Below, one piece after another: positions 1 through 64,000 of a DNA stretch of 64,000 bases. Positions within the stretch are counted from its first letter, which is position 1. The number at the start of each line of letters is the position of its first letter. The notes beneath the pieces are model-generated. The model did no database searches. It was given only the letters and a program-made list of their open reading frames with translations, and had not been told where the DNA came from. The stretch lies in assembly GCA_025558095.1 (NCBI GenBank), contig JAIVFI010000010.1, forward strand, positions 372,001 through 436,000, written 5' to 3'. Source of the DNA: Hyaloraphidium curvatum SAG 235-1 (taxonomy: Eukaryota; Fungi; Monoblepharomycota). The position numbers and the translations under genes were made by a program.

Positions 1-114
1 GCGCCGAGGCGGTGGTTCCGCTGGACTGATGCAGTCCTTGGCACCGTTGCAGGGTGCGCCCTCCTGGTGCGTCCTTGAAGCCGCCGAAGCGCCGCAGTCC
101 GTCGTTTCGGACTC

Positions 115-2083
115 ATGCATTTACTGACCGCCTTTCATGTGCATTTGCAGTGGTCGGCGGGGGGGTTGGCGCTCGGGGGACCTCGGGGAACCGTCATGGT
201 TTCATCACCTTTGCCGGAGCAACAGGGCGCGGGGCTGAGTACCGCCATGAATATGTCGACGTCGTCGGAGCATGAGAGCCTGTATCGCCGCGCGCAGCCG
301 GACTTTGGCTACCTCAGCTCGGTCTTTTCGCTGTATGCGCAGGACCCGATGGGCGGACCCAGCGTCTACGACATCGATACGGCCCCGGGATCCATCATGC
401 GTCGGCCCATCCCGTACCTGTCGGGGGAGATGCCGCTGAACTTCGGCCCGCTCAACAACACCATGCGGCTGACGCGGACGAGGGTGTCGAAGGTTACCAG
501 GACGAGGGTGTCCAAGCTGCCGTTCGGGACGACTGCAGCGCCCATCACGACCACGACCATCACGGCGCCGCCGACGACGACGACGGTTTCTGACATTCGA
601 TGCGGGGCCGTGGTTTCCAACTCTTGCCCGGAAGGACTCTGCTGCTCCGTCTATGGTTGGTGCGGCTTTTCAGACGCCCAGTGAGTTCCACCCACGCTGC
701 GATAGCCATTTGCTCACGATTGGCGCCCCAGCTGCCTGAGCGGGTGCCAGCCTGATTGGGGTCGCTGCAACAAGGTCCCCGCGGTTCCAACAGCCACGCA
801 GACGATAACGATCCCTGCGCCTACGCAAACGGCGCCGACGGGCGGTGTTCCAACCCCAGGCACAATCGCCTACTTTCCCAATTGGGGACCGAGCATTACG
901 AACTACGACATCGCTGGTGTGAATGTGATCAACTACGCATTCGTGACTATGCGGGCGGATGGTTCGCTCAGCTGGGGCGGCGACTACGCCAGCGGAGGGA
1001 TGATGTATCAGCTCAACAGCGTCTACAAGGCCCGCTACCCTGGCCTGCGGACCGTCTTTTCGATCGGCGGCTGGACGGACTCGCAGTGGTTCTCGCTCGT
1101 GGGTAGCGACGCAGGCCGCCGCAACCGCTTCGCAGACAGCATCTACCAGTTCACCCTCAACAACCAGTTTGACGGCGTGGACCTGGACTGGGGTGCGTTC
1201 CAAGCGACCAGGTGCCTACTTCGCCTCTGACTGGTGTCTTTACAGAGTACCCATCTGGCGGCGGCCAACCTGGCAACACGCAGTCTCCTGACGATGCGCG
1301 CAACTTCGTGCTGATGGTTCAAGAGATCCGCAACCGTCTCGGACCGAACCGACTCATCACAATCGCCGCTTCTACCGACTTGGGCAAGTACGGCAACTAC
1401 CTCCTGCCGCTTGCGAACTTGCTCGACTGGATAAACATCGTGAGTCTGTTCGCGATTGCCGGAGCCGCTACCCTAATCACTCCGGTCCAGATGAGTTATG
1501 ATATGGCAGGGCCGTGGAGCGGATCAGCGGGCTACAACGCTCCTCTGTTCCGGGAACCTGGAACCGGAGACTCGCAGTCGGATGCGATCAATCGCTTTGC
1601 AGCAGCAGGGGTGCCCCGTGCGAAGCTCACCATGGGCATGGCCTTCTACGGCCGGGGCTTCCGCGTCGCGAGCGGGGCCAACAATGGTCTCTACCAGAGG
1701 CAGATTGGAGCTCCGACGGGGGACGGCACGGACGATCCCGGAGTCTGGACCTGGAGGGGCCTGCGATCGTCGATACTCGCCAACGGACCGTTCAGCACAA
1801 CCGGCGACTGGAGGAGGATCTACCGCGATCAGGTTCAGACGCCGACGCTGTTCTCTCCCTCCCGCAACGTCTTCATTGGCTACGATGATCCCCAATCCAC
1901 GTGCGTCAAGGCCCTTTGGGCGAAAAACAACGGCTTTGGAGGAGGTGGGTTTCAATCGCCCACCCGCGCTTTCTCCGCCTGATCCCGTGCACAGTGATGG
2001 TCTGGGACATGTCCATGGATCGCGATCGGGAGCTGACGCAGCCCATGACGGACGTTTGGATGGGTCGCCGCACGTCTTGTTGA
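115..2083 (+). CDS. GH18 chitinase with Thr-rich linker and CBM18 (hevein-like) chitin-binding domain; spliced, 5' end uncertain and possibly outside the window
   Basis: CBM18 reads CGAVVSNSCPEGLCCSVYGWCG..|CLSGCQPDWGRC. GH18 motifs are INYAF, SIGGW, FDGVDLDW|EYP (catalytic DxDxE joined across an intron at ~1193-1246), MSYD, MAFYGR and a final exon MVWDMSMD ending TGA at 2083. Confidence 0.92.
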
Positions 2084-2298
2084 CAGGTCGACGACTGCGA
2101 GCTTCACGTATAGGTATCAGGTAACTTGCTGATAGCTTTGTCATGAAGAATATAGCACTGCACTGCGAACAAGGGGCTGCGAGTTGCACTCCATTAAGAA
2201 GCTTCGGCGGGGCGTTCCTCTTGCTGTCCACCCCAGCCACAACCGCCAGCGAGACAACGTCTTTCGCGTTCTCCCGCGCTCCCACACTCCCCGGGACT

Positions 2299-5200
2299 AT
2301 GGCGCCCGCGAATGAATATCGCGGCGCCTTTTGGGACGTCGCAGGATCCCGTTGGCGGGATTCATGGGCTCCCACACTCAAAGATGGCCGCGAGGGACGC
2401 CTCGTTTCTCCTCGGAAACATCGGGGTCTTTCTCTCGCGTTGCTGGCGTCCTTCGCCGTCTTCGTTCTTCTGGGACTCTCCTTTGGCGTTCTACATGCCG
2501 ATGCGTCCGTAATGGCCATCGATTACGGCGCGCAGTGGTTCAAAGTGTCGCTGGTGAAGCCGGGAGTGCCCCTCGAGATTGTGCTCAACCGCGAGTCGAA
2601 GCGGAAGACGAGGTCCATTGTGGCTCTAAGGGACAACAAACGATCGTTTGACACGGAGGCGGTCAATCTGGTGGGTAGCATGAGAGGCTGATTTGGCTCG
2701 GCTCACGGCGTCGCCGGATCTCCGTCGTGTGAACGAAACAGGCCGGACGGTTCCCGAAAGTGGCCTACGATGGACTGAAGAACCTGCTTGGGAAGCTTTA
2801 CGAGGATCCGGAATGTGAAGCGTACCGGTCGACGTTTGACAACAACATGGTCAAGGACCCTGTGCGCGGCACCGTGGATTTCGAGCAGCCTGACGGAACC
2901 CTGCTGTCGGTGGAAGAGCTGGTGGCCATGCAATTCAAACATGCCAAGGAGCTGGCCGAGACAATGGCCGGCGATGTGGTCAGGGACTGCGTTATCACTG
3001 TGGGTGGGGAGTGACTTGTCGAGCCCACTCACCTAACCACTCCTTGTGTCGGAAGGTTCCGCGCTTCTACAACCAGTTCGAGCGTCAAGCGCTGCTGGAT
3101 GCTGCGGAATTGGCTGGCCTGCGGATCCTTGCGCTGCTCCACGACGACTTTGCCGTCGCCTTGAACTTTGCCATGACCCGCAACTTCAACGAAACCGCGC
3201 CGGAATACCATATTTTCTACGACATGGGCGCGGGTTCCACTGCTGCCAGCCTGGTGTCGTTCCAGAACGTCCCTGCGGACCCGCGCCTGCCGAAGAAGAC
3301 AATTCCCCAGCTCGAAGTCAAGAGCGTCGGTTTTGACCGGACGCTCGGCGGCCATGAGTTCGACCTGCGGTTGCAGAAGCTACTGGCGACGACGTTCGAC
3401 AAGGACAAGTCCCAGTCTTCGGGCAAAGTGTTCAAGAACCAGCGTGCTATGGTGAAGCTGTTGAACCAAGCGACAAAGGTCAAGGAGATCTTGAGTGCAA
3501 ACACCGAGATTGGCGTCTCGATCGAAAGCCTCATGGACGACATCGATTTCCGCACGAAAGTGACGCGGCAGGAGTTTGAGGAGATGTGCCAGGACCTCAT
3601 CGACAGGGTCGTCGGGCCCGTTAGGACCGTCATCGACAAGGCGGGCCTCACACTTGTAAGCTCCTGCTTTCACGTGGTGCCTGCCGTTCCTGACTGCGGT
3701 TCCGCCGTCGCAGGACAAGATCTCGTCCGTCATCCTCGTCGGCGGGTCGACCCGCATCCCTGCCGTCCAGGCGGCCTTGAGGGACTACATCGGGGAGGAC
3801 AAGATCGCAAAGAACGTCAACAGCGATGAGGCGGCCGTTCTGGGTGCCGGCTTCCGGGGTGCCGGCATCTCGCGGCAGTTCAAGGTCCGCGAGATCAGGG
3901 TCAAGGACATCAACGTGTTCCCCGTTGAGGTGTCTTACCAAGCGGAGCCGAAGGAGGAGAAGGAGGCGCGCACGATACGCACACTGCTGTTCAACGAAGG
4001 CGCGGTGCTGCCCAGCCGCAAGCTCATGACGTTCCGGCGGGCGACGGACTTCTCGTTCGAACTGGGGTATCGCATCGAGGACGGCAAGGAAGCGCAGGGG
4101 CCCACCAAGTTCATCGGCGTGGAAGTGCCCGGATTGGCCGATGCCATCGCGACCTTCAAGGCGAACGAGTCTATCGTCGTGGTCGGTGATCCGAAGGTCA
4201 AGGCCACGATCGCGCTTTCCGAGTCCGGCTTGGTCAATGTCGTCGACCTTGCGGTCTACTTCGACACGGAAGTGCCCAAGGAGCAGAAGAGCCTGAAGGA
4301 CAGGGTCATGTCCTTCTTTGGCGGCAAGGGCGATAACGCGACGGCGGCAAATGCAACCGAGGGTGAACCAGCACCCGATGGCACGGGTCCCGGGCCCCTC
4401 ACCGAGGAGAAGGGAGAGTCTGCCAACGAGACCGCCCCCGAACCTGCGAGCAAAAAAGCCGAAATCAAGACCGAGAAGGTGGAGCTCAACATGAGCGTCG
4501 CGGCGATCGGCGTCAAGCCCATGGACCAAGTTACCAAGACGAAAGCACTAGCCCGGTGCGTTGTTCCGTAGCATTCGCTTGCCTGGTTGGCTGACTTGGC
4601 ATCCACGGTTACGTAGGCTCCTTGCGATGGACGCGGAAGATCGTGCCCGCTTTGCCCTTGCCGAGGCCCGCAACCAGCTTGAAGCCTTCGTCTATGCGGC
4701 TCGGGAGTTCCTGACGCACTCGGAGACGGAGGAGGTGTCCACGGAGGAGGAGCGCGAGAAGCTGAGTGCCAAGCTGTCGGAGGCGTCCGAGTGGTTGTAC
4801 GGAGACGGTGAGCACGCGGAGCTGGCGGCAGTCAAGGGACAACTGAGGGGTCTGGAGGATCTGAAAGGCCCGATTGAGCTGCGCCGAAAGGAGCGCAAAT
4901 CCAGGCCGGAAGCGGCGAAAGCTCTGCGGACCGTGCTGGACGCTGCGAAGCTCTGGGTCGACAAGACTAAGGAGGCGATGTTGGAGGCCGAGGAGAAGGC
5001 AAAGAAGGCAGAAGCTGAGGCTGCAACTGCAGCTGCGGCTTCCGAAGCGAGCGAGCCTGCGGCAACTCCGCCGGCGGCGGATGAGGCCGCACCGGATGCC
5101 AACGCGACGGTGGCCGCCAACGCCACGGATGCCAAGCCGAGCCCGAAGCCGTACCTGCCTCTACACACCCAGGAGGAGCTTTCATCGCTCCTTGAACTGG

Positions 5201-5514
5201 CGGGCAAACACCTTGCATGGCTGAACAGCAAGGAGACTGAGCAGGAGAAGGCTGGGGACAAGGTGGCACCAGTGCTTCTCACTCGGGACATCGAGGAGCG
5301 GACCGAGGCTGTCCAGTGCGAGCTGACAAAACTCATTCGCCGGAAGAAGCCGCCGAAACCGGTGACGGCAAAGGCTGCGACGCCGACGGCAAGCGCGAAG
5401 GCTTCTGCTAGCTCATCCGCCGAGACCGTTAGCCCGGCAGCGGAAGCTGAGCCGTCGGCGACGCCGGCTGCTGAGCAAAAGGACGAGGCTGACAAGCCGA
5501 AGGACGAGCTTTAG
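2299..5514 (+). CDS. LHS1: ER Hsp70-family nucleotide exchange factor Lhs1/HYOU1 (GRP170), spliced
   Basis: Hydrophobic signal segment, then MAIDYG..KVSLVKPGVPLEIVLNRESKRKT, FYDMGAGST, VGGSTRIP, NSDEAAVLGA, EARNQLEAFVY and a C-terminal KDEL. Confidence 0.93.
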
Positions 5515-5625
5515 ACGAAAAAGGCTGCCAACAAGGCGCCGCGGAAGAAGAATAGACAGGGAGAATTGCAGATCCAGAATCCGATTCATCAAATGTACAG
5601 CCCGTCCGACAATTGCGGTCCGAGA

Positions 5626-6671
<1,046 letters not shown>

Positions 6672-6817
6672 CTAAGCGGAAATTGAAGGGTACATCACAG
6701 CTTGATCACAGCACTCCAGCTCTAACTGGACCTCAACTGGCCACGCAACGGAAGCTTCTCGCTTCGCCTGTGTGCCCTCGTTGTGGTCTGTAGGACAGAA
6801 AGGTCCACCTCGATCCC

Positions 6818-8051
6818 ATGGACGGACAGGACTGGCCGCCGCAAGGCCCGCCCGGCATGAAGCGCGTGCATGCGCGGACAGACAATGGCTCGCTCGCCAA
6901 CGGCACCGAGTCGACCGAGCACGACCCGTATGCCGAGGAGATGGCGCGGCACAAAGGCCACGAGAGCACGCACTCCACGATGGCCCTCATCCTGTTGCTT
7001 AGCCTCCTCTTCTCCCAATACCTCATCCTCTTCTGGAAGTCGAGGCACCCTCGCTCCTTCAACGCGCTGTCGACGCTCGGGATGTGGATCATCCCGCCCG
7101 TCTTTGCTTTGTATTCTGGCTCGTGGCGGTTTTTGACGATTTGGGCCCTGTTCGGCCTGGTGAACGCGGGCGTGATCTGGAAGGCGTCGGAGAAGCCGCT
7201 GAACGCCGTTACGCCACGGCTGGTGTACAAATGGTACGCCACGGCGTACTCGGTCACCTACGGCCTCGGTTGGTCGTTCCCATTGCCGCCGCCCGGGCCT
7301 TGCTGACGTGGAGGCCATCGACTCATTCGGGATCCGGCACAATTCCCTCGCCTTCTCGTTGCAGGCGCTATTGGCTACGTGCTCATGTTCGTCGTGCTCT
7401 TTGGAGCCCTTCCCGCGTCTCTCTTCGAGCACGCAATCACCCTCTTCTTCTACGGCGTCTACTTTGGCGTACTCTCGCGCGATCTGGTCGATCGGCTGTC
7501 GGAACGCAGTGGGTTGCCGCCAACCGCCTGTCAAAGTCTTTCGCGTTGATCTTCGTCGGTTCCAGTGGCCGCCACCATGGGTTACTATACCGAGGAGGGC
7601 ATGCCGACCAAGTTCCTCCGGAGCGGGTGGTGCTCCATTTGCGGCTCCGACTCGCAAACATTCCCAGACGATAAGATGCACACGCTTGTATGCGGCCACG
7701 GTGTGTGCTCGAGGCGGGCCCCCCTTGTGTGCAGGAGTTGCTCATTCGCGGTTGCCGCTGGGGCGCAGCTTTCCACGAAAAGTGCATTCGCGGCTGGGTC
7801 ATTGTTGGCAAGAAAGCGATCTGTCCATACTGCCGCGAACGAGTCGATACATCAGCTTTTCAAACCAACGTATGGGACGCGCAGCAGGTTCTCTACTTGA
7901 GTCTGCTCGACTTTGTTCGGTGTAAGTGTGGCTTTGCTCTGACCCGAAACCGATCCGTGCTGACGTTTACATCTCTGAAGATCTTGTGGTCTGGCAGCCC
8001 GTCATCTTTGCTGCGGTGCAGGTGATTTTCTGGCTCTTCAGACTCGACTAG
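6818..8051 (+). CDS. RNF121: RING-finger membrane E3 ligase RNF121/RNF175-like, spliced
   Basis: HKGHESTHSTMALIL, several TM segments, FYGVYFGVLSRD, MGYY..GMP, and a RING CSICG..LVCGH|FHEKCIRGWVIVGKKAICPYCRE. Confidence 0.88.
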
Positions 8052-8296
8052 TCGATCAGGATACCTTCACGTGTAGAACGGCACAGACTTATACCCCTCT
8101 TTCGCAGTAGTTTGCGTGGTCCCAAGCATTTAGTCCCGTGCCTGCAGCGAATCGGGCTCTCCTGTGCACGTAAAAAAGGCCATGTCGAGGTGATGAGTCG
8201 CACCGCTCGTCCCCCCGGCAAGCTCCTCCTGCCATCGCGCCATCGAACTTTTCGATGCCGTGAGGTCCTTGAGCTTTAGCTGATCAGCTCCTACCG

Positions 8297-11200
8297 ATGC
8301 CCCCACCTTCGCCGGGGGGTGCCGCGGGCAGCGACGACGTCGTGCTGCCCACTGCCAAGGACGATGTCCTTGCAGTGCGGCTCGGCGACTGCCCGCCTCT
8401 CGACAGGGCAGAGGTCGCCGCCGCAGAGGCTGCTATGCGCCGGCTGGTCCGAAATGAGCTGCCCGACAGGGGCCTAGACTTCGACGCGTTCAAGCATTCC
8501 TTCGCAGGTGGGCGGCGCCTCTTCTCGTCGCCACCGTCTTAGCGCCATTCTCACGCCCGGTCAGAGCTTTACGGCATCGTGCTCGGCATGTTCTTTGCCC
8601 TGGGTATCGCCACCCGGGCACCGCAGCTCGAGGTGCTGTTGGCGTTCCTCCGGGATGTCGCGCTCGACTACCGGCCCAATCCGTACCACTCCTGGTACCA
8701 TGCCGTCGACGTGACCTACATGGTGGGTGCCGTGTAACGTCGCCGACTTGCGGACCCGGATCAACGCTGCGTGCCACCCAGGTCTTCCACTCCCTAACCG
8801 AGTTCGGCGTCGGCGTCTACCTTTCTCGGGCGGAAATGTGCGCCCTCCTGCTCTCCGCCGTTGCTCACGACGTTCTGCACCCCGGGAAGAACAATCTCTT
8901 CCAGATCAACGCGGGAGCCGAGGTCGCAAAGCGCTACAACGGCATCTCCGTCCTGGAGAACCAGAGCATCGACCACAGCTTCGCGCTGATGCGCAAGCAC
9001 GACCTGCTGGCAGTGCTTACACTGGACGAGGTGCCGGAGCTCGACGGCACCTTGATGGGAGTGTCTCCGAACATGGACGGCGACCGGCACTCGGAAGCCA
9101 GCGATGGCGAGTCGGACAGCGGCCTTTGGATGGGCTCCCATCCGGCGCCGACGCGACCTGGGGCACAGGGGACAACCGGCGGATCGGGCCAGCCCGCTTC
9201 GGGAGCGGTCGTGGCGCCCCTCTACATGGGGGGATTGGGGAATCCGCCGGATCGGATCAAGAGGGTCGCGTCGGACTCTCCAAAGCCGCCGGGCGCTGCA
9301 GAGTCGCCACGGCCCACTTCGCGCCGGGCGTCGCTTGCTTCCGTGGGATCATCGCGTGGAGGCTCCTTCCGTCGGCCCCGGACGCCTAGGGACAGGCAAA
9401 TGGAGCTAGGCCAACTGGTCGAGGAGCTCTTTGTCTCGGCCATCCTTTACACGGACATGAAATCGCACTTCCAATTGCAAGACAAGCTGGAGAAGATCAT
9501 CGAGCAGGCCGATGCGGACGAGGACGCTCCTGACGATGACGCGGCGAACGAGGAGATCTCACCTTTCGTTGCGGCCGCCATTCGGAGGCGCATATCGGTC
9601 TCAGCCGCAACCTCCCAAAACTCCTCGAGCGTCGACGTCGTTCATGATGCTTCTTCAGCGCCTGCCGAGGACGATGCCAGCGTCCACTCCAACGGTTCTG
9701 TCCCTCGTTCCGAACCATCGCGCACCTCCTCCCGGGCCTCATCGACATCTGTGCCACAAGCATCCATCCGGAGAAAGTCTGTGCTTGTCGCTCATGCCGA
9801 CGACGATAATCCTTCCTTGGACGACGTTGCCGAGAAGGCCGCTGTCGACCGGGTCCCGACGCCACTGCAGGGCTCGGGCTACACGATGCGCAGACGGAGC
9901 ATTCTCGTACAGCACGCGGACGATAATGACCCTCATGGCGATGACGACGACGGCCCCGGAGATCATTCGAGCTCCGGCAGGGGCGGGGGTTCGGAGGCCG
10001 GCAGTCGGTCCGAGACCGGGAGCCGGGCCGAGTCTGGCATTCGTTTCGGGACTCACCACACGTTGGAAGACGAGCGCGAGCGCGGTCGGACGCACACGGC
10101 GGACGAAGGCGACGATGCGCCCGAGCCACACGGCTTCATGGGGGTCCCTCCCATGCACGGGGGACCGCGAAGACCGTCTGTGCAGTTCTCGGACATTGAC
10201 GAGATCGTCAGGGTCAACTCGGACGCGCCAGTAGAGGTCATTTCCGTGCAAGCTCGGACCGCTGAGATCAAGTTTCTTCAGAGCAGGAGGAGGAAGAGCA
10301 TGGAGTTTGAGCAGAGGAAGCTCCTGACGAACGCCATCCTTCACGCCGCGGACATCAGCAATGCTGCGAGACCGTGAGTTTCTCCTGCTTCCCTGTTCTG
10401 GGAGCTCATCTCGTGCCACCTTGCCAGATGGACGCTGTGCAAAAAGTGGTCTGACTTCGTCGTTCAGGAGTTTTTCCAACAAGGCGACGCGGAGCGGGAG
10501 CTCGGGCTCACGATTTCACCAAACATGGATCGCTACACGGCAGATCAGTACTCGATTTCCATCGGCTTCATCGATTTCCTCTGCAAGCCATTCTACGAGG
10601 TCCTCGCTGACCTGCTACCTGGCATGGCTCCGCTTGTGGAGAACCTTCACGCGAACCGGAACCGTTGGGCCGAACTGCAGGCCAAGGAGAAGGAGGAGAA
10701 GGAGCGTTTGGAGAAGGAGAACGCCGACAGGGAAAGCATCACGAGCCCGAGCTCGGCGCTCTCGGTGCCCATGTTGTCGCGCACGACCACTTCGGGAGGC
10801 GAAGAGGTCCTGCTCTCTCCTGGCGTGAGCGAGCAGGTCCCGAACGTGCTGAAGGATGCAGCACCGCTGAAGGTCGCCATACCGGTCCCACCGCCGGCGC
10901 GCAAACCGGAAGCTGTGATGTCTCCTGGAGCATCGAATCGGTCAAGTCTTGACAGCACGGTATCGGAGCCGATAAAGCAGTCGTCGGGCGAGGACGACAG
11001 GGGGCACAACCGCAGGTTCTCGGCAGCTGCGGGAACGATCGAACTGCCGGACCAGGCCTGGTTCGCTTCGCACCAGCACCGCCCGCACACGCACGGTCGC
11101 GGGCTTTCGGCTCTGCACAGCTTCTCACAGTTCTTGACGTGGAAGCGTCTTCATTCGGGTGCTAGCACGCCTAACCTCGTTGGATTGGTGACGCCTGCGA

Positions 11201-11592
11201 TCGAAGGATCCCTGGATGGATCGCGTCGAAAGCTCGCTACCGTTGCGCCTCTTGCAAGCGCTGCAGCAGACGAGGACGTGCTTCAGGCGCTTGGCTGGGA
11301 CGATTTTCAGGCGGGCGAAGAGGCCCGCGAAATCGTACAGGCCACCAGCCCGCCGCTGTCGCCTCGGCGACGTAGCGGTCCGAACCTTGCCGGGCTTGCG
11401 ATGACGATTCGAAATCCCAAAACCGGCGCGCCGGAGGACAGGATCCACGGCGTGGCAATCAACCGGAGGCTTTCTGGGGCGCCGCCGCGTTCCGTCTCCG
11501 TGGACGTTTACCGGTCCTCAGCCAAGGCGGAAGAGGACAAGAAGGCGAAGCAACCTCCAGAGGGCCGAGTAGAAGGGCCCGCGGGCAACTAA
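8297..11592 (+). CDS. Class I 3',5'-cyclic nucleotide phosphodiesterase with large disordered insertions; start may lie upstream (~8193)
   Basis: PYHSWYHAVDVT, HDVLHPGKNN, YNGISVLEN, ILYTDM, LHAADISNAARP, EFFQQGDAE and IGFIDF. Confidence 0.9.
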
Positions 11593-11623
11593 AGCTTATA
11601 GACTGTGTACCTGATTGATTGAT

Positions 11624-13804
11624 TCACAGGAAGTGATCGAGACCCCAGAGACGAGCCTTCCCTTTGACGTCGCCCACAGCCAACCATTCGCCTCGGCGGC
11701 CACCGAAGGCCGCGGACTGCACGTAGCCGAGCGGCGTGCCTTGCGTCGGCCAGTTCTTGTACACGGTCTGGCTATCCGTGTTTGCCAAACGCAAAGCGTC
11801 CCGCTTGTGATTGGAGGCAAGGAGAAGCAAGGAGGCAGTTGGGTGGAAGTGCAGCAGGCTTATCTGGGTTGTCAAATTGCGCAATGTGCGGGACGGAGTC
11901 GGGGCAGAAGACGGCGCCATGGATGCAAGTGTAGGGAGGGAGTAGACGTTCACGAGGCCGGCGTCGTTCCTGCAATTGCCAATGCATTGTGTGAGCAATG
12001 AGCCATAGCTTCGGCGCGCGCCGAATGAAACTTACCCGGTGACGACCCACGACCCGTCTGGGCTGATCTGGACACACCCGCCTGCGCTGCCCTGTCCGCT
12101 CCAATCTTTCCAACGACCGGTGCACTTGCGCATACCGAGGTCCCAAGAATACAGCTCGCCCTCGCCGCTCAAGCCAAACACATGCTTCCCGTCCGGCGAA
12201 TAGCAGGCATCCCTGACATCCCCCGAAAGCTGGAGCGAAAACAGCGGCCTTTTTGTCGCCGTCGAGAGAAGGTGAACGTGGCCCGACCGTCCCGGAACGG
12301 CGATCGTCTTGCCGTCAGCAGCAACGCGGAACTGCTCCATGCTATGGAGGCCCAGATCCTTCGGCAGCTGCAGCCTGTCCACTGTGCCACTTTCGACATC
12401 AAAAGCGTACCAGAATGGTCTCCGACCGCCGACAAACACTTCGCGTCCGTCCGCCGACCATGCCCCGCGGCGGATTGGTAGGTCGCGGAACGAGACAGTT
12501 TGAAGGGACGGATTCGAAGTGCCGTTGATTGAGAAGATGCGCAGCGTCCTATCCAGCGACGTCGTGAGCAACGCGGCGCTGGAAGGATGGAACGACAGCG
12601 TGGTTATCGCAGCCTGCAACAAGACAAAATGAGACAGGCTCGCTCTGATGTCGTCTGACCATACCTCGCTCACGCCCATCCAGTTTGCGTCGCGCATCCG
12701 ACGGACCCCAATTGTTCCGCTGGGGATCGGGGCCAGCCTGTTTCTCCCCGAGAGGACGGCGCCTGTCCGTCGGAAAACGCCTTCGATGCCTTCCTCGTCG
12801 CTGCCCTCTTCGCCATCGTTATCCACGTCCGAGTCCACGTCCCGGATGCTGCGAGACTTGCGCTTCACGCCAATAAGCTCCGCCCTTTCGCTCTTGGTCA
12901 TGGCCCATTCCGGCTTGGGCCCGTGTGTCTTTTCAAACTGATTCCGCAGCCGCCTTTCATACTCATCCATGGGCACAGATTCCTCCTCGGGATTCTCCCG
13001 CAGCTTTCGAACACGGTTCGGTGCCGTCAGTCCAATGGCCACGGGAGCTGCGTCCTCCGTCTCGGGATCGGTCCACGCAGGCTTGCGCGTCGCCTGCGCG
13101 ACCTTCGAAGACGTCGGGTCCATTCTGCCGGCTGACTCCATGGACGACTCGTCGTCGGTGCCCGAAGACTCGGACGCGTCGCCGGCGTCTCTTCTCCGGT
13201 CTCCTTCCGAGTCCTGACTTTGTTCTTCGTCTCCCGAATCCTCATGACCAGCAGACTCCCCGTCCTCAGCTTCTTCCTCATCGTCCTGTTCCCCGTCTCC
13301 AAAGCGAACGTGGCCGGAAGCTCTGATGTCGACCTTTTCCTTCTCGTTTCCTTTGCGGTCGATGACGAAGCCGAACGAGCTCGGGAGCTCCTCGGGAGAC
13401 TCATCGTCGTCGGACCACTCCTCTGGTGTCGAGCGCTTCGATGCCTTCAGGGACGATGCCCGTCTGTCGATGGTGAAACCGAGTCCAAACTCGTCGAGAT
13501 CCGCTCCAGTCAGCCTGGATCCCTCTTGGCCGAGGCCGACGCCGAGAGAATCGCCACCGAAAAGCTCCAGCTCCAGCTCAAGTTCCTCGGCATCCTTTTC
13601 GTGGATTTCCACGGTCTCTGCGAGGATAGCCTCCGCAAGGTCGGGGATGTTGAGCGGAGGCCTCTCCGCCCGTCGCCGCTTCGACTCCCGGTCCTGGATC
13701 CCACGCGATTCCTCCTGCTGTGACTGCGTCGCTACGCCCCGTCTTTTGACGGACGGCTTCGGAGCCAGGCGCTCCGCGATGGGCTTAGGGACGTTCGGAG
13801 CCAT
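11624..13804 (-). CDS. UTP18: U3 snoRNA-associated WD40 protein Utp18, spliced
   Basis: KPAWTDPE, RVRKLRE..EYERRLRNQFEK..PKPEWA, RRMRDAN, WD repeats, and a C-terminal TVYKNWPT..TPLG..WLAVGD..GKARLW. Confidence 0.92.
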
Positions 13805-14002
13805 TGGATGTTGGTTTATTTGGACTCGACGGCCAGTCGCCGATGTGTGCATCACCCCCGTTTCGCGGAAATCCTGGCCACGAACAGCTTGCTTAGCTGG
13901 CAAACCAGAAACGCATCGCAATATCTGCCTTTGGAACTACTCCAGAGATCACCCGAACAAACCATTACAACGATCCCCGCCATCTGAATCACTACTACCA
14001 GA

Positions 14003-17000
14003 TCACCCGTGCAAAAGCATGGTTAACACCAGCGAATCCGCTTCGTACTGATCACGAACAAAGACCTGCGCCCGCTCCAGCAGCGCACGAACGCCCGTAA
14101 CCCACTTGTCTTTGCCTCCGGCATGGCGCCAAATGTAGGATGCCACACTTTCCACGACGTCGAGCATCCGGTTGCGCACGAGCGCCGCGCAGTAGACGAC
14201 AAAGGTCTCGCAATCCTCCTCGAGGGGTCCTTCCTCGGGGCACGAGGCAATCCATTCCCGGATGAGCTTGCGAACGTCGTCGAGATCGGTCGCTCCCATG
14301 AGGCTGGGAGCCTCGGCGACTTTCGGAGCAGGAACGGACGCAGCGACGGGCTCGTCCGCCTTGCCCTTTTGCTTCTTCGGCGGCGGAGATGGATCGTCGT
14401 TGCCCATGCCGGCAAACGGTCTCTTGAGCATCCGGTAGCTCTGCTCCAGCTCTTTGCGCACGCTTTCGGGCAACTCGGCGAGCACTTGAGGATCGATCTG
14501 GAGACAGAACCGGTCAACAAAGTGAATCAAAGAAGGCTTTGACCGCACAAACCTGCGACGGTGAGGGCAAAGCATCCGCGTACTGTCCGCGGAGGATGAC
14601 TGCCGGCCGCTTCTTGGCAACCCCAACGCCCCTTGCCGCACCAAACATGCGCTCGACAAGACTCTTCTCCTTTTCTGGTACCTTGGCCCTTGGTGCGGGT
14701 GCCGACTTGTGCTTTGCCGCCGCCGCCGTCCTTGCGAAAGGGTTGATGCCAGTTGCAGTGACACCTGGTCGCGGAGGGAGCTTGTACTGCCGAAAGACTT
14801 CGGCCTGCAGTTCCGGAGGAAGCTCTCGCAGGACAGATTCATCAATTTGCTCCGCCGACTCGGGGTGAATGCTTGGAGCAGCCGATGCAGCTCGAGCCGC
14901 CAAAACTTCTTGGCGGGCCTTCGGCTCCTCGTCATCGACAACAGTAACCGCAAGCTCCGATGTCGACCCTCTACGCGAGATGAGCTCTTCCAGGTGCTTC
15001 GGCTCCTCTGCCAGCGTATCTTCGGCCTCGAGAGAGGGCGCCCTCTGGATTTCTCTGCCCTTGGAATTGCCGAACAATTCGACGATCGACCTTCCTCCTT
15101 CGCCTTTGCCGTCCGCAGGTTCCAGCTTTGAAATCGAAATGCCCACCCCACGAATCTCAAGCACGTCCAGCCTCAGGGCACGAAACATCTGAACGCATTC
15201 CTTGCCAATGAGTTCACCGTCTCCAGTGGCCCGCAGCAAGCTGACGGATCGATTAATGCTGTCCGACCAGCCGCACCCTAAGCTCTTTGGGGCGATTGTT
15301 TCTGCGTTTGGGTTTCGTTTTCGCATCTTGAGGGTGATGTTCCTGCCGCGCACGCTGGCCTCCGCCATGCGTTTGGCAACTTCCCTGGCTAGCTCCGCGA
15401 TGAACCGTTCGGCCTGAGAGACTTCCTCGAAGCGCACGCCCCAGTTTGCTTCGGCGCTGACGGTCCGGCGTGGGCCCGGATCCTGCTTCAGCTTCCGCGT
15501 GTCGACGCCCCTGGAGAAATCGTACAGCATGGTTCCGGTCTTCTCGCCAAACTCCCGCTGGAGCAAACTTTTGCCCAAGGCACGGAGATCTCCGCAGGAA
15601 ACGGCACCAAGCTCCGCCAACCGCGCCGCCGTCTCTCGTCCGACACCGGGTAGTCCGTCCGCAGGCAAGTCGACGATGAAGTCAGACACGTCGTCGGGGG
15701 CCAGGAAGAACGATCCGTCCGGCTTGGCCTTCTTCGTTGCAAGTCGAGCCGCCAACATGGATTCGCCGACCCCGATCGAGCAGGTCACACCCGTTGCCTC
15801 CCGAACTTTCTGCCGAATCTCCTCTGCCACCTCAATCTCCTTGCCCTCCCCGCGTCGAGGCACCCTCGAAGACACGTCGATGAAGGCTTCATCCACCGAG
15901 TTTGCTTGGATCTCGTCCGCCTCGGAAATCAGCACGCGATACAGCTTCTCGCTGGCCTCCGTGTACTGCTCAAATTCGTAGGGGAGCATGACGAGCTCGG
16001 GGCAGAGCCGTCTCGCTTCACCCGTCCACATCCCGTTGCGGAGCCCCTTGGCACGAGCAGGGTAGTTGCAGGAGGCGATTTCGGAGTGTGTCGACGTGCC
16101 CGTGTTGCGCGCATGGCATACTGCGGCGGGGAGGCCGGCGAACTCCGGTCTCGTGGACAGAGCGACAGATACGAAGAAGCAGTCCATGTCCACGTGCTGT
16201 CGAACGCAAGGAGATTCAGAACAATCAGACAATTCTGTTGACCCAAACGTACCATGATCGTCTTGGGTGCTCCCGGTTGGGCACGGCGCTTCGGCACCCC
16301 TTCCGTCTCCTTGCGAACGAACTCCTGCATGCTGATCTTTGCGGTGGAGATGTGATGTAGGCGCGAATTGCCGTAGAACTTTTCCAGAAAGTCCGGGGCA
16401 ATGCTGCTGTTCTTCCTCGCCCATTCCGACTGCAGTTCGGGGTGGATCGAGCGCTGTGCGGGGGAGACGGGGTTCGACGGCGGGCGAGACCCTTGTTTCG
16501 TCGGTGTCTCCGCTGGCCGTCCGGGGGCCCCAGGCGAGGTCGCCTTCGAATGTTCCCCAGGCACCGGTTCCGTTGGAGAGTCTGGCCCATCCGTGTGAAT
16601 GACACGTTGCTCCGACAACGATGGCGAAGAAGGCCGAGGCAGTTGTCCGGGAGGCGGAGAGGTGGATTGTTGCGGCGGAACGCCGATGGACTGTAGATCT
16701 GCCGATTCTGCAACTCCGGGGCCCGAAGAATGATTCCTCTCCGGCTCGCATCCATCCGAAGTTGCAGGTACGAGGAGTGGCGCAGCGGACACCTCGGCCT
16801 CGTTGTTCTCGCCTTCAGCCTTGGGAGCACCGCCGGAAGAATTGCCAGACTTCGACGGAGCCTTGGCAAAGGCATCGATGCGATTCTGCGACGCGGAGCT
16901 CTGGACCAGACGGTACCGGGTCCATGGAAGCAGCTTTCCCTCCTTCAAGGAATCCATGATCCACTGCGGCGTAACGACCTTCAGATTGCCCCATTGATCG

Positions 17001-17434
17001 AACTTGCGCTGCGTCAGGTTCTGGGCAATCACGTGGGTGATGGTGGTCTTTTTTGGATATTGGTTGACGTAGCCTCCGTTTTCCAGGATGATCCGCTTCA
17101 GCTCGTGGGCGGGAGGCTCCACCCATCCGTCGATGTAGACGACCACGTCCTTGAGCATGCTGCTCGCGGCCGCCGACCTCCGCTCCTCGTTTTGCTGCAT
17201 GAGCTTGACCTTTTTCTGCTCGAAGTATTCTCCAAATCCGTTCCAGCCGTATCCGCCATCGTTTGCCGCGGCATCGGGTTGGCGGGCCACGTTGTCCAGG
17301 TCCGCGTGGTCGCCAGGCTGTCCAAACGCAGAATCAACAGCCCCATCGTCCACTCGAGGTCTGGGCACAGAAAAAGTCGCGGCGACGTCGTCTCGAGCCT
17401 CACGTCCATCCGGTACCGATGCAGATGCCATCAT
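14003..17434 (-). CDS. REV1: Y-family translesion polymerase Rev1 (BRCT, catalytic core, UBMs, CTD), spliced
   Basis: FGEYFEQKKVKL plus BRCT (VVTPQWIMDS), N-digit FYGNSRLHHIST, HVDMDCFFVSV, ASCNYPARAKG, SVDEAFID, NWGVRF, UBM-like IDESVLRELPPELQ and IDPQVLAELPESVR. Confidence 0.96.
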
Positions 17435-17669
17435 CGCGCTTGAACATTCCCGGGCCGCAAGTCCCACGCGGCGACACTCGGAAGTCCGTGCTGGCTAGCC
17501 TTCAGCGCTTCCCTGTCGAGCTCAAACGAACCCAAACATCACAAATTGCGGAACGGGCTTCCGATCGGCCCAGGAGCTTGGGGGGACGTTGGGATAGCGG
17601 CGGTGCCTTGGCGGCCGCGCGGCGCTGCGGCCTGATCACGTCCTCCCCCGACGACACGAGAGGGATCGG

Positions 17670-19375
17670 ATGGACGTGAAGGTACGGCCATCCTTTCGCG
17701 ATTTTGGTTTGCGTACATGCTTATCGAACCTTGCGGCGCACAGGAGACGCGCGATGCGCGCTACGAGGAGAACGACGAGGGGGAGAGGAAGCTGAACCAA
17801 TACGTCCGTTCCTCGGCCCGGATTTCGAAGGACGGAGCCTCATACGCGGCCTTTCCCCCCTTTACCAGTTGCTTAAGGAAGTTCTTGGTCGGGGATCGTT
17901 CGGGATCGTGAGGTGGGCCTGCCTACGCATGACGCGACTTGGGACCGCTGACACCGCCGCAGCCTGGCAGAGGACGTCAACACCGGCCAGCAGTATGCGA
18001 TCAAGGAGTTCTCCAAGACGCGGCTCCGGAAGCGGGCCCAGTCGCAGATGACGTTTGGGTTCCGGGGCCGAGGCCGGGGTCGCGGGGGCCGGGCTGCGGC
18101 GCCTCCTCCCGTCGACCAGGACCCCTTTGAGCACATCAAGTCGGAGATCGCCGTGATGAAGAAGCTCAGTCATCCGAACATTGTGCGGCTGTTTGAAGTG
18201 CTCGACGCGCCGGAGCACGATTCCTTGTACATGGTGTTTGAGCTGTGCGGCGGCGCCGTCATGGACGTTGGGTTGGACACTGAAGGCGAGGGAGTGGGCG
18301 AGGCGAAGGCGCGGGAGATTTTGCGGGAGGCGGTTCTGGGGATCGAGTACCGTGAGCAGCGCCCTTCGCGCACCTGGCCCGGTGGCTCACATCCTGCCTT
18401 TCGACAGTTCACGAACACGACATTGCACATCGGGATATCAAGGTATACCGCCGCGCGTGCCGTTTGTGCTTGCAGTCGTTAACGGAATGCCGCTTCATCA
18501 ATCACAGCCCGATAATCTCCTCATGTCGCCGTCGGGCGCCATCAAGATCGTCGACTTTGGCGTTTCCGAAATGTTCAGCAAGGGAAACGACAAATCCAAG
18601 AAGTCGGCGGGGTCGCCTGCCTTCTTCTCGCCGGAGATGTGTACGGCGCAGCACGGAGAGCTGAGTATGAAAGCCTGCGACGTGTGGGCTCTCGGGGTAA
18701 TGTTTTGCGGGGCTTTTGGTCCTTCAAAGGCTGAGCTGCTATCTTGGCAGGTCACCCTCTTCTGCCTGGTGTTCGGGCACCTTCCTTTCCGGGGCTCCTC
18801 GATCCTTGAACTCTACGAAAACATTCGTAGCCAACCGTGGGGGGGAGCGAAGGCCTCTTACGATGTCTCTGCTTACTCGACTTGCTTAGCCTCGAAATCC
18901 CACCCGGAGCCTCCCCCGAGCTGAACGATCTGTTGGCAAAGATGCTGGACAAGGACCCTTCGCAACGCATAGACATCGTCGGCATAAAGGTCCGTACAGA
19001 TCACTACGCGGTTCACCCCACTGATCCAACCTTCTCGCACAGAACCACCCCTGGATGACCAACCGCGGCACCCTCCCCCGTCTCGCCGACACGACCGAGA
19101 ACGTCGAAAAGATCGGCAAGCCGGTCACAGAGGTAACGGAGGAGGAAATCAAGGCTGCCATCCGGCCGCTTCGCTTCTCGTCGGCCGTCACGGTCATCCG
19201 GGCGGCGGCACGGTGGCGCAAGCTCGGCTCCAGGGGCTCGTTCTCCAGCATCACGTCGTCGGGTTCCCCAGGGGCAGAAGCTGCGAGGAGTCCGGCATCG
19301 GAACCGGCCAAAAGCTTTGCGGACGTGCTGGAGGGGGTGACAAAGCTTTCGACGGGGGATCCCGACATTCCATAG
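17670..19375 (+). CDS. CaMKK-family Ser/Thr kinase (Ssp1/Sak1/CaMKK-like), many short exons
   Basis: ERKLNQY|LLKEVLGRGSFGIV, YAIKEFSK, EIAVMKKLSHPNIV, HRDIK|PDNLL, DFGVSEMF..SAGSPAFFSPE, DVWALGV and a basic CaM-binding-like tail FSSAVTVIRAAARWRKL. Confidence 0.88.
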
Positions 19376-19530
19376 CTAGGAGCGGCGCCTATGTATGCAA
19401 GCCGTGTTATTGGAGACTTGATATGCATGTGCAGTTGACGTGATTGGAATGTGGAGGAGTCAAGAACAAATCACAGGAGGGCGTCTCAATTGCCCGACAG
19501 CCATGTACATCCAAATGCAGACCAACACGT

Positions 19531-22500
19531 CTACTTCTGCCTGAAGTTGCAAAGCCAGAGTGCAAGGTAAGCCACGATGAGCCACCCGACGCCGGTGATG
19601 AAAGCAACGGCAATGTAGAACCTAGAGGGCAAAATCGATCAGATCGAGCGCATTCACGGCGCCAGAGCAACGTACCCGGTGGAGGTCGTTGCGTAGTTGT
19701 CGATGCCGAAGCCGACGATGGCGTTCGAGGCGTTCCGAATCCACCCTGGATTCGTGAATCGCGGTTAGGTGCGAATCAACGGTGCTGCGTGCGGGCAACC
19801 CACAGTCGAAGCCGAGCGACCCGGCAACGTACTGCTCGCCGTTCTGCGAGAAGCAGGTCAAAGTCGGGGGAAGGGGGTTGGCAACGAGGTAGTTGGCAAA
19901 GCCAAGGAGCGATGCCGCGCGGACGGTCTGGTTCAGCGCCAGGGTGAGACCGTCGGTGTTCGACACCGGGATGTTGGTCGCCGCCGAGAAGCCCGCGGTG
20001 GCGAGCGCCGTCATCTCGTCCAGGTTCTGGAGCACCGGCGCGGCGTTGTTCTGCACGGCGGCCTGGGCCCGCGCCTTCTGGAGAGCGCTGAGGGCGATCG
20101 CGTTGCGGTAGAGGGAGAAGATGGTGGCGTTGGCCTCGGCGCCGGCGTTGGGCCAGATGTCGAAGCTGTTCATGGTCTGCACAAGCGCAGGGCTGGAGGC
20201 CACGGCAAGGGTAGTGAGGTTCTTGGCGGCGCCGCCGATACCGCGGGAGCTGATGCCAGTGGTGTCGAAGGGGAAGAGCTCGCGGTCCAGGCAAAACAGG
20301 GGCTGGCCGACGCACTCGTCGCGCATGGTGGGCACGAACCAGAGGCGCACATACCTGGATCGCGGCGCGGATCAGCGTTCTGGACGGGTGCGACAATCAA
20401 GATCGGCCAACTCACGAGAACCACTGCCAGAAGGCCTTGACCGACGGGTGGCGCACAAACAGGAACTGGTCGGTGATGTAGAAAGCTCCAAGCAGAATGG
20501 CGTAGTAGTAGTGCAGGCTGTGGGCACGGTCAGCGGCGGATATGCAGCGCGAGAGCAGCAAATCCCACGTGAAGATCGCGTTGGCGTAGGGGATCGATGC
20601 GGCGACGTAGGCGCACACCATGTTGATCGCGGTGGACGCGAACGCCTCGGGGATCATGTAGCCGATGTAGCGGCCCGTGTAGACCCTGCCACCGCAAAGA
20701 AATGTCAGGCTACGGTACCCAATGTTCCAGAACTTCACTGCTTCACGCACCAGTTCGACATGGAGAACATGATGCCGCCGACGACGGACTGCGGAGGAAA
20801 GAGTTAGAACGCAAGGGAAGCGGGCGGCAGCCGACCAACCATGACGGCAGCGATGAAGATCCACTCCACGAGGAACATGACCAAAAGGTGGCCGAGGCGG
20901 TGGTAGTAGCCGGCGGCCTCCTCGTGGTAGTACATCTTGCGCTTCTCGAGCCAGTAGGCGATGGCGGCGGAACCGAAGCCGGGCACCATGAGCTTGTACG
21001 CAAAGCCCTCGGAGGCGCGGGCCTCGTAGCCGGCAACGTTGCGCTGGAGGTTCCAGAAGGCGCCGCCGAAGAAGAGGCCGACGAAGGCGCCGGCGACGAA
21101 GCGGGAGGTCGACATGACGGGGTTGCGGATGTAGATCATGACCTGGCGCTTGAGGAGCTGCCAGAACTGGACCCAGACCGGGGCCTGCTGGTAGAAGCCG
21201 AGGCGGTCCGCGAACGTGGGGACGGTGTCGGCCTTGGCGATGACCTCGTTGATCGAGCCCTGGCCAGAGTGGATGGCCTCGACCTTCTTGTTGAGGATCG
21301 CGGACTCCTGCGACGCTTCCCAGCATTCGATCAGGCGGTCGGGCTGCGCGGCAAGAGCGTCGGCGTAGATCTCGGCTGGGGTCGATCAGGCTGTCAGCTC
21401 CGGGATCACGGGTGCCGGCGCCGCGAGGCTACTCACCGGGGTTGCCGGCAACGGGGATGCCGAGCGACTCGAAGTAGAGGATGGCGTCGGTGACGCGCCC
21501 GAAGTAGCAGAGCTTGCCCTTGGCGAGCAGCAGGAGGTAGTCGAACTGCGAAAGGATGGTGTACGAGGGCTGGTGGATCGTGGCGACGCAGGCCAGCTTG
21601 CGCAGGCGCGTGACCTCGACGACGTTGGCGATGATCTCGCGGCCGGTGTTGGAGTCGAGGCCGGTCGTGGGCTCGTCGAGGAAGAGCACCGAGGCGACGG
21701 GCAGCAGCTCCATTGCGACGTTCATGCGCTTGCGCTCGCCGGTCGAGAGACCGCGGACGAGCTGGTTACCGATGCGGCGGTCGGCGCAGTAGCCGAGGCG
21801 CATGACCTCGAGCACGTCGCTGCACTGGAGACGGGGAGATCACAAGTCGATCAGCGGTCGCGCCTACTGATCAGGCAAAAGCACGCACCCTGGCTTCGCG
21901 CTGGGCGGTGCTCCAGTCGGCGGGCAGACGGAGGGCGGCGCCGAAGCGTAGCATCTCCTTGCAGGTGAGCTCCGGGGGCAGCAGGTCGTCCGAGGTGACG
22001 TAACCGCTCTCCTTGATGAAGGTGCGCTTGGACAGGGGCGCGCCGTTTAGACGGACGTCCTGGGTCCATTTGCCGGTGGTCTTGCGGTAGGCCAGCACGT
22101 CGAGGAGGGTCGACTTGCCGGCGCCCGAGGGGCCCATGATCGCGAGCGTCTCGCCGGGCTGCGGGCCGGTGGCCAAGTCAGTGCTGTTCGACCCGGAACG
22201 CGTGCGCCCTCGGCTGCGCCCGCCGTGAAAAGGATGCCCACCTTGCAGTAGCCCGACACGGCGTCGAGGAGCACCTTCGGCTTGCGGTCCACCTTGAGCA
22301 CGCACGAGATGTCCTTGAACGAGAAGAATGCCGGGTTGAGCTGGTTCGGGTCCGTGACGGCCCACGACGCCAGCCGCGAGATCTTCTCGCCGGCCTTGGG
22401 CAGCGCGATGGACGGCTCGGTCGACATGAGCTCCTTCTCGGGCACGGCCTCGCCGGCGACCAGCGCGGGCGCGGCGTAGTTGTCGGCCGGCGCGGAGGCG

Positions 22501-22556
22501 ACGTTCGAAACGGTCTCGGCAGCCATCGTGACGGCGGTGTCGGCGTTGGCGGCCAT
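19531..22556 (-). CDS. ABCG-family half transporter A (NBD-TMD), spliced
   Basis: Walker A GPSGAGKST, signature GLSTGERKR, Walker B LFLDEPTTGLD and H-loop TIHQP. The TMD has a long extracellular loop, and the last exon FYIAVAFITGVGWLIVAYLALWLCNFRQK ends at 19531. Confidence 0.93.
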
Positions 22557-22981
22557 CGTGGGCGGTCTCGTCGTTGGTGTCGGCCCGCTTTGCCGAGTTA
22601 GTCGGCTTGGAGACAGTCACATGCGGGTCTTCGGGTGGGGGGGGCGGTCTTCGAAAATGGCAGCCAGGGACTTCTCTTTTTTTCAGGAATTGCTTCCCAC
22701 GCGAGGACGCACACCGTCAGCTAGCACGCCAGCAGTGCATCGCGGCCGGACCAGGTAAATTTTGGGTCCCCGATTTAAATCCAACCCAGAGCCGTGCGCG
22801 GTATCGTCGCGAGATGCGTACTGTGCTTTCCCCGGAATCTGCGCAACGGCAGTGGGGTGTGGTCGCAATTTCGCTCCCCGTGCCGATCGACCAGCCCACG
22901 ATCCCCATTCGAGTGAGTGGGAGAAACCCGCCTGGCCACCAGTCCGAAGTCCACCGACCGCCGACACTCGGGACCGCAGCA

Positions 22982-25550
22982 ATGGAGGCCAACGCTGCTG
23001 CCGCCGCCGCCGCCGACGCCATGGCGTCGAACCACGCCGGCTACACGGTGCGCCGCCCGCCGCGCGCCCGCCGGCCCGCCTGACCCGCCGCAGGTCACCT
23101 GGGAGAACGTCAACTGCCGGATCAAGACGGGCAGCCTCTTCCGCGAGAAGAAGGTCGTGCACTCGCTCATCGACAACTCGGGCTTCGCGCGCCCCGGCGA
23201 GTCGCTCGCCATCATCGGCCCCTCGGGCGCCGGCAAGACCACGCTCGTCGGTGGGCATCCCGGTGCCATTTGCCCCGAGGGACGGCGGCTAACGGGATTC
23301 CAGACATCCTGTCGCAGCGCAAGTCGCTCGGCGAGGTCACCGGCGAGGTCCTCGTCAATGGCCAGAAGCCGGACATCTTCTTCAAGCGCCGGCTGGGCCA
23401 GATCACCACCATGATGGCGCACATCCCCACGATGACCGTCCGCGAGACGCTGATGTTCGCCGCCGAGTGCCGCATGCCCCGCCACGCGACCAAGGAGGAG
23501 CGCATCGCCCGCGTCGACGAGGTGATCGCCGGCCTCAAGCTCACCAACGCCCAGAACACCCCCGTCGGCGACGAGCTGATCCGCGGTGTCTCGTCGGGCG
23601 AGAAGAAGCGCACCGAGGTCGCCACCGAGATGATTGCCCGCCCGCGCATGCTCTTCCTCGACGAGCCCACCTCGTGAGTCGCCGAGCTTCTCCGCTGTTT
23701 GATCACTTTGCTGATCCACCGCCGCCCTTCACAGGGGTCTCGACGACTTTGGTGCGCGCTTCACCATGGAGCTCGTGCTCAAGTACGTCAAGTCGGAGAA
23801 CGTCTGCGTCGTCATCGTCATCCACCAGCCCTGCGAGGCCGTCTTCAAGCTCTTTGACAACACCATGATCATCTGCGAGGGCCGAGCCTGCTTCTTCGGC
23901 CCTGTCGCCGCCGCCGAGTCGTACTTCTCCACGATGGGCTACCCCACGCCCAAGCTGCAGAACCCCATCGAGCACTACCTCGACGTCTGCTCGGCCAACG
24001 CGACCGCCGCCGCCGACTACTACGACAAGTCGCCCCTCGCGACGGCCAACCTCGCCGAGATCGCCCGCCTCAAGGGGCAGACCTACGGCGCCGTGCGGTA
24101 CTCGGAGTACATCGTCGAGCGCCCGTGGTGGGACCAGATCCGCCTGGTCGGCTACCGCTGCCTCATGCGGTACTGGCGCAACCCGTCGACCTCGTGGGGC
24201 CGGCTCTTCATGTTCACGCTCCTCGGTCTCCTGTTCGGCATCCTCTTCCTGAATGTGAGTGGATTGGTTGCTGCTGCCGCCCCGGAGTCCGACTGATCAC
24301 TGGTTGCGCCATCAGCTCACCAACAACCTAGCGGGCATCCGTAACCGCCTCTCCATCAGCACCACCTACGCTTTCCTCGCCATCTACGTGGCCGTCGCCT
24401 CGGTGCCCCAGTTCCTCGAGGACCGCGAGCTGTACCTGCAGGAGCTCGACACCGCCTTCTACTCGACTCCGCCGTACTGGATCACCTACCTCCTCATCGA
24501 GGGCTGCATGTGCACCGTCATCACCACCATCCAGATGGTCATCATTTGGTTCATGGCCGGCTTCGACGCCCAGTACTTTGGCCCCGTCTACCCGATGATG
24601 TTCGTGCAGTTCTGGCTCGCCGTCGCCGTGTCGCAGGCCTGGTCGGCCTGGTGCAAGACCCTCGTGCAGGCCTACACCGCCCTCTGGGCCGCCGGCCTCA
24701 TCTTCTACGCCTTCTCGGGCACCCAGGCGCCGCTCGGCACCGTCACGCCCGCCCTGAGGTGGATGGCAGACATCAACTACTGGCGTTGGGCTCTGCAGTA
24801 CATCGTGCGTATTCCGGGGACCGGGCTTTGCACCCGGAGCGCACAGCTGACCCTCCCGCGTCTCCCAGATCTGGCAGGTGATGAAGGACTACATTATGGA
24901 GTGCCCGACCACCTCCTCCACTGCCTTTGCCGGCCCCACGGCCCGCGGCTTCGCCAACGCGATGAACGCGACCTTCGTCGCCGACCCCGGCAACGCCGTC
25001 AACGTCGCGCAGTTCTGGGCCGGCATGGAGCTCATCTTCTCGAACGCCGTCGCGGGCCAGTTCCCCGGCGCGACTCCCGTCACCCAGGCCGCCCTGGTCG
25101 GCAACAGCAACGCCGTGGCCTCGGCCATCGCCCCGATCGCCAACAACGCCTCGTTCGGCCCCACGCCCGACCGCTACATCCCGGCCCTGGGCCCGTACAC
25201 GCTGTACAACAACGCGTCCGTCACGGCCCGCGAGGTTGCGCAGAACTCGGCCGCCTTCCCGCCCGGGTACTTCTGCCCCGTCGGCCAGGGCCGCGACTTT
25301 GTGCGCAGGTACCGCGACCTGTCGCCCGAGAACCCCGCTACCAGTGAGTTTGGCCGCATTGCTGCGCATGCGCCGCATCTGAGGCCTCCCGCTCCGCAGC
25401 CAACATTGCCTACGCCGTCAACGTCTGCCTGTTCGTCTTCTTCGCGACGATGGTGCGTTGGCTGCTTCCCATTTGCCTTTCGCGTCGTCTCACTCTTTCC
25501 TTCAGACGTTGTTCGGCCTGATGTTCTCGCGCAACTACCGCAAGAGGTAA
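22982..25550 (+). CDS. ABCG-family half transporter B (NBD-TMD), spliced
   Basis: Walker A GPSGAGKTT, TVRETLMFAAECRMP, signature GVSSGEKKR, Walker B LFLDEPTS, VIHQP, YWRNP and a TMD; ends FGLMFSRNYRKR* at 25550. Confidence 0.93.
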
Positions 25551-25889
25551 AACAGTGCCAATACTTGTATACACGGGATTTGGAATGTGGATGTGATTGG
25601 CAGTCAGTGCCCTTCCGGAGGCATCAGGCATCACTACACTTCGTTGGCCTCTTTCCCTTTCGCCTCACGGCGGACAGTCCAGACTATTCCCCGGTTTGGG
25701 TGTGTCATCATTCGGACAGATCCAGGCGTCACTTCTGCAGGGCATCGTATTCCGTCGCAGCATCTCCACCCAGGTACATCCAGAGCCCAAAACATCAGAA
25801 CCGAAAGAAGGAAACATCAACCGTGAGACTCCGTTGCTCATCAACCGTGCGCAGCTTCACAATCGGGCTCGGGGCTTTCCGTGCAGCCC

Positions 25890-28800
25890 TCAGCCTCTTC
25901 GCGGCACAACCTTGCTCAAGGAGTCCGCTCCCGGGCGCGGAAGAGGGGTCGGGGTGGTGGGATGGGGTCGTCGGGGAGGCGGAACCGGCGGTTTTGAGGC
26001 GGTTTTGCGCGCGGGAGCCGGCAAGACCGAAGGAGTTGGCCGCGTCTGCTTGCTGCTTGCATCGCTCTTGGACGCCGTGCCGTTCCCGATCCTGTTGCGC
26101 CACGCAGGCAACACCAGGTTGCGGTACGGGTCCGCGCCGGCCGTCGCTGTGCACGCACGCAAAACGCATCAGTTCGGCACCGAGCTTTCGTGCGAATCAA
26201 CACACCGATCGTCGGCGCCCCACTGCTCGGCTCGCCAGCATCACCGTCCCGCTGGTCCGGCCGCTCGTCTGGAGGCTCGTCGTATGCCGGGTAGAAGATA
26301 AAGAAGCCCTCCCTGACCAAACGAGGCGACTTGTCCGACGCCCCGTCCGGCTCCCCGTCCGGCTCCTCGTCCGGCTCCTCGTCCGGCTCCCCGTCCGGCT
26401 CCCCGTCCGGCTCCCCGTCCGGCTCCCCGTCCAGCTCCATCGGAGGCACTGCTTTTCTCTTGTCCGCACGACGCGCAAGTGTGAAATCCGGAGAGCGCCG
26501 AGACGACAGGACCGTGTCCAAAGTGTGCGCGATGTCCGGCGCTACTTCGGGATTGATCAGTGCGATCGCACGCAGGACGAGCACAAAACGCAACCTACGC
26601 CTGAAGGGAAGAGAGGAAGCCTGCACCTTCCGCACTTCGGCAGCCCGCCCCCGATCGCGTTCCTTAAAAGACCAGGGAAGGATGTGCGCAGATCAGACCC
26701 CAGTCGAGGGACTCGCGCGCTCCCCCCACCCTGAGCGCTTTCTGCTGCCTCTCCTCGGCAAAGATCACCTCGCCCGGCCCATCAACCCGCGTCATCATCT
26801 CGATACGGAACTGCAGGGAGAGGCGTGAGATCGGAGCACCGCAGGCAACACGATCGCACGCACGTGGGGGTCGTCGTCCTGGATCCCGAGCGGATTGCAA
26901 AGGGCCTTGACGGTGCGCTGACGGACGATCAGCATTCGAAAACAACGTGAGGCCAATAGCCTGGTAGTACCTGGCTCGACTGTCCGAGATCCGTTTCGGT
27001 CTCCAGCCAGCCCCTCCGGCGCTTGGCGATCTTCCGTTTGCGCGGCCCGTGCAGCAGCGTGGCGTCGTCCTGGAGCGAGTCCCGCTTCCGCTTGGCGCTT
27101 GAAGGCCGGTGCGGACCCGGCAGCCGCACGACAGTGTCGGGCTCGACGCGTTGGTTCTTCGGCTTGGTGAAGGGCATCTCCGCGGGATCCACCAGCTCGG
27201 AACTGATATCCGAGTTCCGATCCCCCGATCCCCGATCGCTCTGATCCTGCTCCGGCCCGCGAGGGCTCTCGTCGAAGGACCAGTTGTCCGACAGGTCGCC
27301 GCCGCCGTCCGGGTTCCTGCCGTCCGAAAGAGCGTCGATCAACTCCAGCTCGACAGGCTCGCGCCGGAACTGCGAGCCGATCTCGCCGCGGTCCAATTCC
27401 TGCTCGGCCTGCGAGAAGATCTCGTCGCGGTTCGACTTCAGCGCCGAGTCCTCTTCCTCTGAGTCCCGGGACCCCTTGCCGCTGCCGGACTCGTCTCTAT
27501 CCCTGCCCGAGTCATCGTCGTCCGAGCGCGGATCCTCGTCGTCGTTCTGGGGGAAGAAATCGTCGCCCTCGTCGTCCTCCGAAGGCCAATCTTCGTTGTC
27601 CGGCTTCGAATCGCCGGCGCCGGAACCCGAATCGCCGCCGTCCGGCTCCTCGTCGTCGTCGACCCGGTCCGGCTCGTCGGGCTCCTCGTCGTCCCGGTCC
27701 AGGTCCTCCTCCTCGTTCCGGTCCGGCTCGTCGTCGTCCGGGTCCGGCTCGTCGTCGTCCGGGTCCCTGGGCTGCGAGGGTCCCGATCTCTCCGAGTTCG
27801 AATCCTCCAGATCCTCGAGCTCGACCTCGGGCATGTCCTCCTCCTCCTCGAGCTCCTTGGCCTGCTCGAGGCCCTTGACCGGCACGTCGTCGAACTTTCC
27901 GTCGTGGGCCATCTGGAACGTGACGGCCGGCGGCGCCTTGCGGGGCTTGAGCTCCTCGTCGACGTGCGTGTAGTCGAACGGCGTCAAATCCAGGTCCCTG
28001 TATTCGGGAATGGTGCCGACGGCGTTCGGCGGGGGGCTGGTGATGACGCTGAGCTTGACCCTCGCGGCACTGCGACGCGGCGGGAAGGAGTAGCTGAAGC
28101 CGACCTTGGCCCTGCCGCCGGCCTTCTCGCTCATGTACTCGGCGATGGCATTAGCTTGCACCGCGGGGTACTGTCTGAGGCCCCGATCGGGCAGAAAGGG
28201 TCTCGGAACACGCTTGAAGTGTTTGGGCAGCCGGTCCAGGACCATCCGCTGCGACATGGTGGCATGGCCGACAGCAGCAGTCCGAGACCAGTCGAAAGCG
28301 TCACGGCACTCCTCGGAAGCAATCTGCTCGCCGGCAATGACCTTCAGCAAGATGGCCATTCCGGTCATGGTCGCCGCGGCCTTGATCAGCGGGCCCAAGA
28401 ACTCGTTCTGGAAACGGTAGGTCTCCTCCATTCTGAAGAGCCACAAGAGCTCCACCGCCTCCGGGCCATAGAGCCCGCGCATGGCGGTCTCGGCATCCTT
28501 GTACGAAGCCAGCTCGGCCACCGACACCATGCACGAGATCAGGCACGATTGGGTCTTCGTCAGGCGGCGATTGAGCTGCTGCAGCATCTCTGGTCCGGCG
28601 CGCCCGAGCGGCGACCGCGAGTCCTCCGCGACAAAGAACGCCGCCGGCTCACTGAGCTCCAGGAAAAACCGGTCGAAGACGTCCTTGGCCTCTCCCCGCT
28701 CGCCAGCCGAATGCGCGGGAAGCTCGAGCGCCAGGATCTCGAGCCCGGGCACGATCCGATCGACGAGCGCGGCGAACGCGTACATGATCTCGTTCTGCAT

Positions 28801-31530
28801 CTGGAGCGCCGGGAAAAAGGTGTCCTCGACGACCGCGCTCCGCGAGTTCCTTCCGCCGGAGAGGCGGGGGACGACCACGAGCTTCTTTATGCCTCGAAGC
28901 AGGATGGGCAGGATCACCTGGAGCGGGAGACAACGGGTCAGCGAGTTTCAGCGAGGAGGTGCGCCGGCAAAGGGCCAGCTCACCGTCTGGGCAAAGAGAA
29001 GCGGCAGCCACTCCGTTCCCTCGCGAAGCTCATTCAGGAAATGCGTCTTTGCCGCCGTGATGCGCAGCCGGGAGGTACGCTCCTTGTTGAGGTTTTCGCC
29101 CCAGCGCATGTCGTTCAAAACGCTGCCGATGGACTGAACCCTGAACTGCTCGATGTCGGCAGGGTGCAGCGTGTTGCCTCGCCAACCGAAGATCCGCCAC
29201 CCGAGGTCCGTGGCCAGCTTGAGGATCGACAGGAAGACCTCCCCAAGCCGGGTTAGGCGGAACGGCGTGGAGATTATCAGGACCTTCAGCCCGTTCCGGA
29301 TAGCCTCCATGTCCAGCGGCGCGCTGCCCCTTTTCTGCACCAGCAAGTCGTTCGGGATGTCGAGGTTCAGCACCCTGATCAGGGCATCTCGTTGCGTGGC
29401 ACCCGGCTCCGAGGCGCCCGAACCACATTCGCCGAGGAAGAGGAAGAGCCTGAGCTTGCTGAGGTCGAACAGCCGCTCGACGTGGGCGCAGTTGTTGTAC
29501 AGCTGGTAAACAATCAGGCGCAATGCGTCCGCCCCCATCTGCGACGCCCTGCCGAAGTCGACCATCACCGCCGGCGCCAGACGATCGAGCGGCCCCGGCC
29601 ACGCCGGCTTCGGCATCGGGCCCCGGGCCTTGCGCTTCACCGGAGTGGCGAACTCGCCGGGGTTGATCGCGAAATCGGGCGCCTCGTCGAGGCGCTGCTC
29701 CGCCGCCGCCGCCGCCGCCGCCGCCGCGGCCTCGTCGACGGCCTCTTCCCCCGCCTCCTCGGCCGAGTCCAGGAAGCGCCGCAAGTGCTCCGGACCGCAG
29801 CATTCGGGAGTCAGGCGCTCGTCCGGGGGTCCGCGCCTGCAACGCCAGCGGGTCAGTTGGCTCGCGAGGGCTCGATCAGCGCACCCACTCGATCATTTTC
29901 ATGCAATACTGGCACGCGATCAGGCCGGACATGTAGCCGAGCACGTACTCGTCCGTCTGGGAGACCGTGAGGTAGTAGTAGAGGTCGGACGACGGCCCCC
30001 TCTGGCGGAGGAAGTCCTCGCGGACCTCGCTGGCCGCGGATGCATCGTCAGCCCGCGATTGCCGCCGGACGCTCGCGCACCCACCGCTCGAAAACCGGGA
30101 CGAACCAGATGTAGTCGGAAGGTTGGACGAGGTTGGGGTTGCAAGGCAGGTCCTTGCAGTACTGCGCGCAGCCGTTCCTCCCGTTGACGATGTACCAGAC
30201 CATGTAGCCACACCCCTCGGGGCAGACGCGCGGCTCCTGGCCGTACTTCTTGCAGAGCGCGAGGTAGTGCGGTGCGCAGCACCCGCTGACGCGTGCAGGT
30301 TCCATCAGCTGCGCCCGGCGAACCGCGATCGTGTGCACCCACTGCTGCCCTTTCGAGAGCGGCTCGCCGCAGATGCACTTGCCCGAGCGGATCGCCAGGC
30401 GCACTTTGTCCTCGGGCGACTCGCCGAACGGCGTCGTCGAGTTTTTGGGCCGCTCGCCGATCGGGAGCTGGAAGTCGGAAGAAGGCGGGACCCAGTCCGC
30501 GTAGGCCCAGGCCGGAATGTTCTTGGATCGCTTTTCGGCGCAGCGCCCGGTCTTGGCGTAGGTGCCGCACGCGTAAACGTACTTCCGCAGCATCATCTGT
30601 CGGCATCCGCCCCTGCACACGGGCACGGACTTCCCGCTCTGCTTCAGCTTCTGCAGGCAGCCGTGGCCGCAGGCGGTGCGCCTCCTGGTTGCGCAATCCG
30701 TCAGGGCGCTCGGCGCGGGAGCGCGAAAGCAAAGCCACTCACGCCGCCATCGGATTGCCGCAAACCTCGCAGGTGTCCGTCTTCTTCTCTTTTGCGGCAC
30801 CTCCGGTCTGCTGCTTCTTCTGCACGCCGCCGGGAGGGTTCCGCCGGGGCCCGGGCCTTTTCTTGAGCGAGTAAGCGCACGCGAGTCCGCGCTTCGCGCA
30901 CTGGTTGCAGGTCGGCTTGGCCGAGTTGCATTTCCGCCGCACTTGGCCGCATGCGTCGCAAACGCGCCTGAGCTGCGCGGGCGCGCCGCCGTGTTGGGCG
31001 GGCCTCGTGCCGCCGATCTGCTCGACCGCCTCGTCGTCCGCGGTCCGCTGGTCGGGGGTGGGCGACGCCCCCGGTCCGCGGCGAGCGCGCTTGCGAGGCT
31101 TCTCGTCTCCGTCCTCGTCGGGCTCGGCCCCCGTGCCGGGCTCGCTCTTCTCGTCGTCCGTCCCGCTCTCGTCGTCCGTCTCGCTCTCGTCGTCGTCGGC
31201 CTCCCCGTCCTCGGCGTACTCGCTGTCCGAGGCGTGCTTGCCGAAGAAGCTCGGGAACATCGACTCGGCCGAGGCTGACTCAGCCGCGGGCCCCAGGACG
31301 TCCGACATCGCCTCGTCGTCCGGTCCGCTTGCTTCCGAGACGTCCGTCGGCCACAGGTCGGAGTGGACGCTCAGCTCGGAGGACACGTCGGAGCCGGCGT
31401 CGGGCGCCGCGCTCCCGCCGCCCGCGCCCCCGCCGCCCGCGCCCCCGCCGCCCGCGCCCCCGGCGCCCGCGCCCGCGCCGGCGCCGGCGCGCCTATTCCC
31501 GGTCTTCTTGCCGAGGCTGGGCCGCGCCAT
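25890..31530 (-). CDS. Large multi-exon orphan protein: Zn2Cys6 cluster, several Cys/His zinc modules, two tandem serine-recombinase-like domains and an acidic tail; 3' exons tentative
   Basis: The ORFs join in frame across GT-AG introns at 30685-30742, 30030-30084, 29837-29888 and 28918-28983 (checked codon by codon). Zn2Cys6 is CDACGQVRRKCNSAKPTCNQCAKRGLAC. Resolvase-like motifs are DFGRAS..YQL..ECGSG..QRDAL..VLIISTPFRLTR and VVPRLS..LQMQ..AHSA..FFVAEDSRSPLGR. Confidence 0.7.
26340..26432. repeat. 12-bp tandem repeat (ccccgtccggct variants, ~7.5 copies) encoding DGEP/DEEP on the minus strand
   Basis: Directly visible repeat; the ORF track reads DGEPDGEPDGEPDGEPDEEPDEEPDGEPDG. Confidence 0.9.
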
Positions 31531-31664
31531 CGTCCGATCGGGAGCGAAAGTTGGTCGAGTCGATCGATGGCGTGTCAGCAATCAACCACACAAACCGCCT
31601 CCCGCCCCCCGGGGAAACCAAAACCATTCTTTTTCAAAAATCACGGGCCCCTACAATTCTCGGC

Positions 31665-31736
31665 CGCAATGCCACTTCAAAGCTTCGCCTGGCTCTTGGT
31701 CGCAATGCTCCTTCAAAGCTTCGCCTGGCTCTTGGC
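31665..31736. repeat. 36-bp tandem duplication spanning the malate synthase stop codon
   Basis: cgcaatgccacttcaaagcttcgcctggctcttggt (31665-31700) versus cgcaatgctccttcaaagcttcgcctggctcttggc (31701-31736). Confidence 0.93.
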
Positions 31737-33928
31737 CGTGACGATGGACGGGTACAGCAGCGTGGTCAGGAAGTCGGACTGCAGGCGGGGTCAGCTGAAT
31801 GGCCGACCCGATCACAAAGAAACGACTCACGTATGCCGGGGTGGCAATGGTGCTGAAGAGCGCCTCCTTGGCGGCCAAGAACTTGGACGTTTTGAAAGCC
31901 ACCTCCCCTACAGACTTCTTGAGCTTGTCCGTCTCCTCGTCCAGCAGCTGCTTGAGCCAGTCGGCCGTGACGGTCTTGCCCTCGGCCGTCTTGACCTTTG
32001 CACGAGTGACGCTCTTTGTCAGCTTCCGCAGTAGCCGCCGCACCGACTCCACTCACATTGTTCTTCTGCCACTGCCAGAGCTGCGAGCGCGAGATCTCGG
32101 CGGTCGCGGCGTCCTCCATGAGGTTGTGGATGGGCACGCAGCCGTTGCCGCGCAGCCAGGCCTCCATGTACTGAAGGGCGACGTTGATGTTGCCCCGGAT
32201 GCCGTTCTCCGTCACGGCGCCCTTGGTGTCGCGCGTGTTGAGCAGGTCGGCGGCAACGACCTTGACCTCCTCGCGGCGCACAAACAGCTGGTTGGGGCCG
32301 GGCATGTACTGGTTGAAGATTTCCATGGCGATCTTGACCAGGTCGGGGTGGGCAACCTGGGAGCGTTCCGGAGCCTTCCGTGAGCGACAGCGAGGCCGGA
32401 GATGGTCGGCAAACCCACCCAGGTGCCGTCGTGGCCGGCCTTCACTTCTCTCAGTTTGTCGGTACGAACCTAAATCGGAGGAATGGAGGAGCCAGCAATG
32501 CCGCCATACAATCGAAAACGCACCTTGTTCATCGCAGCCTCGTTGGCGGCGGCGTTGTCCTTGATGGGGATCTGCGCGGCCATACCGCCCATGGCGTGCA
32601 CGCCGCGGCGGTGGCACGTCTTGATGAGCAGGCGCACGTACGCATCCATGAAGGGCGTGGTCATGGTGACGTCGGCGCGGTCGGGAAGCGTGAAGGCGGG
32701 GTTGTTTCGGAATTTCTTGATCACGCTGAAGATGTAGTCCCAACGACCGCAGTTCAGGCCCGCCGAGTGGTCGCGGAGCTCGTAGATGATCTCGTCCATC
32801 TCGAAGGCGGCCGGGATGGTCTCGATCAGGACGGTGGCGCGGATGGTTCCCCGCGGCACGCCGAGCATGTCCTGGGCCATGTTGAAGATGTCGTTCCAGA
32901 GCCTGTACCGTCTGCGGTGAGCCAAGGATCATGGTCAACTGCCGCCAGATCGCCCACCTGGCCTCGAGGTGCGACTCCATCTTGGGCAGGTAGAAGTACG
33001 GGCCGGCGCCGATCTTGACGGTCTGCCTGGCGTTGTGGAAGAAGTAGAAGCCAAAGTCGAAGATGGAGCCGGAGCAGGGCTCGTTGTCCACGACGAAGTG
33101 GGCCTCCTCGAGGTGCCATCCACGGGGGCTGAGACGGACATGAGCGCCGCTCGGTCCGAAGCCACAGACTACCCACCGAACCATCAGCGTCGCAAGCTTG
33201 CCGTCCTTCCTCAGGTAGTAGCTCTTGCCGTTGGGGCCGGGGTTCTGGAACGAGATGGTGCGCTCGTTGGCGTCGCGCAGGTTGACCTGGCCATCAATGT
33301 TGTTCGACCACGTGGGGGCGTTCGAGTCTAACACAAGGACCATCAGAAGACGCAACAAACGCTTCGAGGGAACCGACCTTCGAAGTCGGCCATGAACACC
33401 GACGCGCCCGCGTTGAGGGCGTTGATGATCATCTTGCGGTCCACGGGGCCGGTGATCTCCACGCGGCGGTCCACGAGGCCCGGAGCAGGGGCGGGTCCCT
33501 TCCACGCATCGTTCTCGCGGATGTGGCGGGTCTCGGGCAGGAAGTCGAGGAGGGCCTGCGCGCCGGAGTCAGTTCTGCCTCCCTCCCCGAAAGCCCGCCC
33601 CACGCACCCCAGCATCGAGAGCCTTCTGCCTCTCCACGCGCCTCGCAAGCAGCTCCTTCCGACGTCCGTTGAACACGCGCTGCGAGCGGCCGGCTCAGCG
33701 AACCGGCGATGGGCGGCGAGGCGGACCCCGCACCTGGAGCGTGGCCACGAAGGTCTGGGCCTCCAGCGAGAGAATGTCGGCCTGAGCGCCCGACACGGCG
33801 CCGAGAATGGAAACACCGGGGATGGTGGCGACCACTGGAGAGGCGGGGCGCGATGCAAGGCGGGGGCAAGGCGTCGGCAGCGCCATGTCAGGCACCGTCG
33901 CTCCCGCGCGGCTCCGCAGCCACCCACT
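31713..33928 (-). CDS. MLS1: Malate synthase A (glyoxysomal, C-terminal PTS1 AKL), many introns; start ambiguous
   Basis: [106 protein letters not shown]; last exon [21 protein letters not shown]. Confidence 0.96.
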
Positions 33929-34336
33929 TGCTGCGCGGCTAAATGAGCTTCGCTGGATGCGTTCCGGACTCTGGGCGGGCGAGCGCTGGTCGGGGTGTGG
34001 CCGGCCAACGGACTTTTGTCGGTTCGTCTTCCGCACCAGAGTGAGCCCTGCCCTCGAGCTCCAGCAAGCACGTGCCTGCAGAACGCTGGGGTCAACCTGA
34101 GAAATCGGCCGTTACAGCTTTGCCGAAAGGTCAATACGGACTAAAATCATCTCCTAGAGCTAACCTGCGGGAGTTCTGGCTCGATGATGACGTGTACCGA
34201 TCGCGGCATCTGCGGAATGTCACGCCCCTTCCAACTCCAGAGCTGTCGCTAGATCGGGCTCGAATGCGCGATCGACGCGAACGTTTGCACCCATGTCTCT
34301 AATTTGACGGCAGCCCTACACTCCTGACGATGAGAA

Positions 34337-36307
34337 CTACTTCGAAACCTGGGAGAAGGTGGCCTTGATGAAGTCGGTGGTGAGGGACTTCGGACGCTCG
34401 ATCCTGGCGCGCGGGGCGTGAGGCCGTGCAACGGTACGGAGCAACAACAGACGTACGGGAGGCCGTAGATGCGGGCCCAGATGAGGCCGTTGAGGACGCC
34501 GAGGGCGCGGGAGACGCCGAACAAGACAGTGTAGTAGTCCTGCTCGACAAAGTTGTAGTGCTGGGGAGAGCGGACGTGAGCTGCGCGAAACGGCCGGCCC
34601 TGGCGCCAGAGCGAGCCCACCTGGAGGAGGACACCCGAGTGGGCGTCGACGTTGGGCCACGGGTTCTTGGTCTTGCCCTGCTCGGTCAGGACGCCGGGCA
34701 CGATGTTGTAGAGCTGGCTGACGAGCTTGAACATGGGGTCCGTGGGCAGGTGCTTGAGCGCAAACTCGCGCTGGCACGTGTAGCGGGGGTCCGTCTTGCG
34801 GAGCACGGCGTGGCCGTAGCCCGGCACGACCTGGCCCGACTTGAGGAGCTTCCAGAGGTAGTTCTTGATGTCCTCGTCCGAGGGGTTGGTGCCGACCTCG
34901 TCCCTCATCTTGAGGATGAACCTGAGCACCTCCTGGTTGGCGAGGCCGTGGAGCGGGCCGGCCAGGCCGTTCATGGAGGCCGCGAAGGAAAGGTAGGGGT
35001 CCGAGAGCGCAGAGCCGACGAGGTGGCACGTGTGCGCCGACACGTTGCCGCCCTCGTGGTCGGTGTGGATGGTCATGTACAAACGCATGAGCTCGATGAA
35101 CTTGGGGTCGTTGTACCCGAGCAGCTTGGCGAAGTTGGCCGACCAGTCCAGGTTGGGGTCGATCTCGCCGAGCTTGCCGTCCTTGTACACGTTGCGGTAG
35201 ATGCGGGCCGCGACCAGGGGCAGCTTGGCGATGAGGTCCATCGAGTCCTCGTACACGTACTCCCAGTACTGGGACTTGCCGACGCCCGAGGCGTAGGCCT
35301 TGGCGAAGCTGCTCTCGTGCTGGAGCGCGGTGACGGCGAGCGACAGCTGGCTCATGGGGTGCAGGGTGTTGGGGCAGCGGTCCAGGATGTCCTCCACGTA
35401 GGAGGGAATGGCCGAGCGCGCGGCCCACTCGGCCGACAGGCCCTTGACCTCCTCCTTGGTCGGGACCTCGCCGGTAACCAGCAGCCAGAAGAGGCCCTCG
35501 GGGAGGGGCTCCTCGCCACCCTCGGCAGCGGGCAGGAGCTTCTGGCACTCGGGGATGCTGAGGCCGCGGAAGCGGATGCCCTGGGCATGGACTTGTCAGT
35601 GATCCTCGGGGCAGGCAGCCCGAATCAACCCCACCTCCTCCGCATCCAGCAAAGAGCCCTCCCAGATCATGCCCTTGATCCCGCGCATACCGCCGTAGGC
35701 CTATACCGCCCCGCGTGTACGCCAGTCAGCGCAAAAGGCAAGGAAGGTGGATGTGATCGCCGTACCATGTCAACGGTCACGTTGCCCAGGGACTTGGAGC
35801 CGTACTTCGTGCGCACATCCTTGACCTCGGCAACCTTGTCCGGGATGATTTCCTTGAGCCGCTCCTTGAGGCTCTGTGTGGCGCGGTTCCGAGCGGACGG
35901 TCGGAGCCGGGCCTGTCAGCTCGACTTCTGGGACCGGGCAGGCGCGCCGCGACTGGCCGAACGCCGCATCGTGGTAGCAGGCACACGAACCTTGGCCTTG
36001 GCGGTGGCGTAGCACCTGGTGGCCGCCCTGAACGACGCGGCGCCAGCGAGCTTGCTGGACGCGGGGCGCAGGCCCTGAGGAATCCAACCCGATGCGGTCC
36101 AAACAGGGGGAGCCATCGACCGTCCAGGTGTCCCGGGCCGACAATTCGCCCAAAGCAGGGGCATCCGACGCGATGCGAGCGCGGGAACGGTTAGATGGGT
36201 CCCGGTCCCTGCGCCACGCGGCCACGGCGGGCTTCCGGCCCTCCGCGACGCGCGCGGCTCTCCCGGCAAACACGCACGGCGACGAGCATCGTCTGGGAGC
36301 TCAGCAT
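34337..36307 (-). CDS. CIT1: Citrate synthase (mitochondrial type), spliced
   Basis: Arg/Ser/Ala-rich presequence, [78 protein letters not shown] and IERPKS. Confidence 0.97.
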
Positions 36308-36557
36308 GGCGGCGGGTGCGGGGCGTGGCTGGCCGTGACGGTGTGCGGGTCGGGCCGGGAAGCGGAGCCGCGCCGGATCAAAACACGGCAATCCCTACGC
36401 GAGTCTTGCAGCGTCGGCGGTTGCGGACGCGTCCGATGGGCAGCCGGCTGCCGGGAGACCGCGGTTCATGTAGGGCGCTGGCGGCCCGGAGGGGCGGCGC
36501 TGCGGGAACGCGTTGAGGGTCGAACCACGAAACTCCGGCGTGCCCCCGACGCATCCG

Positions 36558-39500
36558 ATGGCCGGGACGCGGCCGGGAGGCAATGCCGCGGAGGGCCTCT
36601 TTTCCTTTGCTCGGCTGGACGAGTCGGAGCCCGCGCCGTCGCCCGCCTCGGAGGCACGGACGGCGTCCCCCGGGGCCGGCATATTCTCGCGCTGGCTCTC
36701 GCGTGTCACTCCGTATGGATCGAAAGCGGCCGGGCAGCAGTCGGACGGAGCTTCGGGGAGCTCGGCGACAAGTGCGCCAAACGCCCGCCGGTTTTCCTCG
36801 ACGCCGGCCCGGTCGTCCCCCCTGGCCGCCGCGCAGTCCTCCGACCGAGCGAACTCCACCGAGACGCGGTCTACAGGCTCTGAGGCACGCTCCACGGGAT
36901 CCGAAAGCGGCAGCACTTTCTCGGGATCCAGCACGCAGACGGCAATGCCCGAGGCACGAGAGACCGTGTCGGCTATTGGCTTCAACAGACCGAGGCATGA
37001 CTCCGAAGCCGCCTCGACGACCTCATTCGGAGGGTCCAGCCCGCAGAGCAGCATCCTATCGCCCTCGGTGCACCGGGCTGGATCGGGTCGCGTTGTGTTT
37101 GGACGCCAGGGACCGGGCTCCTCGCCCCAGCGGGTGTCGACCTCCAGGGCCGACAGCGCGAGCGACTTGCTGTCGCGGAGGTACTGGATGAGCGACGAGT
37201 CGGCCAAGGAGTGCTACGACTGCAAACAGTCATTCACTGCCTTCAATCGACGCCATCACTGCAGGATATGTGGGCTCATTTTTTGCAGCAAGTGCTCGTC
37301 CAATTTCGTGCCGGGACAGCCGTTCGGGTCGGAGCGTGATGTGCGGGCGTGCAACTATTGCGCGAACCGCCTTTCCATGCCCACGGATTCCCCCATTGCT
37401 ACGCCCCGCCCTCTGAGCACGACGGAGTCGCTTCTCTTCGCGCCGCACATGCTGGAAGCTGCCGTCAACGCCATTGCGGGGATTCCGTTTCGACAGGGCA
37501 GCCGCGTCAGCGGAGATCTTGCCACCACGCCGACGGAAGCGTCCCCTGTCGCAGCCGGCATGGGTCGCCTCTTCGGCGTGCGATCGTCGCCGTCCATCAA
37601 CGAGCCGGTTCCGTCGGGGTCGGCCGAACCGGGTCTCCGCAGCAGCCAGCCCGAAACCGCTTCGATCAACCCCCCGGACGGCCCCGATCTCGCCGTTCCC
37701 AGCTCGCCCGATCGCCATTCTTCGCCGGCGCTCGTGGTGCCTTCCTCCTCGTTCGACGTCTCCGACAGCGACGCCGACGACGAGTGGAACTACGGGCTGG
37801 ATCCCGTCGGACGCGCCCCATCCAAGCGCAGCCTCCGTTCCGAGGGCGGCGCGAGCCCGCCGCCGGGGCTCGACGGCGTGAGGGCGCAGTTCATGCGGCA
37901 GCGCAGCCGCAGGACGGTGTCGGGGAAGGCAAGGGTTGCGGTCGGGAAGGACGTGTGGGAGGCGAGGAACAGGAGCGCATCTCCGGGGTCCAGGAGAACG
38001 GCGGTACCGAGGACATTCCACGAGCTGGACGTCGCAGGGACCTCGGGAGCACATTTGGTGGGTTCGCTGTCGGTAATTGCTGGCAGGTACCCTTTGGGCT
38101 CACACCACACGCACAGCGCAAGATGATCCGGCAGATTCTGTCCGAATCGCAGATCGTTGAGTCGGAGGGCTGGGACGACATCATCTTCCGGTTCTCGACC
38201 GAGGTGGCCCGCCGTGTCAACTTGGACGTCTCCGCCGGCGACGACCCCGACATCCGGCAGTACGTCAAGGTGAAGCGGATACCCGGCGGCTCGCCCTCTG
38301 GATGCGAGTACGTGAGTGGCATCGTCATCTCCAAGGCCGTCGCGCACAAGTCCATGGTCAAGCGGATCCGGAACCCCCGGATCCTCCTACTCAGCTTCCC
38401 GCTCGAGTACGAGCGGGTTGAGAACCAGTTCGTTAGCCTGGAGAGGGTGCTTGCCCAGGAGCGCGAGCACCTCGGCAACCTGGTTGCGCGGATCCGGGCG
38501 ACGGAGCCCGACGTGCTGCTGGTCAGCCGCTCCGTATCGCGCCTCGCGTCCGATTTCCTTCGGGAGGCGGGCATCGCAGTCGCTTCGAACGTAAGGCTGG
38601 AAGTGCTCGAGGCCATCGCAAGGGCGACGCAGGCGGACGTGGTTCGTTCGATCGACCGGCTGGCGTTCAATCCCCAACTGGGCACCTGCAGCGCCTTCGA
38701 AGCGCGCTACTATGCCATGCCCGACGGCAAGAGGAAGGGGTACCTGTGGTTCGAGGGATGCCCGCCCCACTTGGGTTGCACGATCGTTTTGCGCGGCGGC
38801 GATTTGGACAAGCTGACGAGGATAAAGCAGGCGGTCACGCTGATGTGCCTGGTTGTGCACAGCCTGAGGCTGGAGATGTCGCTTGTCAACGATCAGTACG
38901 CGATGATGGTTCCGGCTACCGGCGCCGACGATGCGACTGCGGCCGCGGATTCGGACGACAAAGCGGACCTTGCGAGTCTCGCAATGGAGCAAGCGGATGC
39001 GGCCGAGAATTCCAGCGTTCACGTCGGTACCGTCGACGGGTCTCGGGCGAAACTTGCGTCGAACCTCGGCGGTTCCCACGCTGCAGGGCCACCTTCCCTG
39101 CGCACGTTGGCTCTCGCTGTTGAAGATGCAGCGGCAATCCGCCGTTACTTTGCCTACTCCGGAGTCATAATCTCGGGCTCGCCTAATGTGAGGTTCCCAC
39201 CCCCGTATCCCCTCCGCCGGCGACTTTGGGAGTGCCTGGGTCATTTGGCGATATCGCGCGATACGGAGCTCTCCGAGTCTCTTGTCGCCCGCGTGCTGCG
39301 TTTGGACCATTTCGAGGTCATCGCTCCCGCCGACACTGAACAGCTGAGCCCTTTTGCACACCAGAACCTGGCCATCCTTGCCTACCTCATCTGCCCCGGG
39401 AACCCGGTGCCGTGTCAAGCGCCCGAGATCGTGAGCGTGGACTACTACGGCGCCACGGACCTCACCATCGGCCAGTTGGTGCAGGGCATGTGCGCACAGG

Positions 39501-42203
39501 CTGCGATCCGATGTGCCACGAAAGGTTGCGACAAGCCTTACCTTGCGCACTCGCGCGCCTTCGTTCACGGTCGCGGCCAAGTTGGCATGCAGGTCGAAAA
39601 GAGGCCTTGCCCGATCCGGGGGCTGGAGAACAGCATGCTCATGTGGAGTCAGTGCCGCATCTGCAACAAGTCTACGCCGTGCATAGCCATGGGCGAGGAC
39701 ACGTGGAAATTTTCGACGGGGAAGTACTTGGAGCTTACATTCTACTCCGCGGGGCTGCACTGCCGCGCGGACCTGTGCCCGCACGACGTGCAGAGGGATC
39801 ACGCGCGCTTCGTCGCCTACCGAAACCTTGCCGTGCGCTTCGAGTACGCGCCCATATTGACTTTCGAGCTCGCCACGCCGCCGTTGCGTGTGCAGTTTGA
39901 CGACGACGTCAAGATGCGGCTGAAGTCCCAGGACATGTCTTCGCTCAAGCAGACGATCGTCCGCTTCCACGACGCCATGCTCGACAGACTGAAGTCCGTC
40001 GCGGTGGGCGACACCACCGTGGCTCCCGCCAAGCTGCAGGCTTGCAGGGACGACCTGGCCGAGCTCCAACGCAAGGTCGTGGTGGAGAAGAACCAACTCC
40101 TGGACTTGCTGCAGAGCACCTTTTCCGCGTCGAGCCCCAGCGACACCTTGGCCATCAATGCGGTGCAGCGCTCCTTCGTTGCCCGATTCAAGGAGTGGGA
40201 TGCCGAGTTTCAGAACTTCGGCAAAACGTATCTCCAGCCGGAAGCAAAGGATCTGCGCCGCATGACGCTCCGCAGGGTGTTTGGGGACGATCGTGACACG
40301 ACCCCGCCGACGACGCCGTCCACCATCCCTGAGGCTTTGAGCTCTTCAGCCGGGGATGATCCTTCCCGCGGTATGCCCGGTGTGGGAGAATCCCCCAAGA
40401 TGGTACACCGTCAGTCCACGGATTGGCAGGGGTCCCGGAATGAGAGGGCTGTCGACCTCGACCTGGGCTCCCCGGTTCTCGGACTTTCATACGCGGCAGA
40501 TCCCGATGTTGACGAGGCGTCAGACTCGGAGACTCAGGACAGGGGCTACGATCTTGACGGCGTGACACTTCCCCGTCCGCCAGTGCGAGCCAATTCTCTC
40601 GAAGAGTACGGAGATTCAGCTCTGCTGGCCCCAGAGACAAAGGATACATCACCGGCAACGTCAGTTTCTCCATGGTCCGCGTACGACATCGCGCGCACCA
40701 CGGACGAAGATGGGGCTCCCGGCGTCAATGAGCTGAGCGGTGTCGTTACCGGCGACAGTCAGGATGCTACAGCAAATGCCTCGCAAGAGAAAGCGAGCCT
40801 TTTCCAGACTGTGGCTGCGCTTTGGACAGGTGCCACCGCGACTTGGCAGCCTTTGGTCAACCCCTTGTGAGTAGGCCAGCCTTGTCCGTGCTTGCCCCAA
40901 CGACCGATCCCCTCCAGTCCTCCCACAGAGCACGTTCTGCCGGATTCCTTAGTCGTAATCCGCGAAGACGAGCCGTCCTCGCTGATCGCCTACTCTCTGA
41001 GGTACGGCATCGTTCGCATCCCTGGACTTGTTTTGACTTGAGAAGCACGAGGGAGTACAAGATGCGACTCGACCTTCTCAAGGAGGCGGGTTCGGCTCAG
41101 AACATGGCGTCGGGGAAGGAGGGGCAACCGATGAAGCCCGTAGGCCCCAAAGCCTCTGTCCCGGACTCGCCGAAGGACGTTGGTGTGGCTCTTGAGGACA
41201 TGCTGCTCAAAGCCGCAGGCCACAACATGCGGATCGAAACGTCGGACGGCGCAACAGCCATGATGTGCAAGATCTTCTACGCCGAGCAGTTTGACGCTCT
41301 CCGTGAAGCGTGCGGTGTGGATCCAGCTGCGTACGTGTCGAGCTTGGCTCGTTGTCTGAAGTGGGAATCGGCTGGCGGCAAAAGCGGGTCGACATTCATG
41401 AAGACTCGAGGTGGGCCTGTCGACGCAGGTCATGCATGGCAGTCACTTACTATCCGCTTTCTTCAGACGAGCGCTTCATCATGAAGGAGCTGCCCAAGCC
41501 CGAAATGGAGGCGTTCCTCCAGCTCGCCCCGCAGTACTTCCGCTACGTCTCCCAGTCTCTTTTCCATTCTCTTCCGTCTGCGATCGCCAAAATCTTCGGG
41601 CTCTACCGTGTAAAGTTCAAGAATCCGGCGGGCAAGATTGTGAAGCTCGACGTCGCCGTCATGGAGAACCTCTGGTTCGGCCGGAAGGTCACCCGCGTGT
41701 TCGATCTGAAGGGTTCGCTGCGGAACCGCATGGTCGCAAGCACGGGCAAGGAGAACGAGGTCCTTTTGGATGAGAATCTCATCGAAAGTGGGTGTGAGGC
41801 CGGTTCGGCGGCGTTGACGCCACTAAAGTCCGCCGCAGTGATGTACAAGGAGCCTTTCTTCCTCCACCCCACGGACAAGTCGCTATTGCGAGCCTCGTTG
41901 CAGAATGATACCCTCTTCTTCACGAAGTGCAACATCATGGACTACTCCCTACTCGTTGGGGTCGATCACGCTTCGTCCCAGCTTGTCGTCGGCGTGGTAG
42001 ACTACATCCGGACCTTCACCTGGGACAAGAAGCTTGAAAGCTGGGTCAAGGAAACCGGAATTCTCGGGGGCGGGCGCGACCCGACCATCGTGGGACCCCG
42101 CCTTTACCGCAGCAGGTTCCGTGAGGCCATGGAGAAGTACTTTCTCGGCGTGCCCGACAAGTGGACCCCAGTGCCGGCAGGGACGCGGAACCTGCTGTCG
42201 TAG
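36558..42203 (+). CDS. FAB1: 1-phosphatidylinositol-3-phosphate 5-kinase Fab1/PIKfyve, spliced
   Basis: FYVE domain YWMSDESAKECYDC..RRHHCRICG, CCT-like YVKVKRIPGG, Cys-rich CHK region, and PIPK motifs GGKSGS, FDLKGSLRNR, MDYSLLVG and DYIRTFTWDKKLESWVK. Confidence 0.96.
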
Positions 42204-42368
42204 ATATTGTGTATGCTTTCGTGGTTCTGATCTGATATCTGATCATTGCGTGGCCGTGGCGCTGAGTGCGCATAGGCGAGATTCGGAGGGAAGGAAGTCC
42301 GCCGACGAGCCAGTCCGAAGGCGACCAACGGCGCGCCCAAACAAGCAGTTCCCGCACCCCGCCTAGCC

Positions 42369-45300
42369 ATGGCGGCGGCGGCGGGATCCTCCGCAGAGTC
42401 AATCAAGGTCGTGGTCCGATTCCGGCCTCAGTCAGCTCGGGAGCTCGCGTTGGTGTCGCGCTGCTCGCGTTCTGGCGGTCTTGCTGACCCCGGGCCTGTC
42501 GGCGCTGTCCCGACAACTGTTGCCATGTTCCATTGCCTGCTTCAGGGAATCTGGAGCTACATGCATTGATCTACTCGACTCGAACACGGTCCAGTTCGAG
42601 GTCAGTGCTGGCGGCGACGCCCGGGACCCCGGACAGAGTTGACAGGAGCGCCGGGTCCTCCAGCACAGGGACTATCCCGGAGTTTACTCCTTCGATCGCG
42701 CGTTTGGTCTCAATGCCAAACAGGAGGATGTGTTCGCCTTCTCGGCGCTCCCTATCGTGGAAGGTCGGGTCCAGTCCTTGCCGCGGTTGCCTCCTCAGGA
42801 GTTCACTCTGACGATGGACCAGACGTTATGAAGGGGTACAACGGGACCATCTTTGCCTATGGACAGACCGGCTCCGGGAAGGTTCGTCGCTTTGGCGGAC
42901 ATGTGCCCTGTCGGAGCCCTCATCTCGCCTCGACAGACGCACACGATGATGGGCCCGGACATCGACGACTCGACCTTGAAAGGAATCATTCCCAGGCTGG
43001 TTGAAGCTATCTTTAGCCAGATCGAGTCCTCCCCGGAAACGCTCGAGTTTGCCATTAAGGTCTCCTTCATGGAAATCTACATGGAACGGATCCGCGACCT
43101 CCTGAACCCCGTGAACGACAACCTGCCCATCCACGAGGAGAAGGGCCGGGGCGTCTTCGTGAAGGGCATGATGGAGATTTATGTTAGTCAGATCGAGGAG
43201 GTCTTTGACATCATGAAGCGGGGTCTGGTGAACCGGGCGGTGGCCTACACGAACATGAACGAGGCCAGCTCCCGTTCGCACTCCATTTTCGTCATCACAG
43301 TGCAGTGCAAGAACACGAAGGATGGGAGCAACAGGATCGGGAGGCTCTATTTGGTGGATTTGGCCGGGTCGGAGAAGATCAAAAAGACCGACGCCGCGGG
43401 CCAGACCCTGGAGGAGGCCAAGAAGATCAACAAGTCGCTTTCCGCGCTGGGAAACGTGATAAATGCGCTGACGGATGGCAAAGTGGGCGGTAACACCGCC
43501 TGTCGATGGCCGTGCTGACGCAGATCGCCTGCCAGTCTACTCACGTTCCGTACCGAGACTCCAAGCTCACGCGCATTCTTCAAGAGTCCTTGGGAGGCAA
43601 CTCGAAGACCACGCTCGTGGTGTGCTGCTCACCGTCTTCATACAACGACATGGAGACGCTGTCTGCCCTGCGTTTTGGAATGCGGGCAAAGACAATCAAG
43701 AACAAGGCGCGTGTGAACCAGGAGCTCAGTCCGGCGGAGCTCAAGGCTGCTCTGAAGAAGACGAAGGCGGACCTGGAAACGTTCAAGTCGTATGCGTCCC
43801 TTCTCGAGGGCGAAGTCGTTGTCTGGCGGGCAGGCGGGACGGTTCCGCCCGAGAAGTTCGCCCTCCTGGGCAATCGGCCTGACGCGCCCGCTTTGAGCGA
43901 TGCGCTCGCTTCCGTCAACGCCGCTGCCCTGCCGGAGATCACCGGGCGCTCGGCCACGCCAACCGTGCCCGACGAGGAGCGCGAGGATTTCCTGCGGCGC
44001 GAGAACGAGCTCTCGGATCAGCTTGCCGAAAAGGAACGGGATCTGAACAGCATGACCCGAATGGTCGAGCAGCTGAAGAACGAACTTGGCTCCGTCATTG
44101 CGCGCGAAACGCGATTGCTGAAGGAAAGCAAGGAGAACACCGCGGCGCTGGCCGAGGTCAAGATTCGGCTCGAGAAGGCGGAGTTTAACGCCAGGGAAGC
44201 TGTCATTACAGCAGACAGCTTAAAGGAAAGGGTCGGCGAGCTTGCGGAGGAGAACGAGGACCTCAAGGTAGGAGGCGACGGGGCTTCCCTGAGGGGAATT
44301 TGACCCGTCCCCGCCCAGAAACAACTTGTTGCGGTGCAAGCCCAACAAAGTAGCATCAATGATCTCGAACGAGAGAAGAAACGCCTGGCAACCATCGGGA
44401 AGATTATGGCGGAGCTTTCGCCTGACGTCAGCATTGATGAACGGGAAGCGCAGATTCGTGGCGCCCTCGCAAAGCTCGGAGGAGAACCTACCGACATTGA
44501 TGCCTTGTCGGTTCCTTTCGAAGAGATGCGGAAGAAGCTTGCCGCGGCCGAGAGCAGGAACGCTGCGCTGATGGAGGAAATGGCGCAGCTGCAGCGTTCG
44601 GGAGCAGAACAGGAGGAGCTTCGGGCGCAGTTGATGGAGGCTGAGGTCAGTCTGGCAAGGCTTTCCGAGGAGTACTCGGCACTTCTGGAAAAGAAGATTG
44701 CTCAGGAGAGCGAGACCAACGAGACGGCAACTGCTGTGCAGGAACTGACGGTACGTCGACCCGCTTTCCTTTGCTTGATCCGCTCATCGCTCCGGATTGC
44801 CCCAGAATCGCTTGGAAGCGCAGTTCAAAAGCAAGCTGGAACGGCGGGAGAGCGAGATTGAGGCCTTCCAGAAGGAACTCGTTCGGAAGGAGGAGTCGTT
44901 GCAGAAACTCACCAAGCTTCTCGGTGCGGAGAAGACGACGAACGAGGAGCTCAAGGCCACGATCGAGGAACTTCGCGCCAGCATACCTAAGGATGTCACT
45001 CCTTCGGAGCTGCTGAAGAAGGAAGCCGACCTGGAAAAGATTCGCAAGCAGATGGTATGCGGTCACAAGTCGTGCGTCGAGCGTCTTCCCTTACGCCATG
45101 GCGTTTCGCAGGCGCAGCAGCTTGCCGAGTTTGATAGCATGAAGAAGAAGCTCATGCAGAACCTGCAGCAGCGCGTGGATAAGGTCATTGAGATGGAGAT
45201 CTCTTTGGACGAAACGCGCGAGCAGTACAACAGCGTCATCCGCAGTGCAAGCACGAAGGAACAGCAGCGGAAGATGACTTTCTTGGAGCGGAATCTGGAG

Positions 45301-45830
45301 CAGCTCATGTCGGTGCAGAAGGAGGTGCGTGGCCACGTGATCGCTTTCGGATCGCTGGTGACGCGCGGACACCGCAGCTCGTCGACCAGAACACTAACTT
45401 GAAGAAGGAGGTCACGGTAGCCGAACGGAAGTTGGCCGCGCGGAACGAGCGCATTCAAACACTGGAATCGTTACTCATCGACGCTCAGGAGAAGTTCCGC
45501 AGCCAGCAGACGAAGTTTGAAGCGGAACTTGGGGCACTCCGCAAGCAGCTGCAGGATGCCGTGGAAGCCCTTGAGAGGGAAAGGAGCGGACAGCACGGCG
45601 ACTGGCTCCACGGATCCAGTCGGATCGCAAAACCGGTTCGAGGCGGCCGCGCCGTCGAGGAAGATTCGGCGCCGGCGCCGGATCCCTTGACTGCCTCTAA
45701 TTCGTGGATCGGAGGCGGATCCGCTGGTGGGATTGCCGGGACTTTGGGGAAAACCGCAAGCACGTCTAGTGTAAGCGCGGCATCTACTCTCGCCGGTTCG
45801 GACCGGCGATCATGGTTCTGGACGAAATGA
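42369..45830 (+). CDS. Kinesin-1 heavy chain, spliced
   Basis: SIKVVVRFRPQ, GYNGTIFAYGQTGSGK, SSRSHSIF, LVDLAGSEK, HVPYRDSKLTRILQESLGGN, a coiled-coil stalk and a fungal KHC tail with RNERIQ and the autoinhibitory RIAKPVRGG. Confidence 0.96.
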
Positions 45831-45972
45831 GCTACGTCTGAGTCTTATTGTATTATCGTCGTCGATACCGATGTTAGATTTTCGCGAACAGGCAGAGGCA
45901 GACGTCCCGAGCCGTGATCGATCGGGACCGAACCGTCACGCGACACTCACGCGACGTCGTCCGCCTCCCGCC

Positions 45973-47913
45973 ATGGAGAATCTCACAGGCGCGTGGGGCA
46001 CGCTAGTCGACCTTCAAACCGGAAGGACTCTAGGTCCGTGAGGCGCGAACGGCTCGGGGTAGACCGCTGACGCGGCGCTTCAGCGTTGGTGAATGCTGGG
46101 TATACCGTCGGCCGGAGCGGCGCCTGCGACGTCGTCTTCACGTCCGAGAACAATCTCGGTATGCTTTGGCTTTCTTGAGCGGCGGTCGGCGGCTCTAATG
46201 CGCGTGCTTAGCTTCCCGCATCCATTTCACGCTGTCGCGCAACGCCCAGCGCGGTGTCACACTCACGGACCGGTCGCAGATCGGAACTCTCGTCAATTCG
46301 CTACCGTGCCATCAGACAACCTGCCAGCTGTCACCGACCGCGCAATCGGAGATACAGATCGCGGACGGAGATGGCGACGGCAAATGTTGGCGCCGATCGA
46401 TCTCCCGTCGGTTTCGCTAACGCCGCCGCAAAGACTTCCTGTTCAACCCGTTGAACGGAGGCACGCGCTCCGACAGCGACATCTCTTCCATTCCCGACTC
46501 GCCGTACCACATCACTCGCACGGAACTCGGCCGTGGGAACTTCTCTACCGTCCGACTTGCGATCAACGTGACGACCGCAGAGCGGCTGGCGGTCAAGATC
46601 ATCGACAAGCGTCAGACGAGCCTCGGCGCGGACTCTATGGTTGTGCTCTGCGGCAGCGCGGTCGTGGCATATGCTGATGAATCTTCCGCAGACGGACGTG
46701 GCGATCGCGACCGAGGTGGCCATCCTGAAATCATGCAACCATCCGAACATCGTCAGACTGTGCGACGTGGAGGCCAACAAGCGGGTCGTTTGCATCTACT
46801 TGCAACGTGTCCGTGGCGGGAGCATGCTGGATCGGCTCGAGAGCGGCCCCTATCCCGAAACCGAGGCGGTGTTCCTGTTCTTCCAGGTGCTGCAGGGGGT
46901 CAAGTATCTGCATGCGAAGAACATCTCACACAGGGGTGAGTAAAAGGCGACGTCGCCAAGCGTTCCTAGAAAGGGGCTCTTGCAGACATAAAGGCCGAGA
47001 ACGCGATGATCGAAACCTATGGCCCCATCACGCGAGTCCTGCTCACCGACTTTGGTATGTCAAGGGCCGTCGGCCGCACGGCCATGACAACCCGGTGCGG
47101 CACACTAGCGTGAGTTCATCCATCGAGCGACATGATGACGTCGCTGGACAATTGAGGCGTCAGGTACTGCTCCCCGGAGCTGCTCAAGGACGGGACCTAC
47201 GACAAAGCCACCGGTACGCACTTCCTGATCGCCGCTCATGCCGCCACCCTGACGCTGCGCGCCCACTTTCAGACATTTGGTCAGCAGGCGTTCTTCTCTA
47301 CGTCATGCTGACGGGGAAGCTGCCGTTCTTTTCGAACGACGACGCGGAGATTGCGAGCCGGATTCGTGCCGGGGCCTTTGATCGCGCTTCGCTCGCTCTG
47401 CCCGAAATCAGTGATGCCGGTGCGTCCGGTAACGTGCCGCTTTAAGCCAGCTTCTCACAGAGACTTTCAACAGCGAGAGACATGTGCCAGACCCTCATGA
47501 CCACCGATCGAAGGAAGCGGCCGGCGGCCGAGGCCGCAATGGAACATCCTTGGATTGCCAACAAGAAGGAGATCCTGAGCAAGCTCTACGACAAAATGGT
47601 GCGCAAGTGTGGCTGGTTGGCCGCCAACGGCGAGACGGCACCTCCAAAGACTCTCGTTGCGGCGACGCCCGATCCCAAAGTCTCGGGAACGAGAGCAGCC
47701 CCGACGTCGGCAACACCTCTCGGGCTCGCGGAATCACCTGTTTCCTCAGAGCCGACTCCTTCGAAGAGAGCTCGTGGGCTGTCTCCAGCTGCTGCGGCGC
47801 CCAAGACATCTCACTTGCACATCCCTAAAGGCGATCACCAGACGACCTACCTCTCTCGCCACTCAAAGCTCCGCAAGGAAGACAAATCGCGCCGACAGTC
47901 GCTTCGGAAGTAA
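45973..47913 (+). CDS. FHA-domain Ser/Thr kinase (Chk2/Dun1/Mek1 family), spliced
   Basis: FHA motifs YTVGRSGACD..SRIHF..DRSQIGTLVN; kinase motifs ELGRGNFSTV, AVKIIDK, HPNIV, SHR|DIKAEN, DFGMSR..TRCGTL, YCSPE and DIWSAGV. Confidence 0.85.
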
Positions 47914-47989
47914 CCGCACGGAGCATATGTACGTTTAAAGCCTTATTCAGACCGTCTGTGATCCTCGACGAGTCATGCCATTGAATTCG

Positions 47990-49258
47990 CTACACTTTTG
48001 CTAGTGCAGACAAGAGCCTCGTGCTCAACGAGGCAGAGTCCAGGTTCCGGCCGATGACAACGAGCTTGTTCAAGGGGGGCACGCCCGGGGGCCAGACATC
48101 GTGCGTCTCTGTGAGGTCATACAGCTCGTGCACGGCCTGGATCACCGTCTTTCTCCTGTCCGCCCCATTTGCACCATCGTGGATGTGGAAGACCCCCTTT
48201 AGGCGCATCACTTCCATGGGCAGCTCGCGATTGCGCCCGGGCACGGCTTTCTCCCAAAGCAGGTCCTGAATCAGCGCCGTCAATGCTGTCCGGTCCAAGG
48301 ATCCACTGACGGTGACCGAAACCGAGCCGATGTCTCGATCCGCCAAGTGGTTCATGCGAGTGCCGTGCACGTGTGTGGGATCGGAGCAGCCGCCACCATA
48401 GCAGGACTGACTGGCGGAATCCGGACTCGGAAACGCCCCATCAATGTCTGTCTCTCGGTTCGAATCGTAGCCACCGATGCCGAGGACGAAATCGACGTCG
48501 ACGTTGCTGCGCACGGTCCTCAGAACCCGGGCCACGGGATTGATCGGGCCGATCACGCCGCTTTCCACGGCATCCGCCTCGTGCGCCGTGACGAGATCGA
48601 TCTTGTTGAGCAGTATCCGGTCTGCCAAGGCGATCTGCTTCGCAACCTCGGGGTCGCGGGCGACGTGCTCGCCGACGTGCTTGGCGTCCACCACCGTGAC
48701 GGTCCCGTCCAAACGGATCGTGGATCCCAGCTCGTCGTCGAGCCAAAACATCGAGGCTATCGGTGCGGGATCGGCGAGGCCGGTGGTCTCGAGGAGGATG
48801 TAGTCGAAGCGTCCGCGCTTCTCCATGAGCAGCTCGATGGCCTTGACCCCCGGTTGCTTCATGGAGCAGCACAGGCAGCCGTTCTCCAGCTCCAGCCATT
48901 CCTCGTAGAGACGCGGCTGGTCTTCTTCTCCGGCAGCCGAGGCGGCTCCGGCCGCCGAAGGGACGGCAGAGGGTTCCGCCACGGTCAGGCTCTTTTCGAT
49001 GTCCGACGTCGGGCCGAATTCATTCAGAATCACCGCAATCTTTCTGCCATGCTGGGCCGTCAGGATGTGGTTCACAAGCGTCGTCTTGCCCGAGCCGAGG
49101 AAGCCAGTGACGATGGTCAGGGGTACGCGTTTCGACGCGTCTGGTTCCTCGGCAACGGCTCCGGTGCCCCCGAGGAGCGCCGCATCGCTCTGCCACGAGG
49201 CTAGCTGATCCTCTGGCACCAGATCAGGCACTTCGTCGTCCGACGCGGAGGCAGCCAT
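47990..49258 (-). CDS. ZNG1: COG0523/CobW-family zinc chaperone GTPase (ZNG1/CBWD), intronless
   Basis: N-terminal VPDLVP motif resembling the MetAP1-binding [45 protein letters not shown] and CobW_C RLKG. Confidence 0.93.
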
Positions 49259-49327
49259 CGGATTGTGCGCGTGTCGCGTCGCTGCGCAGGACGCGCCCTG
49301 AACACGCGTCCCCGCAAGCGGAACCCG

Positions 49328-49870
49328 GCCAGACCGACGATCCGGGGCGGCCGCGCAAGCGCCAACGCCGGCACGAGACCGATTTGCGGGACCGCAGCCG
49401 GGGGAAACGGTGGATGCCCCGGATGTCCTGCGCAGCCTTGGAGGGCCACGCTCATAATTTTCTCACCACCAAAGGCCCGCCACCGCCGCCGCGCTATTTC
49501 TCACTCGCCGGCACGAAAAAGTTGAGGCTCTTTAACCTTGCACAGGAGCAAACGCTTACCAGTGAAGTTCCGACTGAGGTGGCGTATTTGCTAGTTGAAA
49601 ACTCCTTCCATACCGGTGGCCAGGCCCCCTTCGGGGGGCCGGGTCCAATTTCTGGAAACCCTCTGTTGGATGCGAAAGAGCGGTGAAACGAACGAAGCGC
49701 GGGGTACCAAACGACTCGGATCGCTGGCTGTGGAGGGCGCGGGAGTCTCGTGCGCGAACTCGCTGCTGGGCCCGAGGCGCGGTCGGTGGACCGCGGGGCT
49801 CGCTGAGCACCCGGGGGACTGCCCAGCCTTGCAACCGCAAAAAGGCTGTGTCCGTGGTTTCTGTCCACTC
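49328..49870 (+). repeat. Direct duplication, copy 1 (~545 bp), carrying a U4 snRNA gene and its flanks
   Basis: Near-identical to 52650-53192, with a core at ~49420-49704 that appears identical. Confidence 0.95.
49534..49664 (+). ncRNA. U4: U4 spliceosomal snRNA, copy 1
   Basis: 5' AACCUUGCACAGGAGCA (U6 stem II pairing strand), K-turn hairpin ACC-AGU-GA-AG..CU-GA-GGU, conserved UUUGCUAGUUGAAAACU (stem I), GC hairpin GGCCCCC-UUCG-GGGGGCC and Sm site AAUUUCUGG. Confidence 0.9.
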
Positions 49871-49914
49871 CTTTACACACGCGTCGAGAGGTTTTTGGCA
49901 CCGCAACTCGCACG

Positions 49915-51047
49915 TCACGGCTCGCTCGCTCGCGGAGCCGTCCACGATTCGCAGCGATCCCAGAGTTCTCCACAGGCAGCCGCGTCGAGAGCGATTGGAT
50001 TAGGAGCCTTCTGCGAATGTAACGGCGAATGAGCCAAGAGACCGGTTGCTTTCAGCGCCAAGAACGCACCCCTTTCAACCCGTCCCAGTAGCTGCCCTGC
50101 CACCATTGGCCAACCTTCAACCTCTCATCTCCAGTAACACCTTTGAGTCCTGATTCGTACGCCTCTTCGAGCTCGGCGTCTGCATCAAGGGCGCATCGGA
50201 GGGTGGGCAAGGATCCTTCATCCTCGTTCAACATGCCTCCGAACGGGCGAAGGAAGAACCAGAGCACGGGAAGCAAAGACTGCAGATACCACGGGGCGTT
50301 GCTCCATCCGTTGGTCCAGACAAATCCCGGATGCAGGGAGAAGGTTGCGACTTTTGCCGGCTTGTGTTCAGAAGCGCCCAAATCTGATCCGTTGAGCAAG
50401 CTGGAAAGAGACCTGGCCAACATAACTTGTCCAAGCTTCGAGTCGGCGTATCTCCGGAACATCTCTCCTAGGTCCGCCTTCGGAGGAGTCCCTCCCGGCC
50501 CGACAACATCGAAGCGCACGCCCGCCGAGGAGTAATGGCCCTCCGAGCTCACGTTTACGATGCGGGGATAGAAGTGAGCGGGCCTCCCCGGGGCGGAGAG
50601 CAGCATAGGCTCCAATAGGCGCGACAAGAGGTGGTGGGAGAGCGTGTTCACGCCGAACTGCATCTCGAAGCCGTCCGCGGTGCGGCCGTCCACGTTGCCG
50701 ACCCCCCCGTTGCAAACGAGCAGATCCACGCGCGTTGGCGATCCGGTGAGCTTCGCGTGCTCCTGCACTCGATCTCGAACACGGCCGGCGAAGGTGCGCA
50801 CAGACGCCAGAGACGCGAGATCCAGGTCTTCGTGGACGACCTCCGTGCCCCCGGCGCCGGCGGACAGCTCCGCAGCGAGCTCCGTTCCAGCCTTGGAATT
50901 GCGATTGCCGAGTATGAGAAGGGCCACGCGGCCCGACGCCGCAAGGCGACGGGCAGATGACCGGCCGATGCCATTTGTCGAGCCCGTGAGGACGGCGACG
51001 AGCTTCATGTCCTGCGCCGTCTTCGGCGCGGTGGCTGCCTCGTCCAT
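49915..51047 (-). CDS. Short-chain dehydrogenase/reductase (retinol dehydrogenase/WWOX-like), 2 exons
   Basis: TGSTNGIG, LDLASLASVR, LVCNGG, DGFEMQFGVNTLSH, IVNVSS, YADSK (YxxxK) and SLHPGFV. Confidence 0.9.
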
Positions 51048-51258
51048 GGCCGCCGCGCCAACGAGAAGTGCTTTCCCAACGCAGTAGCGTAGTGTCGTTA
51101 CAGCGCCAAGCAACGCCAGGGATCGATCGGCGTTTCTCCGCAACGTCTCCCGCTGGTGCGGACACCAATGAAAGCCCAGCAGCGCATCAACGACATCAGG
51201 ATCAAGGATCCAGTACAATAAACAATGCCGGGCGTAGGCGGACGGTCAGGTCATCATA

Positions 51259-52140
51259 CTAGCTGACAACTCTGTAGCCTTTCTTCTTCTCCGCCCTCTC
51301 GCTCGCGGTGCTAATGCCTGCCAGCCCCTTTGCCGTGCAACGCAACCCGACGTTGCCGCCCTGGTGGCGCGTCCTGTCGAGCCAACCGCACCCCAGGAGC
51401 TCAAATACATGGAGCCTCCATACGAGGATCGAGCTGCGTAGCCCCCGCCGGGCAACGAACTCCTCGGGAGCCTCGTGAAACTTCCGTCGTCGGAGCATGA
51501 GGAGCAATTCGCTCCTGCCCTTTGAAAGTGAGGAGGAAAACAGGGCAGCCGACGGCACCGCCGCGCGCACGGTTCCCTGCCGGGGCAGCGTCAGGAGCCC
51601 GGCTGAAACCAGCAGAGAGATCTCCGAGTCGTCACAGGGCAAAGAATCCAAGAAGTCAGACCTGGACATGTCGACGGCGGCAACAGACGAAAGAAAGCGG
51701 CGGTAGCGTCCAAACAAGTCCTCATCCGGGGAGCTCGACGGGTAAAGGGAGGTCCACCTTGCCTCGCACGCCGCCCAGTAGTCCTCCGCAACCATGACCG
51801 CGTCGCTGCCCTGGGTGTCGGCAGTGCCGGTGCCCAGTATGAGCCTGCGAATGCGGCCCTCGCGCGCAAGCCTCGCCACCTCGGAGTCCACGACCGTGGG
51901 CTCCGTGGACAACACGCCGTAAATCATGGTAACCGTCACGAGCTTGGGCAGCGGCGGCGCGGGCGGCCGCGGCTTGGGAAGAAGTGACCGGAGGTACAGA
52001 ATGGCCGAGAGCGTGTCCGAGAGATCCGTGGGCGGCGGCGCGTCGGCCGCGGCAGCAGAAGACGCGTCCACGCCATCGGAGGCTTGATCTTCAGTTCGTC
52101 GCCTCTTTTTGGCCGGTTTCTCGGCCTCCATTGGTCCCAT
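51259..52140 (-). CDS. STK19: STK19-like winged-helix protein, intronless
   Basis: DTLSAILYL..LPKLVTVTMIYG..TVVDSEVARLAREGRIR, ISLLVSAGLL, KGRSELLLMLRRRKFHE and HVFELLGCG match recalled Stk19-family features. Confidence 0.72.
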   Translation of the reverse strand: MGPMEAEKPAKKRRRTEDQASDGVDASSAAAADAPPPTDLSDTLSAILYLRSLLPKPRPPAPPLPKLVTVTMIYGVLSTEPTVVDSEVARLAREGRIRRLILGTGTADTQGSDAVMVAEDYWAACEARWTSLYPSSSPDEDLFGRYRRFLSSVAAVDMSRSDFLDSLPCDDSEISLLVSAGLLTLPRQGTVRAAVPSAALFSSSLSKGRSELLLMLRRRKFHEAPEEFVARRGLRSSILVWRLHVFELLGCGWLDRTRHQGGNVGLRCTAKGLAGISTASERAEKKKGYRVVS

Positions 52141-52649
52141 GGCCTCTCCAGAAAGGAGGGCAAAACGACAGTCCACGAGGGCCGTGGGCGTCCGTGTGGC
52201 AAAGCAGGCACAATTGGGACCTCGAAGACTGAAGCGCCAAACCGGGCGAAGGAGCAAGAAGAAACAGACGAGGGCACGGTGCGGCGTGCCTCTTCCTATA
52301 TGAAGCTGTTGTCGCGGAGCGCTTGGCCAACATCGTGCGACGTGTCGCGCAAGGACCGTTATGTGTACCCGCATAGGGAGCGCGTTCCCGCAAGACCAGT
52401 TTCGCTTGGGAGAAAGCCCAACAGCGACGCGCGGAGATATGGCGGAGGACAGGACGGCACAATGCCAGTACCTTTGGTCGCGGAGCGCTCGGGCACGCGG
52501 TGGGCCATCTTGTTGCGACTTTCAGGAGGATCCTTCACAGATGGCGCGGTTGCTGCACTTCGATGAACGCCTGGCTCATTCTCAACACAACGCAAAGAGG
52601 ATCTGATAGATGGGCGATGGTTGGACTTGCCACCCCGCCGCCGAAGCTA

Positions 52650-53192
52650 GCCAGACCGACGATCCGGGGCGGCCGCGCGAGCGCCAACGCCGGCACGAGA
52701 CCGATTTGTGGGACCGCAGCCGAGGGAACGGTGGATGCCTCGGATGTCCTGCGCAGCCTTGGAGGGCCACGCTCATAATTTTCTCACCACCAAAGGCCCG
52801 CCACCGCCGCCGCGCTATTTCTCACTCGCCGGCACGAAAAAGTTGAGGCTCTTTAACCTTGCACAGGAGCAAACGCTTACCAGTGAAGTTCCGACTGAGG
52901 TGGCGTATTTGCTAGTTGAAAACTCCTTCCATACCGGTGGCCAGGCCCCCTTCGGGGGGCCGGGTCCAATTTCTGGAAACCCTCTGTTGGATGCGAAAGA
53001 GCGGTGAAACGAACGAAGCGCGGGGCACCAAACGATTCGGATCGCTGGCTGTGGAGGGCGCGGGAGTCTCGTGCGCGAACTCGCTGCTGGGCCCGAGGCG
53101 CAGTCGGTGGACCGCGGGGCTCCGCTGAGCCCCCGGGGGACTGCCCAGCCTTGCAACCGCAAAAGGGCTGTGTCCGTGGTTTTTGTCCACTC
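52650..53192 (+). repeat. Direct duplication, copy 2, carrying a U4 snRNA gene
   Basis: Matches 49328-49870 at an offset of ~3321 bp, with scattered substitutions only in the flanks. Confidence 0.95.
52855..52985 (+). ncRNA. U4: U4 spliceosomal snRNA, copy 2
   Basis: Identical by eye to 49534-49664, with the same U4 motifs. Confidence 0.9.
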
Positions 53193-53310
53193 ACCATACG
53201 GCCCCTGACTACGGATTTCTGGCTGAGGCGTGAGGCAATCGTCCGAGGCGTTCCTTGATTCGGGGCCGCCGGGCCCGTGCCCGCCGCCCCGGTATCACCG
53301 GCGGCCCACA

Positions 53311-53724
53311 ATGGCCTCGGAGAAACGCGCAGGGATGTCGTTCAAGATCTACCACAATCCCTCCTGCAGCACCTCCCGCAACGTGCTTTCCACGCTCCGG
53401 GCCGCCGGCATCGAACCCACGGTCGTCGAGTACTTGAAAACGCCGCCAACGCGCTCCGAGCTGGAGAACCTCGTTGCGGACTGCGGGGTGCCAGTCGCGG
53501 CGTTTGTGAGGTTCAAAGAGGACAAAACGGGAGACATGGACCTGACGAATGCGGGAAAATGGACGCCGGAGAGGCTCCTGGACTTGCTAGCAGAGCAACC
53601 CGTCTTCCTCGAGCGGCCCATCGTCGTCTGCCCCACCGGCAGCAGGTTATGTCGACCGCCGGAGCTCGTGCTGGAACTTCTGGATGAGAAGCAGAAGGAA
53701 ACGCTGCAAATGAATCGCCTCTGA
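53311..53724 (+). CDS. arsC: Glutaredoxin-dependent arsenate reductase of the bacterial R773 ArsC type, intronless
   Basis: IYHNPSCSTSRNVL..GIEPTVVEYLKTPP..FVR..LERPIVV..RLCRPPELVLELL, matching the HNPxCxTSR, RPIV and LCRP motifs of E. coli-type ArsC. Confidence 0.9.
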   Translation: MASEKRAGMSFKIYHNPSCSTSRNVLSTLRAAGIEPTVVEYLKTPPTRSELENLVADCGVPVAAFVRFKEDKTGDMDLTNAGKWTPERLLDLLAEQPVFLERPIVVCPTGSRLCRPPELVLELLDEKQKETLQMNRL

Positions 53725-53845
53725 TCTGCGCGAGACTGGACAGGCGGCAAGCGGGAGACAAGAAACGCTACAGATGTATTGCAATCGAATGAGGCAATCT
53801 TGCAGTGCAGAGCCGTTGCAGAAACATATCAGCATCCTCTCCCAC

Positions 53846-56130
53846 TCAGTGCACCATCGCCAGGACCGTGCCCTTGACCAGCGTCCTCCCACTCCGGAAC
53901 ACGAGGTCCCACCCGCGCGCAAGCCACTCCGGATCCCCCGCAAACCGTATCCTCGCGACCCCCTTCTCCCCCCGCAGCAGCATGCGCTCCGCGAGCAGCT
54001 CGGGCATCGCCCGCGCGCCGTCGGCCTGCCTGGCCCGCTTGATGTTCGCGACCAGCGGCCGCAGCGAGACCACCGCCGCGCTCTGCCGCACCGTTCCGAC
54101 GTCTGCGACGCCGGTCGCGCCAACCGTCAGGCCAATGTCCGCGGACTGCAGCTCCTTGGCCCCACGCGAACAGCCGTGCGACGAGAGGGAGGAAGAATGG
54201 TGGAGGACCTCGACCTCGGCGTCGAACTCGCGCGCGGGGGAGGGCGGAGGCGAGGTCGCAGGGAGACGGAGAAGGATCTGGCCCTTGCGGGGCCGCAGCT
54301 CCGGGTAGATCGGGTCCGAGGAGCCGCTTTCGGGGGAAGGCGCGGAAAGGGCGCGGCCGCTGCCCGAAGAGGCCGGGCTCTCCGGCTCCTCCTCTTCGTC
54401 CTCGTCCTCCGCACCGCCGCCAAAAAAGGCGGCAATGTCGTCGAAGCGGTCCGAGGAGCGCGCCGCGCCGACCGGCGCCGGCGGCCAACCGTCGGCTTCG
54501 TGCGAGGCCTCGGAACCGTCCTCACCATACAGTTCCAGAGCGAACGACGCCGCGTCTCCCGCCCTGACACTCAGCACAGGCATCCTCTGGCGGTGTATCG
54601 ACCGTATGCACACGCGGTCGAACGCGCCCTCGGGGCCCACGGGGCCGAGCCAGTAATGCCAGTCCTCGTCCTCGACCGACAGGTCGAGACCGCCCGAGAC
54701 CACGACACCCGAAACAACGATGCCGACATCGGGCAGGTTGTACACCTCGCCGACCTGGAACGCGATTTCGCCCCCGACCGCGCCCCGGGGCACCGCCGCC
54801 TTGGGCAGCAGCCGCAGGAACCGAGTCAGGAGGTCCAGGTTCTCGCCCGTCACGGACGAGGTGCAGAACACGGGCAGCGAGCGCCCCGCCAGGAGGTCCT
54901 CCACCGCGCCGGACACCTCGTCCATCGCGCGCACGCGGCGGAGCGCGGCGTCCGCGCCCACGGCCCTCTGCACGGCCGCCAAGGCGGCGTCGTCCGCCGG
55001 CGCCGCGTCCGCCTTGCTCACCACCACGAAGCACGGAATCCCCAGCGCCGCGCACAGCGCCACGATCTCCCCCGCCGGATCCGCCGCGCCGTCGTCGTCC
55101 CTCGCGCGGGCGGGCACCACCGCGCACGCGTAGTCGGGCCTGCGGCCGACCAGCGCCGAGACGGTGGTGCGGAGGTACCGCCTGTGCCCGCACGTGTCGA
55201 GGAGCTCCACCACGCTGCGGGAGCGCTCGACGACGTTCTCGCGGGTGGGGCAGGAGGCGTAGTTGAGGAGGGCGCCGTCGGGGGCGAAGCCGATGAGCTG
55301 CGACGAGAGCGAGGAGGTGCGGCCCGAATTGACCTCGTGGGGATGGCGAAGGAGGCCGAGGCGCGCGCGGCCGCGCGCATTGTCCCTCTGGCCGTGGCTG
55401 AGCACGCCGATGAGGGTCGATTCTGGCGGAAGGAGGGGACCGTCAGAGGCGGTCGCGGCTTCAGAGGATCGGCAACACCCACTCCCCGCGTCGGGTCCGC
55501 CGACGACCGCGACCCGCACGTCCGTGAACATCCTCCCCTCCTCCTGGGCCCCCTCCCTGACCACCCTCCTGACCGTGCACTCTGCCACCTCCCTCTCCCA
55601 CTCCCCCCCCTCGGGCCTGCACCACCCCGGCCCCACGTGCGCCGACGAGACCACCGGCCGCCTGCGCACGGTGCGCACCTCGGCGCCGGCCATGGCGCAC
55701 ATGCGGCGGAGGGTGCCCAGGGAGGCGTCGAGCTCCAAGGGGGCGAGGCCGACGAGCTCGCCCGAGTCGGCAACGCCGAGCTCGTACAGGCAGTGGCCGT
55801 TGCCCTCCGATAATCTTAACGTGCCGAATAATGTGATCCGCGGACAGCAAGGCCGGCAGAGGCGGTTGTTTGGTCGGATCCGACGTTCCCGTGACCGCCC
55901 GAGCCAACAGCAACCGTCCGGTCAGCGGCGCAGAAGTACGCGGCGGCAGCAGCGCACCTCCATCTCAGCTGCGTCACGAGGTGCTCGAGCCGCTGCGGCG
56001 TGACGTCCACCAGGCGCACCTTGTACTCGACCGAGCCGTCGTCGGATTCGCCGGGGACGAACCACCGCCCGTCGGCGTGCCGCCGCAGCGACCCCGACAG
56101 GAGCGACCGCGCGGGCGACGGCGAGTCCAT
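53846..56130 (-). CDS. GTPBP2: GTPBP1/GTPBP2-like translational GTPase, spliced
   Basis: PGESDDGSVEYKVRL..RLEHLVTQLRWR|..EGNGHCLYELGVADSG, VAVVGGPDAG|KSTLIGVL, RHPHEVNSGRTSS, DTCGH..YLRTT and SSVTGENLDLL. Confidence 0.87.
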
Positions 56131-56675
56131 GGCGCCCACGCTCAGAGCCGCGGTATCCGGAAGTCGAGCATCTGCTGGTGGAGAGGGCGGTCCGGCCGTG
56201 GCGACGGTTCACTGCCGCAATCAGGGTGGCGGAGATTCGATCACTCCGTCTCCCAACCCTGACCCTGACCTGCAAGGCTCCGCGTCCAGATCCCCATGTG
56301 AAGTGCAAGAATAGACAAGAGGAGAACGCTGGCTGACGAAATCGGCCGCGATCTGGGTGCGCTTCCTCGGTGGCACCTACGGAAGCGTTTGCACTTCTCC
56401 CTGCACGTTGCTTGCAGTGGCGGGCAAGCGATAAGGGCCCGGAGGGCGAGACATTGGAAATGGATGTCTCGAGGATTGCCAGGCTGGAGCAGAACGGGGC
56501 CAATCAATGCCGATCTAGGTGATCTCGCGTGCGCCTTGAGATGGCCCCGTGACTGGCGCCCCACAACCAACCACGAATCAAACCGGCAACGGGGCCCGAC
56601 AGCGCCTCGCCGGCACCGGATCCTTCATCTTTTGGACCTGTTTATTGCGACTAGCCGGCCTGGCTGGCCCCCGCC

Positions 56676-57938
56676 ATGTCGCGGCGCGTGTCAGTGTACG
56701 GCCGCAAGGGCGCTGCGCGGGCCGAGCGGCACTACCACGAGGCGCGCGAGTGGACGGCGTTTGCCGCCGAGGCGGGGCCGGATGCCGAGGCGGGCGGCGG
56801 CGAGGGCGGCGAGGGCGGTGCCGGCGCGCTGCTCGCCCCGCCCGGGGACGCCGGGCCCCTGCGCCCGCGCTCGCGCTCGGCGCCGCGCGCCCGCTCGCCG
56901 CCCGCCCGCGGCCGCCCGCGCGTGTCGGACCCCGAGCCAATCAACGCAAAGCGCGCGGGCAAACCGCGCGGCAGGTCGGCGCGGGGGAGGCGGCCGGCGC
57001 TGGACTTTGGCTCGGACGGCGGGCAACACACGGAGCCCGAGGAGGTCGTCCTGGACGCCGCGGATGACGGTGCGCCGGACGACGGCGGCCCAGATGGGGA
57101 CAAGGAGAACGACATTGTGTTGGAGCTCGACATCCCGGCCGCGCAGGCACCGCCCAAAGACATCTTCGATGTGCCGCTCTCGTCCCCCGAAGACGCAGAG
57201 CCCGTCGACTCGTCGGCCTCGGCGCCCGCCCCCGCCCCCGCCTCCGCCAAAGCCGCCGCAAAGCCTCTGCGCGCCCTCGGCGCGCTGCGCCCCTCGCTTG
57301 GCCGGCAGCCCGCGGACCGCAAGCCGGCCCCGAATCCGGCGCCCAAGAACGCGCCCAAGCAGGCACCCAAGCCCTCCACAAAGGCACCACCCAAGCAGGC
57401 CGCCAAGCCCGCCGCCGCGCGCCGCATCCCGCTGCAGTTCGTCCCCAACCCGGCCTCCCGCGTCGGCCCCGCTCCCGACCCGCCATCCTCGGACTCGTCC
57501 GCCTTCCCCGACGGCAACTCGGACAAGGAGAACGTCGCACCCACGGGGCGCTTCCTCCCCTCGCAGTTTCCCCCGCTGGACTCCTCCTCCCTTTCCGAAT
57601 CCTCCTTCGGCTTCGACCCCGCCGAGGTCATCCGCGGGTCAAACGCCCACGAGTATGCGTCACCGCGCTCGCGCTCCCCGTCCCCCTCGGCGCTAGCGAT
57701 CCCCGGCGCCCAGGCGGCGGCGGACGACGACGACGTCGGCGACCTCGACTCGCCGACGGTGCTGGTGAGCCCACCCCGGGGCGCGTGGAAGAAGCTCACG
57801 CCCGGCCCCGGGCCGACGAGGGAGGCGGCGGAGGTGGACTTTGAGATGAGCGGGAGGCCGCAGGGCGGGACGCAGAGCCCGAGCCAGGGGAGGGTGGGGA
57901 GGGGTTGGATGAGCCCGGGGCTGAGCCCGGTGTCGTGA
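56676..57938 (+). CDS. Hypothetical disordered Pro/Ala-rich protein with two KEN boxes; 3' end uncertain
   Basis: 420 aa ORF with GC3-biased codons, starting MSRRVSVYGRK and containing GDKEND and SDKENV; no folded domain recognised. Confidence 0.55.
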   Translation: MSRRVSVYGRKGAARAERHYHEAREWTAFAAEAGPDAEAGGGEGGEGGAGALLAPPGDAGPLRPRSRSAPRARSPPARGRPRVSDPEPINAKRAGKPRGRSARGRRPALDFGSDGGQHTEPEEVVLDAADDGAPDDGGPDGDKENDIVLELDIPAAQAPPKDIFDVPLSSPEDAEPVDSSASAPAPAPASAKAAAKPLRALGALRPSLGRQPADRKPAPNPAPKNAPKQAPKPSTKAPPKQAAKPAAARRIPLQFVPNPASRVGPAPDPPSSDSSAFPDGNSDKENVAPTGRFLPSQFPPLDSSSLSESSFGFDPAEVIRGSNAHEYASPRSRSPSPSALAIPGAQAAADDDDVGDLDSPTVLVSPPRGAWKKLTPGPGPTREAAEVDFEMSGRPQGGTQSPSQGRVGRGWMSPGLSPVS

Positions 57939-58368
57939 TCGGCGTGAACGAACTTCTTGGACGTGTGCGGGATGCTTGTATCCGTATCTTCTTTTCTTGT
58001 CTGCAGTATAGCTGCTACTACCTTGCACGAGCGCACCTTGTCCACGCATTAGTTAGCTAGGCGGCGCCACCATCGCCTCGTCCGGCGCCGGGACCACCGT
58101 TTTCGTCCGTCGCATGGATAGAACGACGAAATCCTCGGCAAGTTCCGCAACGTTCCCGATGCGCACGGCCGCCTCAGCGGCGTCCACGGCGCCTGCGTCG
58201 GGCGTAGTGTCGGACACGCGCTGCGCATACCGCAAGGCAGCCTCGTAGGTGTAAACAGCGCAACGCGATCGAGTGACGTGCCGCCGATCGCAGGCCGTTG
58301 CAGCAGCTCATCACCAGTTCGCGCTATGGGTGAATGAATTGATTTGAGGCACCGAATCGGTACGTGTG

Positions 58369-59623
58369 CTAGAGCGAAATGCCCGCGAGCCCCTCTTCCG
58401 GCCGGAACAGGATCTCCTTGGCCATCTCCTTGGCCTTGGCGGTGGTCTCCTCACTTGCCGGGTTCACCAGGCCGTTGGCGATCAGGGACCACTAATGTGA
58501 TAGGGTCAGTACGATTCCGAGCCCAAAGCGGAGCAGCTCACCGTCATCTCCTCGATCGACTGCTTCCATTCAATCGCAGGGCGTCCAATCAAGGCGCGGA
58601 ACTTGGAGCCGTCGTGCTTGTTTATCCGCCCCAGGTTCTTCGAAACCTCGCCGATGGTCTTGTCGAAGAGCCCGATGAAGCGGAGGAGGAAGCCAGGCAT
58701 CGACCAGGTGGGAACCCAGTAGCCGAGGGGCGCGAAGATGGTCGAGAGCCCGGCACACATCTCGCGCAGGCTGAACGTGAACGTGATGCCCTGATACCTC
58801 TGCCCCACGGAGTCGGGGTACAGCATGGCCTTAATGTGGGCCAAAGCCACGTCGCGCACGTCCACCCCCGAGAACCAAAGGTCCGGCACGGCGGGCAGCG
58901 TCTTGTGCAGCACGCGCTGGATGAGCTCCGCCGAGGTGCACTGCGCCGTCGAGAGCATGGGGCCCAGGACGAAGCCGGGGTTGACGACGGCCAGCTCGAA
59001 GGACTCGTTGGGGGAGAGGCCCTTGTGGAAATCCCAAGCGGCGCGCTCGGCGAGCGTCTTGGACTTGGTGTAGGCAGGCAGGGGATCGGCCGGATTGTCG
59101 ACTGGAAAACCCGTGGTCAGCGACAGATGCCGGTTTCTACCGCGATAGCCATACCTTTGGACCAGTCGTCGTCTTTCCACGTCCTGCCCTCGCCTTCTTG
59201 CCCCCATCCATTCGCGATCGCGGCGACGGAAGAAGTGACGACAACACGCTTCGTCTTGTCTCCTCCCTTCCCGTTGCGGCGCGCAACGGCCTTGAGCACG
59301 CCCAGCGTGCCGTCCACCGCGGGCTTGATCAGCACATTCTCGTCCTCCGGTTGCGACGACGGGAACGGGGATGCCACGTGCAAGACGTAGGTCGTTCCGT
59401 CGACGACCTTGTCCCACGTCTCATCGGGGCCGAGAAGGTCGGCCTCCACGAGTTCCAGCCCCTCGGACGCGCCGGGAAGTTCCTTGAGGAACTGGACCTT
59501 TGGCGAGGTCGTGGAGCGCACGGTGCCACGGACGCGGGCACCCGCGAGCAAAAGCAGACGAACGCAGTGCGCCGCGATGTAACCCGTGGCACCGGTAACG
59601 GCTACGAGCGGTTTCTTCTCCAT
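58369..59623 (-). CDS. Extended SDR, NAD(P)-dependent epimerase/dehydratase (DFR/Gre2-like aldehyde reductase), spliced
   Basis: VAVTGATGYIAAH, VRGTVRS, VLHVASPF, PAVDGT, VVVTSSVAA, YTKSKTLAERAAW, NPGFVLGP and VDVRDVALAH. Confidence 0.92.
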
Positions 59624-59733
59624 TGTGAGTCGTTGGGTCGGCGGGGGATCCGATCGCGGCGGAGCGTTCTTTACCCGACGATCGTCTCCACTCTCCCCAT
59701 CGTCTCTCCGTCCATCGTGCCTCTCTCTCCACC

Positions 59734-61093
59734 ATGAGCCTCCGCGACAAAGTCGTCTTCCTGTACGCCACGATCCGATGCGCCCCGAGGGCACGTCGCT
59801 GAATGCCTTCCACGGCAGTTCCGGAGGCTCCCGCGGCATCGGCCTCGCGTCTGCCATCAGACTTGCCAAGGAGGGAGCAAAGATTGTGATCACGGGAAAG
59901 ACCACGGACACGAACCCCAAGCTCCCCGGAACTATCTATTCGGCCGCCGGTGGGGCACGTTCGGCGGGCAACGTTGGCCGCAGGCTGACCCTGTGCGGGT
60001 AGAGGACTGCAAGGCTGCTGGCGCGCCTGATGCCATTGGCATCCCGTGCGACATTCGCGATGAGAAGCAGGTGATCGAGGCGGTGAACAAAGCGGTGCAG
60101 CACTTCGGAGGCATCGACATCCGTGGGTTCGTGTTCTCCCGTCGCCCATCCCTTCCTGACATCTTCCCGTTTCTGAATTCTGACTGGGACGTCTCTACAA
60201 GTCATCAACAACGCTTCTGCCATTTCGATCACTCCTACTGAGAAGCTGGGCACCAAGGTACCGCCGATCTTGTCGATCGCAACCTCCGTTACCTCACCTT
60301 CGCCGTTCCCTCTCCGTTCTCTCAAAACGAGATGTTCGATCTGATGAACTCTATCAATCTGCGCGGGACGTGGCTCGTAACGAAATACTGCATCCCCCAC
60401 CTGAAGGAATCCGCTAGGTGGGACATGACCCGAACGAAGTACTGCGTCCCCCATCTGAAGAAACCGAACAACTAGGAAGGGAAGGAATCCGCACATCGTC
60501 AACATGTCCCCCCCAGTTATCCTTGAGCCCGACGCTATTGGCAGGGGCACGGCCTACGGTGGGATCTCTGGATTCTGCATACGTAGGACGCTGCAGCTAA
60601 CCAGCACCTCAGCCTTGGCGAAATATGGAATGTCGCTTCAAGTCCTCGGACATTCTGCCGAGCTTCGCGAAGCCGGCGTTGCGGCCAATGGCCTGTGGCC
60701 CTGGAAGGGCGTGTTCACCGCTGGTGCGTCCTAACTCGGTACAATCTCGACATGCCATTGATTCGGAACTCGTTGACAGCAATCCGCAACGTGCTCGCTG
60801 GCGACTCCGCTGCCCCGTACTGCTTCCGGCCCGACATTCAAGCGGACGCCCTGTTTGTCATCGTGTCGCAGGATTCAAAGGCGTACACCGGCAATCTCAC
60901 GATCGACGCGATGGTTCTTGAATCGCAAGGCATCAAGGACATGACGGTTTACAAAGTCGATCCGACCAAGAAGGACTCGGAGATGATGGGGATGGCTTAC
61001 CTGCCGGCCGGCTACACTTTCACGCTCCCTCCCAAGAAGGTCCTTTCCGCGCCGTCGTACGACCTCCTCGCACTTTCTAGGAGCAAGCTTTGA
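59734..61093 (+). CDS. HSDL2: HSDL2-like peroxisomal SDR (C-terminal SKL), many exons
   Basis: SGGSRGIG, GKTTDTNPKLPGTIYSAA, CDIRDE, HFGGIDI, NNASAI, INLRGTWLVTKYCIPHL..NPHIVNMSPP, AY|ALAKYGMS and RSKL*. Confidence 0.88.
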
Positions 61094-61183
61094 ATAGCAA
61101 ACGATGTACATACAAGCTCAACCATGTAAGCTAAGAAGAGCGGCCGGAGACACTCCATTCCCCACGTGCCCGCTCGTGTTCAT

Positions 61184-62348
61184 TCAATCTCTCCACGTAA
61201 CCTCCACCTCGTCCGTGCGGAAACGCTGGGTGCACGTCGTGTCCTCGAACTTTGTCGGCCCGCTGCTCTTGAACTCCAGCACGCCGGCCTGGGCGATCAT
61301 GAGCCCGTTGTCGATGCAGAACCGGTCGTCCGTGGCGTAGAGCACGCCGTCCCGCTGCTTCACCATCGCCTCCATCATCTCTTGCAATCTGATGTTGCAG
61401 CCGACGCCTCCGACGATCATGACCTCGGACGAGCCGACGTGGGCCATCGCCCGCTCCGTGATCTCCACCAGCATCGCGAACGCCGTCTCCTGCAGGCTGA
61501 AGCACAGGTCCTCCGCGGTAACGCGCCCTTTCGGAAGCTGCTCCGCCGCCACGGTCTCGATGGCGGTCAGGATCCCCGAGAAGGACACGTCCATGCCCTT
61601 GACGGTATAGGGCAGCTCGACAAACTTCTTCCCCTTCTTCGCCATCTGCTCGATGTTGTAGCCAGGCGCCGGGTCGTTGGAAATGTTCAAGATCCGCGCG
61701 AAACGGTCGAGCATGTTGCCGACCGCGATGTCGATCGTCTCGCCAAAGATGCGATAGCGGCGCGCCGAGTAGGCAATGACCTGGGTGTTGCCCCCAGAGA
61801 CGTAGAGGACCACCGGGTTGTTTGCCGCCGTGATCATCCGGCCCATTTCGATGTCTGGACGAGCGTGGCGGGTAAGTTTGCGCGAAGTTGGCCGGGACCG
61901 CCAAGAGACCAACGTGCAATGCAGTGGTTCACGCCCACGATGGGCTTCTTCCAGAGCATCGACAAGGTTCGAGCAACAACAGCGACGGAAATCAGAGGCG
62001 CGGCCATGCCGGGGCCTGAGATTCGGAGAACCGTGAGCCCTCCATCGCGACAACTTCTAGCAAGCTGTGGGCACCTTTCGTGTAGCAGATCACGTCCACA
62101 TCGATGGAACTGATCCCGGCCTCCTTCAATGCTTCCTGCGTCACGGCAAGGATGACGCTCCGGTGGTGCGCGGCCGTCTCGCGCGGCAGGAAGCCCTGCC
62201 CGGGCGGGGTGATGTAGGTCCGCCGCACGTTGGCTAGGGCGTGCGAGGTGCCGTCCGGGTCGTGTCGCAGGATGCCGACGCCAATTTTGTTGGCGGAGCC
62301 CTCGAAACCGATGGCGATGAGGGACCCGGCGGGCTTGGTGTGGACCAT
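61184..62348 (-). CDS. KAE1: tRNA N6-threonylcarbamoyladenosine (t6A) synthase Kae1/OSGEP, spliced
   Basis: [31 protein letters not shown]|GPGM, GVNHCIA|[29 protein letters not shown] and QRFRTDEV. Confidence 0.97.
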
Positions 62349-62411
62349 CACGGACGGGCGAGTCGTCCCGGTTTCTGAGAGTGATTCATTTGCGCGCGAC
62401 GCCACAAGGTG

Positions 62412-64000
62412 TTATTTGAGCATCTTGGACATGTACGGGCCATCGAGCTGCGAGAAAAGGGTCAGGAGAACATCCTCCACCATCTGCCGGGGTTGGAGCC
62501 CACCTCGTAGCCGAGCTTCCGGTAGTAATGCCGCGTACCGACGCCCGAGATCACCGAGATCTTGACGCTCCCGTGCTCCTCCTTCGCTATCCGCTCCGCC
62601 TCCTCCATGAGCAGCGTCCCGAAGCCCTGGTGCTGGAACTTGGTCGGATCCCGCGAGTGCACGGGCACCGCCGTCCCGTACACGTGGAGCTCGCGGACGA
62701 TCGAGGTCTGCCCCGCGTCCTTGAGCTCCGGGCGAAAGGTCGTCTCCGCGGAACACTTCCTCAGCCGCAGGAGGCCGATCAGAACGTCCTGCTCCGGGTC
62801 CTCGTAGGCCAAAAACGTCTCCCAGCCGCCGTTGGCGACGTAGTCCCTCCGCACCAGCTCCACCTCCTCCACGCGCACCTTGTTGTGCACCTCCTGGATC
62901 CCGACCTCGCGGGTCCGCACGTCGCGGCACTCTGTGCCCAGGTCCTTCATCCGCTGCAGCGCCAGCTCCCGCACGTTGCCGTGCTCCACGCCCGAGGTCA
63001 CGAGCGGCATCGGGATGTCGCGCTGGATCCGGTACACGCGCGTCCACGGCGGGATGAGGGCCAGGATCTTGGCCACGAGGTCCACGAGCACGTTGGGCGG
63101 GTAGTTTTTGTAGCGGCCTGTGCGCCAGAGCTCGTACAGCCCCGTCCCGCGGATCACGAGGGTCGGGTAGAGCTTCAGTCCGTCCGGCCGGAAGGCCGGG
63201 TTCTCGAACAGCTCCTTGAACTGCTCGATGTCGCGCTCGATGGGCACGTTGGGCAGGTTCGGCATCATGTGCGTCACCACCTTGTACCCGGCGTCCTTGC
63301 TCAGGGCAAAGGACTCGCACACGGCCTTGACCGTGTGCCCGCGGTTCGTGTCCCTCGCAACGTCCTCGTACACGCTCTGTACCCCGATCTCGAGCCGCGT
63401 GCACCCGTACCGCAGCATCTGGCCCAGGTGCTGCTTCATGCAGTAGTCCGGGCGGGTCTCGATGGTGATGCCGATGACCTTGCTCCGCCCCTGCTCCGAC
63501 ATGCGCACGGCCTCGTCCACGTCGGCGCTCTGGAACCCCGAGCACGCGTCGTGCAGCCGCGAGATGAACCAGTCGCGGTACTCCTGGTCCAGGCTCATGA
63601 AGGTGCCGCCCATGATGATGTACTCGACCTTGTCGACCGAGTGGCCCAGCGAGCGGAGCTGCTCCATGCGCGCGCGCGCCTGCTCGTACGGGTCGTACCG
63701 GGCGCGGATCGCGCGCATCGAGGTGGGCTCGTAGCCCGTGTACGACTGCGTCGAGTACTCAAAGTCCGAGTCGGGGCCGCCGGGGCTGTCTCGCGTTAGG
63801 CGGGCCCGCGGCGGGAAAAACAAGGCGCTCGGCGCTTACCAGTAGACGCAGATGTTGCCCGTCGTGGCGATGTGCGGACACCGGTGAGGCTTGCACATGA
63901 CGGCGACGACGGCGATCTAGACAGAGGTGGGCCAGCTGTCAGTCCGACTCCACACTCCGCGGTATGTCAACGCACCCCGCTTGCGGTCCGCACTGGCCTG
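62412..64000 (-). CDS. ELP3: Elongator catalytic subunit Elp3 (radical SAM plus KAT domains), 5' end outside the window
   Basis: [25 protein letters not shown]|[44 protein letters not shown] and [13 protein letters not shown]. Confidence 0.97.

Follow-up and report, generated by a model that had tools for sequence, protein, structure and literature searches.

The window analysed here (64,000 nucleotides of the genome of Hyaloraphidium curvatum, an early-diverging chytrid fungus of the phylum Monoblepharomycota) carries on its minus strand an expressed, spliced nuclear gene of seven exons and about 1464 codons (26795..31530; ATG 31530-31528, stop 26795-26797). Each of its six GT..AG introns is skipped in RNA contigs (run X1), all exons are open in the derived phases when checked one by one, and GC3 values of 0.86-0.87 with GC2 values of 0.43-0.45 mark its frame as the coding frame. 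The neighbours are an ABC-2 transporter gene, a malate synthase gene and a FYVE/Cpn60 kinase-like gene, and a search for repeats bounding the gene found none. Because its neighbours are such ordinary host genes and its family counts at least four paralogues, itself included, in the H. curvatum genome, we regard it as a gene of the host rather than a transposon.

The protein begins with a Zn2Cys6 cluster, continues with a Cys-rich region and a tandem pair of alpha/beta domains, and ends in a helical region followed by an acidic tail. Exon 1 (30743-31530) encodes the Zn2Cys6 binuclear cluster DNA-binding domain (30856..30963), which matches Pfam PF00172 Zn_clus with an E-value of 1e-06 and 29.2 bits, above the cut-off of 21 bits (residues 207-242 of ORF 30739-31581). 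After introns placed by RNA joints at 30685-30742, 30286-30342 and 30030-30084, the Cys-rich exons 2-4 (30343-30684, 30085-30285 and 29889-30029; span 29889..30684, also from RNA joints) gave no Pfam match to any known family, and a short 'YADWVP' stretch weakly matches an upstream exon of one paralogue, on contig C4 (pairwise E 0.002). Exon 5 (28984..29836, preceded by the intron 29837-29888) begins with an Ala/acidic linker that includes a GCG repeat (29688-29742) and continues into domain 1; the junction of exons 4 and 5 is spanned by RNA contigs, which also cover 28980-29562. Domain 2 opens exon 6 and is followed by a helical region (28030..28506) that is conserved among the paralogues, the alignment A6 extending to about residue 296, and in which AF2, at low confidence, places helices at residues 142-265. 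The remainder of exon 6 (26971..28029) translates into an Asp/Glu-rich low-complexity tail with basic KRKR patches near its end; the direct-repeat families D1/D3 reflect the low complexity of this tail. Exon 7 (26795..26917) follows the intron 26918-26970 and adds 40 codons and the stop, as established by the RNA joint 26917->26971 and the in-phase translation.

A preliminary description of this DNA had proposed two serine-recombinase-like domains, a class of catalytic domain found in bacterial and phage enzymes, and the minus-strand translation it quoted is present as given (AVMVDFGRASQ...YQL...LFLFLGECGSG...QRDALIRVL...GLKVLIISTPFRLTRLG...LGWRIF). Domain 1, an alpha/beta domain with a helical tail, spans 28984..29571 and is supported by ESM Atlas features, by hhalign comparison with domain 2 and by the paralogue alignment A5; it starts at 29571 and not 29570 as described, and the Ser codon lies where it had been placed. 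Its Arg-Ala-Ser (29542..29550; Arg 29548-29550, Ser codon TCG 29542-29544) provides the equivalents of R8 and S10 of the recombinases, and its R-L-T-R (29248..29259), which hhalign places on the DRLgR of the recombinase profile, those of R68 and R71, with Phe at the position of D67. Equivalents of S39-G40 and R45 are retained as well, in agreement with the motifs originally listed. The second stretch, KKLVVVPRLSG ... FFVAEDSRSPLGR, was likewise found, from 28887 to about 28600, within the alpha/beta core of domain 2 (28507..28890; exon 6 residues about 10-137). Here Arg18-Leu-Ser20 (28858..28866) corresponds to Arg-x-Ser, and D99-S-R-S-P-L-G-R106 (28600..28623) to DRLxR; R106 is invariant in the four paralogues (A6), and the R68 position is Pro in this gene and Arg in its paralogues. 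The proposed intron between the domains is real (28918-28983, 66 nt, phase 0, GT..AG, skipped by RNA contigs). Comparison of the two domain profiles by hhalign gave a score of 28.8 (E 0.0028), which none of 100 column shuffles reached (12.4±1.9, maximum 20.5), and by this measure each domain is a diverged copy of the other, the two being arranged in tandem as had been suggested.

Taken alone, the combination of the motifs R-x-S, SG, R and RLxR does not exceed chance: within this window alone the regular expression R.S..SG..R..RL.R matches 7 of the 205 open frames that reach 150 aa or more, and it is found in 0.3% of shuffles of exon 5. It is raised above chance because the paralogues conserve the R-x-S and RLxR positions. 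Three paralogues were identified in the same genome, on contigs C4, C25 and C27 (the present gene being on C10), with domain 2 BLASTP E-values of 4e-5 (C10-C4), 1.5e-9 (C10-C27) and 4e-26 (C4-C27); the C25 copy was recovered by a profile search (E 4.7e-9), and the C27 copy may begin with the domain or close to it. A phase-0 intron separates the domains at the same position in C10, C4 and C25, the domain 1 Ser lies 186-201 residues upstream of it among the paralogues, and in domain 2 Arg18 and Ser20 stand at an identical distance from the exon start in these same three genes. Arg-x-Ser is invariant in 6/6 full domain copies, from paralogues that share under 25% identity, including domain 1 of three paralogues (A5 columns R41 and S43). 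Only one residue, the R71-like Arg that comes second in RLxR, stays the same in 7/7 domain copies (R113 in alignment A7), and in domain 2 the DRLxR site reads DRVSR, the canonical form, in C25, SRLTR in C4 and SRFTR in C27. The conservation on which the preliminary description had staked its proposal thus holds within the family (A5, A6, A7); a search for homologues outside the H. curvatum genome found none.

The likeness to the serine-recombinase core is specific at the level of the family profile. Aligned by hhalign with a profile of 96 phage serine recombinases, the merged family profile scored 28.8 (E 7e-4, probability 26%), a value reached by 0/120 shuffles (10.5±2.1, maximum 18.1), the significant similarity being limited to about 40 residues that span beta3-DRLxR-alphaD-beta4. 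When 1,811 real ORFs from phage loci, 114 of them recombinases, were searched with the family HMM, recombinases took ranks 1-4 and 16 of the top 25 places, and a score of 6 bits was reached by 6/100 real recombinases versus 1/3000 shuffled decoys. The sole Pfam match of the C4 paralogue is to Resolvase (PF00239; E 0.021, profile positions 37-100), and its 15.3 bits, the best in the family, lie below the cut-off of 23.3. For domain 1, all 30 nearest ESM Atlas clusters are Resolvase (score 0.92), with 160 of 256 features shared, fewer than the 170 typical of true members. Structural comparison of domain 2 also points to serine recombinases, tied with generic alpha/beta folds.

The gene itself was not matched by Resolvase profiles with Pfam, HMMER or hhalign, and by formal criteria it stands outside the Resolvase family. 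Its own two domains retrieved no Resolvase from Pfam at E<=10 or from PDB sequences, the six-frame PF00239 scan of the genome did not match the gene, a custom recombinase HMM scored the domains below many shuffles, and hhalign against recombinases gave z 0.8. The beta1-RxS-alphaA segment and the putative E-helix each scored no better against recombinases than shuffles, the profile of domain 1 by itself showed no enrichment for recombinases, and domain 2 had no ESM Atlas match. The C25 paralogue had no Pfam Resolvase match, PHROGs and NCBIfam searches returned nothing, and a search of PDB sequences with the family profile yielded no recombinases at E<=10, where chance matches score as high (phi12 P4 NTPase 0.42, ArgRS 0.15).

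We favour the reading that this ordinary host gene harbours tandem serine-recombinase-derived domains, and put the probability that both descend from a serine-recombinase catalytic domain at about 0.6-0.65 (0.6 for the reading as a whole). The closest known systems are the small serine recombinases (gamma-delta/Tn3 resolvase, Hin/Gin invertases; PF00239) and large serine integrases (Bxb1, TP901-1 and the integrase of PDB 9dxd/9dxf/9y66). With the small enzymes the domains share the order strand, Arg-x-Ser, helix, then Ser-Gly, Arg, and finally strand, RLxR, helix, strand, and the profile similarity described above. Unlike them, the H. curvatum protein is the product of a large eukaryotic, intron-containing gene, has two domains per chain with D67 or R68 replaced, and lacks a detectable E-helix and a C-terminal helix-turn-helix. 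The serine transposase known in eukaryotic and giant-virus elements is the IS607-family TnpA (PMC3627910, PMC4058570, PMC6188088). In contrast to IS607 TnpA, the gene has tandem domains, is single-copy among housekeeping genes, and has neither a MerR-type helix-turn-helix nor a TnpB/Fanzor partner.

Nested within this reading is the possibility that the domains are still catalytic, which we consider doubtful. The gene could encode an active eukaryotic serine recombinase, its domains forming a covalent pseudo-dimer that cuts both strands through phosphoserine links and rearranges chromosomal DNA wherever the zinc cluster directs it. The invariance of Arg-x-Ser and of the R71-like Arg at such low identity, the nearly complete set of catalytic equivalents in domain 1 and the transcription and splicing of the gene are consistent with this, as is the presence of true serine recombinases in the genome as a possible source. 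The change of D67 to Phe in domain 1 and of R68 to Pro in domain 2 argues against it, and so do the missing signal for the E-helix, which forms the dimer and tetramer in known serine recombinases, and the absence from the gene, by Pfam, of the HTH, recombinase and zinc-ribbon domains of known architectures.

A rival to serine-recombinase descent, and a less probable one, is a lineage-specific, duplicated Rossmann-like alpha/beta domain of other descent in an orphan zinc-cluster regulator; the R-x-S and RLxR-like motifs would then have arisen by convergence and be kept for another reason, e.g. phosphate or nucleotide binding. Foldseek ranked periplasmic-binding, glycosyltransferase and LacI folds first, none with E<0.016, and gamma-delta resolvase at rank 50; in the Atlas shape search Gtf3 and LacI-type folds preceded Resolvase (row 10), and the VIA top 50 contained six arginyl-tRNA synthetases, a family also met as the sequence match at E 0.15. 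Library-wide E-values all exceed 0.01, the loose motif is frequent by chance, and the N-terminal and E-helix parts carry no recombinase signal. Against this, three differently working methods, namely a profile HMM (C4 paralogue), language-model features (domain 1) and structure comparison (domain 2), agree on one pre-named family among thousands, recombinases head the family HMM ranking, and the conserved positions coincide exactly with the catalytic positions of recombinases.

The protein also resembles Gal4-type Zn2Cys6 factors in its N-terminal cluster, its nuclear-localisation-like basic patches and its acidic C-terminal tail, a feature typical of activators, and the domains lie between cluster and tail; that they are an ordinary 'middle homology region' diverged past recognition is nevertheless very improbable, as PF04082 and PF11951 gave no match at E<=10, the AF2-predicted region alternates strands and helices and is not all-helical, and C4, C25 and C27 have the same domains with no zinc cluster detected in the stretches read.

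Where such a factor has its middle region, this protein has the two recombinase-like alpha/beta domains. The assumption that serine recombinases in eukaryotes are restricted to IS607-type elements has to be amended, because bona fide multi-copy Resolvase-domain genes occur elsewhere in the H. curvatum genome (PF00239 at 1e-12 to 1e-14). These transposon-borne genes (P0002, 'Resolvase [Hyaloraphidium curvatum]') form 99% identical copies over at least 2.8 kb aligned, and the present family shows no similarity to them by BLASTP or hhalign; their lineage is a plausible source of a domesticated copy. In the mechanism we propose for the present protein, the zinc cluster would bring the chain to specific DNA sites, and the two recombinase-type domains may pack as an intramolecular pair, like two resolvase subunits on one site, with the conserved Arg-x-Ser and RLxR arginines binding, and possibly attacking, a DNA phosphodiester.

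The gene lies on the minus strand of the window at 26795-31530 and comprises seven exons, with domain 1 in exon 5 and domain 2 in exon 6. The minus-strand translation of 28560-29571 given in the preliminary description was reproduced as written, including the serine codon at 29542-29544, and the coding composition in this frame was 0.86-0.87 for GC3 and 0.43-0.45 for GC2. Contigs from the public RNA run X1 skip six GT..AG introns (30685-30742, 30286-30342, 30030-30084, 29837-29888, 28918-28983 and 26918-26970), which shows that X1 contains spliced RNA and that the gene is expressed. All exons are open and in phase when checked one by one, giving a product of approximately 1464 residues that starts with the ATG at 31530 and ends before the stop codon at 26795-26797. 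In exon 1, PF00172 (Zn2Cys6 cluster) matches at E 1e-06 with 29.2 bits, above its cut-off of 21.

Two further features of the transcript were recorded. The unusual donor GTGGGTGC is common to three of the six introns (30286-30342, 30030-30084 and 29837-29888), and all introns of the gene carry CTGAC- or CTGAT-type branch sites approximately 15-25 nt before the AG; together, these may form a useful splice signature for the H. curvatum genome. RNA contig depth was approximately 272 over 26971-29562 versus 27-40 over 29706-30885, and one RNA contig stops at 29562, just within the start of domain 1. The step near 29562 could reflect a short, abundant transcript that encodes the two domains alone, or could arise from 3' bias combined with a break in the assembly at the GCG repeat (29688-29742).

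We searched for homologues using single exons as queries. The preliminary description had proposed two tandem serine-recombinase-like domains and named the Resolvase profile PF00239 as a check; this check failed for the gene, which gave no match at E<=10 and did not reach the gathering score of 23.3 bits. Exons 5 and 6 had no Pfam match at E<=10, the exons matched no PDB sequence at E<=10, and when all six frames of the entire 31.9-Mb genome were scanned with PF00239 at E<=10, nine true Resolvase places on other contigs were returned and not the locus of the gene. The bare motif string was rejected as evidence, as the regular expression R.S..SG..R..RL.R matches 7 of the window's 205 open frames that are 150 aa or longer. 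Comparison of the gene with recombinases of its own genome by hhalign gave a probability of 0.1-0.2%, and with a phage recombinase profile a score of 16.3 versus 14.3±2.5 for shuffles; with a custom HMM built from 96 phage serine recombinases, the real exons scored below many of their own shuffles. HMMER against 1.84 billion representative proteins matched only P0001, a bacterial Ig-like repeat protein, which is spurious as a homologue, its motif ECG[ST]GY.EPGAT matching one query stretch 11 times. AF2 prediction of exon 5 as a single sequence had a pLDDT of 36. An ESM Atlas feature search with exon 5 returned Resolvase for 30 of the 30 nearest clusters, with a score of 0.92 (160 of 256 features) in a range that, according to the tool, spans chance matches and distant relatives alike; the same search with domain 2 gave no match.

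Three paralogues were identified in the genome, with exon 6 as the first query and a profile as the next. Those on contigs C4 (approximately 523000-528600, loci L134 and L138) and C25 (approximately 404500-407400, locus L143) carry both domains and share with the gene the phase-0 intron that separates them. The third, at 451685-452518 of contig C27 (loci L003 and L133), may be truncated, with a start that may lie at or close to the third strand of domain 2. In BLASTP comparisons of domain 2, the E-values were 4e-5 between the gene (contig C10) and the C4 paralogue, 1.5e-9 between the gene and the C27 paralogue, and 4e-26 between the C4 and C27 paralogues. All three paralogues end in a Cys-rich (CxC-rich) module and an acidic or basic tail, whereas the gene has its Cys-rich part, like its zinc cluster, at the N-terminal end; one weak 'YADWVP' stretch is shared with an upstream exon of the C4 paralogue. 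Contig C27 also carries a complete ORF for a tyrosine-kinase-like protein kinase (PF07714, E 8e-46; minus strand, 2565-3302 of locus L003), which lies on the strand of the C27 paralogue and ends approximately 460 bp upstream of it. A kinase fusion was rejected since the kinase ORF closes with a stop codon and is followed by lower-GC DNA, and the two therefore look like separate genes. Relatives beyond the H. curvatum genome were not found, the exhaustive search covering domain 1 only; word-based searches returned no outside relatives either, whether the query was exon 6, the domain 2 alignment or the genome's own Resolvase, but this blank is weak evidence because such searches depend on shared words and on length windows. 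The methodological lesson is that the single sequence resembled chance until paralogues turned up.

With the paralogues in hand, domain 1 and domain 2 aligned by hhalign with a score of 28.8 (E 0.0028), a value reached by none of 100 column shuffles (12.4±1.9, maximum 20.5); on this profile comparison, the two domains are related to each other. The merged family profile scored 28.8 against the recombinase profile (E 7e-4, probability 26%) over the part from beta3 through DRLxR and alphaD to beta4, and none of 120 shuffles reached this score (10.5±2.1, maximum 18.1). Because shuffling also destroys the strand-helix pattern, we added a control with real proteins, namely 1,811 ORFs, of which 114 are recombinases, from 120 phage loci. 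The family HMM ranked recombinases in all of the top four places and in 16 of the best 25, and the domain 2 HMM in 15 of the best 25; the domain 1 HMM alone did not enrich them. The only Pfam match of the C4 paralogue at E<=10 was Resolvase (13.3-15.3 bits, E 0.09-0.021, profile positions 37-100), a sub-threshold match no stronger than unrelated chance matches elsewhere, yet to a family named beforehand. The C25 and C27 paralogues had no Pfam Resolvase match, and PHROGs and NCBIfam gave no recombinase matches.

In the main rival explanation, which we regard as unlikely, the two domains are copies of a Rossmann-like domain unrelated to serine recombinases, and their motifs arose by convergence. 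It would accord with the Foldseek and Atlas shape searches, in which generic Rossmann-like folds were preferred. The significant similarity to recombinases spans approximately 40 residues. The N-terminal (beta1) segment was not significant against the recombinase profile, leaving the by-eye beta1 alignment unsupported, and the C-terminal part of domain 1 scored 8.4 in the search for an E-helix, under the shuffle mean of 10.7. A by-eye reading of 'NKERTSRL' as the 'ERT' of the recombinase E-helix was likewise unsupported by profile comparison. Family profiles gave only chance-level matches to PDB sequences (ferritin, ArgRS and phi12 P4). Set against this rival are the ranking of recombinases among phage ORFs and the positions that the family has conserved.

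The equivalent of R8-x-S10 (gamma-delta resolvase numbering) is present as GRAS, IRVS and VRTS in domain 1 and as PRLS, DRSS and PRES in domain 2 and is invariant in these six domain copies, an agreement of motif and position only; the profile of this segment is not significant. In the domain 1 alignment (A5), R-x-S is kept in all three full-length genes; in domain 2, the Arg and Ser are exon residues 18 and 20 in all three, a constant distance from the conserved intron. Across all seven domain copies (alignment A7), a single residue is invariant, namely the second Arg of RLxR, equivalent to R71. The R68 equivalent is present in domain 1 of the gene (FRLTR) and is Pro in domain 2 (SPLGR), the D67 position is Phe or Ser in these two domains, respectively, and a canonical DRVSR occurs only in domain 2 of the C25 paralogue. 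The DRLxR stretch of the family aligns with DRLgR of the recombinase profile (E 7e-4). A lack of conservation of R-x-S and RLxR among homologues had been named beforehand as grounds for discarding the proposal; R-x-S and the second Arg of RLxR are conserved in the paralogues, and this objection therefore falls away.

Serine recombinases are an enzyme class of bacteria, archaea and phages. Their only known eukaryotic representatives are the transposases of IS607-type elements (PMC3627910). Small serine recombinases (PF00239) have a long E-helix, bearing conserved acidic and basic residues, through which dimers and tetramers form; this helix was undetected in domain 1. Phage-integrase-type large serine recombinases continue from the catalytic domain into PF07508 and the zinc ribbon PF13408, neither of which was found in exon 6 or the paralogues at E<=10. 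Gal4-type Zn2Cys6 factors share the PF00172 cluster with the gene; their middle region (PF04082 or PF11951) matched no exon at E<=10. The domains do not formally belong to PF00239, and our claim is that they are derived from, and perhaps work like, serine recombinases, not that they are members of that family. IS607-family TnpA combines a MerR-like helix-turn-helix with a single catalytic domain, usually together with TnpB/Fanzor2, in multi-copy mobile elements, whereas the gene lacks such Pfam domains, is single-copy in the genome, has housekeeping neighbours and is not bounded by repeats.

The neighbours are ordinary genes, namely an ABC-2 type transporter (24259-25347), malate synthase (31766-33505) and a FYVE and Cpn60/TCP1-domain protein, PIKfyve/Fab1-like and lipid-kinase-like (36513-40870). 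With such neighbours and no bounding repeats in this window, a repeat-bounded mobile island is unsupported, and the gene is a host gene, not a transposon. Repeats do occur elsewhere in the window: a direct repeat of approximately 550 bp (49318-49870 and 52640-53192; three blocks of 92-99% identity, copies 3.32 kb apart), nested inverted repeats at approximately 22-23.7 kb (21667-21777 with 23560-23670, 111 nt, 71% complementarity; 22101-22163 with 23188-23250, 63 nt, 86% complementarity) and, approximately 350 bp past the stop codon of the gene, some 10 units of a GGCTCCCCGTCC-like 12-nt tandem repeat (26325-26444).

The genome also encodes nine genuine PF00239 matches (E 1e-14 to 2e-4; loci L004-L012 on contigs C9, C22, C4, C34, C46 and C2), one product being 99% identical to an NCBI 'Resolvase [Hyaloraphidium curvatum]' entry (P0002, 332 aa). 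Four copies, L006-L009, are approximately 99% identical over at least 2.8 kb aligned and therefore represent a multi-copy element. These Resolvase genes are a possible source lineage for the present family; hhalign of the family against four of these sequences gave no signal and no direct similarity was found, and a related-locus search of the genome_contigs collection with the fungal Resolvase alignment returned nothing.

Altogether, we favor, with a probability of roughly 0.6, a lineage-specific host family in which a serine-recombinase catalytic domain gave rise to both tandem domains. In the gene, the Zn2Cys6 cluster would aim the two domains at DNA. The survival of Arg-x-Ser and Arg through divergence to below 25% identity argues for continued action on a phosphate, perhaps DNA cleavage via a phosphoserine, and the two domains may pair as the pseudo-dimer put forward in the preliminary description; a prediction of the two domains as a complex returned an ipSAE of 0.00 with an uncertain partner fold, which is evidence neither way. 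Active recombination is doubtful. It is improbable that the gene encodes a zinc-cluster-targeted tandem serine recombinase of the host, with two catalytic subunits per polypeptide, for programmed site-specific DNA breakage or rearrangement and derived from resident serine-recombinase transposons.

If that last reading were true, the gene would encode the first eukaryotic enzyme of the serine-recombinase superfamily to be cellular and not transposon-borne. A family of intron-bearing, expressed host genes with two recombinase-type domains per chain would constitute a new architecture for the superfamily, notably with the zinc-cluster fusion in one member. Active domains would make a self-contained, sequence-targeted recombinase that bears on the origin of programmed DNA rearrangements and could be a compact scaffold for genome engineering; inactive domains would exemplify a recombinase fold reused for DNA binding or regulation. 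The family would also be a probable instance of mobile-element machinery domesticated in an early-diverging fungus.

Follow-up and report, generated by a model that had tools for sequence, protein, structure and literature searches.

The locus examined here raises the question of whether a protein that joins a fungal zinc-cluster domain to stretches once described as recombinase-like is the product of a mobile element, a domesticated recombinase or an ordinary host gene. It lies in a 64,000-nucleotide stretch of the Hyaloraphidium curvatum genome (the window), where it takes the form of a spliced, single-copy gene on the minus strand with its ATG at 31530-31528. Judged from sequence, the last of these readings is modestly favored, namely a lineage-specific host gene that would encode a nuclear, sequence-specific DNA-binding regulator and not a mobile element.

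The gene is interrupted by eight GT..AG introns, all of which coincide with joints in spliced RNA contigs without a single sequence difference, and the reading frame is kept across every one of them. Introns 1, 3, 4 and 5 had been proposed in a preliminary description of this DNA and are confirmed by the RNA contigs, which reveal four more. Exon 1 (30743-31530) holds the start, a Gly/Ala-rich stretch, an acidic stretch, the basic run KPRKRARR, the Zn2Cys6 cluster and the first CxxC (CEVC). The start is conserved (MALPGLGKK...) in a paralogue on contig C36. Intron 1 (30685-30742; 58 nt, GTGAGT..CTGAC..CAG) corresponds to an RNA joint at 30683/30742 (cut +1) and leads to exon 2 (30343-30684), which carries eight Cys in 113 aa, among them the modules CGHGC, CRGGC, C..C and CIC. 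Intron 2 (30286-30342; 57 nt, joint 30285/30343) is in frame and was absent from the earlier proposal. Exon 3 (30085-30285) follows with CCAPH, CPEGC and further cysteines (eight in 66 aa), and intron 3 (30030-30084; 55 nt, joint 30029/30085) separates it from exon 4 (29889-30029), which closes with CQYC, one half of the third CxxC...CCxPxH module. Beyond intron 4 (29837-29888; 52 nt, joint 29835/29888, cut +1), exon 5 (28984-29836; 284 full codons) comprises CCGPEH, an Ala run and an orphan domain.

Intron 5 (28918-28983; 66 nt, joint 28913/28980, cut +4) precedes exon 6 (26971-28917; 649 codons), which is spanned by a single RNA contig and encodes a host-family domain, a D/E tail and C-terminal basic runs. 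The next intron (26918-26970; 53 nt, joint 26917/26971) excises an apparent stop at 26929-26931, and the protein is therefore at least ~1,536 aa long, and up to 1,717 aa. Exons 7 (26864-26917; 18 codons) and 8 (26730-26810; 27 codons) are defined by RNA contigs and frame, and are bounded by intron 7 (26811-26863; 53 nt, joint 26810/26864) and intron 8 (26663-26729; 67 nt, joint 26661/26729, cut +1). Exon 9 (25916-26662) contains a (GEPD)n repeat and a frame open for 248 codons to a provisional stop at 25916-25918. Thus the earlier suggestion that the protein extends through exons toward ~25890 was sound, in that these last three introns keep the frame open. By arithmetic on its length, the RNA contig reaches only ~26461 in exon 9, and the last ~90 residues of the frame look non-coding.

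A Gal4-type Zn2Cys6 binuclear cluster (CDACGQVRRKCNSAKPTCNQCAKRGLAC) is encoded on the minus strand at 30873-30960, where the preliminary description had placed it. It matches Pfam PF00172 at 29.2 bits against a gathering cut-off of 21 (E 1e-6), and its spacing is the canonical C-x2-C-x6-C-x6-C-x2-C-x6-C (CDAC-x6-C-x6-CNQC-x6-C), the family criterion being C-x2-C-x6-C-x5-12-C-x2-C-x6-8-C. Roughly 20 additional cysteines occur in CxxC...CCxP(E)H modules, and all of the Cys/His modules listed in the preliminary description are present. Its other compositional claims also hold: the N-terminus is Gly/Ala-rich and acidic, the basic runs include KRARR, KRKR, RKRK and KRRR, and the long acidic tail (27418-27867, minus strand) has 72 D/E in 150 residues. 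By composition, a basic NLS-like cluster (KRKR...RKRK..KRRR) lies at 27010-27093 on the same strand. The view of the protein as a chimera of several modules, one of them a fungal Zn2Cys6 DNA-binding domain, is supported.

Like fungal Zn2Cys6 (Gal4-type) factors, the protein has a six-Cys cluster above the Pfam threshold, followed by a basic linker, together with acidic regions and NLS-like runs, and it is the product of a single-copy, intron-bearing host gene. Unlike them, it lacks a middle-homology region (Fungal_trans; at E up to 1-10, no exon matched PF04082 or PF11951 in Pfam), and the coiled coil typical of such factors was not found in it. It further differs in its three CxxC...CCxP(E)H modules, its two orphan domains and its very large size and, in contrast to the factors of Dikarya, it comes from a chytrid (Monoblepharidomycetes).

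One of the two orphan domains is lineage-specific and occupies residues 92-288 of exon 6 (28054-28644, minus strand). A paralogue in the same genome (G000:C27:451832-452404) shares 26% identity over 200 aa (pairwise E 2e-9) and immediately follows, in the same orientation, an open frame for a protein kinase; like the gene described here, it is accompanied by a stretch rich in Cys and by an acidic tail. A second paralogue is located at C4:527535-527894. Because the domain recurs at two other loci, the protein shows a host-type modularity. The same region had been named as the second member of a recombinase-like pair. That assignment is rejected, since the region matches host paralogues and carries no resolvase signal (hhalign P 0.27, or 0.04 with the paralogue added); PF07508 (Recombinase) and PF13408 (zinc ribbon) have no Pfam match in exon 6. 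What is left of the proposed pair is one weak stretch of 45 residues in exon 5, which has no family, PDB or large-database support. As for the description of the locus as an orphan, it stands for exon 5 across the searched databases, whereas the exon 6 domain has two distant paralogues and the 5′ part a partial one in the same genome.

The exon 5 stretch (residues 176-220, “LIISTPFRLTR...”, MEAIRNGLKVLIISTPFRLTRLGEVFLSILKLATDLGWRIFGWRG; 29176-29310, minus strand) is the only resolvase-like one in the protein. Its resemblance is to the β3-DRLxR-αD-β4 core of PF00239 serine recombinases (p ~0.002–0.015), and both arginines are kept. Here hhalign returned P 0.006 and hmmsearch p 0.002, and none of 120 shuffles reached the score. 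A language-model look-up was concordant: all 30 of the best 30 neighbors of exon 5 were PF00239 clusters (score 0.90), with 145 of 256 features in common, a level at which, by the calibration of the tool, a match may reflect either chance or distant kinship. Additional motif-like stretches appear by eye in the right order (GECGSGAS...QRDAL and KERT). From such weak but concordant signals a recombinase origin is possible, and a serine-recombinase catalytic domain may be the ancestor of the exon 5 domain, which would then be extremely diverged. Under the corresponding explanation, a resolvase-fold domain from a resident transposon was fused behind a Zn2Cys6 targeting domain, and would now mediate the formation of dimers or tetramers or, with lower likelihood, act as an enzyme of site-directed rearrangement.

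This explanation is considered unlikely, if worth keeping in view, as no profile, PDB or database search gives a match at the customary thresholds. No resolvase or recombinase match was obtained for the protein in Pfam, NCBIfam, PHROGs, PDB or plasmid tblastn; hmmscan of the exons for PF00239 was empty at E up to 10; and a search of 1.84 billion protein representatives yielded no homologue of exon 5. A six-frame PF00239 scan of the genome found nine other places and not this locus. An HMM built from 29 resolvase sequences scored the whole of exon 5 at 4.4 bits and its 45-residue stretch at 3.4 bits. The hhalign probability against resolvases was 3–6%, and an unrelated open frame of the window scored higher. 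Against the recombinases of the genome itself, the profile probability was 0.14%. With respect to the active site, the counterpart of DRLxR reads F-R-L-T-R, with Phe in place of Asp. The nucleophile of PF00239 is the Ser of Y-x-R-x-S at the end of β1, and no convincing place can be given to it. The motif “FGRAS” has both Arg and Ser, yet it stands ~95 residues before RLxR, versus 58–75 in real enzymes, and the competing placement from an hhalign extension puts F, G and C of “FLGECGS” at the Y, R and S positions with zero confidence. Two AlphaFold2 runs without homologues (pLDDT 38 and 35) produced no fold. Since the Ser/Arg motif needed for catalysis is not present in any convincing form, strand exchange is not expected of this protein, and the earlier idea of a domesticated recombinase is reduced to that of a probably inactive remnant, which is itself rather doubtful. 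It is similarly doubtful that exon 5 is a genuine, extremely diverged serine-recombinase domain captured from the chytrid’s own transposons.

Candidates for such a source do exist. The H. curvatum family B serine-recombinase transposon (~8.2–8.4 kb; PF00239 at 50 bits) has sharp common ends and at least four copies at 97–99.96% identity, and live-looking elements of this kind could have supplied the domain if the resolvase resemblance is real. The locus itself has none of these properties and no similarity to the true PF00239 elements of the genome. By protein and DNA searches of the whole 31.9-Mb assembly it is single copy, the exception being a partial, internally deleted paralogue of its 5′ part on C36 (77–79% DNA identity; 62% protein identity in exon 4) that shares no boundaries with it. 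Zinc ligands often swap His and Cys, and one ligand position is swapped from His to Cys in that paralogue. The best inverted pair flanking the locus (21 nt at 76%) is at chance level, in keeping with the earlier report of no terminal inverted repeats. These observations, together with at least eight spliceosomal introns and expression of the gene, do not support the proposal of a mobile element, and an autonomous or recently immobilized serine-recombinase transposon with a target site chosen by the zinc cluster is very improbable. Apart from the resolvase-like stretch, its only support is a break in synteny beside malate synthase relative to the sole related contig, which ends 1.2 kb past that gene and displays a rearrangement with no clean empty site. 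An ABCG gene pair and an inverted kinase gene are likewise affected by this break, a pattern that fits ordinary rearrangement.

Yet another possibility concerns the transcript. Contig depth is 273 over the 3′ part of the gene and 40 over the 5′ part, and no RNA contig bridges 29563-29706 or 30886-31132 (exon 1 is covered at 30743-30885 and 31133-31417, and exon 5 at 29744-29836 and 28984-29562). A separate, more abundant 3′ transcript is therefore possible, in which case a weakly expressed Zn2Cys6/Cys-rich gene (exons 1–4 and the start of exon 5) would precede a more strongly expressed gene from ~29560; the deeper contig starts at 29562, one base past an in-frame ATG at 29565-29563. However, no stop codon closes the upstream part, as the frame of exon 5 stays open all the way from 29836 to 28984, and the coverage gap adjoins a masked GCG repeat, where assemblers break. 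Holes between RNA contigs are no proof of transcript breaks. Two transcription units are thus improbable, and because the reading frame is unbroken, a single mRNA with all parts of the gene is inferred.

For the preferred reading of a host regulator, a plausible mode of action can be outlined. The basic runs would carry the protein into the nucleus, where the Gal4-type cluster would bind DNA. The ~20 further Cys and several His of the CxxC...CCxP(E)H modules are probably zinc ligands that provide extra contacts to DNA or to proteins, the two orphan globular domains may serve assembly or regulation, and the long acidic stretches could act as an activation or interaction region.

Known systems offer partial parallels to a captured domain. 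In IS607 TnpA, which occurs in some eukaryotic and viral elements, the DNA-binding domain is N-terminal (PMC3627910), as it is here relative to the resolvase-like stretch; in contrast to IS607, no TnpB/Fanzor partner was seen at the locus. Crypton-derived host genes illustrate the concept of a mobile-element enzyme domain fixed in a single-copy, multi-domain host gene, but they have clear sequence homology to the transposon enzyme (PMC3212892), whereas homology is unproven here and a serine enzyme, not a tyrosine one, would be concerned. If the resemblance is real, exon 5 would represent the first case of a serine recombinase domesticated within a host gene of a eukaryote, and the protein might still be able to synapse or rearrange DNA where its zinc cluster directs it, which would make it a naturally occurring, programmable site-specific recombinase. 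To our knowledge, no eukaryotic host gene that derives from a serine recombinase has been described. The locus also provides an unusually large Zn2Cys6 protein from an early-diverging fungus, with modules that have no relatives in public databases and a gene model corrected by RNA evidence.

The Zn2Cys6 gene between the ABCG transporter pair and malate synthase is encoded on the minus strand, with its ATG at 31530 in the minus-strand reading. Its host, Hyaloraphidium curvatum, is a monoblepharid chytrid with an assembly of 31.9 Mb in 55 contigs and ~65% G+C, in which the window occupies G000:C10:372001–436000. The preliminary description of this gene was largely right in what it observed, and its gene model has since been improved. 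Four introns had been proposed (minus strand, 30742–30685, 30084–30030, 29888–29837, and 28983–28918), each with a 5′ GTGAGT or GTGGGT, a CTGAC branch site, and a 3′ CAG. All four are present as joints in contigs of the public sequencing run X1, which is therefore RNA, since its contigs skip introns. These contigs show zero sequence differences from the window, and their joints add four further minus-strand introns: one of 57 nt, in frame, at 30342–30286, and three toward the 3′ end at 26970–26918, 26863–26811, and 26729–26663. An apparent stop codon at 26929–26931 is spliced out with the first of these 3′ introns.

Tracked from exon to exon, the frame remains open across the nine exons until the stop codon at 25916–25918, for a total of 1,717 codons. 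RNA support, calculated from the length of the RNA contig, reaches down to ~26461 and corresponds to a protein of at least ~1,536 aa, in agreement with the earlier expectation of exons extending toward ~25890 and of a product longer than ~1,440 aa. The final ~90 residues look non-coding, and the true 3′ end is provisional. RNA contig depth is 273 from 29562 to ~26461 versus 40 over 30885–29707, and no X1 contig crosses 29563–29706, which adjoins a masked GCG repeat, or 30886–31132. We infer a single mRNA for the whole gene because the exon 5 frame is unbroken and no separate stop codon ends the 5′ part.

Family and database searches, as well as AlphaFold2 predictions, were run exon by exon, and the candidate domain region examined below spans the junction of exons 5 and 6. 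The GAL4-type cluster reported at 30873–30960 has canonical spacing and matches Zn_clus (PF00172) in Pfam with a score of 29.2 bits, where the cut-off is 21; besides it, no family was found in any exon with Pfam, NCBIfam, or PHROGs. Twenty further cysteines occur within ~250 residues, beginning with the CEVC that closes exon 1 and ending where exon 5 begins, and form three look-alike Cys/His modules (CEVC-x10-CGHGC, CIC-x11-CCAPH, and CQYC-x15-CCGPEH). The last of these reads CCGPEC in a partial paralogue on another contig, versus CCGPEH here. Exchange of His for Cys is what one would expect at a zinc-ligand position, and it supports putative zinc binding by the modules. Basic, NLS-like runs (KRARR, KRKR, RKRK, and KRRR) and a long acidic tail, with 72 Asp or Glu in 150 residues, were likewise found as described. 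Most likely, the protein is a lineage-specific nuclear regulator that binds DNA through its Zn2Cys6 cluster and combines zinc modules with two orphan domains and acidic regions for interaction.

The two orphan domains are those originally read as a recombinase-like pair. That pair, at 28560–29570, consists of the body of exon 5 (29836–28984) and the start of exon 6 (28917–26971). For the exon 5 half, every standard test was negative. No Resolvase match was found in Pfam at E values up to 10, and neither exon 5 nor the exon 6 N-terminus, each searched separately, matched any PDB sequence at the same limit. A tblastn search of 72,556 plasmids with the exon 5 domain yielded no resolvase match, and a full HMMER search of 1.84 billion representative proteins gave no true match. 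The single protein listed in the latter was spurious, being a bacterial repeat protein with a ~76-aa repeat containing ECGxGYxEPGAT, the score of which was summed over 11 repeats. Within the genome, a six-frame scan with PF00239 identified nine other places and not this gene, and the exon 5 profile matched the genome’s own serine recombinases at a probability of 0.14%. A scan of genome contigs with a eukaryotic recombinase alignment found nothing. AlphaFold2 models made without an alignment were unusable, with pLDDT values of 38 for exon 5 (284 aa) and 35 for its C-terminal 167 aa.

The exon 5 claim is reduced to a weak lead, confined to a single stretch of 45 residues. A resolvase profile was built from 27 bacterial resolvase domains of five genomes and three plasmids, and with hhalign it recovered the two recombinase families of H. 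curvatum, used as positive controls, at probabilities of 99.2% and 97.8%. Exon 5 matched the same profile at 6% (P 0.006). The match is limited to residues 176–220 (“LKVLIISTPFRLTRLGEVFLSILKLATDLGWRIF”), which align with the β3-DRLxR-αD-β4 region. None of 120 shuffles reached this score. Of the window’s 122 long open frames, an unrelated one scored highest and exon 5 came second. With filters off, hmmsearch scored exon 5 at 4.4 bits and the same stretch alone at 3.4 bits, for a p of 0.002 for one sequence. In a language-model look-up, the 30 best matches were all Resolvase clusters, with a score of 0.90 and just 145 of 256 features in common, a result that, by the tool’s own calibration, is compatible with either a random match or a remote relative. 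The equivalent of DRLxR keeps both arginines and has Phe in place of Asp. For the nucleophile, neither candidate placement holds up: in an upstream FGRAS, Arg and Ser are retained at a distance of ~95 residues from RLxR, versus 58–75 in real enzymes, and in the other alignment the positions of Arg and Ser are occupied by Gly and Cys. Judged from these alignments, the catalytic residues are not convincingly in place. It is rather unlikely that the stretch is a true remnant of a resolvase fold, and far less likely that it would be catalytically active.

The exon 6 half carries no resolvase signal, and its homology lies elsewhere. Against the resolvase profile, the exon 6 N-terminus gave a P of 0.27 alone and of 0.04, over 11–17 columns, with its paralogue. 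A word-index search with residues 1–335 found nothing within a length window of 364–1158 aa. Residues 92–288 are homologous to an open frame on contig C27 of the same assembly (G000:C27:451832–452404), with 26% identity over 200 aa and a pairwise E value of 2e-9. Through this frame, the domain is also linked to a third family member, at C4:527535–527894. At the C27 locus (451200–453630), a protein-kinase open frame lies upstream of, and on the same strand as, a frame of 407 codons that carries an exon 6-type domain, a stretch dense in Cys and His, and an acidic tail; the two frames may together make up a single kinase fusion gene within the small family. On these homologies, the exon 6 domain belongs to a small family of modular host proteins and is not a recombinase domain.

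The preliminary description also raised the possibility that the gene is a mobile element, in which the Zn2Cys6 domain would direct a recombinase to specific sites. This reading is not supported. Protein and DNA searches, made to obtain the copy number in the same genome, found one full copy. The only other match is a partial paralogue on C36 (~384550–385740; L128 1006–2190, minus strand), in which the N-terminal ~96 residues run straight into the last part of exon 3, with exon 4 (62% identical) and the beginning of exon 5 after it. The Zn2Cys6 cluster and the resolvase-like part are both absent from this internally deleted paralogue, which is located downstream of a PDK/BCKDK-like kinase gene. 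Inverted repeats around the full copy are at chance level.

True serine-recombinase elements do occur in this genome, and the gene has no similarity to, and nothing in common with, either of their two families; tblastn searches of them with all of its exons found nothing. Family B is a repeat of ~8.2 kb, with four copies (G000:C4:366968–375135 and others on C34, C46, and C9) that are 97–99.96% identical and have sharp common ends, apart from a ~278-nt indel in one copy. Encoded in it are an intron-containing serine recombinase (PF00239, 50 bits; “Resolvase [Hyaloraphidium curvatum]” at NCBI) and large open frames without a Pfam match, and the repeat looks like a fungal transposon that bears a serine recombinase and is active. 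The same NCBI entry is 99% identical to a serine-recombinase open frame of the assembly outside the window. Family A serine recombinases (C9:338229–339697, C22:421710–422132, and C2:639991–640415) exist in several copies that are 87–96% identical over stretches of ~1–3.4 kb, and two copies on C9 form an inverted, head-to-head pair.

Gene order offers another view of the locus. In L003, a contig of 17.9 kb from a related organism (Logan SRR23967301, 57% G+C), the order PIP5K-FYVE-citrate synthase-malate synthase of window positions 31800–42200 is kept, and malate synthase is followed directly by a CaMKK-like kinase. The counterpart of this kinase at 17600–18437 is inverted and ~13.5 kb from malate synthase in H. 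curvatum, and the gap holds the ABCG pair and the Zn2Cys6 gene. Both therefore lie at a rearrangement breakpoint, and the locus marks such a breakpoint or a local inversion. Of the synteny comparison suggested earlier, the order change next to malate synthase was obtained and an empty site was not, as L003 ends too soon to show one. Neither of two related malate-synthase contigs (L003 and L135, the latter not syntenic) contains a homologue of the gene.

Two small sequence features border the gene. Just upstream of its 5′ end, at the 3′ end of malate synthase, is a 36-bp tandem duplication (31658–31729, 89% identical), at which an RNA contig has a joint that goes back 36. Rfam and tRNA scans of 25300–32000 and 25300–26000 gave no match, including for a sequence of ~85 nt (…CACTACACTTCGTTGGCCTCTTT…GGTCTGGGTCTGTCAC) at 25619–25707, flanked by the 3′ ends of the ABCG and Zn2Cys6 genes. 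This sequence recurs at ~90% identity in at least five other places (C15, C16 twice, C3, and C1) with a sharp common right end, and may represent either a small RNA gene or the terminus of a repeat that is still unclassified.
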